From: Lytechinus pictus
Lineage: Eukaryota
Direction of reading: 5' to 3'
DNA: 64,000 bases
Assembly: GCF_037042905.1 (NCBI RefSeq)
Contig: NC_087250.1
Span: 12,836,001-12,900,000 of the forward strand
The notes beneath the pieces are model-generated. The model saw nothing but the letters and a program-made list of their open reading frames with translations. It was not told where the DNA came from and did not search any database. The translations under genes were made by a program, and so were the position numbers. The stretch's first letter is position 1; each line of letters opens with the position of its first letter. Below, one piece after another: positions 1 through 64,000 of this stretch.

Positions 1-164
1 GTCAGGCTTTCATTGGTTGGGCGTGTACTGTTATGCTCAAAACACACTGTACCAAAGTGACAACATTTTGAAGTTTTGCCAATTTTTGATAATATGATGC
101 AGAGCCCTGAAAATCATACAACTATATCAGAATCATTAAATTGGCAACTATATCTAAATCATTA

Positions 165-750
165 AATTGGCAATGAGTGGAACCAGAAAATCATTGCTTT
201 ATCATGAGAATTTTGATATTTTCTTTTAATGGCAATTTACTTAAAATCTAATGTTTCCCTTTTCAATAGACTCTGTTTATTTGACTGTTTTTGAGACCAA
301 GACCTGCTGAAAATAGTTGCGACACTGTTCTTGAAAGAAATGAATGGAATAAATCAATAAATCGTCAAATTGGCAATGCAGTGGAACCACAAAATCCTTG
401 TTTTATCATGAAAATTTTGATATTTTCTTTTAAATCCAAAGCACTTGAAATTCAATGTTTCCCTTTTCAATAGACTTTTTGATTTGACTGTTTATGAGAC
501 CAAGACCTGCTGAAAATATTTGTGACACTGTTCTTGAAAGAAATGAATGGAATAAATCACTAAATCGTTATATTGGCAATACAGTGGACTGGAACCACTA
601 AATCCTTGTTTTATCATGAACATTTTGATATTTTCTTTTAAATGGCAAAGTACTTAAAATCCAATGTTTCCCATTTCAATAGACTTGTTGATTTGACTGA
701 TTGTTATGAGAATAAGACCTGCGAAATATGGTATTGACAATGTTCCTGAC
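165..750. repeat. Tandem repeat, ~203-bp unit, ~3 diverged copies
   Basis: Unit beginning aaattggcaatg..gtggaacc..ttttgatattttct..caatagac..gagaccaagacctgctgaaaat recurs at ~165, ~368 and ~571. Confidence 0.85.
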
Positions 751-1144
751 CCCCCCCCCCCCCTCAATCTTTTGTTTCAATTGTAAGTATGGATGTATAT
801 AATTCAGAATCAGATATTTGTATAGTGTATAAAAAAATGCCAGCAGGTATTTTGTCACTTAACACCTAATAACGCATTTATGTGAGTGAGTGGTGAAAAG
901 AAAAATATGCAGATTTCCTCTATGGATGTTGTATTTTGTACCCCTGTCTTGAAAGTGGTTGCTTCCGTATTATGCTGTACTGATATTAGGTACATTGGAC
1001 TGTACCATTTGTTGATAGGGTTATGAGAGATGTTATTTGCTTTTGTTATTGCTTTATGAATAAAATACTATTGAACTTGCCAAAATAATACTTCAGGTTA
1101 AGGCTCCCTTTTTTTTTGCTTGTATTTACAAGATTTTGCATTAA

Positions 1145-1732
1145 AGGGATGCTCTGTGCTGAGAAATTTCATATCTGAATAAATAGAGTAAAATTCACAG
1201 AACAAAATGCTGAAAATTTCATCAAAATCGGATAACAAATAACATAAGTTATTTAATTTTAAGGTGGAGTAATATCTTGTGAAAACAGTTATATGCACAT
1301 CGTCATGAATATGATGATTAGGTGGGCTGATGTAACATCCCCACATTATTTTTCTTGTGTCATTACATGACATCATAATTGTTTCATTTTTTTAACATAT
1401 GTGTAAATGATGTGTCTCTATTACGATGAAATAAGTTGCAGCAAGAAATAACTAATGCACCAAATCAGTTGTCAATCCAATTGTTTTAGTTCTTGGTAGA
1501 AAATTTTGGAATAAACCTATACAAAAGAACAAGTGGGGATATGACATCATCAGCCCACCTAATGAATATTCATGAAGACATAACTAGAACTTTTTCACTG
1601 AAATAATACAAATCTTTGAAATTCAATAACTTTGTTATTTGTTATCCGAGTTTGATCAAATTTTCAGCATTTTGCTCTGTGAATTTTACTCTATTTATTG
1701 AAGTATAAATATCTTCAGCCTGGAGCATCCCT
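1145..1732. mobile_element. Palindromic non-autonomous DNA transposon (Kolobok-like, TTAA TSD)
   Basis: ttaa|AGGGATGCTC...GAGCATCCCT|ttaa with long imperfect inverted arms. Same family at 18241-18821 and, degraded, ~38331-38810. Confidence 0.8.
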
Positions 1733-3854
1733 TTAAATTTAATTGTAACCATGGTTATTAGGGGAACCACAACAAAAGTTTGTTTTAAAAATACCAAGAA
1801 AATCTAATGACAAAACGTTGTTCAAGGTTTGAGGAAATCCATTAAATAAGATTATTAAGAACTTATTAGAATGATAAGTTTTTGATTTGTGAACAAGCAG
1901 CTATTATGTTAGGCAATATAACATGCATTAATTCCATATTTTTTAGTGGTTGGTTAATTTTTCCCCTTTCATGCAGGAGCGGGTGTGAAACGATTTTGTC
2001 TGTTGATGAACTCCTGAAGGTACAATAAAAAAAAAAACATTTTCATTTTTTTTAAGAAATTGAAATTTCATAGATTTTATACTACAAAATAATATATAAA
2101 TATATATATATAATTCAATTAGTTTTTTATATCTTCTTTAATTCATTTCAATCCTTCAATCACTTTCCACATTCCAAGTTTGCTATGTAGGGTTTATGTT
2201 TTAGCAATCTAATTTTTAAAGGGTTGTTGGCATGCATATCGTTCTTATTATTTTTTTTTATTTCCACATTTCCACCGCTCTTATTTTTCTCCACTCTTAC
2301 GCATCGTCTAATTACCAAGGTGAAGGAGTGCTCCCATTCAAGATATTGGCTGAATTAATTTGGAATATATTGTCTGCTTGACAAAACATTGAAATTGGAC
2401 TAGATTAACCATTTTCATGGTCGTCTTTGAGGTCCCTTGTAAAGCTAGGGACGGTAGGGTAGTTTGATAGAGCTAAAAAGAGGGGGGCCATATTAATGGA
2501 GCAAAATTTATATTTAAAAGTGATTTTGGGAAGCGAGCAAAAATGTTGACCTTTTATATACAAATAGATCTAATTTTGTGATAGATATCGAGATAAAACA
2601 TTCTGAAAATAGTATATTTCACATATTTTCCTTTCTTTTTCTTTCTTTTGCTCCCATCATTTTCTTGGTCGTGAAAACGAGGGTCCTTGCATGGCCCCTC
2701 ATGTGTATGCAAGTGCCATCACCCGATTACCTACGCCCCCTACCCCCTTCCAACTCATCCCAACCCTACCCTGCCCCCTTAATTTACCCTTAAAATGTGT
2801 CTCCCCCTTCCCCGGCATTTCAACCCCGCTGAATTCTCAACCATTTCAGGCTACCCCTAACAAGTGGCTTCCGTTCCTCGCCATCAAATGCAATGACTCA
2901 GACGCATATGGGGGAAGGGGCTACGTCAGAGGGGTTTGTCTCTTCGTTTCTCGTGTTCTTTCCTGCAACCTGATATTGCAAAGATCAATTCAGTTAACAG
3001 CCATGACTACACAAGACTTAGAGGGATGACTGATAAAATGTTAAAGCCATATACCTCGGGCTTGATCCTTACTATATGCAGCATGCGATACATAACAGTA
3101 TAGGCTACATTAATACGATAATAACAATAACGTGTTTAGGCTTATAAAGCACTTTGGAACCATGTTCGAAAGCGATAAATTTCTGTAAAGTGAAAACGAA
3201 AAGAATTTTACAATATATGGTACACACCATATACCTACTCATTATTCACAGTTGCACAATTATACATTTTCTCCATCTATTCAATCAACTCGATGTGAGG
3301 GTGGAGCTGACCGTTAGGGTTTCTGACATAAAGTAACTCATATTGCAATAAGCAGTTTCGTTCTCTTTTGATTAACCGGATATACTGAAATTTAAGAAAA
3401 ACTGCTAAAATATGCTTGAGTAATTGACATGATTATTCATTTCTGCATAAAGCGAATACTCTTATAATAATGAGAACATGAAGATACACAGTGACAAATA
3501 TTGGTCAAATACATTGAAGGTGTAAATCATGGTGTTTTTGGCAAAACTTTCAGCGAATTGCGATCTTAAAGGAAAGTCTAATTTTGGTAGGTTTTTACTA
3601 ATATCAAATCTCACACTTTTCCTTTCCCTGTTCTGTATGCTTTCCCTCTTTTTTATTTTGTATTTTTTATCGGCTGGCCGTCTTGAAGCTTTTTTTCTCG
3701 GGGAAAGTGCTCCTTCTTCTTCTTCTTCTTCTGTGCAGTCTGCTTCCTTCAATCCTGAAGATTCTTGCAGAACTTGGCATGCTTGGTGAAGTGTGTGTCA
3801 CAAGGGTACAGTGCATGTGCCAAATATATACAGCGCCCCCCCCCCCCTTCTCCA

Positions 3855-4013
3855 TGAGAGCGTTTCATGAAAGGACTTGTCTGACGTTTTATCCGACAAG
3901 CCATGTTTTATCCGACAGTTACCATAGTAACAGTGACTATCAGCCAATCAAAATTAAGGAAAGTTGTCAGATCTGACAACTTGTCGGACAAAAATGTGAT
4001 GAAACGCTTCCCC
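3855..4013. mobile_element. Short MITE carrying an X-box-like palindrome and a CCAAT box
   Basis: Ends gagagcgtttcat...atgaaacgcttccc; internal gttaccatagtaac, cagccaatc and gttgtcagatctgacaac. Related copies at ~18988-19143 and ~28035-28192. Confidence 0.7.
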
Positions 4014-5389
4014 GATGCCATTAAAGATTACATTGAAAAGTCACATAAGATTTTTTTTAATGAAATCATTTATAATTCTAACTGACGAATAAATACACAA
4101 TGTCAGTGCTAATTTTACTTTTAATATCTAATAAAGACGGGTAGGCCTATATTATTAATTAGGCCTACTTTACATAATATTGTAGACGAATGACTGTAAT
4201 GAATGTGACTGGCGTGATTAGAGGCTCTTATTGCCAAGAATTAATTACTTTGAAGGACTCTTCCTAGCTCCTTGAATGAATGGAATTTAAATTCGTTCAA
4301 TCTAAGGTATCAATGAATATTTCGACACATGACATAATTGCATAAACAACTCAACAACAGATAAATCGTTATGTTTCATTTAACGCAATGATAATTTAAA
4401 AATATAATACAACACAATGATAAATAGTAATTAATAATTTTCTTTGAAAGTAGTGCTGTAATGTGGAAAAAAAAACCGTGAGCAATTTTCTTTTAATAGA
4501 AAATTATGCCGACATCGACACTTAATTCTGCATAGATCCTGATAACAATTAAAGAAACGATGGAATCACCTTTCACTGGCATAATCTCAAGTTTAAATGG
4601 TTAATTATTATCGCATTCGATTATAGCCTGTATCATATTATGTCATTGTATATAGGACCACGTTCTGACGTTCATATTGATTTATTTCATAATGATTGTT
4701 AAATTAATTCAGTTTAAATCATACCAGTTATTTCTATTACAGTAAAGTGTGACAATATAGATAAACTGATAAATTCATATAGACAAATATACCTAATTGA
4801 AAAAAAAACATTTATATAAAAAAGGAATTTACAAATGCACAGTATAGTTTAATAATTATTCATAATAAAAAACTGTTTGAAATAGGTATAATCATATGAT
4901 ATTGCTCAATGATTAAACACTGTGACAATTTACCCCATGGGCCTGGCAATGGGTGTTGCGTGTGTTATTCTCCATAGGCAGCTGTCGCAGCACCCCCTGG
5001 AATTCTGGTAGGTGTGGCAAGGTGTGGCAAAATGTTACCAAAATTACCTACATTTTGCAGTGAACCCTTCTTTGTTGTTTTTGTATTTTTTGTGTGTCAA
5101 ATTTCTGTGGACCAAAACGACCCTCATTTTGTAGTGAAACCCTTTTGTATGCTTGTCAAATTTCTCTGGACCAAAATAATCTCCATTTTAGTGAACCCCT
5201 TTGTTTGAATAAGACCCCCACCACCAAGCCAAGGTCCCACCAAAATGTCCCACATTTTGTATCGAACACCCCTTTCTTTTTTGCGTGTCACTTTTTCATT
5301 TTTTTTTTCTTTTTTTGCTTGTTAAACTTACATCAGCACCCATCATAATTGTAAAAAAAAAATTGTTTCCAGCAGGGCCTCGATTTATC

Positions 5390-6225
5390 CAAGTTTCAAG
5401 TTTCATTTATTTCTCCTCAAGAGATCAAGATAAAAATACATTACAAAATAGACAATGTAAATACAATGAACATCAACATTAAAGAAAGAGAGGAAGGTAA
5501 TGATCAAAAGGAAGAAACCTTGTGTGAGGCCAACCCCTAACAAAAATTGTACTTAAAGAAATATTAAAAATATCATATAATCACAAATTCAATGAGAAAA
5601 AAAACAAAAAACATAACAAACAAACAAACACCTAACTAAACCTTAACCGAATGAGAATGGGAGGGGGGGGGGAGAACCAAAAATAAATCTAAGACTTAGA
5701 CAATAAAAATGTTTTGTATTTCCTTTTAAAAACAGATACCCGAAGGGCTTGATTGAATGTCAGAAGGGATTGAGTTCCAAATAACTGGTCCTTGATAAAA
5801 TATACTGTTTTTTAAGATGGAAGTACTGCACTGTGGAATATGGATATTTTAGGCATTTCTTGTTGAATATGTATGTACAGATGTGTTTAATAAAAAATAA
5901 TTCTTAAGGGAATTAGGCAAGAGATCCTTTTCATAGAAAAACATGAAAAGTGCAATATTCATTCTATTCAAATCCATTATATTCAAAATTTTCAAAGATG
6001 TAAACAATGGTCCAGAATGGGAGAGATAAGAAGAGTGAGTTATAATTCTCATGGCTTTTTTTCTGCAAAAGAAATATTATGTTAATATGTGTTTGGAAGG
6101 CATTACCCCAGGCTATATTGCAATAATTCAAATATGGTAAAATCAAGGTACAGTATTATACAATAAAAGAAGAATGTTCTTTGGCAATGTGTGGAGTTTA
6201 TACATAACACCAACGATTTTATCCC
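5390..6225 (-). mobile_element. Degraded 3' fragment of a CR1/L2-type LINE
   Basis: Minus-strand ORF pieces ILPYLNYCNIAWGN and HSGPLFTSLKIL...HTYSTRN resemble the C-terminus of the LINE ORF2 at 63005-63823; repeated aaacttg tail at the 3' end. Confidence 0.8.
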
Positions 6226-6399
6226 TAATATACCCTCAAAATAAAAACTCAGCATAATGCATTAAACAAATAAATTCAGAAAATCATATTCCTTGTAAAA
6301 TCATGTAGAATCGTTTTGTCACTATTTAAGTTCAAGACCTTTCATGGCTCATTTCATGTCGTCACCATAACGTGTCGACTTGGCAACGGAACCTCAAAA

Positions 6400-7373
6400 T
6401 TATCGCAGGAATCGCGATACGGCTTGGCTAGCTAGCGCAGACGACTGTCACATTAAAAGAGTGATAATAAGGCGATGGAAGTAGAAGGAATTTATGTTAC
6501 AAATCCGCGCTAATGAGTTTGAGTTGCTTCTAGAATCTTGGATCTGCATTTTGTATCTGCGTGGAAGGATATCACCGAATAAGATCAGGAACGGACAATA
6601 GAAACCTAATACTGTATAGAGTTTTATCGATTGACTTTATTTAAGAAAAAAGAAATATAACAACATAATTTTTGTTTACTCGGTTTAGAAGATCATGATG
6701 GAGATATGGAATAAGTGTGTGATGTATTGCTTATCCTACTTATGGAGTGAAATACCCGCTGAGGACACAGTGCTATGATTCGATTGTTTGGTTGATGTTC
6801 GGAGATTTCACTCTTGAATCGTTGTTTCAGCTGATGGATAAATTATTCTATATATTCTTCTCTTATTTTGGCTGCCGATTGTAGACTACAAAAGGAAATA
6901 TTGAACCACTATTGTTCGTGTATGTAATGATTCCAGCTCTTCGTGTTCGAAACCAACTTTCGTGATCAGCAACCAGTGTTTCACATTTATTTCAATACTT
7001 CGATATACTACCGAGCCTATAAGTGTGAAGGATTCGGGATTTTGCACCGGCAACTATATTATTTGATCGTTTCACGCTGGCGCAAGTATAATCGGAAACA
7101 TTAACAGTATTCCATGATTATGGCTCAAAGCCCAAGTTCAACGAAATCCCATAAACCTCAATATTTAGCCGATTAATGCAGCATTGGCTCGCGTCAGTGT
7201 TTTAGCTTAGCAGATTGAATGGTGCACATTATTTCATATGAACTATCGTCATTCGCTAGTATTGGATATTATAATTGAATTAGTTCCTGAAATCCATCAT
7301 TACTATCTAAAATGGATGATTACTGAGGAATTAAAAACATAAGCAGCAATTAGTAGCTCCGTCCTCGCGTTTG
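6400..7373 (+). other. Putative non-coding first exon (5'UTR) of Siah; start approximate
   Basis: Non-repetitive, relatively CpG-enriched stretch ending in a strong donor TTG|GTGAGT at 7374; X-box-like gtcgacttggcaac at 6374-6387 just upstream. Confidence 0.4.
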
Positions 7374-8427
7374 GTGAGTATATATTGCAGCATACGAGTG
7401 CTATTTATAAAAAGTTTCGTGACGAGAAACCAAACTTTAGAAGGCCATGGTCATGGAAAAGTTTGCTGCCGCGCTGGAACCAATGGAATAGTAATTTAGG
7501 CCCCAAGTTTGTATAAAAGAAAAAAAAAATATATGTCGTGACCATAATCATTAAGTTATTCATGTTATATTGGGCTTTAGTTTGCATAACGTAAGCGAAA
7601 GTATATTCAAGGTCTAATAGAGCGAAATTCTAATATGTCTAAAATCTTATTCTTACTTTTGATCACATTGGCCTGTAGCTCTTATATAAAAATTATGTAT
7701 AGATTGGATTAATCTTACCATCGTTGCACTGGTGTACCGATAGGGTGGCTTGGGGGCCATGAACCCCCCCCCCCAAAAAAAAAAAAAAAAAAAGAGGGAA
7801 GAAAATGAACAGAATAAAATACATTTTCTTTTATAATATTTTTGTTTTCCATTTTTCCCTATTTCCCTTCTTCTCTTCCAACTTCTTTATTATTGTAGGC
7901 CTGCTAAACATACACTCATGCATGAGCAGCTGTTCCGGGAAAGGGGGCGGATACAAGCCCCCCCCCCCCTTCCGAAAATACCCACACATATAGTTTCATA
8001 TAGGTCTAACTCAACGACTTCAAAATTAATATTAAACCATTGTGTGAGAATGTTGTAACACTTTTAATTTGCATCATTTTTTTTCAAGTAAGTTTACAAG
8101 TTCCATCATTATAGGCCATATATTGGTCAAGTTATATACATACAAAATAATAATGATAATAAAAAAAACATCGAGATAGTCTGAAAGTTTTTTTGGGGCT
8201 GGCCATATGCTAAAACTCTATAATCAGATGATCAAATTTACGTTCATTATACATGTTTATTGAAAAACAAAAGTGGTGGTGGGGGGGGGGGTGGCTGTAG
8301 CCCTCGGCACCCAGTTCCGTGGTCCCCGGCCGCCTTCAGCGAATGATTGGGATTTTTGCCTAGTCCGCCCCCCCCCCCACACAAACCTTATCAAAACAGT
8401 TCCGCTGCCCCCGATTTTAGATGTGTA

Positions 8428-8950
8428 GATTGAATGAATAAATGGATGGATGAATGAATGAATGGATAAATGAATGGACGAATGAATGTATGAATGAATT
8501 TCTGAATGGATGAATGAATGAATGGAAAAATGAATGAATCGATGAATGGATGGCCAGTGAATGAATGAATGAATTAATAGATAGATAGATAAAATGGATG
8601 GATGGGTGTATGAATTGAGGAATGAATGAATGTATGCAAACATAAAAAGAAGGATGGATGGGACGGACTGATGGATGGACGGGTGAATGGATGGATTAAT
8701 AAATTAATACATGAATGAATGAATGGATGGATGGATGAATGAATGAATAGTTAAAATGGATGGATGGGTGTATGAATTGATGAATGAATGAAGGTATATG
8801 TATGCACTGTATGCATAAACGGATGGATGGATAGACAGACGGATGGATGGATGGATAGATGGATGAATGAATAAATGAATGGACGGATCGAACGGACTGA
8901 TGCGATGAATGAATGAATGAATGAATGAATGAAAGAACGAACGAATGAAT
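8428..8950. repeat. Compound (GAAT)n/(GGAT)n microsatellite
   Basis: Directly visible tetranucleotide runs. Confidence 0.95.
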
Positions 8951-9091
8951 AAAAAAGACACAAACATCACTCTCCAGATGTTCTGAATAAACAAAGTCAA
9001 TTTAAGCTGGCAACGCCCAAACATTTTATATCAACGAATATATGAAAGGAAAAAACACCATTCATTCTGTGGCTATTCATCTTCCTTTCAG

Positions 9092-9204
9092 GTAGATCCT
9101 TGTTTCTTCTTCTAACCTACCATCAACCATCATCCTGGAACCGAAACCAGCGGAGGAACAGCAGACGTCATCTTCTACGCCTGCTGTAGCGAGGATGCAA
9201 AAAG
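9092..9204 (+). other. Putative upstream Siah exon with in-frame ATG at 9195
   Basis: Acceptor cttcctttcag| and donor AAAG|gtatag. ATG CAA AAA G joins in frame to CC CTG CGC at 19808, giving [17 protein letters not shown]. Confidence 0.5.
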
Positions 9205-10563
9205 GTATAGTCCCTCGGATAGGATAATTCCCTGTATTGTACCTTTTTCACTTTTCTTTTAAAATTTTGTTCATAATAAAGGCTGTTTATAATAAAGGCT
9301 AATTATCTATTTTTTGTTTATTCGTTTCATTGATTCATTCATCTGTTTATTTTTATTATTATTTATCATGCGTCACAGGCAATTCCTGCTGACTAATTTA
9401 ATTCGGCAGTTTACGTTCAGACTTGGGATAAAATAGGCCAAGGTTGGAAGACGAAAGTTATAGCATTTATCTTTTTTTTAAGGCATTCCAGGGGCCGCCA
9501 TACGACGGCCCGGGTGAGCCTGTAGCCCCCATTTTTCAGTAAATGTGGACAAAAAACGTGTAGGCCTTCACGACCATCAAACATTTTGTACATGTTCACC
9601 CCCCCAAAAAAAAAAAAAATTGACTCGGTTGCATCCCTCTCTCCCCCGCTCTCTTCCCTTCTTATTTTCTTTCTTTCTTTCTTTTTTTAATTTTTTATAT
9701 TTTTATTTCAGAAAATTTTTTCTTTCATGACTAAACTCATTCCTCAAAGTTGCATCCGTTTGTCAATGATGAACTGCAGTATTATACGAACAATTTTTTA
9801 AAAGAATGAAGTCATTAATTATTTACTTTATTTCATTCCCATTCATTTTATATTCAGGTACACTATGTCTAGGCCAATATAGGCCTGATTAATTTAAAGG
9901 TTTTCATTCATTTCTTGATTTCATGAGCTATGATTAATTTTATGATTTGGTTTGAATATTGTCATGTACTGACACAGGCCTATGCCTAATTGAAATTTCG
10001 ATATGTGCTCTACTGGAGAGCATTATCAATTCAATTTCAATTCAATTTAACTCAATTTTGCAACATTATTTCCAAAGAAAAACATTAATACAATTTCAAA
10101 AATTAAACACAATGGAGGTAGCAATTCTGTAAGCAGTGCTTGTGACGAGTGCACCGTGACATATTTAAGACAATAAAGACATAATACATTAAAAAAAACT
10201 TATCCATACAATTAAAATACATTACATAACAAAGGAAATGGGAAACAAACAAAAAAGAAAACAATTGATCAGGGCAACTCTATATACATTATGTCAAATG
10301 AAACAGTAAATAAATCTTCAAACCAATCAACCCACAACTGTAAGTAAGCAAATCTCTCAATTTAGGGACCGGATGTAAGTTTTGTCTTAAAGCAAGATAT
10401 GCATTGTGCATTTATCTGTTGTCTTTAGATAAATTAAACATATATAGGCCTATTAATGACGCACACAGTGAAAAAGAAAAAAGGAAATAGACTGAACTGA
10501 GATGGATGTTTGCTTACAAGTATTCATGCTTTCTTAGCAATCAGGTAAAAAAAAATCACCACC

Positions 10564-10761
10564 CAGGGGTGTGAGAGTTCAGATTTTTATCTCAATTTCA
10601 GATTTTTTTGTTTTGATTTTCAGCTCACTGTAATTAATTTCAGCTTATTTTTGGCCTTAATTCCTCTGTACAAAAAGTATGGGAGCTCTTTCTATTTCAG
10701 ACTTTTTCAACACTCTTCAGCCTTTTTCAGATCTTTTTATTTGTGACCACTCACACCCCTG
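10564..10761. mobile_element. Short MITE with apparent 6-bp TSD
   Basis: accacc|CAGGGGTGTGAG...CTCACACCCCTG|accacc. Confidence 0.65.
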
Positions 10762-11313
10762 ACCACCATTGAAAGAAAAAATAAAATGAAAAAAGCCCCC
10801 CCCCCCCCCTCCCCCCCCCCACACTTTTGCGAGTAGTATATCAATACAAGAAAGAGGCCACGGCTTGCGCTGTGTGTAGTTCGCTGACTCTAATCCTTTT
10901 TGTTCAACAGCACGGCTGTAAACGGGAATACAAACGAAATGAGAATGAGATCAGCAAAACCCCGTAGACAACAACACTGCAAATTTTACCCATTCATTTT
11001 GTACATGGCTTCTTCCTGTGCTCGGGCCATATATTTCTTACATTTCTCGTGATGAAAGAACGAGTTCTAACTGAGTAAGAAATCAATTTCGTATACGTTA
11101 TTATATTCTTTAGATTCCTATGATAAATGTATATCATTATTTGCATAACTTTCCGTTCAGAAATGTAATTTTGTGTGAGAAACTGCCAGTATTTCATGAT
11201 TGATAGAGTGTGAGTTGTGTTCATTTTTTCGACTGCCATGACTGCCGCTGCGCGCTGCTGCCAGCCCCTCACATACAGTATCACACTGACTTGCACTGCA
11301 CACAGTGCACAGT

Positions 11314-12510
11314 GGGTGATTTCAAGTTCGGTGTTCGGGGTTGGTGTTGGTGTTGAGAGCGTAAAAAGGCCGCTGAACCGTGCTCCAACACCGAGCTGGG
11401 TTCAAACTCTATCGATAACGCAATCGGTATCATTCCTCTGAATCAGAGGAATGATACTGTCTTACTGATGGCGATAGCACATGACGTCCAGTAGAGGCGC
11501 ACGGCCAATATGGGAGACTCTCCAAGTACATCAACAGGGGAGACAATCTCCCACATTGGAGACTTGCTTTGCAAAAGGACAAAAGAAACAACACCAACAA
11601 ATCATTATTTTTTCCACCCAAAATTTTGTCTCACTGAGGTCAGAAGCCCATTTGTTTTGTGTGTGATTGACAACAAAAATCCTTATCAAAACAAAAGTAG
11701 ACGGTGAATTTTTAAAGTAGACGGTGAAAAGGGGTAATTTTTCATGAGGAATCTGCTTATCACATTTTTATTTGCCGCCAAGGTAATCCTTTTGCAGCAA
11801 ATGTAAACAAAGGAAATTGATCTCCAAAACTGGAGACTGTCTCTGAAATTGGATACCCAAATTCTTTACAAAAGTCTCTGATATTGGAGATAATCTCCCA
11901 CATTGGAGACAGTCTCCAATGTTGGCCGTGCGCCTCTACTGACGTCACGCCTCTGCGCTGCGCGCGCTGCTAAATCATCTCAACTTCACGCGAGAAGTCT
12001 CGACACCGAAAATGAAATTGGAAAGAAATGCATTAAATTCTCATCGTACAGAATACCAATGTTTTAATTAATTCAAGAATTCGAAAGAGTGAACATTATT
12101 CTTCATCAAAATATATAGGCCTAGGCCTAGGCCTACAGCTCAAATGATTTGTACTAGTACTCATCTTAACTGTAAAAGCTAATTTTACGGGGATGTTTCA
12201 TCGTGTTCGCCGCCTGTTCACGAGCGTGAGATTGCCAACACCAACACCGAACTTGAAATCATGATTTTCCCAATCCCTGGGGGTTGGTGTTGGTGAATGG
12301 GGAAATTGCACGTAGATCGTCAACACCAGCCGCAGTGCTGGGTTCAGCAGACGACATTCAAGACCAGCATTCATCACGAACTGCCGGAAATACGTCATAT
12401 TTTCCGAGGTCAATCCCAACACCAGCCTGATTTCAAGTACGGTGTTGTGGCTGGTGTTGGTGTTGTCACAACACCAACACCAGATTTCAACACCGTACTT
12501 GAAATCACCC
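11314..12510. mobile_element. Non-autonomous DNA transposon with 3-bp TSD (Harbinger-like), hosting a nested MITE
   Basis: agt|GGGTGATTTCAAGT...ACTTGAAATCACCC|agt; subterminal ggtgtt/aacacc repeats. Confidence 0.75.
11489..11941. mobile_element. Nested MITE with 5-bp TSD
   Basis: acgtc|CAGTAGAGGCGCACGGCCAA...TTGGCCGTGCGCCTCTACTG|acgtc; a partial inverted copy lies at ~16055-16342. Confidence 0.8.
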
Positions 12511-12616
12511 AGTGACATTAATAACACGGATGTGATGAAAATAGATCAAGCCTAAATTTGTGAGAAGTCTTTCACTGATCAAACAACAACAAAAACCAAA
12601 GTTCAACTGGGCGTTG

Positions 12617-13872
12617 CGGGGGGGGGGGGGGGCACTTATTATATACATTCATGAGTGGATACCATGCGCGACCAAAAATACAGATTACACTTTACAGGTA
12701 AAAAGGATGTCTTTTTCAAGTAATCAAGACAGGGCATGTTACGTACATAACGTAATAAGGGTGTCAAAAACACTATAATAATGAAATAAGGGTATCTATT
12801 TCGCTAGGAAAGCTACGTGTTTAGGGTCAAATTTGCGAGGGTATAAAAAATCAAGACTAATGTTTTATAAAGGATGTATAGCAAGTTCCCCCAAGGCCCA
12901 AGTGCGCAATCCCCCTTGTCTGCGCACATGCGTATCTGCGCGATTCTCGTAAAAGAAGATACGCAACGAACACAAACTTTACACATGCACCACATAGACA
13001 GATATTCATTAAAAAATCCGACTCAAAATAATGGAAAAATAATGAATTTTGGGCATTTCATGTGACGGCCTCAAAATGCAGCCTTTCCCATCAAAATACC
13101 CGAATCATGTGCAAAGTGAATGGGTGCACAGACATGTGGTACCATTTGTTTTCAATCTGAATATGACTGCCCAAGGTTTTTTCAAAGAAAATCCTATATT
13201 TCTTTCAAATTTTAATGAGATATTTGGTACACTTACTTGTGATAATAGAAGGAACATTATTAACAGTAAGATTTTGTGAAATAAAAAGAAGTTCATGTTA
13301 AATCTTAACTCAAATCGTTAGGTGCGCAGACGTGGGGACCACCATCATACTTTTTGCCCCAGGAGTCAACACTACGTGTTTAGAGTACAATTTGCGCGAG
13401 TTGGGCTGTACTAAACCCAATGATGTAGGTAAAGGTATAACCGACGTCCGTATGGCAAGCCGTTTTAACATTTAAGCCTATTTCTTGATACAGAATTCAA
13501 TTCTTGATATCAAAAATTCGATTTCTTGATATATCAAGAATTACCGTTGCTTAACTACACAACCATTTCTTGACATCAAGAATTTGATTTCTTGATATCA
13601 AGAAATAGGCTTAAATGTTAAAACGGCTTGCCATATGTCCGTGACATAACATTGAAATATCGCTGTACTTGTTTAGGGGTTCATTTCAGGGAATACTTGC
13701 CAATAGTATCGTTTTTTTTCCAATACTTGTTAAGGGTAGGGTTTCACACGCCAATACTTGTAAAGGGGTGCATTTTCAGAATATGGAAAATTTGTGTTTA
13801 GGGTGCTTTTTGAGATCTCATGGTCGCGCATGGTATCCACTCGTGAATGGAAGTGGCCCCCCCGCCCCCGGG
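12617..13872. mobile_element. Non-autonomous element with G-run/CCCGGG-type ends and nested insertions
   Basis: Inverted ends with gagtggataccatgcgcgacca / tggtcgcgcatggtatccactc; a shorter relative lies at ~58272-58581. Confidence 0.65.
13451..13635. mobile_element. Small MITE with TAT...ATA termini and 6-bp TSD (IS3EU-like)
   Basis: cgtccg|TATGGCAAGCCGTTTTAACATTTAAGCCTATTTCTTGATA...TATCAAGAAATAGGCTTAAATGTTAAAACGGCTTGCCATA|tgtccg; internal repeats of the palindrome ttcttgatatcaagaa. Confidence 0.75.
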
Positions 13873-15694
13873 GCGTTGCGGCATGCACTGTAAACCCACT
13901 CAACATGCTCAAGTCAGACACGCCGCCCCGCACAGAAAAGTCAAGCCAGAACTAACTTTTTAGTTAAGTCGTGTGTTGTGGACGCCAGAAGTAACGTGCA
14001 GCATGCGCGACCCATTAACAATAGATAGAAATCCACTGCCAAACGCGGTTCTTTAATTGTGCGAGGTTAGTATACAGATAATGAATGTTTATGAGTGCAA
14101 TTCGGTGACAGATGAAATAATGATCCATTCAACTCGGCTACGCCTCGTTGAATGGATCATTTCATCTTTCACCTCATGAAGTATTCTGTCCATTGCACGA
14201 ATAAAAAAAACATTCATTATTTGGTTTATATGACACCAGGTGGGTGTTTCATAAAGCTGTTCGTAAGATACAAATGACTTTACGCACGACTGGTGATCCT
14301 TTCTTGTGCTATGTGATATCCCTATGTAATTGATTTATGACCTAAGAACATGTTCCAGTCGTGCGTAAAGTTGTGCGTAACTTAACGAACAGCTTTATGA
14401 AACACCCTCATGAATTTTTTTTTGTTCATATGAAATTCATGAATTTCGATGCAAAACATGCAATGCAGTGCGAGTTCGGTCTGTTGATTGTTACGTCATT
14501 ACAACAAGCGCACTGCTGGTGCCTGCAGCTGCAGTCTCGGTGCGCGAGTGCAATGGACAAAATAGTATGGATCCAAAATTGCACGATGAATGGATCTAAA
14601 ATTGCACGGTCGATGACGTCATTATAAAATGGGCTGGATGATCGAACAACCAATCAAATCACAAGGATCTATCTAGGTGTCATATAAAGTATATTACTAA
14701 CAGTAGAGGTGAGGCCCTGGTCCAAAAATTGTCCCAGATAACAGGATATCCTCTATCTACTATCTAGTCTTAAAATTTAACCAGGACAAATCATGAGAAA
14801 CTGAGATTGTCCTTGTTTATAATTATGGGGACAGCTTTTTTCCTCTTAGATTTACCCCTGGCCTGCGGGAATTAGACTGCAATTACTGGGATTAAAAGTG
14901 CTAATAGATAGATTCAGTGACCTCAATTCCCCCCAGTCTATTTTTCACAATTTGCTGTCTTCCAATGTTATTGTTATGAAACCTGATATGTTTACATTGA
15001 TTAGCGCACTCAATTGATGACGGCGTTTGACAGGTGAACGAACTTTCATAGATTTCTTGTGTGGAGAAATTTTTGAAAACTGAGACAGTCCCTGTATTTT
15101 CTGATCAGCGCGTCTACTGACTGATTGTACTTTGACCTGTTCAAACCCTCCGAGGGCCCAGACCAAGTCCCTGCAATAAGCCTGTTCATGGTTGTAAACT
15201 GCGCACGAGCAGAAAAAGGTGATTGGAGACAACCATGAAGGTGGCTTTCAAATTCACTGACATAGGCATTTGTGATTTGATGATTATTCATGTATTCCTT
15301 TCAAAATATTCATTTTATCACATCCAAACTGAAGAGTAATAAATAGAGCCTTCATAATCACTGGTATTTGACAGTAGCCTAAACAATAGTCAAATGTGCC
15401 AAAGGCAGACAATAAAACAGATTTCCAAACTTTATCCCTGATGTACTATTCTAGTCACCTGGTCTATACAATGCCTTTTGTTCTTAGAAACTGAATACTC
15501 TACTGGTAAAGCTTATGCAACATCTACATTTGAAAATGATAGTGCTTATCCTAATGAAAAATCACAAAGGTCATTTGAGAAAAGTTGATCATGAGCTAAC
15601 CGTGAACTGGCTTATTTCCTTTGACTTTGTAGATCCCCTGTAGATCTACATGTATCATGTACACTGTATTGCTGCAAAAAAAAGGATTACCATG

Positions 15695-16047
15695 ATAATA
15701 ATAATCCGCTTTTATATAGCGCTTAATACATCGGAACGAAGTGTCTAAGCACTTTACAGATATATTATTACCCTTATCCAATTCAAACAGTCATTCCCGC
15801 ACACAATGTGTGCACATCCTTCACTCCCTGGGGAGTATTCCAGTCAGTCGCCGGTGAGGCACACACAGTACTGGACAAGCTACAATGACTTTCACATCCT
15901 GCCGGTTACCCATTTAGCACCTGGGTCGAGAGTGGCAAAGTGTGGATAGAATTAACGCCTTGCCATAGGACGCCAGACCGTGGTGGGATTCGAACACACG
16001 ACCCTCTGTTTACAAGGCGAGAGTCAGAACCACTACACCACAGCTCC
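15695..16047 (-). mobile_element. tRNA-derived SINE
   Basis: Minus strand begins ggagctgtggtgtagtgg (A box) ...gttcgaatcc (B box), then a central aaatgggtaaccgg body and a 3' tail gcgctatataaaagcggattattattat. Partial copies at ~27680-27870, ~32245-32435 and ~32590-32760. Confidence 0.85.
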
Positions 16048-16834
16048 TCCATACTATGGTGACAAATCGAAATGTGATAAGCAGATTCCTCATGAAAAAT
16101 TACCCCTCTTTACAGGTTTCTTTAAAAATTTACCGTCTACTTTGTTTTCGTTAGGATTTTTGTTGTCCACACACAAACCAAATGGGCTTCTGACCTCGGA
16201 CTCATTGAGACAAAATTCTGCGTGGAAAAGATTATGTTTTTTCTTTTGTCCTGTAGGTTGTAGCGAAGCAATTTATTGGGAGAGATTGTCTCCCATCTTG
16301 GTGAGAGTCTCCCATATTTGTAATTGCCGTGCGCCTCTACTGCACTAGCAAGTTCAGTTATCTCCATGAGTGCGAGGACTGTCAATTTAGTCAAATTTTA
16401 GGGATTTTTCATGGCACTTCATGTCTTCAGATTTAGCCAACAGCCATACTTGCGCCAGAAATATTCAAATTTAGATGCCCGCGCAACATACATGTACTTT
16501 TGTAGGTTGTTGGACTGACATTGACTTTGGGCTAAAATATTAGAAAGTAGGATATTGCATGGTTCTCCCCCCACAACTAACAAAGACAAGTTGAAGTTGT
16601 TCCATGCAAAGTCAATTCACTTTCAGTAGGTTTTTATGTACGTATTTATGGTGAAAGATGAGTCGTACATGGTTCAAAACATCAAAGTACTCTATGATTA
16701 TATTCAAGTAACTTTATGTACGCTTCAGATTGGAAGTGCTGTATCATTGTCAGTGCCATTTGGAAGCGCAGTAGCTGAGTTAGTAGAGCATTGGTTCCGT
16801 ACAGTAATCTTTTAAACCAGGGATTGAACCTTAA

Positions 16835-17418
16835 AGGAGAATGAAACTCTTGGAGCAAGTTAGCTTTTGTGAAAGCAGAAAAATAAAAGAATAAGATCAA
16901 CAAAAGTTTGAGTAAAATAGGACTAGCAATAGAAGAGTTATGAGCATTTGAATGTCGAGATCACTAACGCTATGGAGATCCTCCCATTGGCAATGCGACC
17001 AAGATCTATGATGTCACAGATGAACAACTCTCCCCTTTTGGACTCTGAAAATATACCCCAAAACATCTCTTTTTGCTCATTCTAATCATATGACAAACGA
17101 TTCATCAACGATATAATGTTGTGAAACCTCTGTACCTGTCCTCTCATAAAGAGAACACCTCACCTTGTGATAGACTCTATAAAAGTGAGAATATAAGTGA
17201 AATAAGTACTAAAGTAATGAGGGAGTTGTACGTGTGTGACATCACAGATCTTGGTCGCATTGCCAATTGGAGGATCTACATGGCATTCGTGATCTCGACA
17301 TTCAAATGCTCATAACTTTCTTATTATTCATTCAATCCTCCTCAAACTTTCCACAATATGTTTCTTTGACTTTTCTCTTTGATATGGATTCAGCTGGTTT
17401 CAAGGGTTTCATTCTCCT
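16835..17418. mobile_element. Palindromic MITE with TTAA TSD (Kolobok-like)
   Basis: ttaa|AGGAGAATGAAAC...GTTTCATTCTCCT|ttaa with long inverted arms. Confidence 0.8.
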
Positions 17419-17422
17419 TTAA

Positions 17423-18199
17423 GGCCCTATCACATTGTTGCTTGCTAGCCTTGCGGGTGAGTTGCGGGTCACTATTTTCCAGCACGTAACAAAATTTCTG
17501 CGGACCTTTTCCCAAGTTCTGCGTGCAGGACGCGTGCAATTTACTTTCGACTTGCGTGTATTAAGTGTGCGCTGCGGGCAAGGCGCGAGGGGGCTGGTGC
17601 AAGCTTCTGTGTAAGTTGCGGGTGACATATGAGCCCTGCGTGTTATCTACTGCCAACCTGCATCAAATCTGTGAGTTACTTGCGTGTGGGTTGCCTGGTG
17701 ATATCACCTTGGTGATTAGCAGAGGTGCTCAACAGACGTAATTATCTTTACCGCAACTAATCAGTAGGAAGACAGTAATTCGCCCTCAACATGCCTGCGA
17801 TTTGCTGGCGCCTTGCCCGTAGAACTCATCAGAAGTATGTTGGCAGTATCATGACCGTAATTCACCCGTATCATGCCCGCAGAATGCCTGCAGATAACAT
17901 GCATTTCTTGCGCATAGCTAGAGATCCGCGGGCAATCTGCGTACATGTATTTTAAGCGGGTTAACTGCCTGTAACTTGCGGGTCTCTTACTGGTGTTCTG
18001 CGTGGAACCTGCGGGCAATCACCTGCAACTCATGTTCAAAACTTTTTTGCTGGCATATCAGACTTGTGTGCGCTCCTGCGGGCAACATACGTGCAAGATA
18101 CTTTCAATGCGGGTGACCTGCAGGTAGCAAAAATAGTTACCCGCAAGTCTCACGCAAGGCTTGCACAGAGCTACATTGTACATTCTATGTGACAGAGCC
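17423..18199. mobile_element. Harbinger-like MITE
   Basis: taa|GGCCCTATCACA...TGTGACAGAGCC|taa; internal tgcggg/cccgca repeats. Confidence 0.7.
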
Positions 18200-18240
18200 T
18201 AAACTCAGTGCTCGTGCTATTTGGTAAAGGCATTTAATAA

Positions 18241-18821
18241 AGGGATGGTCCGGGCTGAAAATATTTATGGCTTAATAAATAGAGTAGAATTCACTTAGCA
18301 AAATGCCAAACATTTCATCAAAATCGGATAACAAATAACAAAGTTATTTGATTTAAAGTTTAGCAATATTTTGTGAAAACAGTCGTCATGAATATTCATT
18401 AGGTGGGCTGATGATGTCACATCCCCACTTGTTCTTTTGTATTTTATTATATAAAATTAGGTTTATTCAAATTTTTTCCTCCAAGAACTAGAAATATTGG
18501 ATGACAACTGATTTAGTGCATTAAATATTTATTGCTGCAACTTATTCAATTATAAGGGAGACATATTATTCACACAAGTATGAAATAATGAAAAAATTAT
18601 GATTTTATGTAATAACATAAGAAAATGGAAAGTGGGGATGTGACATCATCAGCCCACCTAATGAATCTTCATGAAGACTGTTTTCACAAAATATTGCTAA
18701 ATTTTAAACTTCAATAACTTTATTATTTGTTATCCGATTTTGATGAAATTTTCGGCATTTTGTTCAGTGAATTCTACTCTATGTATTAAAGATATAAATA
18801 TTTTCAGCCCGGACCATCCCT
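18241..18821. mobile_element. Palindromic MITE (Kolobok-like), same family as 1145-1732
   Basis: AGGGATGGTCCGGGCTGAAAAT...ATTTTCAGCCCGGACCATCCCT|ttaa. Confidence 0.85.
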
Positions 18822-19836
18822 TTAATTGTCATGACCAGGGCCCCATTGCATAAAAATTATGGTAACTTTGCGATCCAATGGTAACTAACATGGTAACGAT
18901 GATCAACAGTTAATTGAAATCAAGGATTCCATGCATGTTACCATTGGATGGCAAGGTTACCATAATACATTTATGCAACGAGGCCCAGGGGAGCATTTCA
19001 TCAACATTTTTTCATCCAAAAAGTTGTCAGATCTGACAACTTCCTTGACTTTGATTGGCTGAGAAGCACTGTTACTATGGCAACTGTCAGATGAAATAGG
19101 ACTTGTAGGATAAAACGACAGGTCCTTTTATGAAACGTTCCCCAGGCCCCTCAGATAGGACCTCAAAGCCTTCAGTCTTCTTGATTTCTATCTAAGAAGC
19201 ATCCAACCTGTCGGGTAAAATGAACACCACTGACATTGGGAAAAAAAGGGGGCCTGGAAAATCCCTATTCAGTGCAATGTTAAAGGTAAAAGAAAGTAGT
19301 TGCAGCAAACAGTTATTTCATGAGAAAGTCTTTAAAATCAAGGTCAAATGCATTCATAGATTACATGTAGTTCAGTTACATTGAAATAAACTCATCTCTG
19401 AGAAATCATGAAATTTTTTTCAGCTGAAAACCTGTAATTCTGATGATCACTAACACAAAAAGGCATACATGTATGTGGCCTAATGTGGGACAGTGTATAA
19501 AGATTGCTTGGAAAAATACCCAACATTTTATGGAATTCTATGCTTATTTTGTTCATTTCTGAGTAATTAAACTTTTTTCCAGAGCCATTTTGCACATATT
19601 TTTTATTTATACATGTACATGTACATACACACACACACTTGGGTGGTTATTTTATTTGATTCTATTCGAACTCATTTTGAGATGGTTACCACAACTGGCA
19701 TTTTGAAAGTTTATCCAATGTTGTTGATTTCTTGTGAAAAGTAGCCTCCAAAAATTGATTTTTTTTTTTTACCTGACCACTTTATATGATTTTCTTTCTC
19801 TCTTCAGCCCTGCGCAAGCTGCATAGCGTGGCCAGC

Positions 19837-20032
19837 ATGAGCCGACCTGCGGCCAATGGAAAGGCTCGAAGCCACACCCCTACGACCAATCAGGACCTTG
19901 CAAGCCTGTTTGAATGTCCGGTGTGCTTCGACTATGTTCTACCACCGATCCTTCAGTGTCAGAGCGGTCATCTAGTCTGCTCTAATTGCCGACCCAAACT
20001 CAACTGCTGCCCCACGTGTAGGGGTCCATTAG
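19837..20032 (+). CDS. SIAH1: Siah/Sina E3 ubiquitin ligase, coding exon with RING finger (exon acceptor at 19808)
   Basis: [46 protein letters not shown] is the canonical Siah RING; donor AG|gtaag at 20033, phase 1. Confidence 0.97.
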
Positions 20033-20739
20033 GTAAGACAACCATTACTGTGTTATCAAAATGGTTCCATGACATTTGCTGCGACGGCAATTGCTCCGCG
20101 GTATAAATTCCTCACACAAATGAAATGACCAAGTACCAACTTTATCCTTGGATTTAAGCTATTAAAATATATACCCTATCCTAAACCTTACCCTAAACCC
20201 AACATAAAACCCTATTGCAACCCTAACCCTATATATCTTAGATGAAGTATAGCCTGGAGCAATTGTTGCAGGAGCAAATATCGTGTCACCTATTAAAATA
20301 CCATGCAGCGTACGCACTGTACTTTATTTATTTCTGGTGCAAGGAGCCACTTGACTTTTAAGAATAGACAAACATAAACCCTAGTATGGTTTTCAGTAAA
20401 AAAAAAAAAGAAAAAAAATACATTGTAAGAAAAAGTCTGCTGTTATAACCGACCCACATTCAATTGCTGCCCGATGTATAGGGGCCCACTAGAAAGACAT
20501 TAATTTTCCTGTTTGAAATACCATGCAGTGTACATGTACATACTACTATACTGTACTTCACATGTAGTTTGTCTGGTGCAACATAACATAGCCACTTGAT
20601 AGATAAGAGTAGGCATTCACAACCCTCTATGATTTTCAAGTAATTAAAACAAATGATAAAAGTAATAAGAATAAGAAAGGAAGAGCTTGAGAGGATTGAA
20701 AGTAGGGTTTTGGGGTTAGTCTGCCAGTGTAGACTCAAA

Positions 20740-21038
20740 GGCCCGTATTCTGAAGTCGATTTAACTTAGACTCAGGTTTAAGTATGGAAAGCCAATTGTT
20801 ACATAAATCACTTACAGTAGAAATATATTTCAGCTCATTTGGCTATCAAATCATTCATAATTGTCTAGGAAGTATAAAAAGATGATTGTCTTCACCATCG
20901 ATGAATCAGGAAAGAGCACAGTAAACATAAGAAACATACAACATACAGTAATACAAATTTTGATACTTTTGGCTTCCCATACTTAAACTACAACTTGAAA
21001 CCTGAGTTTAAGTTAAGCCCGACTTCAGAATACGGGCC
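20740..21038. mobile_element. MITE
   Basis: TIR GGCCCGTATTCTGAAGTCG...CGACTTCAGAATACGGGCC. Confidence 0.75.
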
Positions 21039-22379
21039 ATATTGTATTGTCTCCCGAGCACTGTTCCAGTTTATATTTGCATATATTTTGTAGTACTAGT
21101 AATCTGTTTTAATTACTTGTAAATTTTGTGATTGTACTGTAATCAACAAAAGGCATGAGAAAAAAAAAACATGTCCAATGTGGGTAATATCTATTTTAGC
21201 CTACATTATAAAGAAAATTAACTAATCATCAGTTTTGCATGAAGTTGGATGCTACAAACAGCTGTTTGAATGCACTCCTTTTGGACTGGATTGAAGCCAG
21301 TAGCGAGTGTAGAGATTGTGAAAGTAGCGCACGGGAAACCTCAAATTTCTTCTTCCTGTTTAGTTGTCACTTTTGACATTATGCAGTAGACTTAGGATAT
21401 TTTTGGTATAGCGTATGTACTTGTACCAACATGTGTAATATGCACAGTGTACATGGCCCTGGGAAGCGGGGTGCTGGTGATGGTGAAGCACCACTGAAAA
21501 TTTCCTTGGGGGTGCTGTATGTATTATTCTCCATAGGCAGCACCCCCAGGTATTTTGGAAGATGTGTAAAAATGGAAAAATGTAACCAAAATGACCTTCA
21601 TTTTGTAGTGAAACCTCTTCTTTTTTTTTGCTTTACAAGTTTATCAGGACCAATTTGATTTCCATTTTGAACTGAAAACCTTTTTTTTTTACTTTTCAAA
21701 TTTACATCAGCACCCCCAGTCACTGCAGTAGGTTTCGCCTTTATAAAAGTTGTGTAATTTTGAAATGAAAACGATTTGAGTATAAAGACCAATATTTAAA
21801 AAGTGTTCCACTGTTGGTAACAGGCAATAGGAGACTTCCTTCTGTTTGTTATATTTGTTGACCAATCTCTGCATAAAAAGGGAAGTTGGTATATCCTGAT
21901 TCAAATGACCATTAGAAACAAAACAACAGATGCAGTTCCGAAACAATGCTATATAAGAATAGAATGAGATTTGAAATGAAAATTAACGCCCACTCCAATC
22001 TCCCGTTTAGGAATAAGTACATGCACATTGCACATGTCTTTGTAAAGCACCAGTATGCAAAAAAACAAAACAATAATATTGAAAATATACATACCCAGAA
22101 CTGTCATTTCCCGATAATAACTGGGAAAGAGGAAGATAATGGGCAGCTTTAAGATTAAAAAAAAATCTTCTTTAAAAACGTCTTTGACATGTTTACCTGG
22201 CCAAGAATACTGTGGTACACATGCGCAAGGCAAAGATGTGCATACAGTGTATTAAAGTGCATAACAAATATTCTTTGCCAAACAACCATGTTGTAGAAGT
22301 CACCAAACTACATGTAAAGCAGCCTCAGTTTTAAGGTTAATTAAATAATCCACTTTCTTCATACATCCATCCTTGCCAG

Positions 22380-22619
22380 GGAGCATCAGGAATTTAGCTA
22401 TGGAGAAGGTAGCCCAGACCGTCATGTTCCCGTGCCGCTACGCATCGTCCGGCTGCGTGGCCACCATGTCCTACAACGAGAAGCAGGACCACGAAGAAAC
22501 GTGCGAGTATCGTCCCTACTCCTGTCCTTGCCCGGGGGCCTCCTGCAAGTGGCAAGGATCGCTGGACCAAGTCATGCCCCACCTGACGCACGCCCACAAG
22601 AGTATCACCACGTTGCAAG
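22380..22619 (+). CDS. SIAH1: Siah coding exon (Sina zinc fingers)
   Basis: [21 protein letters not shown]...[43 protein letters not shown]; ccag| acceptor and G|gtaat donor, phases match neighbouring exons. Confidence 0.97.
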
Positions 22620-22694
22620 GTAATGCTAGGTTCACACAGCTTTTCTGTGGGCTTGATTAAAAAGTATAAACAATTTTATGAAAATTTTACTATA

Positions 22695-24297
22695 CAGTGC
22701 GTCCCAGAAAAAACGAAACCGAGATTAAGCGATGATTTATCGAAACTTAATCACAAATACAATAGACAAATGACCTACCAATGTAAAGCTTAGGATCTCC
22801 AGACTCCTCTTTCATCTCATATTACTTAGATTATTCCCCATTCACGCATGAATGAGCAAAAACAATTTGAAGAAAGGATATCAAAAACTCATTTGGCGGG
22901 GGGTATCTGAATTTCAAAAAGAAAATCACATACCTAAAAAGTTCAATATCTGCTCTTTTATTTGATACCTTAATCACAAAAAATGGTCAAGAAGTCAAAA
23001 AGTTATGTTCCCTCGAAACAATGCTTGTATTTCCATAATTTCATTAAATAAACGTGTTTTCACCGGTTCCCCACAGAAGCTATCGCATGGTTAACAAAAG
23101 ACTTAATGCATGGCTGATCGTCAACAAAACGGAGTTCGAGTGAGTTTAAACGCTAGCCCGTAAAACCTTTTCATTTTATGAAATTATTGAAATTCAAGCC
23201 TTATTTCAAATAGCCAGAACTTTCTTATTTCTTGATCCTTTTCTGTAATTGAGGTATCAAATTAAAGAGCAGATATTGAACTTTTTAACCCTAATTCTCC
23301 GGGGGGGGGGGGGGGGGGGCCATTATGGCCCCCCCCCTCGACAATTTTCGCGATATATTTGCTGCGCAAAATTTTTTGACCTCGCCGCTCACTGACTTTT
23401 TACTTTTAAGTCTCGCGCAAATTTTGAGACCAAATTTGTGACGCCCAGGTACGCGGTTACGACATTACGCAACATTATGTAAGTGCATGTCAGACCCAAA
23501 ATTGCTCATAAACGTGATTTCATGTACAAATCCAATGCAAATTGTGTATTTGGCCAAAATTCATAAATGTATCATTATTTCTACTTTTACTGATTAAACT
23601 TAATCAATTTTGCCTTGTTTATGATCAGAATTAAGTCTGGAACGATTTCCATCGAAAAAACAATAAAAAACAAAAAGTAAAAATACAAGGAAATACATAA
23701 GAAATTTAAAAAACAATAAAATACATAAGAAATCGGTCTTGGTACCAGAATTTTTTTCATTCACAATTGTTAGGAACGCTGTAAAGAATATTTTTACAAA
23801 AAATAGCATTCTAGGAGCTTTATTTAGTGAATCAGAGCAAAAAGTATGATTTCATGAATAAATTAGCATAATTAATTCATATAAAATAAAAATATATGAA
23901 TTCAGTGAAATTTACCTATGCAACTGCATAGATTACGTCATTCTCTACCATCATGCAAATTTTCGTTGTGATCGCGCAATCCATGGCTGAGATCTTAAGG
24001 GGGGGCCATAATGGCCCCCCCCGGGAATGACAAGAATCAAAATACCCCGGGAGATTGAGGGTTAAAGATGTAGTTTTCTTTTTGAAACCCAGATACAGCC
24101 CGCCAAATGACTTTTTGGTATCCCCTATTCAAATTGTTTTTGCTCACTCATGCGTGAATGAGAAATAATCTAAGTAATTTCAGATGAAAGAGGAGATTCT
24201 AAGCTTTACAATGGTAGGTCATTTGTCTATTGTATAGTTGATTAAGTTATGATAAATCATTGATAAATCTCGGTTTCGTTTTTTGTGGGACGCACTG
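22695..24297. mobile_element. Tc1/mariner-type non-autonomous element (TA TSD) in a Siah intron
   Basis: ta|CAGTGCGTCCCA..AAAAAACGAAACCGAGA...TCTCGGTTTCGTTTTTTGTGGGACGCACTG|ta. Confidence 0.85.
23289..24061. mobile_element. piggyBac-like MITE nested in the Tc1-type element
   Basis: ttaa|CCCT...AGGG|ttaa; related in opposite orientation to 26176-26956. Confidence 0.8.
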
Positions 24298-24504
24298 TAC
24301 AGTCTTGTAGTTTACATCCGGCTCTACACGCGTGCAAATTTTCGCGGTGATTATGCAATCAGCTGCAGAGATCTGAAGGGGGGTCATTGACCCCCTCCCC
24401 CAGTATATCCTGGTCTGAAATAGCCCAGTTAAATTAGGGTTAACTCTTTTAGCACCTGTCTAGGAGACGGGTGAATGATTTTCTCCATCCTCTCTTTCCA
24501 ACAG

Positions 24505-24591
24505 GTGAAGATGTTGTATTCCTAGCTACAGACATCAATCTTCCTGGTGCTGTGGACTGGGTCATGATACAACGCTGCTTCGGTTATCACT
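24505..24591 (+). other. Partial tandem duplicate of the next Siah exon, with its own acceptor
   Basis: tttccaacag|GTGAAGATGTTGTATTCCTAGCTACAGAC... encodes [28 protein letters not shown], a near copy of the exon starting at 24644. Confidence 0.9.
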
Positions 24592-24643
24592 GCAAGCTTA
24601 ATTATACCTGTGCATTATTTTCTTTATTCTTTCTCCCATTCAG

Positions 24644-24836
24644 GTGAAGATATTGTATTCCTAGCTACAGACATCAATCTTCCTGGTGCTGTGGACTGGG
24701 TCATGATGCAAAGCTGCTTCGGCCATCACTTTATGCTCGTCCTGGAGAAGCAAGAGAAGTACGATGGACTTCAACAATTCTTCGCTATCGTCCAACTGAT
24801 TGGATCAAGAAAACAAGCCGAAAATTTTGCTTATAG
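24644..24836 (+). CDS. SIAH1: Siah coding exon (substrate-binding domain, first part)
   Basis: [65 protein letters not shown]; cag| acceptor and AG|gtttgt donor. Confidence 0.97.
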
Positions 24837-25380
24837 GTTTGTAATTGCTTATTCATATATGGCACTTCAGAGCTCAGCAAGATTTTTTTGTGTACAAAGC
24901 CATTGATGAAACGAAATGTTCAGAGGGATTTTTTTTTTTTGGGGGGGGGGGCATGACAAAATTCACAGCACAGCAATTTATTTATGCACAGCAATTTATT
25001 TATGCACAGCAATTTATTCATTTGTAGAAGTTCTTAGTATGATGTTATTTGTCCAGAGGTGTACAGGCAGACTCATAATGTCACATGACATGATGTCAGA
25101 GGGGACTCATTTTGACATCATATGACATGAGCCATGACATCATAATACAATTATTTTGATCATGAAAATATGGACAATATTTTACCTCCAGTGGGAGATT
25201 ATTAAAAACACTCTCAGGGGCTACTTTTTTAGTTTTTAGCTCTCCAGTCAAAGTTTGCTACAGTGTAGATTATAATCCAGTAAGAATGTCAGGGGTTCTT
25301 TTTTATTTTTTAGGTTTTTTATTTTTATTTATTTTTTTTTTGGGGGGGGGGCATATTGGGGACAATTATCTGTTACTTAA

Positions 25381-25775
25381 AGGTAAATGCTAGTTTTGGT
25401 AACGATATCAAAATGAGTTCGTACAGAATCCAATGAAATGACCACCAAAGTGTCTGTTTGTATAAATAAAACGCATGTGCCAAAGGATTCTGGAAGAAAT
25501 TGTGTAATTGCTGAGAAATCAGCAAATAACCACAGGATTCGGGTAGAGCGTCGGACCCGACGCTCAAAGCAATAATTATACACTGTCCCACGTGCGCTTA
25601 TCTGTGTTGGGGAAGTTCAGTCTGAACATTTTTCAGTGTAGATTTCAAGATTTCACAAAGTTTGGTTTATGTAACTGTACCAGATCTAGATCCTCGATGA
25701 TATACTGACAATTAAGCCTGGTTTTACAGACTTTCTCATGAAATCAGTGTTTACTGCAACTACTGGAATTTCTCT
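25381..25775. mobile_element. TTAA-flanked MITE (Kolobok-like)
   Basis: ttaa|AGGTAAATGCTAGT...ACTGGAATTTCTCT|ttaa; inverted relative at ~19283-19705. Confidence 0.65.
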
Positions 25776-25777
25776 TT

Positions 25778-27045
25778 AATTTTAGTCAATAGCATATAAT
25801 ATTGTGCAATATCTGTTATATCTCCCTACAATTTCAACCAATAGTATATAATATTGTGCATTTTCTGTTACATCGCCCTTCAATTTCAGTCAATAGCATA
25901 TAATATTGTGCAATATCTGTTATATCTCCCTTCAATTTTAGTCAATGGCATATAATATTGTGCATTATCTGTTACTTAATTTTAGTCAATAGCATATAAT
26001 ATTGTGCAATATCTGTTATATCTCCGTACAATTTCAGCCAATAGTATATAATATTGTGCATTTTCTGTTACATCTCCCTTCAATTTCAGTCAATAGCATA
26101 TAATATTGTGCAATATCTGTTATATCTCCCTTCCATTTCAGTCAATGGCATATAATATTGTGCATTATCTGTTAACCCTATCTAGGCCGGGGTATTTTGG
26201 GAGTTCATATAGCCGGGGGGGGGGGGGGGGGGGGGCCTCCCAGGCCCCCCTCGAGATCTCGGCCATCGACCGCGCGATCGCGCCGAAAATTGGCACGCGG
26301 GTTGTCTGGGACATAATCTACAAAATTGTATAGTAATTTATTTCATGCGAATTGCTATTAAGTGAGTATGCTAATTTATGCTTAATTAGTATGCGAAATC
26401 ATACTTTTTCTTCTAACTCCCTAAATAAAGCTCAAAATGTTCTAATTTTTGGTATAGAAACTCTTTGTGGTGTTCTTAGCAAGTGTACATGAACAAAATT
26501 GCGATATCAAATCATTTTCTTATGTAGTATATTGTTTTTTGCTATTTCTTATGTATTTCTTTGTTTTTTTTACCTTTTGTTTTTCATTGTTTTTTCAATG
26601 AAATTTCTTGGGGACTCTTCTGAGATCATAAAAAGCATAAAATAAATACATTTAGACCAGCAAAACTAAAAATAATCATACATTTATGATTTTTGGTTGA
26701 AAACACAATTTGCATTGACTTTGTACACAAAATCACGTTTTTGAGCAATTTTTGGTCTGACGTGCACTTACATAATGTAGCATAATTTCGGAACCACGTA
26801 CCCGGGTGACGCAAAATCGGTCTCAAAAGTTGCACAAGACTTGTGAAAGTGAAAAGTCAGCGAGCGGCGCGGTCAAAAAATTTCGCACGGCAAAAATATT
26901 GCGCGGATCGTTGAGGGGGGCCTCCGAGGCCCCCCCCCCCCCCGGCCTAGATAGGGTTAAATCTCCTTTCAATTTCAGTCAATAGCATATAATATTGTGC
27001 AATATTTGTTATAATGTATCTCCCTTCAATTTCAGTCAATAGCAA
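25778..27045. repeat. 52-bp minisatellite interrupted by a piggyBac-like MITE
   Basis: Unit aatttcagtcaatagcatataatattgtgcaatatctgttatatctcccttc repeats from 25778 to ~26173 and resumes at 26961. Confidence 0.9.
26176..26956. mobile_element. piggyBac-like MITE
   Basis: ttaa|CCCTATCTAGGCCGGGG...CCCCGGCCTAGATAGGG|ttaa. Confidence 0.88.
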
Positions 27046-27074
27046 TAATATTTCCCTTTCTTTTGCTGTTACAG

Positions 27075-27252
27075 ATTAGAACTGAATGGCCATAGGAGAC
27101 GGCTATCATGGGAAGCCACACCCCGGTCCATCCATGAAGGGGTCCAAGCCGCCATCATGAACAGCGATTGTCTAGTCTTTGATTCTAGTATCGCGCAACT
27201 CTTCGCAGAAAACGGTAACCTCGGTATCAACGTCACGATATCGATGTGCTGA
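27075..27252 (+). CDS. SIAH1: Siah last coding exon
   Basis: Manual translation after ttacag|: (R)[61 protein letters not shown], the canonical Siah C-terminus. Not present in the ORF track. Confidence 0.97.
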
Positions 27253-30200
27253 GGGCGCCTGTTATAATTTAAGTGCAATCTTGTGTCATTTTTTTGTGTA
27301 TTTTTTTCGGGGGTAGGTTTGATAAAGGGTGATTTCAACATCACTTTTGGTGTTGGTGTTTAGAATGTGAACAAGGCTTCCTGTTTGACTACCAGCTATA
27401 ATGCCGAAAATCGGTTTACAAGTATTATGTCAGTTAATTCATGTTTCATCCAGTAATCTTGAAATATTAGTTAGTGATGAATCTTTTATGGGAAGTAGTT
27501 AAGATTGCAAAGCGACCACATAGGATTGTGAGTTTTGCAATTGTCACTTTTTCCCCTAAAAGATTCTTAACTGACTAATACCAATCACATTTTGATAATA
27601 TTTCACTTTTGTAGTTTTTACTACCATGGAACATATGCTCTTGGTCCTTAACAGACTGCAGTCAGTGGATTCCTTCTTTCCCATACACAATGTGTGCACT
27701 GCTCCACTCCCTGGGGAGGATTCCAAAAAGAGCTTCCGAGCTCCAATTCTAGGCAAATTACATTGTCTTTTGCATCCTACCGGGTACCCATTTAACACCT
27801 GGGTGGAGAGTGGTAAAGTGAGTGTTAACACATTATTTAAAAGCAAGAGTCAGAACCACTACACCATGAGGATTCCCCATAGAGTGCTCAACAATATTCT
27901 AAACACCAGCTTTTATTTCAAGTTCAGTGTTATGGCCTGTGAAAACACCTTCTTAACACCAATACCAACTGTTGACACTAAACTATAACCACCCTCTGAT
28001 TTCTTGGACTTAGGGTGCTACATACGATAATTCAGGAGAGCGTTCCATCATTATGTGTCATCCAACAAGCTGCCATATCTGATAACTTTCCTTGATCGTG
28101 ATTGGCTGAGGTCTGACTGTTACTATGGTAACTGTCTGACGATGGAGGGCTTGTCATAAAACATCCGACAAGTTTTTCATGAAATGCGCCCCAGGTTGAA
28201 CGCAAACGACTCTAGCTAAGTAGTACCCATTATGTGTATGCTTTGGTTGTAATAAGTAATTGAAGAATATATTCTGTATTGTTATTACTCTTTCTCTCTT
28301 GCTATCAGCTCTGATGTATCTTTTTCTTAGGTATTTCAATATTTCTATTTCCCACTAAGACCTAATTTAGAATTTACACTCTCATTTATTAGATGTTAAT
28401 ACAATATTATAAATAATAGTACAATTTCCATCATATTTGAAATTTACCAACTTTGTTATAATTATGATAATGATAGTAAAATTTATAATACATATTTAAA
28501 TTGTACTTTAAACAAAAATTTGAGAGTGCAAAAAAAAAGAGAGAGAGAGAGAAAGAATGATGAGAGCCACCAAGATATCTCAATGTTCTACTTTTTGGAT
28601 GGTACACATCTTTGCAACACAATTCTTTAAGCATTTCACAAAACTTGAAATCAATTTAAAAATCACTTATAGATTTAAAAATCATTCAAATATTTTGCAG
28701 TGAACTTTATATAGCAACAAAAAGGACTTATGTTGCCATTTCATATAAATGCTGATCAAAGGAGTTGTCAAATTTGTCACTAAACTGGCTTTGAAATGGT
28801 TGTATGTAGCACCCTAGGTTTCTAAGTTTATTAAAGCATTGGTAGAAGGCTAATTTAAACAATTATAGGTATTGGTTTCACAGGGGCATTTCATACTGTG
28901 GTGCATTCGAATGAAGTGCTGGCGGATATTATGGAATATTCCATGAATCAATTTCTAATCGTTTCAAATCACTGTAAATTTTGTTTTGCAACATATTCTG
29001 TGATTGTTCATCTGCATTCAATTATTGTTTTGGACAGAGTAGGACAGAAATGAAGAAACAAAATAGTTGTTCTGAAGAAGAAATAGATGTCTAATAATTG
29101 GTAGAAAAATACTGTTTTCGGTCATTTCCTATAAGGTACTGTTTATGTTTACTTCTGGACACATAATTGGCTTTTCATCTGATCTTTAATGCAAGATAGT
29201 CAAAAGTTTTTGATTCTGGGGGCTGTTTCATAAAGATGTTCGTAAGTTAAGAGCGAATTTAGAAACGACTGGTGATCCTTTCTTGTGGTAAAAGATATTC
29301 ACCATTGTTCATTGGTGATTACTTAGCGTGTAAGAAAGGATCACTGGTCGCTCTCAACTTGGGAATAGCTTTATAAAACACCCACCTGGTTTTCTCTCTG
29401 TTGAATGGGGATGACCATATTCATCTCATAACCAGGCAATCACCCCCACCCCTCCCTCAACCCTGCATGAACCAACCCAACCCATCCCCCTTCCTTCACA
29501 TTCCTCTCCCCCACCACCCACATCAAACCAAAAAGCCCTTGATAAAGCACATGCCTACTTCAGTTCTCATCAACCACCTCCCCCAAATCCAACATCCTTA
29601 CCATTCCTTCAGCCCCACCCCTGACCAAGCTCCCCCAAATCCCCACCCTACATCGCTCCCACAATCGCCTCCTCCGCCCTACACAGTCCCCATCCCGCTT
29701 ACAAGTAAACACCACATCCTACTCCCAAACATCCAATCTAATTTTACAGAGCTCCCCCATACATTATTCTGCTTAGCCCCAAGGAAACTTCCTCCCATCG
29801 AACAGCTCTCCAGACTCTAAGACCCCACCCACCCAACTTCGTTTTATGAAGCCTCATGTACACCAAGCTGAGTAGTTGCTGTACAGTCTCATATACGTTA
29901 GACTGTCGGTTCACTTCATGATCATTGTGTTCAACTCAAGAGTCAAGACCAAAAATAGTATCTTTTCTACCAGGGTAGTGTTTGATACAGCTGTTTGGAA
30001 GTTACAAATGACTTTAATCTCACAACACGTCTAACAACTTCTTCTTGGAAGCTAAATCGACTCTAACAACAATTTTTGGTATATAACTTAGCACAATATA
30101 GGGTCACCAGCTGTTCTTAAAGTCGTTCCTAACTTACAAACAGCTTTTATGAACCAGCTCCCCCTTTGCCCCGTAACATAAAGGGTAGCGATTAATCACT

Positions 30201-33200
30201 ATGAAATGGCATATCATGATCAACGTTGCATGCACATTTTGCTCAGTAGACTGACTAGGAACCAATCGGAATTGTTCTTTCAAATGAGCGATCAATCGCA
30301 AAATGTTGTGATACGGGGCCCTGCTCGAACCAGACTCTACGTATTGCCTGCACAACAGTTTGCTCGGCAAACACTCTCTGAAATTATATTGTTTATTCAC
30401 CCTTATCTGAACGTCTTTGAAAACACTTTTTTTTTTACTAGGAACATTGCCCCTAGTTGTAGTATTCACGTAGGTAAATTAAATATTAGCATTCTCGACT
30501 TTGATATTTACATTATTGAAATGTATTGATGAATATGCATTGCCTATTTTTTTCATAGGCAAGTATATATGTACATGTAGGTTATCTATGTTTTATATAT
30601 GATTGTATACACGTCCCGCGAAGCACGGCATGCAATGGTGAACATTTAGTGAGTTTCTGTATATCAGCCGATTAGGTATTTCATATGGCATTATTAAAAC
30701 ACGCATAGAGGACTCTTCACAGCCTTCATAAGGTCAATGTTAATCTGTTATGGCTTCTCAAATTGGCAACCATCTTAAATTTTCTATTCATTTCCATACT
30801 TTGCTAAAGAAAATGTAAGAGGATATTGACTATTTCTTTCATGAAATAATATTCCCCAGGTGTTCACAAATTATTTGTTTTAAACAACTGAAATCCTGGC
30901 CTGTCATTGGCTTATATTTAAAAAAACTTTGTGAAAATCGCAATTTCTTTTATGAGATACTGTACTGTCCTGCGCAAATTGACAACCATTTTAAATTCTC
31001 TAATCATTTTTATAATTGGGTAAGAGAATGAAATAAAGGGGGTATTGACTGTTTCTTTCATGAAAATTCCCCACTTTTCACAAACTAGCTTTTTGTGAAA
31101 TACTACTGAAATCCTTGCATCTAACTGGCTCAGATTAAAATACCTGGTGAAAATCTCCAACTATTTCTTTCATGAAAAACTTCCCTGGTTTTCACATACT
31201 GGCTTTTGGTTAAAAACTACTGAAATCCTAGCATCTGATTGGCTAAGAGCAAGCTAGTCAGTTGAAACCAATGACTATTTCTTTCATGAAATACTCCCCA
31301 TCTGTTAGCAAGCTGTTATCACTGTCACAACCCACTGGATCTGTGTATCGATGTACAGTATCGTTGATAATTTGCTGTTTCGTCTTTGAGTGACTGCTTC
31401 AGTGTTTAAAAGTGGGGGTCCTTACCCCAGCAACTCAGGATTAGTGTTTGATTTATTTTGGCATAATCGTTATTTCTATTCTTCATTTAGATTTCTCCTG
31501 CTTACCTGTAATGATGTATTGTCTAAAGCCCTATGTGCACTTCACGATCCATTGCAAAACTATTGTTTAAAAAAGTGTTTGATATCAGCTTGATATTAGG
31601 CATTCCAACCTATATAATCTAGGCAGTCGAAGTTTGTAATAGTGGTCATACTAAAACAAAAATTCCAGTCTATTTCGAGGCTCCCTAAAGGAATAAAAGC
31701 ATATATTAAATTAAAGAATGTAATGACGCCATCATTGGCTTCGACTTAAAAAGTCAATTCAGACTTACATGTAACTCTGAATACAAGGCTTGCAGGAAAT
31801 CATTATTCTCATTTCACTATTCCTAGCACTAAAATGAAGTAGAATAACTGTTTCTTGGAACTTTCATATGTAAGTGCAAAATTTGATTTATTAAAAGATG
31901 GTGTTGTAGTGGATCATGTAGTGTGCGGTGGTCTTGATGGAAATGTTCAGTTTACTTTAATTCACATCAAAATACCTGTATATGGTGACCTACCTGTTAA
32001 AAAAAGGCCTGTATGCATTCATTCAATATGGGTAAACGTTTTTTGTTTTCAAAGTCACCCCCCCCCCCCGGAAGGAATTCAATATAATGTGCTTTGAAAA
32101 ACATTGTTTATGTTTTATTCTATAAGGTAAGATTAGGTAATTTATTGAAATTATTTATTAGAACTGAAACTGATAAGATGAAATTAAGGCATGATATCTG
32201 CAATACCAAATTCTATTGTCGCATCACCTGTCACTAATAGTAAATGATAAATAATAGGCATTTATATTGCGCCATCTATCTAGAAATAATCTATTCCGAG
32301 TTGCATTGTTATTATTATTATTATTATTACCCCAGCTTTAGTTCAAGCAGCCTTCCAGCGCTCAGTGCATTTCAAGGAATTATCTGCCTGGGTACCCATT
32401 TACCTCACCTGGGTTGAGTGCAGCACAATGTGGGTAATTTCTATGTGTGCCTGTAGTAGGGGCTACATGTGCGTGCATGAGTAAGAAATGCATTGCACCC
32501 ACATGTGTAAATGCAACGGCCTGGTGACCTGACCATTTTTTGGGATTTATCATCTCATATTTCAAGTGTTTTATTTTTCACCATTATGTGAGATCAACAG
32601 GGCTAATGATAATGATAATAATAATGAACAGTTCTTGTATAGCGCATATCTCGTTATGATTATAACATCTCTGTGCGCTTCCAAAGAACTTGGATATTAT
32701 TACCCCGGCTTTAGCTTGGCGGCCGTAATTATGAACAACGCACACGCTCTTCGAGGTTGCGCGAATCGATCCATTTCTCTTATGAGCACATAAAACGTTT
32801 GAAATATTATTGTATATGGCCTGTAAAAGACACCCTTTTTGAAATATGTTGTATATAAGATTACTTTAATGTACATGTTATCACGTTTTATACTGTTTGC
32901 AGTATTTTGTTAATATATGGTATTGTGTTGCCTAACTTTTTTTTAGTATATATGTGATTGTAGCAAAATCTAATCCATGCTGTATTGCCAATCCTGTATT
33001 GAAACAAAAAAAATCTGAATAATTATGGCAGCTTAACAATGTATATTTAGGATAAAGGAGAAGAAAGGAATTTAAAACCATTCGCCCATACATTATAGAG
33101 CCTCTACCAATAAATAGTGTTCTAAATTGTTGTGTCAGTGCAAAGAACGCCCTTAGCAAAACATTTTTGTGCACCCTATCGCCGGTGCAGAAATGTCTTA

Positions 33201-34011
33201 TGCAATGCACTTATGCATGCTGCTAAGGGCTGTTTTTGCGCTCATTTAATGATTCCCAAAGGGCATTCTTCCCCCCGACGCAATGTAGTTTAATAAGCCT
33301 GTGCTGACTGCTGGCTTAAGAGGGCGTGCTTTACCAAACTTCACACCCAGCCATTCCATGCAACCATAGGATTTTACCATAACATATGAAATATGATACT
33401 TGGGAGGCATTTGGATTTACTTAGGGAAACACAATGGTTGTTGTCAAATGATATGCATGAATAGATAATATTTTGATGAGAAAAAAGGGAAATATTGAAA
33501 AAAATATAACATGGAAAAGGAAAGTTCTATCCCTGAAAAGCAGATCATTAAGATTAAGATACTCGATATATAAATCTCAAATTGCTCAATTAGAGAGTGA
33601 AACTTCAAACAGTGTCATATTTTAGCGTTCTTGTGTGTAGGAACAATTGAAGGAGTTAAACTGACCCTACGTCACTATTCGGGTTTCAGCGAATTTTCTC
33701 ATTTCTAATTTTTGTCATTTGATTAGTCCAAGATATGAATAGAAGCTCTTTATCGCATGAAGTTACCAATGCTTTTTTGACATTACAGAATACCCTGCAT
33801 ATCTGTATCTTCGATTTTATATGCCCTTTAGTTTGTTGTTCAAGTGACATTCTTCATGAAATGCAATGTAGTATATATGATAGTGTTGTACATAGCACGC
33901 CGTTTATGTAAGTATTGTATAATATATTGTAGGAAAATACATGTTGATTTTCCAAAAAAAATGATTACATTGGAATCGATTCAATGTGGTTTGGAATGAC
34001 CTTTGGTCACA

Positions 34012-34017
34012 AATAAA
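34012..34017 (+). terminator. Candidate distal polyadenylation signal of Siah
   Basis: AATAAA followed ~15-40 nt later by a T/GT-rich tract (tttttgagttgtttgagtgtttg). Confidence 0.45.
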
Positions 34018-35337
34018 ACACAATATTGAATTTTTTGAGTTGTTTGAGTGTTTGATTGCGTTCGGCGCACATGATTTTTCTAGAGAAATTCACGTTTGTG
34101 TGTGTGTGATGATGTTCCTTTATCATAAGAGTCCGGGGGTGGGGAAGGGTATGGTTGTGAGAATATACACTACCAGTCACAATTCTTTGACTCACTATTA
34201 CCTGTTTCAGCCAGAGACCAATAGAATCAGTGGACCAAATCTATTGTACTCTGGTTGAAACGGGTAATAGTGATTTAAAGAATGGTAACTGGTACTGTAC
34301 ATCATCAAGGATATAAATAACGTCATAATCTCATAGCGCCCTCCCTCAGAGGATATAGGAATACGCGAAGAGTTGTCAAAGAAGCGCCAGCTGCTGATCA
34401 TCCACACATGCAAGGCAATGGCTTCAGCCTCTAAGATGGCGGCGCAATGACATCAATGCATAAGGTCAATCAGTAAGAATTCCAAGCAAGAGGTGCATTT
34501 GGAACACTTCTAACACAACCCAGGGTGTCTGGATTATTTGAAAGGTAACAAGTGTGGGTAATTGTTTGGGTGCCCGAAGGAAAAAAAAGGAAGGAATAAA
34601 GACGAGGAGGATAAGGTGTAGGCCTTTTATTATCGACTGTCATCTAATTAATTTATACTCTAGAAAGTTATCAAGACATAAAAAGGACCGGATGTGACAA
34701 CACTACACATGCTATAAAAAAGTGTTAAGAGTAATTCTTATTCTTATTATAATTGCACTTCAACCATGATTTTGTTACTTAATCCGGCAGTGAGCATATT
34801 TAAGATTTCGATAATAATTCAGTGATTACATTACTAAACTTAGAAAATGTGGTCCCTTGCCATTTTGACAAGCTGCGCTTAACCGTTGTGACCGGAACAT
34901 TCTCTTCAAAGCATCTCCATTGTCACACACTGGCCCAAGATTCTTTCAAGGTACTAACTGTACTGAAATAAAACCCCTGTGTGTTCACAGTGTGGACCAC
35001 AATGTGAAATCATTATTATGCTTAAATGTAAAAATGAATCATATTTGCACATAATCCATTATGTGAACACACTGTGAGCACATGAACATACTGTGAACAC
35101 ACAGTGAATGTACTGTGAACATACCATGGACAAACTTATGAGGCGCCGAATGTACCATTATTATATAGAACAATTATTTGTTATATAATCATTATTTATT
35201 AAATAATAACTATTATTTATATATAATTTACATTTTATTTGTAAATAACTACTATTATATAAAATATCATTTCTAATTATTTATATATAATTCCAAGTAA
35301 TACTTCATTATTTGTAAATAATAATAGTTCGACATTC

Positions 35338-35945
35338 CATTATTTATAAATAATGATTATTTGTTTTTCATTATTTATAAATAATGATTATTTGTTTTTC
35401 ATTATTTATAAATAATGATTATTTGTTTTTCATTATTTATGAATAATGATTATTTGTTTTTCATTATTTATAAATAATGATTATTTGTTTTTCATTATTT
35501 ATAAATAATGGAAAACTCAACAAATTATTTATAAATAATGAAAAACAAATAATCATTATTTATAAATAATGAAAAACAAATAATCATTATTTGTAAATAA
35601 TGAAAACGTCTACTTCATTATTTATAAATAATTTTTTCGAGTGCACCATTATTCTCATTATTTATAAATAATCATTATTTAATGTTCGAGTTTTCCATTA
35701 TTTATAAATAAAGATTATTTGTTAAATAATGAAATATCTACTTCATTATTTATAAATAATAATTTTGTTTCAATATCCCATTATTTATAAATAATCATTA
35801 TTTATAAACAATTTTTACAGTTTGCCATTATATACAAATAATCATTATTTATATACAAATAACCATTATTTATTAAATAATGCCATTATTTATTAAATAA
35901 TGCCATTATTTATTAAATAATGCCATTATTTATTAAATAATGGAA
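35338..35945. repeat. AT-rich repeats in the left fold-back arm (31-bp unit with an 18-bp palindrome)
   Basis: cattatttataaataatgattatttgttttt repeated, followed by (tgccattatttattaaataa)n; mirrored at ~49515-50170. Confidence 0.9.
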
Positions 35946-36539
35946 AACTCGCTATAACATGCAAATGTGGGACCGCCCATGATATGAATATTCATGATGC
36001 GATTTCCTTTTTCGTGATTTTTCTTCACAAATTTTTGTCCATTTCCTCTTCATAATGACATTTCTTGAAGCAATTTTCTAGGGATATGGTCTGATTGTAA
36101 TATTCTTCATTTTCTATATAACTTCGTCTTCGTAGAAATATCAAAAAGTGTAATTTTATACGATTTTTCCTACAGTTCACAATCCCCATAGGCGCGCGTG
36201 TACGGTAGGGACAACCGGTGAATCGACGGAGTGCTCTTCATCGAAATACTACGTTGGTTGGTCCCCGGAAGTGGCGGGCGGAATTTAGCCCGAATCCTCG
36301 ATGGAAGTCGATCAAGTGCATATGAGCTGAGAGAGTGAAATATCAGTGTACTTGTACAGGCCCTTCTACTTTTTATAAATATTTCTTGTTGCTTTTTTTG
36401 TTAAGTTAATTTTTCCTGGTGTAGAAATAAGTTTCAGTTCTAATAATGCACTTCAAATACATTTTGGAGTGTCTGTTTGAGGCGTTTGGGGCGATTTCAC
36501 CCTGGCCCCCCCTTACAAAAAATTCCTGCAGTACTTTAG

Positions 36540-37620
36540 TGGTACTCTGTTGTACCTGTGTGATACTTCTGTCATACACGACGGTACCTCAGAATTACCA
36601 CAGGACTTCTGTGGTATCACTCTGTGATAGTTCTGTCATACTTCTGTGGTACAGGAAAATATGAAAATTTCATGCAATACCTTAATGGTACTCTGTCGTA
36701 CCTGTGTGATACTTCTGTTGTACAAAACTGTATATAGAATTACAACAGGACTTCTGTGGTATCACTCTGTGATAGTTCTGTCATACTTCTGTGGTACAGG
36801 AAAATATGAAAATTTCATGCAATACCTTAATGGTACTCTGTCGTACCTGTGTGATACTGCTGTTGTACAAAACTGTATATAGAATTACAACAGGACTTCT
36901 GTGGTATCACTCTGTGATAGTTCTGTCATACTTCTGTGGTACATAAAAATATGAAAATTTCATGCAATACCTTAATGGTACTCTGTCGTACCTGTGTGAT
37001 ACTTCTGTTGTACAAAACTGTATAAGGAATTACTACAGGACTCCTGATCTACTTCTGTGGTACATAAAAATATGAAAATTTCATGCAATACCTTAATGGT
37101 ACTCTGTCGTACCTGTGTAATACTTCTGTTGTACATAACTGTATACAATATCACTCTGTGATAGTTATGTCGTACTTCTGTTGTACATGAAAATTCTAAA
37201 ATATCCTGCAGTACTTCTATGACAACCCTGCGATACTTCTGTTGTATATGAACATTTTTTAAATTTCCTGCAGTACTCCTATTACTAAGCACTTCTATGG
37301 AAACCCTGTGATACTTCTGTGGTACATGAACATTTTGAAATTTCCTGCAGTACTCGATCCTATTAAAGACACTTCTATGAAAACCCTGTGATACTTCTGT
37401 GGTAAATGAAAATTTTGAAATTTCCTGCAGGACTCAATATAGGCACTTCTAAAATTCTATGGCAACCCCAGTGCTATACTTTCAAAATTTCCTGCGGTAC
37501 TTCTCATGCAGCCACCCCAGAAATATGACTGAAACTGTATCACAGACGCTACTGGTGTATTTTCTGTGGTACAGTACATGAAAAAATTAGTTTCCTTCAG
37601 TACTTGTATGGAAGCCCTGT
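36540..37620. repeat. Left subterminal repeats (145-bp unit decaying into shorter units)
   Basis: gtggtaca..aaaatatgaaaatttcatgcaatacc at 36646, 36791, 36936 and 37057; core motif ctgtg[a/g]tac. Confidence 0.9.
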
Positions 37621-40600
37621 TTGTACCACAGACTAATTTTTTTATTTCCAGTGAGGGATTTATCTTTTTTTTCAGTTTCGGGAGAGGTCAGTAGCGTATT
37701 GAGTCTTATATTTTTAGAAGGCCATATGGCTTAAAAGGGCACCATTCATTTTAAAAAGTACAATTTTTTATATGAAAATTTAATTTTGTGATAGCTAGAT
37801 TGTGACATATAGGCCCTATTTCAAAATTATATTTCACCCTGTCCCATTGTGTAGGTCTATATCAGCGAGGGGGGGGGGGTTATGCCTACTGAGACTCAGA
37901 GGTTTTAAGTTTGATAGCTTCTATTTCTACGAGAAAGGGTACTATACGTACTAGATCAAAACTAGGAGCAAAGCGCGAACTGAAAAATGCGAAAAATTAT
38001 TGACCCCAAAATGGGCAACTTATATTTTGAGGACTATTGTTCGTTTTCAGGGTTATTTCTTTTTCATGCGCTCTTTTAAATTTCAATTATCATTTTTGTT
38101 TTGTTTGTTCGCCACTTATTTTTCATAAAAAACAGGATGAATAATAAAAAAATGACTATATTTAAAAGGGTACGTGTTGAAATATACAGGACACACCTAA
38201 CACTCTTAGAGCTTAATGGTTGTGAGGAAGCCGGGTTGAATTTCAAAGAGATATTGTAATGAATAAAAATATAAGCATGAACGTATTATTCTACTTCATC
38301 CATCTCTTTCTAACAATACAAGAAAATAATTGAAGGGGAGGTCAACGCTAGAGATAATCAATAAATAGAGTAAAATTCACAAAACAAAATGCTTAAAATT
38401 TATTCAAAATCGGATGACAAATAACGAAGTTAAGTTGAATTTTAAGGATTTGCAATATTCCCATGAAACAGTTTTATTTAGGCATGTCTCATGAATATTC
38501 ATTAGGTGGGCTGATGATGTCATATCCCATGTTCTTTTGTACAATATATGAAATTAGATTTATTCAACATATTTCTACCAAGAACTTAAACAATTGGAAT
38601 GACGACTAATTAACCGCATTAGTTATTTAATGCAGCAACTTTACAATGGGGACACATTATTTACACATGTATTGAAAAAATAGATAATCATAATTTCATA
38701 TCTAACATTAAAAAAGAAAAATGGGAATGTCACATCATCAACCCACCAAATGAATATTCATGACGATGTGCACACTATCTGTTTTCACAAAATATTGATA
38801 AACAATTAACATAAGAAAGTTCAGCGTTGAATGTTGATTAAAAAATAAATCTCAGTTAAAATGCTATCTAAGATTTTGTTTTACACGTTTCATAACCAAG
38901 TTTTAATGCGATTCTGGCCCCTTAAAGTTTTTATTGCGAGAAAATACATTTTTCCAAGTTTCCCATCTATTTTTTTATTTATTTTTTTTTAGTAAAAAGG
39001 ACCTATTTTCTTACAAATATATTATTATAAATAAAATTACTTCAATATTTGTTCTCCTATTCACAATATTTTTTACAGGTGGAATAGGATAAACTAAAAA
39101 TAGGATATTTAATTTCCATTTTAAGGCCTATTTTTTGCTTTATATCCCCGGTTTATATCTTTGCCACCTTGCAATATGTTAGCCAGGCTGGTTTATATCT
39201 ATTTCTTTTTAAATCAAATAAATTTGGATATTTTCAATCTATTTTTATGATGCGAAGCTATATATAGTTTGTAAATATGTTTTTTAATTGCAAGAACAAT
39301 CTTGTATCTCTGTTCACATATGATGGCAGTTTATTTTGCTTCTTTTTTTCTAATTTGTATGAAGTTTGTATCTATATATTTTCAAACTATTTTCCATCCT
39401 TAAAGTGTCACAACCGATCATATTATTTTTTACCTCGTTGGCAAAGTTATTTTTTCTTATGTTTCGCTTCAAAATGGTATCTTTATATTTGCTTGTCTTG
39501 CTCCTCCACCCCTTATCAAAATACCCTGCCGGCACTTGATCTAAGATTATTTTCTTTTACTACTTGAACCTTATAAAGGGATCTTTCCTTCGATCGCAAG
39601 AAAGGATAAAATGTGTGTTTTTGAAAAGAAATAAAATTAAAAATACATAGGATTGGAGCTGTGATTTTCCTCATTGCTTTCTTTGTCATCCTACTTGCAT
39701 ACTGGTAGGCCTATATAACATATTTTCAGTAAAATTGTGAGACATGTTTTTAAATCCTATCCTTATATTAAAAAAAAGAATAAAGAGAAAGAAAAAAATT
39801 AAAAGACATAGAAAAGAAAAAGAAAGGAAGAAGAAATAAATATTTGAATTTTACTTTATTCAATTCCTTTACGTTAATAATATGATATATAAATGATGGC
39901 GAAAATAGTCAAATTGTCTGGTTTCCAAGTAAAAAGTAAGACCCCCCCCCCCCCCCTCCGAGCTCAAACGCACGGACTGTACCGTATACGTGTTTCCGGT
40001 TCCGCCATTTGAAAAAAAACGTTCGTAACTGCTCAGCTGAACCCGAAGCTTGATGAAGAAGGCCGTCAATATTTCAACAAAAACTAACAGAATATGGATC
40101 AGATTCGGACAACGACTTCTTAAGACATTCACACAACAGGCTAAACAGTAAGTTAGATCCATTTTTCGTAGTTTGGCGCGGCATGCACTTAAATTTCTTC
40201 GACTTTTTAATCATTACCGTACGGCCACTGCACTGCCGTTGTTCCCGATCGCTTATCGGGTGGGGGCTGATCTGCGGTGTGCGCGGCCGGGGACGGCCAA
40301 CGGCTGGCTAAGTTAGTAGTATATTGATGGCGGCGGTGAGGATGTTTGTATTGTCATGATTGTAGCCAGGTCAGGGGTGGGCGCTAATGCAGTTTCGCAC
40401 CGGCCGATTAATACCAGCATACCTCATCACCAATATTTGTTCCCAAATGTCATGACAAGTCTCTCAGTCACATTTGAAGTCAATATATCCACCACTTTTC
40501 AAAATATCGTGATCGGGAATGGCTGTAGGCCTAGCCAGGCGGCTTCTAGAGAGTGAAAATCATTTACTAACGTAACTTCGTAAGGTCACTCTCATATGAA

Positions 40601-41541
40601 GCCAGGGATCCTTTCTCATATACCCACACAGAGGAAGCCAAAACTTGAAACTTTCACCCCCGGCCCCGAGATTTCTACTTTCCTTCTAAAAGATCTAGCC
40701 TAACGTTAGACCTAAATCATGTACATGGGATAAAACTTAATTTCCAACATTTCTACGCTCTCGTCGTTATTTTTGAAGAAGAAATTCATTCCAAAAAATG
40801 CGAAAAATATCATGATTAGACGGAAGAGACTTGCCCGATGTTTACGCCGCCATCTATGTGAGAAACTTCATGTTGGCTCTAAATCATCAATTTTGAGACG
40901 GATAGAGGCATGGAGAAGAACTGAAACTTTGTGTGCAGGAAGAATATTAGTTTTAATTTTTTTAAAGAGCGTGATGTTGCATGAATTTGATATCCCCCCC
41001 CCCCCCCATAAGATCCCACTTTTTGTCACTCGGAATATCAGATCGACAGATCCAGTTCACGGTCTCAAAGTTTGGGTAGGTGGAGCGTAGTGTAGCAATA
41101 GTGAAGTGGAGTGGAGCCTGCACAAACTTCACTCGAGGTAGGCAATCCCACAAATTTAAAAGAGGTTTCTATAAAATCAAGTCCGGCCTTCTATGAACAT
41201 GACAAACTTACGAAAAGATGTGAAGTCAATTCACCCTAAATATCATCAATATCCCTCAAATAGCTTCATTTAAGCACTAATTTCTCTTCCGGTTGATAAA
41301 ATATGGATCCGTCTTTAATTTCCAAAATTGTTCGTCTAACTAGCTAAAGGACGCATGTTTTATCTACATATTAAAGACACTACATAGAAAAGACTAGGCA
41401 CAAAGACTATTATACATGTAAATCGATGCAAAGCATTACGCGATGTCGGCAAAGTGCCCAATCTTCTTATTGTAAAGACTTTAGCGACAATAACAGACTG
41501 TGAGTAAGGTTAAAATGCTCCTCTACTTTTAATGTTTTCAT

Positions 41542-42528
41542 TAGTGCTGTTGTCGGGAACAAAAATCCATGTCGACATGTCGCTTAAAAATTAATCCCGA
41601 CATCGACAATGTCGACATGAAAAAGGGACCGTAATTTAGCCTGGGCTCCCTAACATAAAAAAAAAGCATTCGATCGTGGAACAACACTCTCAATCAAATA
41701 TATTCACCTTGACACGAGTGATATCCCCACACTAGATCTATATAATACAGGCTCAGTTCGGGAATTGAGCTTCCAAAATCACCGATTTAATCCACATTTT
41801 TTTTCTGGAGAATCAAGTTTTTGTACCAGGATCCGGTTTCGAAAGCATTGCTCAATAACACTCGTAGCCAATTTGAGAATCACCAATTACAACAGTGATC
41901 ATTGCTGCAAACGCAAGCTCCTCAATTTGACAATGAAAAGTAATGAAAATCGACCGATAATTTCAGTATCACTTCCGCGGCGATCCGTGCAACGATCTCC
42001 AAACGAATGAAGGGAAGTTTTCTGTGACTTCGTGATATGAAGTAAGCGCTCAATTGCGGCAGTCACAACTTTGACAAAAACACGTGTTCGCTGCTGCTCA
42101 CGTTTATGTGAAAAGTAATGCATTGAGGAGCAACGTATTATCAAGCACGGTGAATAGCGCGCGATGGGTACATATTTCCGTGGATGGGTACGGTGAATGC
42201 TACTCTCGCTATAACGGGATATCGAGGGCGGCTCGATCGGGCAGGCCGGCCCTGCACTGACGTATTTCTACTGCCGCACAGCTCGCAGATATTCTTTTTT
42301 CATTTAATGCGCTGCTAAGCTGAATAAACCTTTTAATCGCGCCAATTACTGTGGATAAATGCTTCTAACTTTTCAGCTAATCTTTACACTCGTGATTGTA
42401 GGCTAGACCCCTTTTTATTTTATGTTTACATGTCGATGTGGGTGCGTGCATGTCGACATGTCGGAATTTTGAAAATCCTTCGTATGTCGACATCAATGTC
42501 GATATGAGGCCTATCGACAACAGCACTA
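41542..42528. mobile_element. hAT-type non-autonomous element (8-bp TSD)
   Basis: gttttcat|TAGTGCTGTTGTCG...CGACAACAGCACTA|gttttcat; subterminal atgtcgacat repeats. Confidence 0.88.
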
Positions 42529-43985
42529 GTTTTCATTGATTTTATGTTGAATATTATTAAAGAATATGACTCTTTGCACCTGAATTGTAACACTGAAATA
42601 TGGAAATGAAGAAGTTTTATCATGTATTTTTATTACATCATGTATTTGTATTAACCTGCAAATAAAATTTTACTATGTCACTCAAATTCATTTCATTTCA
42701 TTAAAGATTCAAAGAGGGATCTCTGGATGATCGAGCAGCAAGTCCAGCATTATGTGGGAAAGATACTACAGGTGTACACAGAAAAGGCCATGTTCTTGTA
42801 CAAGACACGGTTGGAGTTCATAAAAGGTGATTATATAGGCATTCACTTCAGTAGATATTATAATTACAAAATTAAGCAGATTGTATTCATGCAGTGGCAT
42901 ACAGTGTAATCCTTGTTAGAAGATGTAGATTTATTCTTCATTGTTTTATTAAAGAGTTTCAATATGTGCTTATGACAATTTGTTTGCATTATAAATTGTT
43001 TGTCACTCTTCGGCTTAGTTTGCTTTTATAAGCAAGAATATGCTAAGAGAGATAGCCGCAAGGACCTCATTATCCGATAGATATGTACTTGTGAAAAGAG
43101 ATCTAGATGGGGGCAAAACACCTTATTTCTTGTATTTTTATGTTGTTCATGTTATCGTAATGGTATGTGTTTTTTTTTCTACAGATTAAGCTGCCTCGTG
43201 CTATACAGACTTGGATAAAAACAAGCTGTCCAATGAATGGTGACTACTCAAGAGGAGCCAGAAAGTCAACTAAAGCCAGGGTATTTTGGGAGTTGATATG
43301 GCCGGGGAAGGGGGGAGGGGGGGTTTCCAGGGCCCCCCCCTTCCTTGAGATCTTGACCGCACAATCGTGTCTAACATTGGCACATGGGTTGTCTAGGGCA
43401 TAATTTACAAAATTAAATTGTAAATTATTTCACGCAAATTGTTAGTAAGTGATAATACTAATTTATGCGTAATTAGAATACAAAATCATACTTTTTCCTC
43501 TATTGCATTGACTTTGTACACAAAATCACGTTTTTGAGCAATTTTTGGTATGACATGTACTTACATAATGTCACGTTATTACAGAACCACGTACCGGGTG
43601 ACACAAGATTGGTCTCAAAAGATGCACAAGACTAGAAAGAGGCATGTTTTAAAAAAATTGTGCGACAGCATGGTCGCAAAATTTTTGGAAGGGGGGGGGG
43701 GTCAAATTGGTCCAATTTAACTAAGGGTTAATAACTGGGAGGCTGTTAGCTGCCTTTTTACTTTCAAGTCTTGCACATCTTTTGAGACCAAATTTGTGAT
43801 GCCTGGGTACGCTGTTCCGAAATTTCGCAACATTTTTATGTATTAATCCAACACAAATACTGTTTCTTGCTAAAAATTCACAATTAGTATACCAGTAATA
43901 TACATTTATCAAGTCAAATTATTTAATTACATTTATAATCATAAAAGCTTTGATAAAGTATAAAAAAAAAACAAAGAGTTGTATG

Positions 43986-44879
43986 TAGGCCTGGGACTTT
44001 CGGGTTTTTTCTCTTCGGGTACCCGTGGTAATTTTCGGGTGGGTACCTGAAAATCATGTCACTTGAAATATGACTGGTGGAAAAACCCCATAGGTGACGT
44101 CATCAAGCCAATGCGATGCAAGCCAATTTATGAATGAAAATATAGTAAGCATGCGCATTGCAAGCCTCCCGTGCCCCACGCAGTATTCCATCGAAACAAG
44201 TTTCAATACTCTGTCACCTCGTACCAAAATCGACCTAGAATTCCACTTTCCTATATATCATATGAATTATAAAAGGTTTTCTCACCGATACTGCACAGGT
44301 AAGCAAATTTTTATTCTTGCTTTTCCGTCAAAATCTTACGAAGTAGCATCGATATTACATCGTGTTCGTGAGTTTGTATCGCTACGTGAACAAAGTCAAT
44401 TGATTTCCGGGTTTCGGAGCGTCAAATGCGCCAGCCAATCACGATCGTGTTCCCATTTTCGGTTTATGATGAACTAAAAATGGTAACAAGAACGTGATTG
44501 GCTGGTGCTTCGTAGGTCGATTTTGGTATGAGGTGACAGAGTATTGCAGACTTGTTTTGACGTAATACTGCGTGGGGCTGAGGCTTGCAATGCGCATGCT
44601 TACTATATTTTCATTCATAAATTGGTTTGCGTCGCAGTGGCTGGATGACGTCACTGCGCTGCAAAAGAAACATGGCGATGATTGAACGATCTCGGTCACA
44701 TATTTAGAGGGTAATTGGTGAAATTCAAAATGAGGCTTGTGTACTTTTGTAATGAGTTACAATCATGTCTTACACTACGCAATACAAATCAAATACATGT
44801 ACATTATACTGGTGAGCAATTTTCGGGTATCGGGTATTGATTTTTCTACTCGGGTACCCGGGTTTTAGTCCCAGCCCTA
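43986..44879. mobile_element. hAT-type non-autonomous element (8-bp TSD)
   Basis: gttgtatg|TAGGCCTGGGACT...AGTCCCAGCCCTA|gttgtatg; subterminal tcgggt repeats; internal inverted repeat ~44094-44238 / ~44513-44654. Confidence 0.88.
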
Positions 44880-46789
44880 GTTGTATGAAAATTTTCAAAA
44901 ATAATGAAAGGTAAAAGAAAACAAGATTACAATGTCCATTGCAAGGGGGCTAGTCTAGCTATTCAGGATAATTGGGATTTTATTCAGTTTTTAATTGACA
45001 TAACATTATGACAAGATCCCTCCATTTAGTGTATAAACAGCACATGGCCATGATTGAAATTCATATAACATTAAAGTATGCAAACCAGGCAGCTACATGT
45101 ACATGTAGGACTCACTGCTTGTCAATTCTATTGTCTGCCAGGGTCAAGTGACATACAGTGCACATGTATAACATGTGTGAAAGTACATAAGAAAATCAGC
45201 TTTTTATTTTTGTACTGTAACATTGGGTGAACTGGTGATCACTTTGGATATGATGCTCTTCATATTGGTTTATTTTATGTATATGAATTTTTGGATAATC
45301 ATTAAGAATTAAAGCCATTTACTTAATATATGGAAGCATAAGCCCATCAAAGAACAGAATTATGTCATGTACAGCTAATTCATTTTGCGTGATATTACAA
45401 TTGTAATTGTTTACTTGAGCAAGTAATTTGAATTGCTGCATGACCTAAACAATGACATGTTCCAATTCGAATAGTAACATGACCTAAAGAAGAGTTACTC
45501 CACCTCGATTGAGAGTGCTTATGTTGAATAATTGATGTTGCTACTTCAAATAATTGAGGTCAATCAAATTGGTCATAATTATTCAAGTCAATTTTGAGCT
45601 ATATGTCATAATTAATTAGGTCATATACTAATTGAAATTACTAAATGACTCGAGTAGGTATGAATTCACATTGCCACATGACCTTAATTATTTTATGTAG
45701 CAACATCAAGTATTGAACGTCATTTAGTTATCAATTATGACATGTAGCAAATCAAATTACATGCCGCAATTTCGTGTTTATGATGGGCTCATGCTTACAT
45801 TCATATATAACCCTTCAATACGTAGTTGGAGCAATTCTTAGACAAGAAGACTGTGTAAAATGATATGCCTATTCAATGTCAAAAAGGTTAATGTCTCAAT
45901 AGATTTGATCTACGTTTTGGCAAAGTAATGTTATGTTCATATTTTTTCTAACCTATGGTGAACGTTCTAAATCATGTGAAATTCATTCAAAAATATCTTT
46001 CAGTATTTATGGACTTAAGTGAATTCTGAGCAAAATGAAGTGATTATGATTACGTTCATGTACTTTAAGTTTATACTGGTGATCAACACATCATAATTTC
46101 ATCCCTTACTGTATGTGCACCATGCATTATCTGTACATGCAGAAGTGGTTATCCATTGTTTCATAACATGGTTGAGTAAAGGATGTTCTGCTTTTAGTAT
46201 TAAGCCAATCGGGTGTTGACAAGAAGGGGAAAATGCAATTGCTCAGCTATTACAGTTTTTTTTGCAACCATAATACTGGTTAAGCCTTGGTTACATTCGC
46301 CGGCTCGTGGCCTTACGTCGAGTCAAAATTAACAGTCTTAATCATCCTTGTACCAGCTACTACCAGCTACACGTGGGTGGTTTGTACAGGAATACCTAAA
46401 ACTGCTGATTTTGTCTCGACGTAAGGCAACCGGTCAAGGAATGTGACCAAGGTATTAATAATAATCGCTTATTGTTGTGTTAGAGGGAAGGATTCTGGGT
46501 CGAATCTAGCTTTCTTTATGTGATCTCAAAATGGCAGCAATGTATGAATAGTGAAAGTAGTTCATGTGGCATCTCAATGTTCATGGATATAAATCTTTGT
46601 ACATGTCTTATCCTAAAGATGAAATGTTACTGCATTATTCTAGCAGTCATTTATGATATCAAAGATGTTCTATACTGTGCATAGTACAGCTCATACATAA
46701 TAAAGGTATGTGAATATGCTTTTAACGTCTTTGCAAATTTGTGGGTTTTTTCACGCCTCTTTTCATTAGTCAAGATGTCAAAGTTGTTG

Positions 46790-47800
46790 TGCTGGATCAC
46801 AGGAAATTCTTACAAACTACTACGCCTAACAAACCAGTGCAGGACGGTGTCGTGAGAAAATCGCACAGACTACTACAGGACAATACCATAGGATTGTCAC
46901 AGGAAATCAACAAGAATACCCCTGCAGGATTACCACAGTAAAGTATCACAAGAAGGCTACAGGATGAGACCAATAATGCCACAGAAGATATCAAAGATCA
47001 GTATCACAGGAATACCACAGGACAGTACTGCAGGAATTGTCCTGCGGTAAGGTCTCTTGGTATTCCTGCAGTACTGTCCTGTAGTACTGTTCTGTAGTAC
47101 TTTCCTGTGATACTGGTCTGCGGAATTCCTAAAGTACTGTCCTGTCATACTGTCCTGTGATACTATTTATCACCACAGGATAGTATCACAGGACAGTACT
47201 ACAGGAATACCAGACCAGTATCACAGGACAGTACTACAGGAATACGAGACCAGTATCACAGGACAGTACTACAGGAATACCAGACCAGTATCACAGGACA
47301 GTACTACAGGAATACCAGACCAGTATCACAGGACAGTACTACAGGAATACCAGACCAGTATCACAGGACAGTACTACAGGACACAGTACCAGAAGCCTGC
47401 GGTACTCCTGTAGTACTGTCCTGCGATACTGTTCTGTAGTACTTCCCTGTGATACTGGTCTGTGGTATTCCTGTAGTACTGTCCTGTCATACTGTCCTGT
47501 CATACTATCCTGTCATACTGTCCTGTCATACTATCATGTGATACTATCCTGTGATACTATCCTGTGATACTGTCCTGTAGTACTAATAGTAGTGTGGTAG
47601 TGGTTGTAGCGGTTGTAGCGGTTGTGGTGATCGTGTCCTGTCATACTTCCTGCCATACTTATGCGGTTATTACCACAGGAAGTATCACAGGACACGGACC
47701 TGTTGTACTCCTGTTGTACATTTCTGTAGTACCGTCCCAAATTACGTGCACGTAATTCCTGCAGTACTTTCCTGCGATACTTCCTGCAGTACATATCACA
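46790..47800. repeat. Right subterminal repeats including a 35-bp tandem array
   Basis: cagtatcacaggacagtactacaggaataccagac repeated ~47181-47385, flanked by inverted copies of the same motif. Confidence 0.9.
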
Positions 47801-50370
47801 GAGTACTACAGGAATTTTTTGTAAGGGCCAAAATGCTCGCAACGACAATACGGGGGCATGATGACCCCTAAATTTTAAAAACTTATTTTTCTATTGAAAA
47901 TTATCACAAAATTCACCAGAAGTGTGCACGAAAGCCTTCGTATTTCACTTTTAAAACTCCGAAAAGTGCCCAAATGACAAGCTTGGTCGCTTCGCTGTGT
48001 CGCTTTCAACTTGAGAACGTTTACGCGTCTGCTCCCCCCCCCCCCTCCTCCGAAAGAAATTCTGTATACGGCCATGCTCTAAAGAGCCTGGCACATTGAT
48101 TTATGTATACTTACATTTTCATTATTTTTATCTCATTATCAACATGGCCTTACGCATAATTTTTTCCAGGGGGGCCGGGGCCGGAGCATGACGCGCGTAA
48201 ACTTTCTCAAAAAAATCTTGAAAGCGAGACAGCCACGGGACCAAGCCCAAATGACAAGCTTTGTCGCTTCGCTGTCTCGCTTTCAACTTGAGAACGTTTA
48301 CACGCGTCTGCCCCCACCCCCCGAAAGAAATTCTGTGAACAGCCATGCTCAAAAGAGCATATGGCACATTGATTTATATGTACTTTTCATTTTCATTATT
48401 TTTATCACATTATCATCATGGCCTTACACAGAATTTTTACCGGGGGGGGGGGGGGGGGGGCAGCTAGGACGCGCGTAAAGTTTCTCAAAAAAATCTTGAA
48501 AGCGAGACAGCGACGCGACCAAGCTCAAATGACAAGCTTGGTCGCTTCGCTTTCTCAAGATTTTTATGAGAAAGTTTACGCGCGTCCTGCTCCCCCCACC
48601 CCCCCCCCCGGAAAAAATTCTGCGTAAGGCCATGATGATAATGAGATAAAAATAATGAAAATGAAGTATACATAAATCAATGTGCCAGGCTCTTTAGAGC
48701 ATGGCCGTATACAGAATTTCTTTCGGAGGAGGGGGGGGGGGGAAGCAGACGCGTAAACGTTCTCAAGTTGAAAGCGACACAGCGAAGCGACCAAGCTTGT
48801 CATTTGGGCACTTTTTGGAGTTTTAAAAGTGAAATACGAAGGCTTTCGTGCACACTTTTGGTGAATTTTGTGATAATTTTCAATAGAAAAATAAGTTTTT
48901 AAAAAATTAGGGGTCATCATGCCCCCGTATTGTCATTGCGAGCATTTTGGGGCCAGGGTGAAATCGCCCCAAACGCCTCAAACAGACACTCCAAAATGTA
49001 TTTGAAGTGCATTATTAGAACTGAAACTTATTTCTACACCAGGAAAAATTAACTTAACAAAAAAAGCAACAAGAAATATTTATAAAAAGTAGAAGGGCCT
49101 GTACAAGTACACTGATATTTCACTCTCTCAGCTCATATGCACTTGATCGACTTCCATCGAGGATTCGGGCTAAATTCCGCCCGCCACTTCCGGGGACCAA
49201 CCAACGTAGTATTTCGATGAAGAGCACTCCGTCGATTCACCGGTTGTCCCTACCGTACACGCGCGCCTATGGGGATTGTGAACTGTAGGAAAAATCGTAT
49301 AAAATTACACTTTTTGATATTTCTACGAAGACGAAGTTATATAGAAAATGAAGAATATTACAATCAGACCATATCCCTAGAAAATTGCTTCAAGAAATGT
49401 CATTATGAAGAGGAAATGGACAAAAATTTGTGAAGAAAAATCACGAAAAAGGAAATCGCATCATGAATATTCATATCATGGGCGGTCCCACATTTGCATG
49501 TTATAGCGAGTTTTCCATTATTTAATAAATAATGGCATTATTTAATAAATAATGGCATTATTTAATAAATAATGGCATTATTTAATAAATAATGGTTATT
49601 TGAATATAAATAATGATTATTTGTATATAATGGCAAACTGTAAAAATTGTTTATAAATAATGATTATTTATAAATAATGGGATATTGAAACAAAATTATT
49701 ATTTATAAATAATGAAGTAGATATTTCATTATTTAACAAATAATCTTTATTTATAAATAATGGAAAACTCGAACATTAAATAATGATTATTTATAAATAA
49801 TGAGAATAATGGTGCACTCGAAAAAATTATTTATAAATAATGAAGTAGACGTTTTCATTATTTAACAAATTATAATTATTTATAAATAATGGAAAACTCA
49901 ACAAATTATTTATAAATAATGAAAAACAAATAATCATTATTTATAAATAATGAAAAACAAATAATCATTATTTGTAAATAATGAAAAACAAATAATCATT
50001 ATTTATAAATAATGAAAAACAAATAATCATTATTTATAAATAATGAAAAACAAATAATCATTATTTATAAATAATGAAAAACAAATAATCATTATTTATA
50101 AATAATGAAAAACAAATAATCATTATTCATAAATAATGAAAAACAAATAATCATTATTTATAAATAATGGAATGTCGAACTATTATTATTTACAAATAAT
50201 GAAGTATTACTTGGAATTATATATAAATAATTAGAAATGATATTTTATATAATAGTAGTTATTTACAAATAAAATGTAAATTATATATAAATAATAGTTA
50301 TTATTTAATAAATAATGATTATATAACAAATAATTGTTCTATATAATATTGGTACATTCGGCGCCTCATA

Positions 50371-52420
50371 CAAACTGTGACCACAGCCTACAAACTTTGA
50401 GCACACCATGAACATACTGTAAACACACCATTAACACACCGTGAACCGACAGTGTACATACTGTGAACACACATTGAATGTACTGTGAACATACCATCGA
50501 CAAACTGTGACCACACCATGACCACAGCCTAAAAACTTTGAGCACACCATGAACGTACTGTAAACACACCATTAACACACCATGAACCGACTGTGTATAT
50601 ACTGTGAACACACAGTGAATGTACTGTGAACATACCATAGACAAACTGTGACTACAACATGACCACAGCCTAAAAACTTTGAGCACACCATGAACATATT
50701 GTAAACACACCATTAACACACCGTGAACCGACTGTGATCATACTGTGAACACACAGTGAATGTACTGTGAACATACCATGGACAAACTATGACCACCATG
50801 ACCACAGCCTAAAAACTGAGCACACCATGAACATATTGTAAACACACCATTAACACACCGTGAACCGACTGTGTACATACTGTGAACACACAGTGAATGT
50901 ACTGTGAACATACCATAGACAAACTGTGACCATCCCATGACCACAGCTTAAAAACTTTGAGCACACCATGAACATACTGTAAACACCATTAACACACCGT
51001 GAACCGACTGTGTAAATACTGTGAAAACACAGTGAATGTACTGTGAACATACCATAGACAAACTGTGACCACAGCCTAAAAACTTTGAGCACACCATGAA
51101 CATACTGTAAACACACCATTAACACACCGTGAACCGACTGTGTGCATACTGTGAACACACAGTGAATGTACTGTGAGCATACCATAGACAAACTGTGACC
51201 ACACCATGACGACAGCCTAAAAACTTTGAGCATACCATGAACATACTGTAAACACACTGTGAACACACAGTGGATGTACTGTGAACATACCATAGACAAA
51301 CTGTGACCACACCATGACCACAGCCTAAAAACTTTGAGCACACCATGAACATACTGTAAACACACCACTAACATACCGTGAACCGACTGAACATTCTGTG
51401 AACACACAGTGAATGTACTGTGAACATACCATGGACAAACTGACCACACCATGACCACAGCCTAAAAATTTTGAGCACACCATGAACATCCTGTAAACAT
51501 ACCGTGAACCGACTGTGTACATACTGTGAACACACAGTGAATGTACTGTGAACATACCATGGACAAACTGACCACACCATGACCACAGCCTAAAAACTTT
51601 GAGCACACCATGAACATATTGTAAACACACCATAAACACCGTGAACCGACTGTGAACATACTGTGAACACACAGTGAATGTACTGTGAACATTCCCGCAG
51701 TATGTTCACAGTGTGGAACACACCCCTGTAAACACACTGTGGACACACCGTGAACACACCAACATATTGAGAACACACCATGACCATTTAAGAATTCCCG
51801 CAGTGTGGAACACACCCCTATAAACACACTGTGGACACACCGTGAACACACCAACATATTGAGAACACACCATGACCATTTAAGAATTCCCACAGTGTGG
51901 AACACACCCCTGTAAACACACTGCAAACACACCGTGAACACACTAACATATTTAGAACACACCTTGACCATTTAACAATTCCCACAGTGCGGAACACACC
52001 CCTGTAATCACACTGAAAACACACCGTGAACACACTAACATATTTAGAACACACCTTGACCATTTAACAATTCCCACAGTGTGGAACACACCCCTGTAAA
52101 CACACTGCAAACACACCGTGAACACACTAATATATTGAGAACACACCATGACCATTTAAGAATTCCCACAATGAAGAACACACCCCTGTAAACACACTGT
52201 AAACACACTAACATATTGAGAACACACCATGACCATTTAAGAATTCCCACAGTGTGGAACACAGCCCTGTAAACACACTGCAAACACATCGTGAACACAC
52301 TAACATATTGAGAACACACCATGACCATTTAAGAATTCCCACAGTGTGGAACACACTGTGAAAATACTGCGAACACACCATGAACACACTAACATATCGA
52401 GAACACACCATGACCATTTG
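50371..52420. repeat. Satellite-like array (~140-bp units switching to ~75-bp units near 51700)
   Basis: actgtgaacacacagtgaatgtactgtgaacataccat[a/g]gacaaactgtgacc repeated; the start of the same array lies at ~34975-35136. Confidence 0.92.
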
Positions 52421-53470
52421 TGCATATCGTATGGTAAAAAAACAAAACAATGAAATTTCATTTTCTCAGAAAATTAAAAATAGTTTATACTGTACCTTTA
52501 GTATATCAATAGTCAAATCATTTCACACCCGTTCCTAAAAAGTAAACAAACTAACTCATCACGAACAATTACAAAATTGAAATCTATATGCATTTTATAT
52601 TACATAAAATATGGGGCAGCTGCTCGTTTATGACGTCACAAATAAAACATCAAATGTTAATAACTTTCTTAATCCTTAAATGGATTTTCCTCAAACCTTA
52701 ATTTTTCTATTTATTTTTTTTAATTATTATTTTCACAGAAACATTTCTTCTGGGTAACCTTCCTCTTTAAGGGGTTCTCCAGGCTGAAAAGAAAATAACA
52801 GATAGAATAAAATCAAACAAACACCACACTGATATTTTCATTAAAATCTGACTAGAAATAATAAAGTTACGACACTTTGAAATTTCTCACTGTTTCAGTG
52901 AAACGGTTCTATGCTTGTCAACATGAATTCACAATTTAAACGAGATGTCCTGGCATGCCATTGCAGAATTTATTATTCATGTTCAAGTTTAAGAAGAAAA
53001 ATATGCAACAAATATAAAATATATGTATTGAAGATAGAAATATTCAAGATATCAAAACATATATTAAATATAAAGGCATGATGATATATGCAAGATACAA
53101 CAAATATATGCCAGGCACGAAATATTTGCCAGGCTTAAGATACATTATGTGCCAGGCACAAAATATATGCAAGACCCCAGATATGTAAGGAACAAAATAT
53201 TTGCAAGGTTTTTTTTTAGTTCGTGTTCTAGATGGTTTTTTTAGTAAATTTAGCTCGATCGGTTACCACCTTGACAACTTTGTGCACTTTTAATGAGCAT
53301 GTAATGAGCATATTTTCTAATATGCTACTAATCTTAAATGAAAAAAAAAATGAAAACATAAATAATACAATTTTCAGAGGGTTCCTGAGAAGAGGAATGC
53401 ATTCATGACCTTAGTTTTCATTTTAAGTAACGTAATCATCATAATAAGCGTAATTAGCATAATAAGCTAA

Positions 53471-53853
53471 TACCCCTTTCACAAACCCATCCTCCAATTA
53501 TCCGCCTAAGAGTAATGCGGATAATTCAATGAAAATTGCATTCACAAACTCCGAAAATAATCCGCACTATTTTTTACGAGCGCCCGACATGAAAAAGGCG
53601 GATAATTGTCATGGCAACTGCACACGCCCCCTCCGACGGGGTTGTGTTGGAAAAGGGTGACCTTTGTGACCGCACCATGGCAATTATCCGCATTACTTTG
53701 GAAATGCGTTCATAAAGTAAAAATCTGGTCCCGATGCCGCTATTATGCGGATAATTGCAGCATCGAAATAATGCGTATTACTCTGGTCCCGCTCCGATTT
53801 TACGACTAAATTATGCGGATATTATCTGCATAATTGGGTTTATGAAAGGGGTA
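53471..53853. mobile_element. Harbinger-like MITE
   Basis: taa|TACCCCTTTCACAAACCCA...TGGGTTTATGAAAGGGGTA|tta; internal atgcggataatt repeats. Confidence 0.7.
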
Positions 53854-54456
53854 TTATTAGCATAAGTGGAATATATAGACATATTTGTGAATGTATATCC
53901 AGAAAACCCCGAAACTATAAGGTTGCTTGAAAGCTGCTTATAATTAATATCGTGATTATAATTTCACACGATGGACACTTCGACATGTTCACAGGGCACT
54001 CACAATCTTGGTTATGTAAAAATGATATTCTCTGTTACTGACAATGCTTATATTTACCAGTGTGAATATTATTCCTCACAGTGGAAACCTCGAGCATGTC
54101 GACAGTGTGTCGACACACAGTGCGTTGTTTGGGAAAGATATACACTGTTGGAATTGCTTGAATTTAACAGTGTGAATGCAATTTCACACAATGGAATCCT
54201 CTTCCATACAACAGTGTGTGGATGCTAACAGTTTTTTCATATCTGGAAAAATACTCTGTTGAATTGCTTAAATTCAAGAGTGAATATGATTTCAAATAGT
54301 GCATGGACACCTCGACCATATCAACATCGCATGAATGGTCACAGTGTGGTATTATCAGGACAGTACACATTATTGAAACGATGTAATGTAACATTGTGGG
54401 GGCAATTTCACAGTGTGTATACATCTCAACAGCTAGGTTGAATGTTCAAATGCAGA

Positions 54457-54613
54457 GGCCCGTTGCATGAAACTTACTATTATGGTAACTTTGCTATCTA
54501 ATGGTATCTACCATGGTAACGATGATCAACAGCCAATCAGAATCAAGGATTCCATGCAAGTTACCATTGGATGGCAAAGTTTCCATAATGGTAACTTTTA
54601 TGCAACGGGGCCC
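54457..54613. mobile_element. Palindromic MITE with X-box-like and CCAAT motifs
   Basis: ggcccgttgcat...atgcaacggggccc; same family as ~18838-18987. Confidence 0.7.
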
Positions 54614-54719
54614 TGATGTTTAAGTGCTCAAATTTTCCACTGTGAAGGTGACTCCACATAGTTCACACTGCGAACACACTAATATGGACACTGTGTTATA
54701 ATATAATTTCCGACTTTCG

Positions 54720-56340
54720 CCAAAAATATAAAACATATCATGCTACTCTCATCTATTGACAAAATAAAAGTTATTGATAACTTTTATTGATTAACTTTGA
54801 ACATACAATTGGTGTTTTTCTGGACCTCTCCGAGGCCTTTGACACTATAAACATGATAAGCCATGAAATACTCCTGTATAAGGCCTCGGAGTGATTTAGA
54901 ACCTACTTCTATAATCGTAAACAATTTGGAAGCAAAAATAAACAAACTTATTTACAAAATTTTGAATTTGGTGTTCCCCAGGCAGCCTATTGGGCCCACT
55001 TTTATTTATGATATTTATAAATGACCTCCAGAACTCTTCTAAAATATTATAGTATATTCTTCTTGCAGACGATTCCAATGCAACCTATTCTCATCCTATT
55101 CCCGATATTTCAATGAATGTATTGAACACTAAACTGGATAATTTGGTACACTGGCTAAGGGCTATCAAATTCTCGATTAATGTACAAAAACAAAATGCAT
55201 GCTTTTTTGCAACTCTTTAGAACAAACACCATTCAATATGAAAATGGACATAGATATTGAAGTTGTTGCTATAAAAAATGTTTTTGGTCCCACAATCGAC
55301 AGCAAATTATCTTGGAGAACACATATTGAGTGTATATGTCGCACAATTTCACGCAATATTTGTGTTATCAATAAAGTTAAAGTTTTTTTTCTTCCAACTT
55401 CCTCCATCAAAATGCTTTAATCAAAATTATTTTCCCCTTATCTAAATTACGGGACGATTGTCTGGGGAAATACACACTCATCTTACTTAGATAGAATATT
55501 GTTTTACCGACGAAGGCATTGCGTGTTATTTTCACCTTATCCTAGAGATCCCGTACAGATCATTTGTTGCTTGAAAGCAACAACAACAAAAATTAAAATA
55601 AAAACACTATTAAAAAAAAGTACCTTGGTCAATTCATGCATAAGTTAAACAATAATATATATGTTACCACCCACCTTTAGTACTTAATTTAACAAAAATA
55701 AAGCTATTAATAAATATCCTACACATCAATCTGATTAATTTCATGTACCACTACCCCGGACCATCCTTGCAAAAATCATTTTACTTTCGAGGGCTTCTAT
55801 AAGGGCTCTGGGAAACTATTAATGGTAACATCAAATAACCCCTAAGCCTAAACTCATTTAAAATAAAAAAAAGTTAACAAGTCTCTCCAAGATAATCACT
55901 CACTGATTTAAACTCAAGCTCTCATACTTTTTAAATGCAACTTGGATACACTTATACATAATTATGAACTACACTTTTGCATCCTTCCATTTTCCTGTTG
56001 ATCAGCGAGTTCTGTTTGTGAGTGCTGGGGCAAGATTCTGAAGACCTTTAATCTCTCTCTTCCCATTTTCCTTTTCTATTTTATTTCCCCTAATTTGTCA
56101 CAACTTAACTGGTTTTATGCTCAATTCGTCATTTTGATTTTTTCTATACTATATATCTACAAGAATATATTTATTATATTAGGAGGCTGCACCCTACAAG
56201 CTCTGCTTTTTAAGCAGCCTCTTCCCCCCTCTTCCGTTCCCAACACATAAATTTGCAATATGTTTTCTTGCTTGCATTTGTATATCAAAATGTAAGAGAC
56301 AAATTGTAAATGTTGGAAATAGACATAACGAAATGAAATA
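54720..56340 (+). mobile_element. Heavily degraded CR1/L2-type LINE (RT region to 3' tail)
   Basis: Remnants IGVFLDLSEAFDTIN, LLGPLLF, LADDSN and IDSKLSWRTHI with many stops and frameshifts; 3' stem-loop gaggctgc...gcagcctc and aaatgaaat tail. Confidence 0.85.
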
Positions 56341-56759
56341 TATAAAAAAAGAGTTGCGACTGATCCGATCACTTAAAAACCATGGAAAGACAGCAACGTC
56401 AACATCTAAAATGAATGTTTGTTCAAAATGTTTTTTAGACATGATGTATGATTCAAACATTCAGTTTTATTTAAACGTCAGTGTGCTCCTCTTTGTCTGC
56501 AAAGAAATCTGTTCAAATTTTCTGTACAAAAAAAAGAGATGATATTGATGTATTCCCATAGAGTTGAGGTTGATCAGATCAATCATAACTCTTGTAAGAC
56601 CGGGACCTGGTCCCCAGTTGAAAGAACATTCCTGATTAGTTCATAGCCGGTCTGCAGAGCGAAATGCGCCATGCAACGATGATCTTGATAGGCCAATTCA
56701 TAGAGCGATTAATCCCTTACCTTTGCCTTATTACGGAACCCTGACTTGTTTGTACCACT

Positions 56760-59700
56760 CTAAGGTTGAATGCGCAGAGCATACAGCTTCTCACAAGCTG
56801 GTAATGAATTTTCAATCACCTCTTCCAAATGGGAAGGGATTTCAACGTCGTCCTCCGTGAGGTCGGGCGCTTTGCCGAACCCTAACCCTTTCAGTGCATT
56901 GGAAAAAAAAGAAGAAGCAAACTTTGATTTATCTGCGCATGCGCAATGAGGCCTGCGTCTGCACAATGCCAGTTAAGCTGGCTCCCGGAAACACTCTCCC
57001 ATTCTAGCATCTTGGGCGTGTATTCGATGCCCATGGCGTCGCAGTATTTCGGAAGCAGCTTCTCCGGCTGGCTGACCAGGTCGTCGGCATCGATGATGGG
57101 AGGTGCCCGTTGATCAAGCGCGGATTCGACGTAGCGGTAAAAACGTTCCAGATCGTCATAAATATTTACGTAAGGGTTTTCATCAACAAGATTCTGCTCA
57201 AGAGAGACCGATCTCATATATCTGTACATCGATCGGAAGGCCTTTTTTGGATGTCGAATGAGAAAGGAGTGCTTGAAGTTTCGTTCGACGACACTGAAGT
57301 CATCCCTAATCCCTTCTACCATACACTTGGCGAATAGGACTTTAGCCCCGGGGTATTCGTCGTTGAGAAGGCCACTGATGTAACTGAAGGTGTACTTATC
57401 ATCAAACATGCTTTCTGTTGAAAGAGCATTTCAAACTAAATTAAAACTAATTGATCGAATAGCTCCACGCATGGGCGGAAATCCCAGGGGGAGGGGACAG
57501 AGGGGACGCGTCCCCCTACCAAAAATAGTAGGGGGACACAATATTAAATGTCCCCCTACTATTTTTGGTCTTTTATGATTGAGAAAGATACATCATTCAC
57601 AATCGAAATAATACATGTATTTTAGACTAAATGACCTTACATTTTGGGGGAAAACCGGTTTTTTTTGGTTGTCATTTTTTTTTTTGGGGGGGGTGGTAAA
57701 AATGACCGTACATTTTTGGTGATAGCCTTTTTTTATTTATTTTTGCTTGTCAAAGTTTCCAGCCTCTGCCCCCCCCCCTACTTTTGGGGACAGATTTCCG
57801 CCCATGGCTCCAGGATATTGCTAAAACAAGAAATGCATTTTGGTCCAATTTTAGTTGGCTGATTTATTATTTTGGATTACAGGCCTAAATCTATTTTCAC
57901 GAAATATTTAATTTAATGTAATACCGTCGTAAATAAGCGTTCGCGTTCTCCAGCGAAAGGTAGGAAATGTCACACAGTCAACGCATAATGTCGCAATTGC
58001 GACATTATGCGTCGCTGCGACAATCCCCACCTTTCGCTGTGCAGCTCAGACAGACTTTACGACGGTATAATGATTTTGGAAGAGACCTTTGGGCCCGTCG
58101 TCATGGTCGTAAAACACTGTCCTGCAATGCAATTTGTGTAACATGAGATTTTTTCGTTTCGCATCTGCAACGGAAACATTCAATCTGCGTTTCGTGTGCA
58201 AAATTCTGGTTGCTACTATGGTAACAACGATATATCCGATTTTGGACAACTTTCCAGAGGTCGAGAGGCCGCCCGGGGGAGGGGCACTTCAATTGACGAG
58301 TGGATACCAGGCGCGACCACGCGTAAAAAGGGAAAGAGTGGGCAAGTACGTTACGTGTAGACCTATGTAACGTTATAAGGGTGTCAAAAACGATGTTTAA
58401 AATACAAAAAGGGATATATTTCCAATACTTGTAGGGTTTCACAAGCCAAATACTTGTTAAGGGATGCATTTTCATAATCTGGAAAAGACTTGCTTCCCTT
58501 GTATAGGTGCATGCTTTTGGAAACCCCATGGTCGCGCTTGCTATATCTACTCGTCAATCATAATAGAAGTGCCCCCCCGGGAATTTGAATCTAATCCCCC
58601 ATTTCGGGGGAAAGTAAAACATAATGCCCATTACATTGTGTGCTAGAGGCATATCGTTTGTGTAGGAGGAGCAAGCAAAATAAAAAAACACACGCAAAAT
58701 CGGATGGTTTTCAGACGGATAGGCCTATTGCATATGCTGTGTACATATCAACGCATGCGAAATGGTTTAGCTGGAGAGGTGATCTGACCCATGGAATCAA
58801 TTGCCAGTGATCCACCAATAATCAACATTAGATGCAACAGCGGTTCGATGGACTGTAATGATTTATATCTAAGTCTGAATTCAGTAAGTTTTCCTCACTC
58901 AATATGTACTCGATTTGTTTGAAAAACCACTTTGTTATCCATGTCATAATCTACGTTTCGCATGTCTCCAGCCAGCTGCCATATAGTCATGATAGTACAG
59001 CACCGCCGTGAGCTCAGGCGGGCATATGCTATGATGACCAGTCGTACATGCATGAGAGCGGGATCAGTTTAACAATTTGGAATGGCATGCCTGGTGTCGC
59101 ATGAAAGAATTTTGCACACGAAAAGCAGATCTATAGGGCCTGTAACACAAAGCTTAGCAATGATTGTAGAACTGTTATCTACGTTCTATTTTATTGACTA
59201 TAATGTAAATCAATCTTAAAATCGAGTCTATGATTAATAGTTAAGTTTTGTGTAACCGGACCCTAATGTCGCGTCCCCGAGGTTTGCGAAAACTCGCTAT
59301 TATCGGTTGTAACAGGCTTATTCATTCATTTTTTTCTTTCTTTATTTATTTATTCGTTTCTGAATGTTATGACAATGTACATAGTGTGACCATCACAAAA
59401 TTGAATACATTAAATTTTACATAATAATAATGTATAATTATGATAATTTTTTATTATACCATGGTTGCAGACATGCAGTGGTATGACAAAATAAGCAGAT
59501 GCTTGAGCTGTTGTCACACCTTTGGATATATGAAATACATACATAAATATAAAAAAATACTAAAAAGTCAAAACTAACGATTACACAACAGAAAAAGGCA
59601 TTAAACGTGCTGCACAGTGCGCTTTCGCTTTGTATGCGGGCAACCGGAATTTTACAGTGTGTTAACGTGTAAAGTGGTTCTTTTAACTGAAGTTCGACGT

Positions 59701-60290
59701 CGCAATCGCCAAGATTATTATTTTTCTTCAAATTACCCATTTGATGCAGGGGCTGCGGAACGATTTTCAAAGTGGGGGGGGGGGGGCTGAGTCAAAAGTG
59801 GGGAGGGGGGCTGTCCATGCAAAAAATCACAATCATATGGTCATTTTTACGTTTTTGTAAACGGTTTTAGGAAAAAGCTCTTCCGCGGCCCCTGTGATGG
59901 TCCATTTTGCTAAAATAAACGGTGAATATATTTTGATGTAATAATTCAGAATGATTAATCTAAAATTTGTCAAATGCCCTTCGATCATGACAATGATGTC
60001 TTTGTTGAGCTAGGGTTGGGGAACCGAAGTTGCACTTTTGTCCTGGATTCTGGATGGACAAACGAGATATTTGCAACTTTATCAAAGAAATTAGCTTCAG
60101 CAGGTGTTTTGATGAATCTTTTAGCACTCTGCTTTGGACCATAGTTGTAACAGGTTAGATACGGTTGCCAGAACATTTATGTGTCACCCCTGGCCGACAT
60201 CGACCTCGCTAGCGCGGTCGATACCGACCTCGGTGTGCTCCATACCACATTGCGAGCGGGTCCAGATGGTTTAGAGAACGATGTCGACAT
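56760..60290 (-). pseudogene. Disabled sulfotransferase-like P-loop gene (family of the N-terminal domain of BCAT-like proteins), at least two exons
   Basis: Exon 1 reads MSTS..VVWSTPRSVSTALARSMSARGDT*MFWQPYLTCYNYGP with an in-frame TAA at 60177-60179. Exon 2 starts at acceptor 57414 (HSFLIRHP...PPIIDADDLVSQPEKLLPKYCDAMGIEYTPKMLEW) and frameshifts near the A8 run at 56903-56910 into ...LPACEKLYALRIQP-stop. Confidence 0.8.
57470..57806. mobile_element. hAT-type MITE in the pseudogene intron
   Basis: gctccacg|CATGGGCGGAAATC...GATTTCCGCCCATG|gctccagg. Confidence 0.8.
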
Positions 60291-61344
60291 GGTGAGTTCT
60301 GTACTTCTAAATGCTATCACACTTCCAATGCACTTGCTTTTTGACCTGAGAAAAAAACTATCCGTTTTCATGATTTACATTGATTTTACATTTCTCTCTA
60401 TCTCAATGCCATACCCTCCCTCTCTCGCACACAATTAAAAAAGATTGGCCCATTATGCATGACATTAAGCGATGCGTATATCTGATATCATTCAAAAGAA
60501 TGCCTTTTGAAATGATCTTCTATTATCACGCCACATGAATACTGGGCAATGTTTATATAGTGGTGTATTGTGAGCCAAAAATATGACTGGAGAAAACTGA
60601 CTGTATGTGGTACAATTTCTAAAAGTCACGAAATATAGAATAAAAATGTTTACGTATTGAAAAAGTCTAAATTTGTGATAGAATTTAATATAATGTTCAG
60701 AAACTGTATATTTTACTCTTTTAAAAATGTTCTTTCCCTTCCCCCTTATTGTTGGGGATGGGGGGGGGGGGAATTTTCTTCGGGGGATGAGGAAAATGGC
60801 TCCAAGCACCTCAAACCCTCAATACGTCAGGGTATTTATAAGTGACAAAGTGAACTAAAATGGCCATGAACAATCACAATGATCAATACAGCAGGGACAG
60901 AAGAGCGAAGAAGAAGAGAGAGGGGCAGTGAAACGGCACCATGTTATAAAAAAGTAGCATATTATGCTACTCTAAAAGACAGAACGTATACGTGTTCATA
61001 TTTCATGAAGCTTATATCAAGGGGCGATGGAACCTATATTTTTTTTTGCGGGTGGGGGGGGGGGGCAAGCCACCCAAAAGAAATCATGTCTAAAAGGGAA
61101 TTGGATGCAAACATATATTTTCAAAATCGGATTACATTTCTGCCCGAGGTAGATGTGCGTTTCATGGCCTTTTAGCTAAACCTTTAAAATATAACAGACC
61201 GCGATGATCCCTTTTGTGCTGCGCTCGTGATAATGTTGCAACCAAGCTACAGGGCTTTGCCTGGTATACATGTATCTCCGCATTTGAATTATATTTCACG
61301 TCATATTCTACTGCATCAAAGTCGGATATTCTTGTCAATATTAA

Positions 61345-61700
61345 AGGTCAAGTCCACCTCAGAAAAATGTTGATTTGGATCAATAGAGAAAAATCAGACA
61401 AACATAATGCTGAAAATTTCATCAAAATCGGATGTAAAGTAAGAAAGTTATGACATAAGTTTCGCTTATTTGTCACAGAATAGTTATGTGCACACTTTAG
61501 TCACATGCAAATGAGAGTCGACGATGTCACTCACTCACTATTTTTTTTGTTTTTTATTGTTTGAATTATACAATATTTCAATTTTTACAGATTTGACAAT
61601 AAAGACCAACTTTACTGAAACATAAAATGTTAAACAATGGTAATTCAACATGTTCAGGGCGAAATAAAACTTTGTTTCACATGACAATGAGGAGCCACCC
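61345..61700. mobile_element. Left part of a Kolobok-like MITE, truncated by the LINE
   Basis: ttaa|AGGTCAAGTCCACC...aatgctgaaaatttcatcaaaatcggat, a motif shared with 1145-1732 and 18241-18821. Confidence 0.6.
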
Positions 61701-63823
61701 CAGAAAAATTAGCTAGTCTTGGTGTCAGTTTAGATAGAGTTGATTGGTCTAGTGCTTATAACACTGATGATGTCGATCTATCCTTAAGTATTTTTTTAAG
61801 TATATTTAAAAACATCTAGATGATCATATTCCAAAAAAGAATGATAATCGAGTTAATTATAAAACATCACCCAGACTTCCATGGATTTCTAACTCCCTCT
61901 TGCGCTCAATTAATTTAAAAAAAACGACTGTACTATAAATTCAAAATAAAAAAGAATGAACATTAAAAAATGAAGTATACTTCTTATACAAATACATTAA
62001 TGAAAATCTTGCGTGTAGAAAAATAGAAATATTACTCGATTCAATTAGAACAATATAAACATGATATGAAAAACACATGGAAAGTTATTAAGCAAGCCTT
62101 GAATATTTCAAAAAAGAAATCAAATATCACTAAAATAAGATTTAATAATCGGAATATTGATGATCCCACAGAAATCGCCAATATTTTAAATTCATACTTT
62201 TCTACCATAGGGGAAAATTTGGCACAAAAAATTCCACAATCTAATAAGCATTTTTATAAATTCTTGGGACAACCTAATGCCAATTCCATTTTCTTCTATC
62301 CGACTACTATTTATTAAGTGACCGATATTGTTTCCTCGTTGAATAATAAACACAGTGCTGGTCATGATGACATAAGTAATTTTATATTAAAAGGTACCAT
62401 ATCGTCTATTGTTGAGCCCTTGACACATATATTAAATAAATCTATTTTGAGTGGTATTTTTCCTAAACAAATGAAAATTGCGAAAGTTATTCCCTTATTT
62501 AAAAAGGTAGACGAGCTTGATGCTGGTAATTACCGTCCCATATCTTTACTCTCTTCTCTTTCTAAGATTTTAGAGAGATTAATTTTGGTTAGAACAACTA
62601 AATTTCTTAATGTCAGTGGTATATTTACTAACTTTCAATTTGGTTTTAGACAAAAACATAGCACTATCCACGCTCTTTTAAATTTTGTGCATAAAGTAGC
62701 CCATTCTTTGGATGATCATTCGCATCTAATTGGTATATTCCTGGACTTCTCCAAGGCATTCGACACTATTAACCACGACATTTTACTTTACAAGCTTTCT
62801 CATTATGGAATACGTGGAATTGCCTTGGAGTGGTTCAAGAATTACCTTTAAAAAGAAAACAATATGTTTATTTAAATAATCACATCTCTGATCAACATGA
62901 AATTAATTGTGGTGTCCCACAAGATAGTATATTAGGGCCTCTTTTATTCATTATTTACATTAACGATTTTCACAGATCATCTGACATTCTTTCGTTTATT
63001 CTTTTTGCAGATGATTCCAATGTATTTTCTGCTCACAAAAAACCCTCACCCCTTAGTTCAGATTATGAATTTGGAATTGCTAAATTTGACTCAATGGATA
63101 CGAGCCAATAAACTATCTCTTAATTTAAACAAAACCAAATATATGTTATTTAGTAATTCTATTGAATCTTTACCTTCTGACATTATCTTTGATGATACAC
63201 CTTTACAATGTGTTTCCCAAATTAAATTTTTAGGAATTATAGTTGATAATAAACTTTCTTGGAAACCCCACGTTCTTAATGTGAGCAAAACATTATCTCG
63301 TAATATTGGTGTAATTAATAAGTTAAAACACTATTTTCCTTCCGTCACATTACTCATGTTATACTCCTCTTTGATTTTACCTTACCTTAATTATGGAATA
63401 TTAGCATGGGGTAATACCCATAATTCTTTATTGGACAAAATATTAATTTTACAAAAGAAAACATTCCGAAATATATGTAATGCACCAGTTCGTTCTCATA
63501 CAGATCAATTGTTTCTGGAACATAAAATCATGAAAATAAAAAAAATATATTCATTTCAATTAGGTCAATTCATGTATAAATATAAAAATAATTTGTTGCC
63601 ACGCATATTTGATTTTATGTTTCCCCGAAACCAATCCCTCCATAACTATCCCACCAGGCAGTCAAATGAATTTCACTTGCCCCTCCTTAGAACGCATCTC
63701 GCACAAAATACTTACTTATATACAGGTCCAAGTTTTTGGAATTCCCTTAACGACGAGATTAAAGATGCCCGTTCTTTGCTGTCCTTTAAAAACAAACTAA
63801 AATTTATGCTCTTAAAATCTTAA
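61700..63823 (+). mobile_element. 5'-truncated CR1/L2-type LINE, disrupted ORF2 reverse transcriptase
   Basis: KIAKVIPLFKK, NYRPISLL, QFGFR, FLDFSKAFDTINH, GVPQDSILGPLLF, FADDS and FLGIIVDNKLSW, split by stops and frameshifts across ORFs 62066, 62318, 62830 and 63005. Confidence 0.95.
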
Positions 63824-64000
63824 TTATATTTACTATTCTAAACTAAAATTTTGTATCCTTTTTTTTTTTTTTTTTTTTTTGCTAATCTATTATCAATGTT
63901 TATACTGAACATAATGCCTTATTTTTTCCAGTTAGACAATAAATAAAAAAGTTATAGCTTGTCTATACATTATATTGTACCTTTTATATTGTATATGTGT

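Follow-up and report, generated by a model that had tools for sequence, protein, structure and literature searches.

A 64,000-nucleotide window of the Lytechinus pictus genome contains, at positions 35137..50370, a long inverted structure with TATG..CATA ends, and raises three questions: what kind of element it is, what moved it, and whether the likeness of its arms tells its age. The explanation that best covers all observations jointly, and that we regard as moderately probable, is a non-autonomous fold-back transposon mobilised in trans, most likely by an IS3EU/GingerRoot transposase, with conversion between its arms blocked by a nested insert.

Boundaries of the element and its target site

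The fold-back structure at 35137-50370 is real. The element occupies 15,234 bp as it lies and 3,914 bp without its insert; it begins at 35137 with TATGAGGCGCC, ends at 50370 with GGCGCCTCATA, and is flanked on both sides by CAAACT (35131..35136 and 50371..50376). The insertion target is a 141-bp satellite unit: a satellite remnant on the forward strand lies to the left (35062..35136; 0-2 differences in 47 bp compared with nine right-hand units), and the host satellite resumes to the right on the same strand (50377..52419) as a 141-bp array followed by a 92-bp array. CAAACT is present as a single copy in 9/9 equivalent downstream units, six of which continue with GTGAC, like the right flank of the fold-back. 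These units are paralogous empty sites, against which the duplication could thus be checked; a 6-bp match by chance has a probability of ~4e-4, estimated from local composition. The claim of an earlier note, made from the sequence alone, that the element sits in a satellite unit and duplicates CAAACT exactly is therefore upheld by both flanks and by all nine paralogous units. A scan for TAY..RTA ends with a non-palindromic 6-bp target-site duplication (TSD) and terminal inverted repeats (TIRs) matching in at least 13/16 positions returned 35137-50370 as the sole such element in the window once the tandem domains of the arms themselves were set aside.

Sequencing runs place the same end elsewhere. 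Run X2 contains a contig of 258 nt that matches 35137-35300 (164 bp, 1 difference) and carries 29 unrelated bases ahead of 35137, and in run X15 a contig begins exactly at 35137. Since the same end stands beside a different flank in X2, the family is dispersed. Words of the inner arm domain were found in 18 of the 23 listed runs (8 studies), half or more of the words being present in 7 of these; low word shares were not counted as evidence, nor were read depths taken as copy numbers. Contigs of X2 and X12 that run past 35136 continue like the paralogous satellite units, and no orthologous empty site was seen in the 4 of 23 listed runs examined, of which X4 contributed no contigs. Two metagenome matches to the terminal 19-mer lacked any further likeness and were dismissed as chance; the terminal 17-mer had no matches in viral contigs. 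The evidence supports a fold-back DNA transposon that is non-autonomous and belongs to a dispersed family, and the element is a tidy example of an already known kind.

That the palindrome is an assembly artefact built from fold-back chimeric reads is very improbable. In the runs examined, none of the reads or contigs seen extended across the structure, as an artefact would have it; against this, joining the two ends restores one satellite unit with an exact TSD, the arms are told apart by their repeat number, by a local inversion and by the 11-kb insert, and independent runs confirm the element end.

Anatomy of the palindrome

Removal of the insert at 36510-47827 together with one CC leaves 3,914 bp that align end to end with their own reverse complement (91.8% over 4,001 columns), the arms measuring 1,373+418 bp on the left and 1,836 bp on the right. 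The near-palindromic, non-coding element of ~3.9 kb predicted earlier is thereby recovered. At family cut-offs, no Pfam family was found in 92 of the 117 open reading frames (ORFs) of at least 45 aa within 35900-49500, those omitted being mostly tandem-repeat ORFs or mirror images of a tested one. Across the window, 145 of the 180 ORFs listed (53/63 outside 35900-49500) yielded no transposase by Pfam, and Rfam gave no match in 34000-53000.

The arms are modular, as had been proposed. The outer domain of the left arm (35137..35960, forward strand) is AT-rich and tandem, built on the palindrome CATTATTTATAAATAATG with periods of 31, 128 and 20 bp; this motif occurs 14 times in the left arm, 15 times in the right arm and nowhere else in the window (shuffles expect 0). 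Within this domain, 35494..35605 is a local inversion with a short deletion, bounded by palindromic motifs; over its 112 bp it agrees with the right arm at 100% when both are read on the same strand. The left-arm state is probably the derived one, because it is the right arm that conforms to the 128-bp higher-order repeat. The unique inner domain (35961..36509, forward strand) has a CpG-rich core at 36180-36330 (CpG observed/expected 1.08 for the domain, 1.34 for the core and 0.70 for the window), with what we take to be an ETS-like and a GC-box-like word at ~36263-36282. Inward of the insert, the left arm continues at 47830..47979 (forward strand), the first of the diverged arm parts; the right arm runs uninterrupted over 48798..50370 (reverse strand).

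Between the arms lie three related modules. Module A (47980..48247, forward strand, 268 bp) is flanked by 9-bp repeats, CAAATGACA, and is self-palindromic (self reverse-complement score 104 versus a shuffle maximum of -107). Module B (48257..48525, forward strand, 269 bp) is a direct copy of A (84.5%) and forms an unpaired extra unit, and module C (48535..48797, reverse strand) mirrors A in inverted orientation (91.5%, gaps included). The third CAAATGACA, at 48526..48534, is the loop of the central hairpin and the fold-back axis; the predicted fold of 48440-48640 reaches -85.6 kcal/mol with DNA parameters. The earlier description of a GC-rich unit of ~275 bp at the centre was thus right as to repetition and is amended as to kind: the units are ~278 bp long, self-palindromic and MITE-like, and lie between 9-bp repeats. 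No further copies of the module were found in the window. This palindromic module is the likely seed of the fold-back.

The nested insert

The insert (36510..47827, 11,318 bp) is a CMC/EnSpm-like non-autonomous element with CCCTTAC..GTAAGGG ends and the 2-bp TSD CC, and the empty state of its insertion site can be read from the right arm. Its TIRs match in 24/25 first bases, and a set of short subterminal tandem motifs occurs 24 and 39 times at the two ends and 0 times in the 9.1 kb between. Like CMC/EnSpm elements, whose TSDs measure 2-3 bp, it combines a 2-bp TSD and short TIRs with many subterminal repeats; unlike them, it ends in CCC..GGG instead of CAC..GTG (PMC6004678, in part), and no transposase was found. 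Because of these ends, and because no ORF scanned in the insert gave a Pfam hit to a CMC transposase, we call it only CMC-like. EnSpm elements with CCC ends exist in animals.

Two MITEs, which we presume to be hAT-like, lie inside the insert: 41542..42528, with ends TAGTGCTG..CAGCACTA and the 8-bp TSD GTTTTCAT, and 43986..44879, with TAGG..CCTA ends, the 8-bp TSD GTTGTATG and a 561-bp palindromic segment. Automatic TIR and TSD scans missed one or both of them, and both were checked by hand. The palindromic segment at 44094-44654 was considered as a fifth nesting level and rejected, since no TSD appeared at the boundaries tried. Of the insertion order given in the earlier note (satellite, fold-back, CMC-like element, MITEs), the nesting of containers stands, but the CMC-like element need not have followed the fold-back at this locus. 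The insert may predate the jump of the fold-back into the satellite; the whole 15.2-kb composite could have moved in one step, possibly bringing the MITEs along as cargo.

A step in arm identity at the insert

Divergence between the arms changes from 0.2% outside the insert (2 differences in 1,120 bp) to ~3% inside it (~12 in 380 bp). Over 138 bp, the segment 47830-47979 shows five listed differences (4 events) from the right arm. Compared with 2/1120 by the Fisher test, 4/138 gives P=0.0017 and 12/380 gives P=3e-6. The step falls at the insertion point: the change-point peak lies 13 bp from the insertion site with a density 16 times uniform, and the first inner difference is met 14 bp beyond the site, at the end of a stretch of ~650 bp that has none. 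The 95% interval of the change-point is wide (arm positions 1011-1431; insertion site at 1120), so the step may coincide with a family-wide identity gradient. The diverged arm part belongs to a hairpin of 1 kb containing G/C runs, a setting in which errors of assembly are plausible.

The arms had been called nearly identical, which holds outside the insert and fails inside it, besides the 112-bp inversion on the left. Copying from one arm to the other is the probable reason why the outer arms remain alike, and the step hints that arms of such fold-back elements copy each other. Arm identity consequently does not date the element, and the label 'young' is weakened.

Two other histories account for the step. 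The first, which follows the earlier note and is possible if somewhat unlikely, takes the family to be young: its consensus already had arms perfect in their outer and imperfect in their inner parts when a copy entered the satellite, and the CMC-like element subsequently happened to land beside the drop in identity. Long TIRs commonly lose identity towards the centre, and the intact ends and TSD, the close agreement of the X2 contig from another site and the width of the change-point interval all suit this history; the closeness of the first inner difference to the insertion site argues against it, a random hit in the compatible zone having a chance of ~5% by rough estimate. The second, quite unlikely, history is a chimera of gap repair, in which an older, CMC-bearing copy at another locus served as template for the sequence between young ends at this site. 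Galileo copies combining the TIRs of one subfamily with the inside of another are described (PMC3573991, in part), but such a chimera requires a switch of template in each arm, at mirror-image points near the insertion site.

Probable assignment of the mobilising transposase

Judged by its termini and target site, the element quite probably fits IS3EU/GingerRoot. In IS3EU families the ends are TA..TA and the TSDs usually measure 6 bp (PMC10045372, in part), GingerRoot elements have TA..TA in 72/77 cases and mostly 6-bp TSDs (PMC6839031, in part), and IS3EU appears in a sea-urchin repeat table (PMC11316814), the host here being itself a sea urchin. At this locus TA..TA termini are present, the left boundary is backed by a second flank, and CAAACT is one 6-bp TSD read. 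No integrase-like DDE transposase was found in the 92/117 ORFs scanned, as expected of a non-autonomous copy. The TAY..RTA ends and 6-bp TSD had been put forward as marks of IS3EU; TA..TA and 6 bp agree with print, but the exact motif was found there only as TAYGG..CCRTA, stated for fungal families (PMC12730594, in part). The start TATGA shares four of the five letters of TAYGG, a motif that may not hold for animal families. Neither the AG ends of Polinton nor the TG..CA termini of Ginger2 agree with TATG..CATA (PMC6839031, in part). Among the matches listed in a literature search, with Repbase and Dfam outside it, the sole paper naming IS3EU makes no link to fold-backs.

The superfamily call draws on two short features that are partly common to hAT6, the TSD among them having been read at a single site. 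The same anatomy with another mover of 6-bp TSD, either hAT6 or an unclassified group, is unlikely. hAT families with 6-bp TSDs exist (PMC12730594, in part), as CAAACT would suit; the hAT-like MITEs in the window likewise start and finish with TA, and TIR length is called unreliable for classification (PMC3573991, in part). A literature search found no description of hAT6 ends. hAT ends are of the TAG/CAG type, but the third base of the fold-back end is T, not G, and the combination of TA..TA and 6 bp is what publications give as the mark of IS3EU/GingerRoot.

A model for origin and maintenance

Under trans-mobilisation by IS3EU/GingerRoot, a transposase would cut the target with a 6-bp stagger and move the element, and the arrays of the 18-bp palindrome behind each end may be extra putative transposase-binding sites, by analogy with those proposed in Galileo TIRs (PMC4079207, in part). 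In an ancestor, DNA synthesis may have turned back on itself at a small palindromic module of MITE-like kind, so that a copy of the left half took the place of the right half together with any gene there. The arms would since have been re-copied one from the other by arm-to-arm conversion or break repair, as conversion is proposed among the long TIRs of Galileo (PMC3573991, in part). The 11-kb insert would block this re-copying, keeping the outer 1.37 kb identical and letting the inner 0.4 kb drift by ~3%.

More speculatively, and somewhat unlikely, sea-urchin IS3EU-type elements in general might become fold-backs by snap-back at an internal palindromic MITE; their arms would be re-copied from the ends inward, perhaps in repair of transposase cuts, until heterology stops the copying. 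This locus would then be a natural experiment showing where copying halts, and what jumped would be the entire 15-kb composite with its cargo.

If the preferred explanation is right, fold-back architecture arises also in the little-studied IS3EU/GingerRoot group, beside Mutator and P, and near-identical TIR arms, being open to homogenisation, are no proof that an insertion is recent. The identity step at a nested insert makes such homogenisation testable. The relevance is mainly for those who specialise in transposons; no effect on a host gene is shown.

Comparison with known fold-back systems

Sea-urchin TU elements have a fold-back architecture like that of Drosophila FB, and the element is likened to them by description only; their 8-bp TSD would differ from the 6 bp here. 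A literature search for TU elements, sea urchin and foldback found none, and a related search gave only Tetris. The element has the structure of the FB/TU/Tetris type, with a tandem outer domain, a unique inner domain and a non-coding middle, so that the proposed likeness to FB-type elements is sustained by its long modular TIRs. Drosophila FB and Tetris share these features and differences in repeat number between arms, and Tetris has TSDs of 8-10 bp versus 6 bp with TA..TA ends here (PMC4079207, in part). Most fold-backs are assigned to Mutator, with TSDs of 8-11 bp; the 6-bp duplication at CAAACT falls outside that range.

Galileo, of the P superfamily, likewise includes non-autonomous copies composed of long, internally repetitive TIRs, which grow by recruiting inner sequence and among which recombination is proposed besides conversion; unlike the element, it belongs to another superfamily and has a 7-bp TSD, and the consulted part of the source describes no step in arm identity bounded by an insertion (PMC3573991). 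Compared with GingerRoot, whose TIRs are 100-150 bp long (PMC6839031, in part), and with IS3EU, the element differs in TIRs of ~1.8 kb that make up nearly all of it, in the lack of a transposase and in the A at its fifth base, where the fungal motif TAYGG has G; it shares with them the TA..TA ends, the 6-bp TSD, a size of several kb, gene-less derivatives and presence in marine invertebrates (PMC10045372, PMC6839031 and PMC12730594, each in part).

Boundaries and structure of the fold-back element

The fold-back element (35137-50370) begins with TATGAGGCGCC, ends with the reverse complement of this sequence, and is flanked on both sides by CAAACT. The same hexamer occurs once per unit in 9 of 9 equivalent 141-bp satellite units to the right of the element, so that its duplication is verified against paralogous empty sites; in 6 of the 9 units it is followed by GTGAC, matching the right flank of the element. 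The probability of a 6-bp target site duplication (TSD) match by chance is ~4e-4. The CMC-like insert (36510-47827), which splits the left arm, has the ends CCCTTAC..GTAAGGG and a duplicated CC, as read from the unsplit right arm. Removal of the insert leaves an element of 3,914 bp whose alignment with its reverse complement spans the full length (91.8% over 4,001 columns). No Pfam family was found at the cut-off in 92 of the 117 ORFs with a length of 45 aa or more at 35900-49500, and Rfam yielded no match. Ends, TSD, self-alignment, and both database searches agree with the earlier note, which had claimed an exact CAAACT duplication and a ~3.9-kb palindromic, non-coding state on removal of 36510-47827: this is a real, well-preserved, non-autonomous fold-back transposon.

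Arms and central modules

The outer domain of the arms is an array of a single 18-bp palindrome, CATTATTTATAAATAATG, with 14 copies in the left arm and 15 in the right, and none elsewhere in the window (none expected from shuffles). A 112-bp segment of the left arm (35494-35605) is inverted locally between two 18-bp palindromes and matches the right arm at 100% on the same strand; the left-arm state is probably the derived one, because the right-arm state fits a 128-bp higher-order repeat. The inner domain consists of unique sequence rich in CpG (CpG observed/expected 1.08 vs 0.70 in the window), and we guess that it may be a promoter remnant.

The centre had been described as a repeated ~275-bp unit, which is correct as to the repetition but incomplete. 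It comprises three modules, each 263-269 bp long and self-palindromic (self reverse-complement scores 104-138 vs shuffle maxima of at most -74, 200 shuffles each), two of which are in direct orientation (A, B) and one inverted (C). The 9-bp word CAAATGACA stands between them, its third copy forming the loop of the central hairpin. The central module looks like a small terminal inverted repeat (TIR) element with a 9-bp TSD, which would mark the site where an ancestor folded back. The window contains no solo copy of this module.

The CMC-like insert and the nesting

The insert has a 25-bp TIR with 24 matching positions and dense subterminal repeats at each end, whose motifs are absent from the intervening 9.1 kb. 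It resembles CMC elements in its 2-bp TSD (PMC6004678) and differs from them in its ends, CCC..GGG rather than CAC..GTG; since, in addition, the Pfam scan of 92 of the 117 ORFs recognised no transposase, the label is limited to "CMC-like". Inside the insert lie two clear MITEs with 8-bp TSDs (41542-42528 and 43986-44879) and decayed repeats whose families have further members in the window (68-89% identity). The four-level nest proposed earlier stands as containment, but the proposed order of events at the locus is tentative, because the MITEs may have come as cargo.

Further palindromic segments in the insert (44094-44654, 45523-45718, 46285-46452) lack clear TSDs; the similarity between their arms is 75-93%. 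By eye, short stretches at 40099-40150, 42714-42771, and 43184-43240 resemble exons and have splice-site-like borders; the ORFs covering them have no Pfam match.

Step in arm identity at the insert

The two most notable aspects of the element are the putative palindromic seed at its centre and a step in arm identity bounded by the insert. The arms, described earlier as nearly identical by eye, are so outside the insert (2 differences in 1,120 sites) but not inside, where the initial 138 bp contain 4 events and 380 bp contain about 12 (Fisher P=0.0017 and P=3e-6, respectively); this comparison omits the 31-bp tandem patch at 35341-35593, and adjacent differences were merged by hand. A change-point fit, in which 13 inner events were used, has its peak 13 bp away from the insertion site, where the density is 16 times uniform, with a wide 95% interval (1011-1431, insertion site at 1120). 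A rival explanation is a family-wide gradient of arm identity that coincides with the insertion site by chance; a lesser one is that the differences are assembly errors in a 1-kb hairpin. Three of the differences are CpG-type transitions, and with module B as outgroup our reading of the alignments places private changes on both arms. The simplest account of the step is copying: one outer arm would recently have been copied from its partner, the process halting at the heterology formed by the insert. Conversion among long TIRs has been proposed for Galileo (PMC3573991). Under such copying, the insertion cannot be dated from arm identity; a second consequence is that the CMC-like insert may predate the jump into the satellite.

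Other copies of the family

The fold-back belongs to a dispersed family. Words of its inner domain are present in 18 of 23 sequencing runs listed (8 studies, six organism codes), 7 runs having at least half of them. Contigs of four runs (X2, X4, X12, X15) were compared with 34900-35300. A 258-nt contig of X2 aligns to 35137-35300 with a single difference; upstream of 35137 it carries 29 bases of unrelated sequence, the last six being AGTGAA. It thus shows this end of the fold-back, with its boundary unchanged, at a different site. It gives one flank without its partner, and the 6-bp TSD thus refers to one insertion. One X15 contig begins precisely at 35137, in X12 the end occurs in many variants, most of which are 90-99% identical, and X4 has no contig matching the compared region. 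Alignments of X15 record 15 and X12 record 2 begin at 35143 instead of 35137, which hints at subfamilies differing in the first six bases. No orthologous empty site was seen among these contigs.

The stretch 34979-35120, made up of the satellite remnant and the preceding 30 bp, matches a repeat of very high abundance in X12 and X15, with CACTGTT-type loose ends; the "satellite" may belong to a dispersed family of elements.

Genomic setting

The window is animal DNA with ~36% G+C and many repeats. A Siah/Sina E3 ligase with RING, zinc finger, and TRAF-like domain is represented by exons at 19777-24903 (+), with repeats in the introns between them. Among the 120 of 335 matches listed for the zinc-finger exon, the top identity, 96%, is to a Diadema antillarum (sea urchin) protein, followed by a sea star at 88% and the rest at 84% or less, which identifies the host as a sea urchin. 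A sulfotransferase-domain ORF (PF19798, E 3.7e-6) at 56894-57430 (-) is probably an exon, and reverse-transcriptase fragments with frameshifts at 62318-63820 (+) are probably a LINE. One old palindromic MITE-like family is represented at 1140-1736, 18238-18826, and 38358-38803 (copies 68-83% alike). TIR pairs ending in 5-bp direct repeats, at 11315-12509, 11489-11941, and 22784-24208, are possibly more nested elements.

Comparison with known transposon groups

In IS3EU families the ends are TA..TA and the TSD is usually 6 bp long; GingerRoot falls into one group with them (PMC10045372) and was reported to have TA..TA in 72 of 77 copies, TSDs mostly of 6 bp, and TIRs of 100-150 bp (PMC6839031). 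The fold-back agrees in 4 of 5 letters with the terminus TAYGG of TAYGG..CCRTA, a motif of fungal IS3EU families (PMC12730594). IS3EU, described as largely unexplored (PMC11934779), is among the repeats tabulated for one sea urchin (PMC11316814), and its relative Styx has a 6-bp TSD and is mobile even with a broken integrase (PMC10853768). Mobilisation of the fold-back by an IS3EU/GingerRoot transposase is, on balance, fairly likely. Against certainty count hAT6, an alternative source that likewise generates 6-bp TSDs (PMC12730594), and the fact that the fold-back encodes no enzyme. Our literature search, with Repbase and Dfam outside its scope, found no link between IS3EU and fold-backs.

Mutator-type fold-backs have 8-11-bp TSDs (PMC4079207, PMC6446971), and this group was rejected on the 6-bp TSD of the element. 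Long TIRs are a convergent trait in several superfamilies (PMC3573991); the fold-back anatomy itself is of an already known kind, of which this element is a further member.

Follow-up and report, generated by a model that had tools for sequence, protein, structure and literature searches.

The 11,318-bp element at positions 36510-47827 of the window, which here denotes the whole 64,000-nt stretch of Lytechinus pictus DNA that was analysed, belongs with a probability of roughly 80% to a family of young, high-copy, non-autonomous CMC (CACTA/EnSpm-like) cut-and-paste transposons in this sea urchin. Its interior is not private cargo but the common body of the family, and a transposase is absent from the copies examined. 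The family has probably been active recently, and the most likely source of its transposition in trans is a 27.6-kb relative, which encodes a 904-aa TNP2-type DDE transposase. In the titles and abstract openings of the literature on sea urchin CACTA transposons and Lytechinus pictus transposable elements, the family is not described.

Termini, insertion site and coding content

The following features delimit the element and its insertion site; the slash marks the insertion point.

36508..36509, no strand: target site duplication CC, left copy, 2 bp, recognised from the empty site ctggcccc/aaaatg in the opposite fold-back arm
36510..36535, forward strand: left terminal inverted repeat (TIR), 26 bp, starting CCCTTACAAAAAATT
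36510..37660, forward strand: left subterminal region, dense in CTGYVRTAC, with 71-78% similarity to the corresponding end of the 27.6-kb relative
36518-37046: tandem array of 145 bp x3.6 in the left subterminal region
37213-37451: tandem array of 80 bp x3.1 in the left subterminal region
46781..47827, reverse strand: right subterminal region, dense in CTGYVRTAC, recognised by motif density and tandem arrays, among them a 13-bp array
47182-47381: tandem array of 35 bp x5.7 in the right subterminal region
47802..47827, reverse strand: right TIR
47828..47829, no strand: target site duplication CC, right copy, 2 bp, compared with the empty site
48949..48950, no strand: built-in empty site, in the other fold-back arm of the host repeat

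The left TIR and the reverse complement of the right TIR agree at 25 of 26 bases, the exception being C/T at position 20, and both are further supported by the genome pattern counts given below. The element lies in a host inverted repeat in which 35594-36509 pairs with 48949-49864 (100% over 916 nt) and a second stretch, 47828-47890, pairs with 48888-48950. Since the uninserted host arm reads ...ctggcccc/aaaatg... without the element, the duplication at the window element is 2 bp (CC). An assembly artefact as the source of the perfect fold-back was rejected, as the repeat at the centre of the fold-back has 39 further copies among those scored, with 96-99% identity. The motif CTGYVRTAC reaches 21/kb in the left and 39/kb in the right subterminal region, as opposed to 0.1/kb in the interior, where it occurs once in 9.1 kb, and 0.2/kb in the flank; across both ends of the window element and of the 27.6-kb relative, its density is 16-54/kb, compared with 0-0.2/kb elsewhere.

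The window element contains no ORF of 154 aa or more. A Pfam search of its 97 stop-to-stop ORFs of at least 45 aa gave only chance-level matches, the sole one above a curated cut-off being HgmA_C (21.9 vs 21 bits), which lies inside the 35-bp repeat array. The cognate 904-aa transposase had no tblastn match at E<=10 in 11 copies, and over 35000-50500 Rfam returned 0 matches and the tRNA scan 0 genes. An earlier note on this DNA had described 26-bp TIRs with one mismatch, dense subterminal repeats, a clean insertion with a 2-bp duplication read from the fold-back empty site and the absence of a transposase ORF, and the results above agree with it on each of these points.

Copies in the genome and a transposase-bearing relative

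A 25-nt TIR pattern, allowing at most 2 mismatches, has 87 forward and 87 reverse matches in the 811-Mb genome, in which the reversed control pattern has 0 and 0. The first 100 TIR places listed comprise 43 pairs and 14 unpaired ends. By size, 22 pairs fall at 11.25-12.0 kb, 7 at 12-15 kb, 11 at 15-18 kb, 2 above 18 kb and 1 at 10.8 kb; 41 of the 43 span 10.8-17.8 kb, which, together with the 11,318 bp of the window element, rules out a MITE with its hundreds of bases. Six young copies show pairwise identities of 99.64-99.80% over 11.2-11.7 kb, with 6-21 private substitutions per copy in the alignment of the six, and the identity of the interior is 99% in 16 of the 16 best-scored candidates. 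The window element moves as a unit, because the same 9-kb interior sits between the same TIRs in every scored copy; the earlier note had proposed such movement and had taken multiple copies of the interior bounded by the same TIRs as its sign, and these were found. Eleven of the approximately 87 copies were examined in full. Initial counts of candidates were higher than the copy number, with 447 and 420 for two pieces specific to the family and 11,023 when the whole interior was used. Duplications of 2 bp flank 12 of 12 elements, eleven of them family copies, including that of the window, and one the 27.6-kb relative, with the sequences GA (three times), TT, AA and CC (twice each), TG, TA and CT. 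One feature sets the window copy apart from most others:

40856..40858, no strand: site of a 359-bp deletion relative to the typical 11.7-kb copies, a gap shared only with C4:27208616 among six aligned copies

The variants of 15.4-17.3 kb represent an older subfamily (94-97%) with about 4 kb of extra sequence in the middle of the element. They were considered as autonomous forms and rejected, as four of five lack an ORF of at least 150 aa, those of the fifth are of low complexity only and none has a Pfam match, the search of 87 ORFs from the long variants having returned no domain.

A genome search with Pfam PF02992 gave 12 matches, one of which falls between paired TIRs and has an open frame of 836 aa. 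This single 27.6-kb element, located at C8:25607893-25635502, has TIRs identical to those of the family at 25 of 25 bases and a TT duplication. Its similarity to the family is 71-78% over the left 1 kb and 67-81%, in colinear order, over the right ~6.4 kb, and no second set of terminal repeats was found adjoining the transposase gene. The analysis covered 17 kb of this element; nested insertions or a break in the promoter of the gene may lie in the other 10.8 kb. The encoded transposase equals an annotated 904-aa protein, the NCBI record of which names Lytechinus pictus, and its exon 1 has one genome match only, within the relative. The Transposase_21 (TNP2) score of this protein is 29.5 bits in the genome search and 26.8-27.0 bits by hmmscan, with a cut-off of 28.6, and PF02992 is present in many of its homologues, whose E values reach 1e-250. 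Among 10 aligned homologues there is no variation at D332, D418, C437, C440, H648, H652 and E672; the excerpted text of PMC12730594 gives DDE, combined with C(2)C and H(3-4)H, as the pattern of EnSpm/Mirage/Chapaev/Transib.

The window element can be called CMC/EnSpm-like, as in the earlier note, because a TNP2-type DDE transposase is encoded by the relative whose TIRs are identical; this is also the EnSpm-type enzyme with the same TIR that the note had envisaged. The CMC transposase signature is present in the relative and has no counterpart in the window element itself. Target site duplications of 2 bp in all 12 elements lie within the 2-5 bp of CMC elements. The termini, which the earlier note had correctly given as CCC...GGG, are 5'-CCC..GGG-3' in all 100 TIR places listed and not the 5'-CA..TG-3' that the excerpts of PMC12730594 ascribe to most of the EnSpm/Mirage/Chapaev/Transib clade.

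We propose that the transposase of C8:25607893-25635502 would recognise the common 25-bp TIR together with the subterminal CTGYVRTAC repeats, cut out the entire 11-12 kb unit and insert it again at a cut staggered by 2 bp, the interior being copied faithfully at each jump. The ends of the relative are only 67-81% similar to those of the family outside the TIR, so that such cross-mobilisation is no more than plausible. With copies that are only 0.2-0.4% apart, and with one transposase gene that looks intact, a very recent and possibly ongoing CMC burst is indicated. The family may still be active, jumping in a sea urchin that is used as a genetic model, whatever the origin of the interior, and the recent burst bears on genome stability and on the insertional polymorphism of laboratory lines. 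About 87 copies of 11-17 kb correspond to roughly 1 Mb of the genome. One enzyme gene with many large passengers would form a natural pair, and with it a system for the movement of very long DNA by animal CMC transposases.

Composition and origin of the interior

The interior contains the following features.

38358..38803, no strand: old nested MITE-like repeat, common to all copies, 68-81% to window positions 1271-1701 and 18274-18787
39800..40147, forward strand: CpG-rich promoter-like stretch and putative first exon, donor AACA/GTAAGT (40147/40148) conserved in 11 of 11 copies
42707..42826, forward strand: putative exon 2, joints 40147 to 42707 and 42824 to 43183 (cut +2), splice sites conserved in 11 of 11 copies
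43132..47827, forward strand: right-hand backbone, aligning colinearly at 67-81% with the rightmost ~6.4 kb of the relative that bears the transposase
43185..46720, forward strand: putative long last exon with AATAAA at 46699, placed by X1 contig depth and the poly(A) signal
43275-43834 and 44094-44654: nested repeats in the right-hand backbone
44094-44237 and 44513-44654: inverted repeat pair

The backbone in common with the 27.6-kb relative amounts to the right ~4.7 kb and the left ~1.35 kb of the element, at least 6 kb in all. Common interspersed repeats occupy much of the middle. The old degraded MITEs of the earlier note are recognisable at 38358-38803 and 43275-43834, which match other places of the window at 68-89%, and for the first of them the depth in X10, a DNA run of another species, is very high. 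For approximately 5.3 kb (about 37860-43130), comparison with 17 kb of the relative gave no match. The other 10.8 kb of the relative, at C8:25617793-25628602, may hold a counterpart, and this middle may have originated by capture or as backbone. The 9-kb interior would consist of backbone from an autonomous-type ancestor, old repeats and the ~5.3 kb of further DNA, the old interspersed repeats presumably having been in the master copy before the spread.

The CpG-rich stretch mentioned in the earlier note is clearly present, with a CpG o/e of 1.15-1.29 at 39800-40400 and a GC content of up to 56% at 40200-40400. Its exon-like pieces stand in part: they gain two GT..AG joints, 40147 to 42707 and 42824 to 43183, but each is found in a single contig of run X1, the RNA status of which is a guess. 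The contig depth in X1 is ~424 over 44859-46314, as opposed to 4-8 on other family-specific parts. No holder of the stretch among those listed is recorded as RNA, and in two raw RNA runs, of which about 6% was read, the parts specific to the family have a depth of 0-5 and the GT..AG joints listed do not occur. The autonomous relative has a homologous acceptor for the last exon, so that this portion of the transcription unit, at least, is element backbone. A spliced transcript apparently arising from the interior could suggest that the element is autonomous after all, its transposase or another mobility protein being split into many small exons that ORF scans miss. This is extremely improbable in view of the tblastn result with the cognate transposase and the lack of a credible Pfam domain in ORFs of at least 45 aa, and the spliced form has no ORF above 127 aa.

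The same pieces bear on the Pack-type gene capture proposed in the earlier note, for which the excerpts of PMC8903248 give a match to host coding genes as the feature that sets Pack-TYPE apart from other non-autonomous elements. With its TIRs, duplications and missing transposase, the window element has the general build of a Pack-TYPE element. However, gene capture is not supported: fragments of host coding genes were not found, the backbone takes up at least 6 kb, and old common repeats form much of what is left. The 97 ORFs of the window copy and the 87 of the long variants contain no credible Pfam domain, which is a statement about domains and not about the host gene set. If the middle, with its CpG-rich stretch and putative exons 1-2, were nevertheless captured host DNA that was then amplified, its lack of a match in the compared part of the relative, its promoter-like stretch with canonical splice sites and its resemblance to unremarkable intergenic or intronic sequence with scattered old repeats would be accounted for, and three matches of exon 2, at C2:63220588, C3:78238351 and C5:55520531, lie outside known TIR pairs. 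We consider this unlikely: besides the missing domains, the short ORFs of the spliced form and the backbone origin of the last-exon acceptor, a 38-mer from exon 2 has 88 genome matches, which is about the copy number of the family. In a DNA search for a donor locus, the best 16-40 candidates, which were those scored, were all family copies. That an animal CMC element carried a host-derived promoter and spliced transcription unit to ~88 genome places is accordingly doubtful; if true, it would be an animal analogue of plant Pack-CACTA.

The earlier note had also offered a composite element, in which two smaller elements, one ending in ...ccagtgaggg at 37657, and the DNA between them were mobilised via the outer TIRs. 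Positions 37645-37657 resemble a terminus at 9 of 13 bases, and the excerpted PMC8903248 proposes that Pack-CACTA and Pack-TYPE elements acquire new DNA by composite mobilisation. However, the left block is continuous into the interior in every copy, a TIR pair ~1.15 kb apart is not seen among the 100 places listed, and CTGYVRTAC is nearly missing from the interior, which makes a composite origin very unlikely. For the family with a common body favoured here, the lesson is that ‘cargo’ seen in one copy needs to be checked against the whole family before capture is claimed.

Comparison with known systems

The closest model is the dSpm/I type of non-autonomous CACTA/EnSpm elements moved in trans by En/Spm. 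Like the window family, these have short TIRs and long subterminal motif arrays, lack a transposase of their own, make a short target duplication and have ends in common with a relative bearing TNP2/Transposase_21. The TIR start of the window element, CCCTTACAA, resembles the Arabidopsis CACTA TIR ‘CACTACAA’ quoted in the excerpts of PMC8903248. In contrast to the dSpm/I type, the host is an animal, the duplication is 2 bp instead of 3 bp and the termini are CCC..GGG instead of CAC..GTG; the elements are very large (11-17 kb) yet present in ~87 copies, and their ends are 67-81% similar to those of the candidate autonomous partner outside the TIR.

Plant Pack-CACTA and Pack-TYPE elements, as described in the excerpted texts of PMC6379663 and PMC8903248, are likewise non-autonomous, with CACTA-type ends, a long non-transposase interior and movement as a unit. 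However, the captured host coding fragments that define them were not found in the window family by Pfam search, and Pack-CACTAs are mostly low-copy (PMC8903248, excerpts), as opposed to ~87 copies here. Under the three-way scheme in the same excerpts, the window element is a ‘non-Pack-TYPE’ non-autonomous element.

Among animal elements, the Chapaev and Mirage branches of CMC share with the relative's transposase the DDE, C(2)C and H(3-4)H residues, and their duplications are likewise short. Mirage makes a 2-bp duplication. The hallmarks of Chapaev, according to the excerpts of PMC4079192, are 3-4-bp duplications and invariable 5'-CAC..GTG-3' termini, whereas the window family has 2-bp duplications and CCC..GGG termini. 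On the predicted signature of the relative's transposase, the window family is assigned to CMC as a superfamily, without a branch label.

Ends and insertion site of the element

The element at 36510-47827 is bounded by terminal inverted repeats (TIRs) of 26 bases with one mismatch, starting with CCC and ending with GGG. Its subterminal repeats span about 1.1 kb at each end and include tandem arrays both in the left block (145 bp x3.6, 80 bp x3.1) and in the right (35 bp x5.7 and a 13-bp array). The motif CTGYVRTAC reaches 21 per kb in the left and 39 per kb in the right block, as opposed to 0.1 per kb in the interior and 0.2 per kb in the flank. The element lies in a large host inverted repeat, in which 35594-36509 is perfectly paired with 48949-49864; in addition, 47828-47890 is paired with 48888-48950. 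The opposite arm reads ...ctggcccc/aaaatg... with no insert and represents a clean empty site, from which a target duplication of 2 bases (CC) was derived. The earlier note had described the same ends, dense repeats and clean insertion, and the reading of the ends, the array and motif counts and the other fold-back arm bear it out.

The host fold-back (35137-36509 and 47828-50370) is itself a multi-copy repeat and resembles a Foldback-type transposon. For its 1.1-kb centre (47828-48950) there were 662 first-look candidates, and 39 further places that were scored match at 96-99%; the centre also matches its own other strand at about 85%. The arms, 100% identical over 916 nt beside the insertion, bear AT-rich tandem arrays of 31 and 20 bp.

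A young family of long copies

A 25-nt TIR pattern, searched with two mismatches allowed, gave 87 matches per strand in the 811-Mb genome, and the reversed pattern used as control gave 0. At least 30 other places match the whole of the left 1,151 bases at 96-98%, and about 39 match the right 1,047 bases at 95-100%. The 9,120-base interior matched at 99% in 16 of 16 scored candidates, each time directly adjoining the end matches, which supports the proposal of the earlier note that the element moved as one unit. Among the first 100 TIR places listed, 43 convergent pairs and 14 unpaired ends were recognised.

Sizes of convergent TIR pairs among the first 100 TIR places listed
10.8 kb: 1
11.25-12.0 kb: 22
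12-15 kb: 7
15-18 kb: 11
24.1 kb and 27.6 kb: 2

The alternative of a composite element finds no support in these pair sizes, in the adjoining of interior and ends in the scored copies, or in the motif density of 0.1 per kb in the interior. At C9:16968723-16968860 (C numbers denote genome contigs), a right end and the end of another copy face each other 88 bp apart; neighbouring insertions of this kind could give rise to composite elements.

The window copy and ten others were compared in full. All 11 are flanked by 2-bp duplications, and since these differ in sequence, the copies arose by independent insertion and not by segmental duplication. Pairwise identities among six young copies are 99.64-99.80% over 11.2-11.7 kb; each of the six has 6-21 private substitutions, the window copy 10. 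The window copy and C4:27208616 lack 359 bp at about 40856, a stretch that forms one arm of an inverted duplication in typical copies. The forms of 15.4-17.3 kb belong to an older subfamily (94-97%) whose middle is longer by about 4 kb. A more divergent subfamily (C5:13666109-13677724, C22:464374, C22:901391, C5:55520531, C20:1241308) is marked by 2-3 changes in a 38-mer of putative exon 2; the distance between the left end and the exon-2 region, usually 6.5 kb or so, is only 2.4 kb in the copy at C5:13666109. In a DNA run of another, coded species, short contigs match the family-specific interior (37665-37801, 37991-38126, 39129-39262) at about 90-96% with a depth of 24-71, and because of this similarity a related family with the same interior probably exists there.

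A relative carrying a TNP2-like transposase gene

The window copy contains no open frame longer than 153 aa and no credible Pfam match in its 97 stop-to-stop frames of at least 45 aa; the one frame above a Pfam cut-off is marginal and lies within the 35-bp repeat array. Among 87 frames taken from the additional parts of three long variants there was likewise no credible Pfam match, and tblastn of the 904-aa protein described below against the 11 copies gave no match even at E<=10. The absence of a transposase ORF noted earlier is confirmed.

The search for an autonomous EnSpm-type transposase with the same TIR, suggested in the earlier note, led to one candidate. Of 12 genome hits with Pfam Transposase_21 (TNP2, the CACTA transposase family), one, in an open frame of 836 aa, falls within the 27.6-kb TIR pair C8:25607893-25635502, the TIRs of which are identical to those of the family at 25 of 25 positions. 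This C8 relative has a TT target duplication, a left kilobase 71-78% similar to that of the family, a comparable left array (135 bp x3.1), a right part of about 6.4 kb colinear with the right 4.7 kb or so of the family (67-81%), and the same enrichment of CTGYVRTAC at its ends (16 and 54 per kb). A search beside the gene gave no further terminal repeats, so that the gene does not look like that of a nested foreign element. The frame corresponds to residues 72-904 of an annotated 904-aa protein, "uncharacterized protein LOC135155125 [Lytechinus pictus]", and the 71-aa first exon has its single genome match 3.2 kb upstream, inside the relative. Homologues, many of them with PF02992, were found at E values as low as 1e-250 in another sea urchin and in fishes, cnidarians, molluscs and arthropods. 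Ten of them were aligned, and D332, D418, C437, C440, H648, H652 and E672 are invariant. These residues follow the DDE, C(2)C and H(3-4)H signature described for EnSpm, Mirage, Chapaev and Transib transposases (PMC12730594).

Other TNP2-like frames in the genome are 32-37% identical to the C8 protein, apart from one broken copy at 61%. At least six of 774-914 aa lie on other contigs (loci L031, L033, L034, L036, L039, L040), suggesting that the genome holds several distinct CMC lineages whose genes look intact. A palindromic MITE-like element of about 590 bp (16831-17422) shares 97.5% identity with a copy that is nested within the C8 relative (L043:1912-2503) and therefore represents a second young mobile family.

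We consider it likely, with a probability of about 80%, that the family transposes by cut-and-paste, with the C8 transposase acting on its members in trans. Binding of this enzyme to the common TIR and the subterminal motif arrays would be followed by excision of the whole unit and its insertion with a 2-bp stagger. Structure, duplications, empty site, copy number and near-identity of the copies are observed directly; the copies read also lack a transposase, and a cognate enzyme that looks intact exists. We infer that this enzyme is paired with the family and that the family is active at the present day.

Interior, putative transcription unit and classification

Features of the window element
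36510 to about 37860: backbone common to the C8 relative, by sequence similarity
about 43132 to 47827: backbone common to the C8 relative, in which a splice acceptor at 43184 is also conserved (polypyrimidine tract and AG)
38358-38803 and 43275-43834: old repeats with 68-89% matches elsewhere in the window
44094-44654: inverted-repeat unit

The old repeats correspond to the degraded MITEs reported earlier. In a DNA run of another, coded species, depth reaches 10^4-10^5 on 38128-39069, 40326-42523 and 43152-45035, as opposed to tens to hundreds on family-specific parts; some 5 kb within the interior therefore looks like highly abundant interspersed repeats. As the interior repeats are common to all copies, they were present in the master copy before the burst and are not later independent insertions. 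For about 37860-43130, no counterpart was found within the 17 kb of the C8 relative that was read. The exon-2 38-mer also matches (0-2 mismatches) at C2:63220588, C3:78238351 and C5:55520531, outside every TIR pair listed for C1-C10; these places could represent truncated copies, or else donor loci.

There is modest support for a transcription unit in the interior. X1, a run of contigs whose RNA status is only guessed, has a depth of about 424 over 44859-46314 versus 4-8 on other family-specific parts, and single contigs show GT..AG joints on the plus strand, 40147 to 42707 and 42824 to 43183. The sites are canonical (donor AACA/GTAAGT; T-rich tract followed by CAG/A; AATAAA at 46699), and the putative first exon lies at the edge of the CpG-rich stretch noted earlier (o/e 1.15-1.29). 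The splice sites of these exon-like pieces are conserved in all 11 copies, from both subfamilies. The joints come from single contigs, and none of them was seen in two raw RNA runs, sampled at about 6%, with a depth of 0-5 on family-specific parts. The putative spliced form has no open frame longer than 127 aa; we read it as a non-coding transcript that originates from the element and is expressed in some samples, which is no evidence for a captured gene.

Pack-TYPE elements are distinguished from other non-autonomous elements by a match to host coding genes (PMC8903248). No such match was found in the Pfam searches of the window copy and the long variants, so the earlier Pack-type assignment lacks support and the element would be "non-Pack-TYPE" in that scheme. 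The CMC/EnSpm-like assignment is retained for the transposase signature, present in the C8 relative, and the duplication length, but the CCC..GGG termini differ from the usual CA..TG. Neither the 3-4-bp duplications nor the CAC..GTG termini of Chapaev (PMC4079192) agree with the 2-bp duplications and CCC..GGG ends. Judged by titles and abstract openings, none of the papers listed in literature searches describes the family. Less usual are the combination of 11-17 kb size with about 87 copies, the extreme youth, the CCC termini and the single candidate transposase source. In the way it works relative to the C8 element, the family resembles dSpm/I beside En/Spm.
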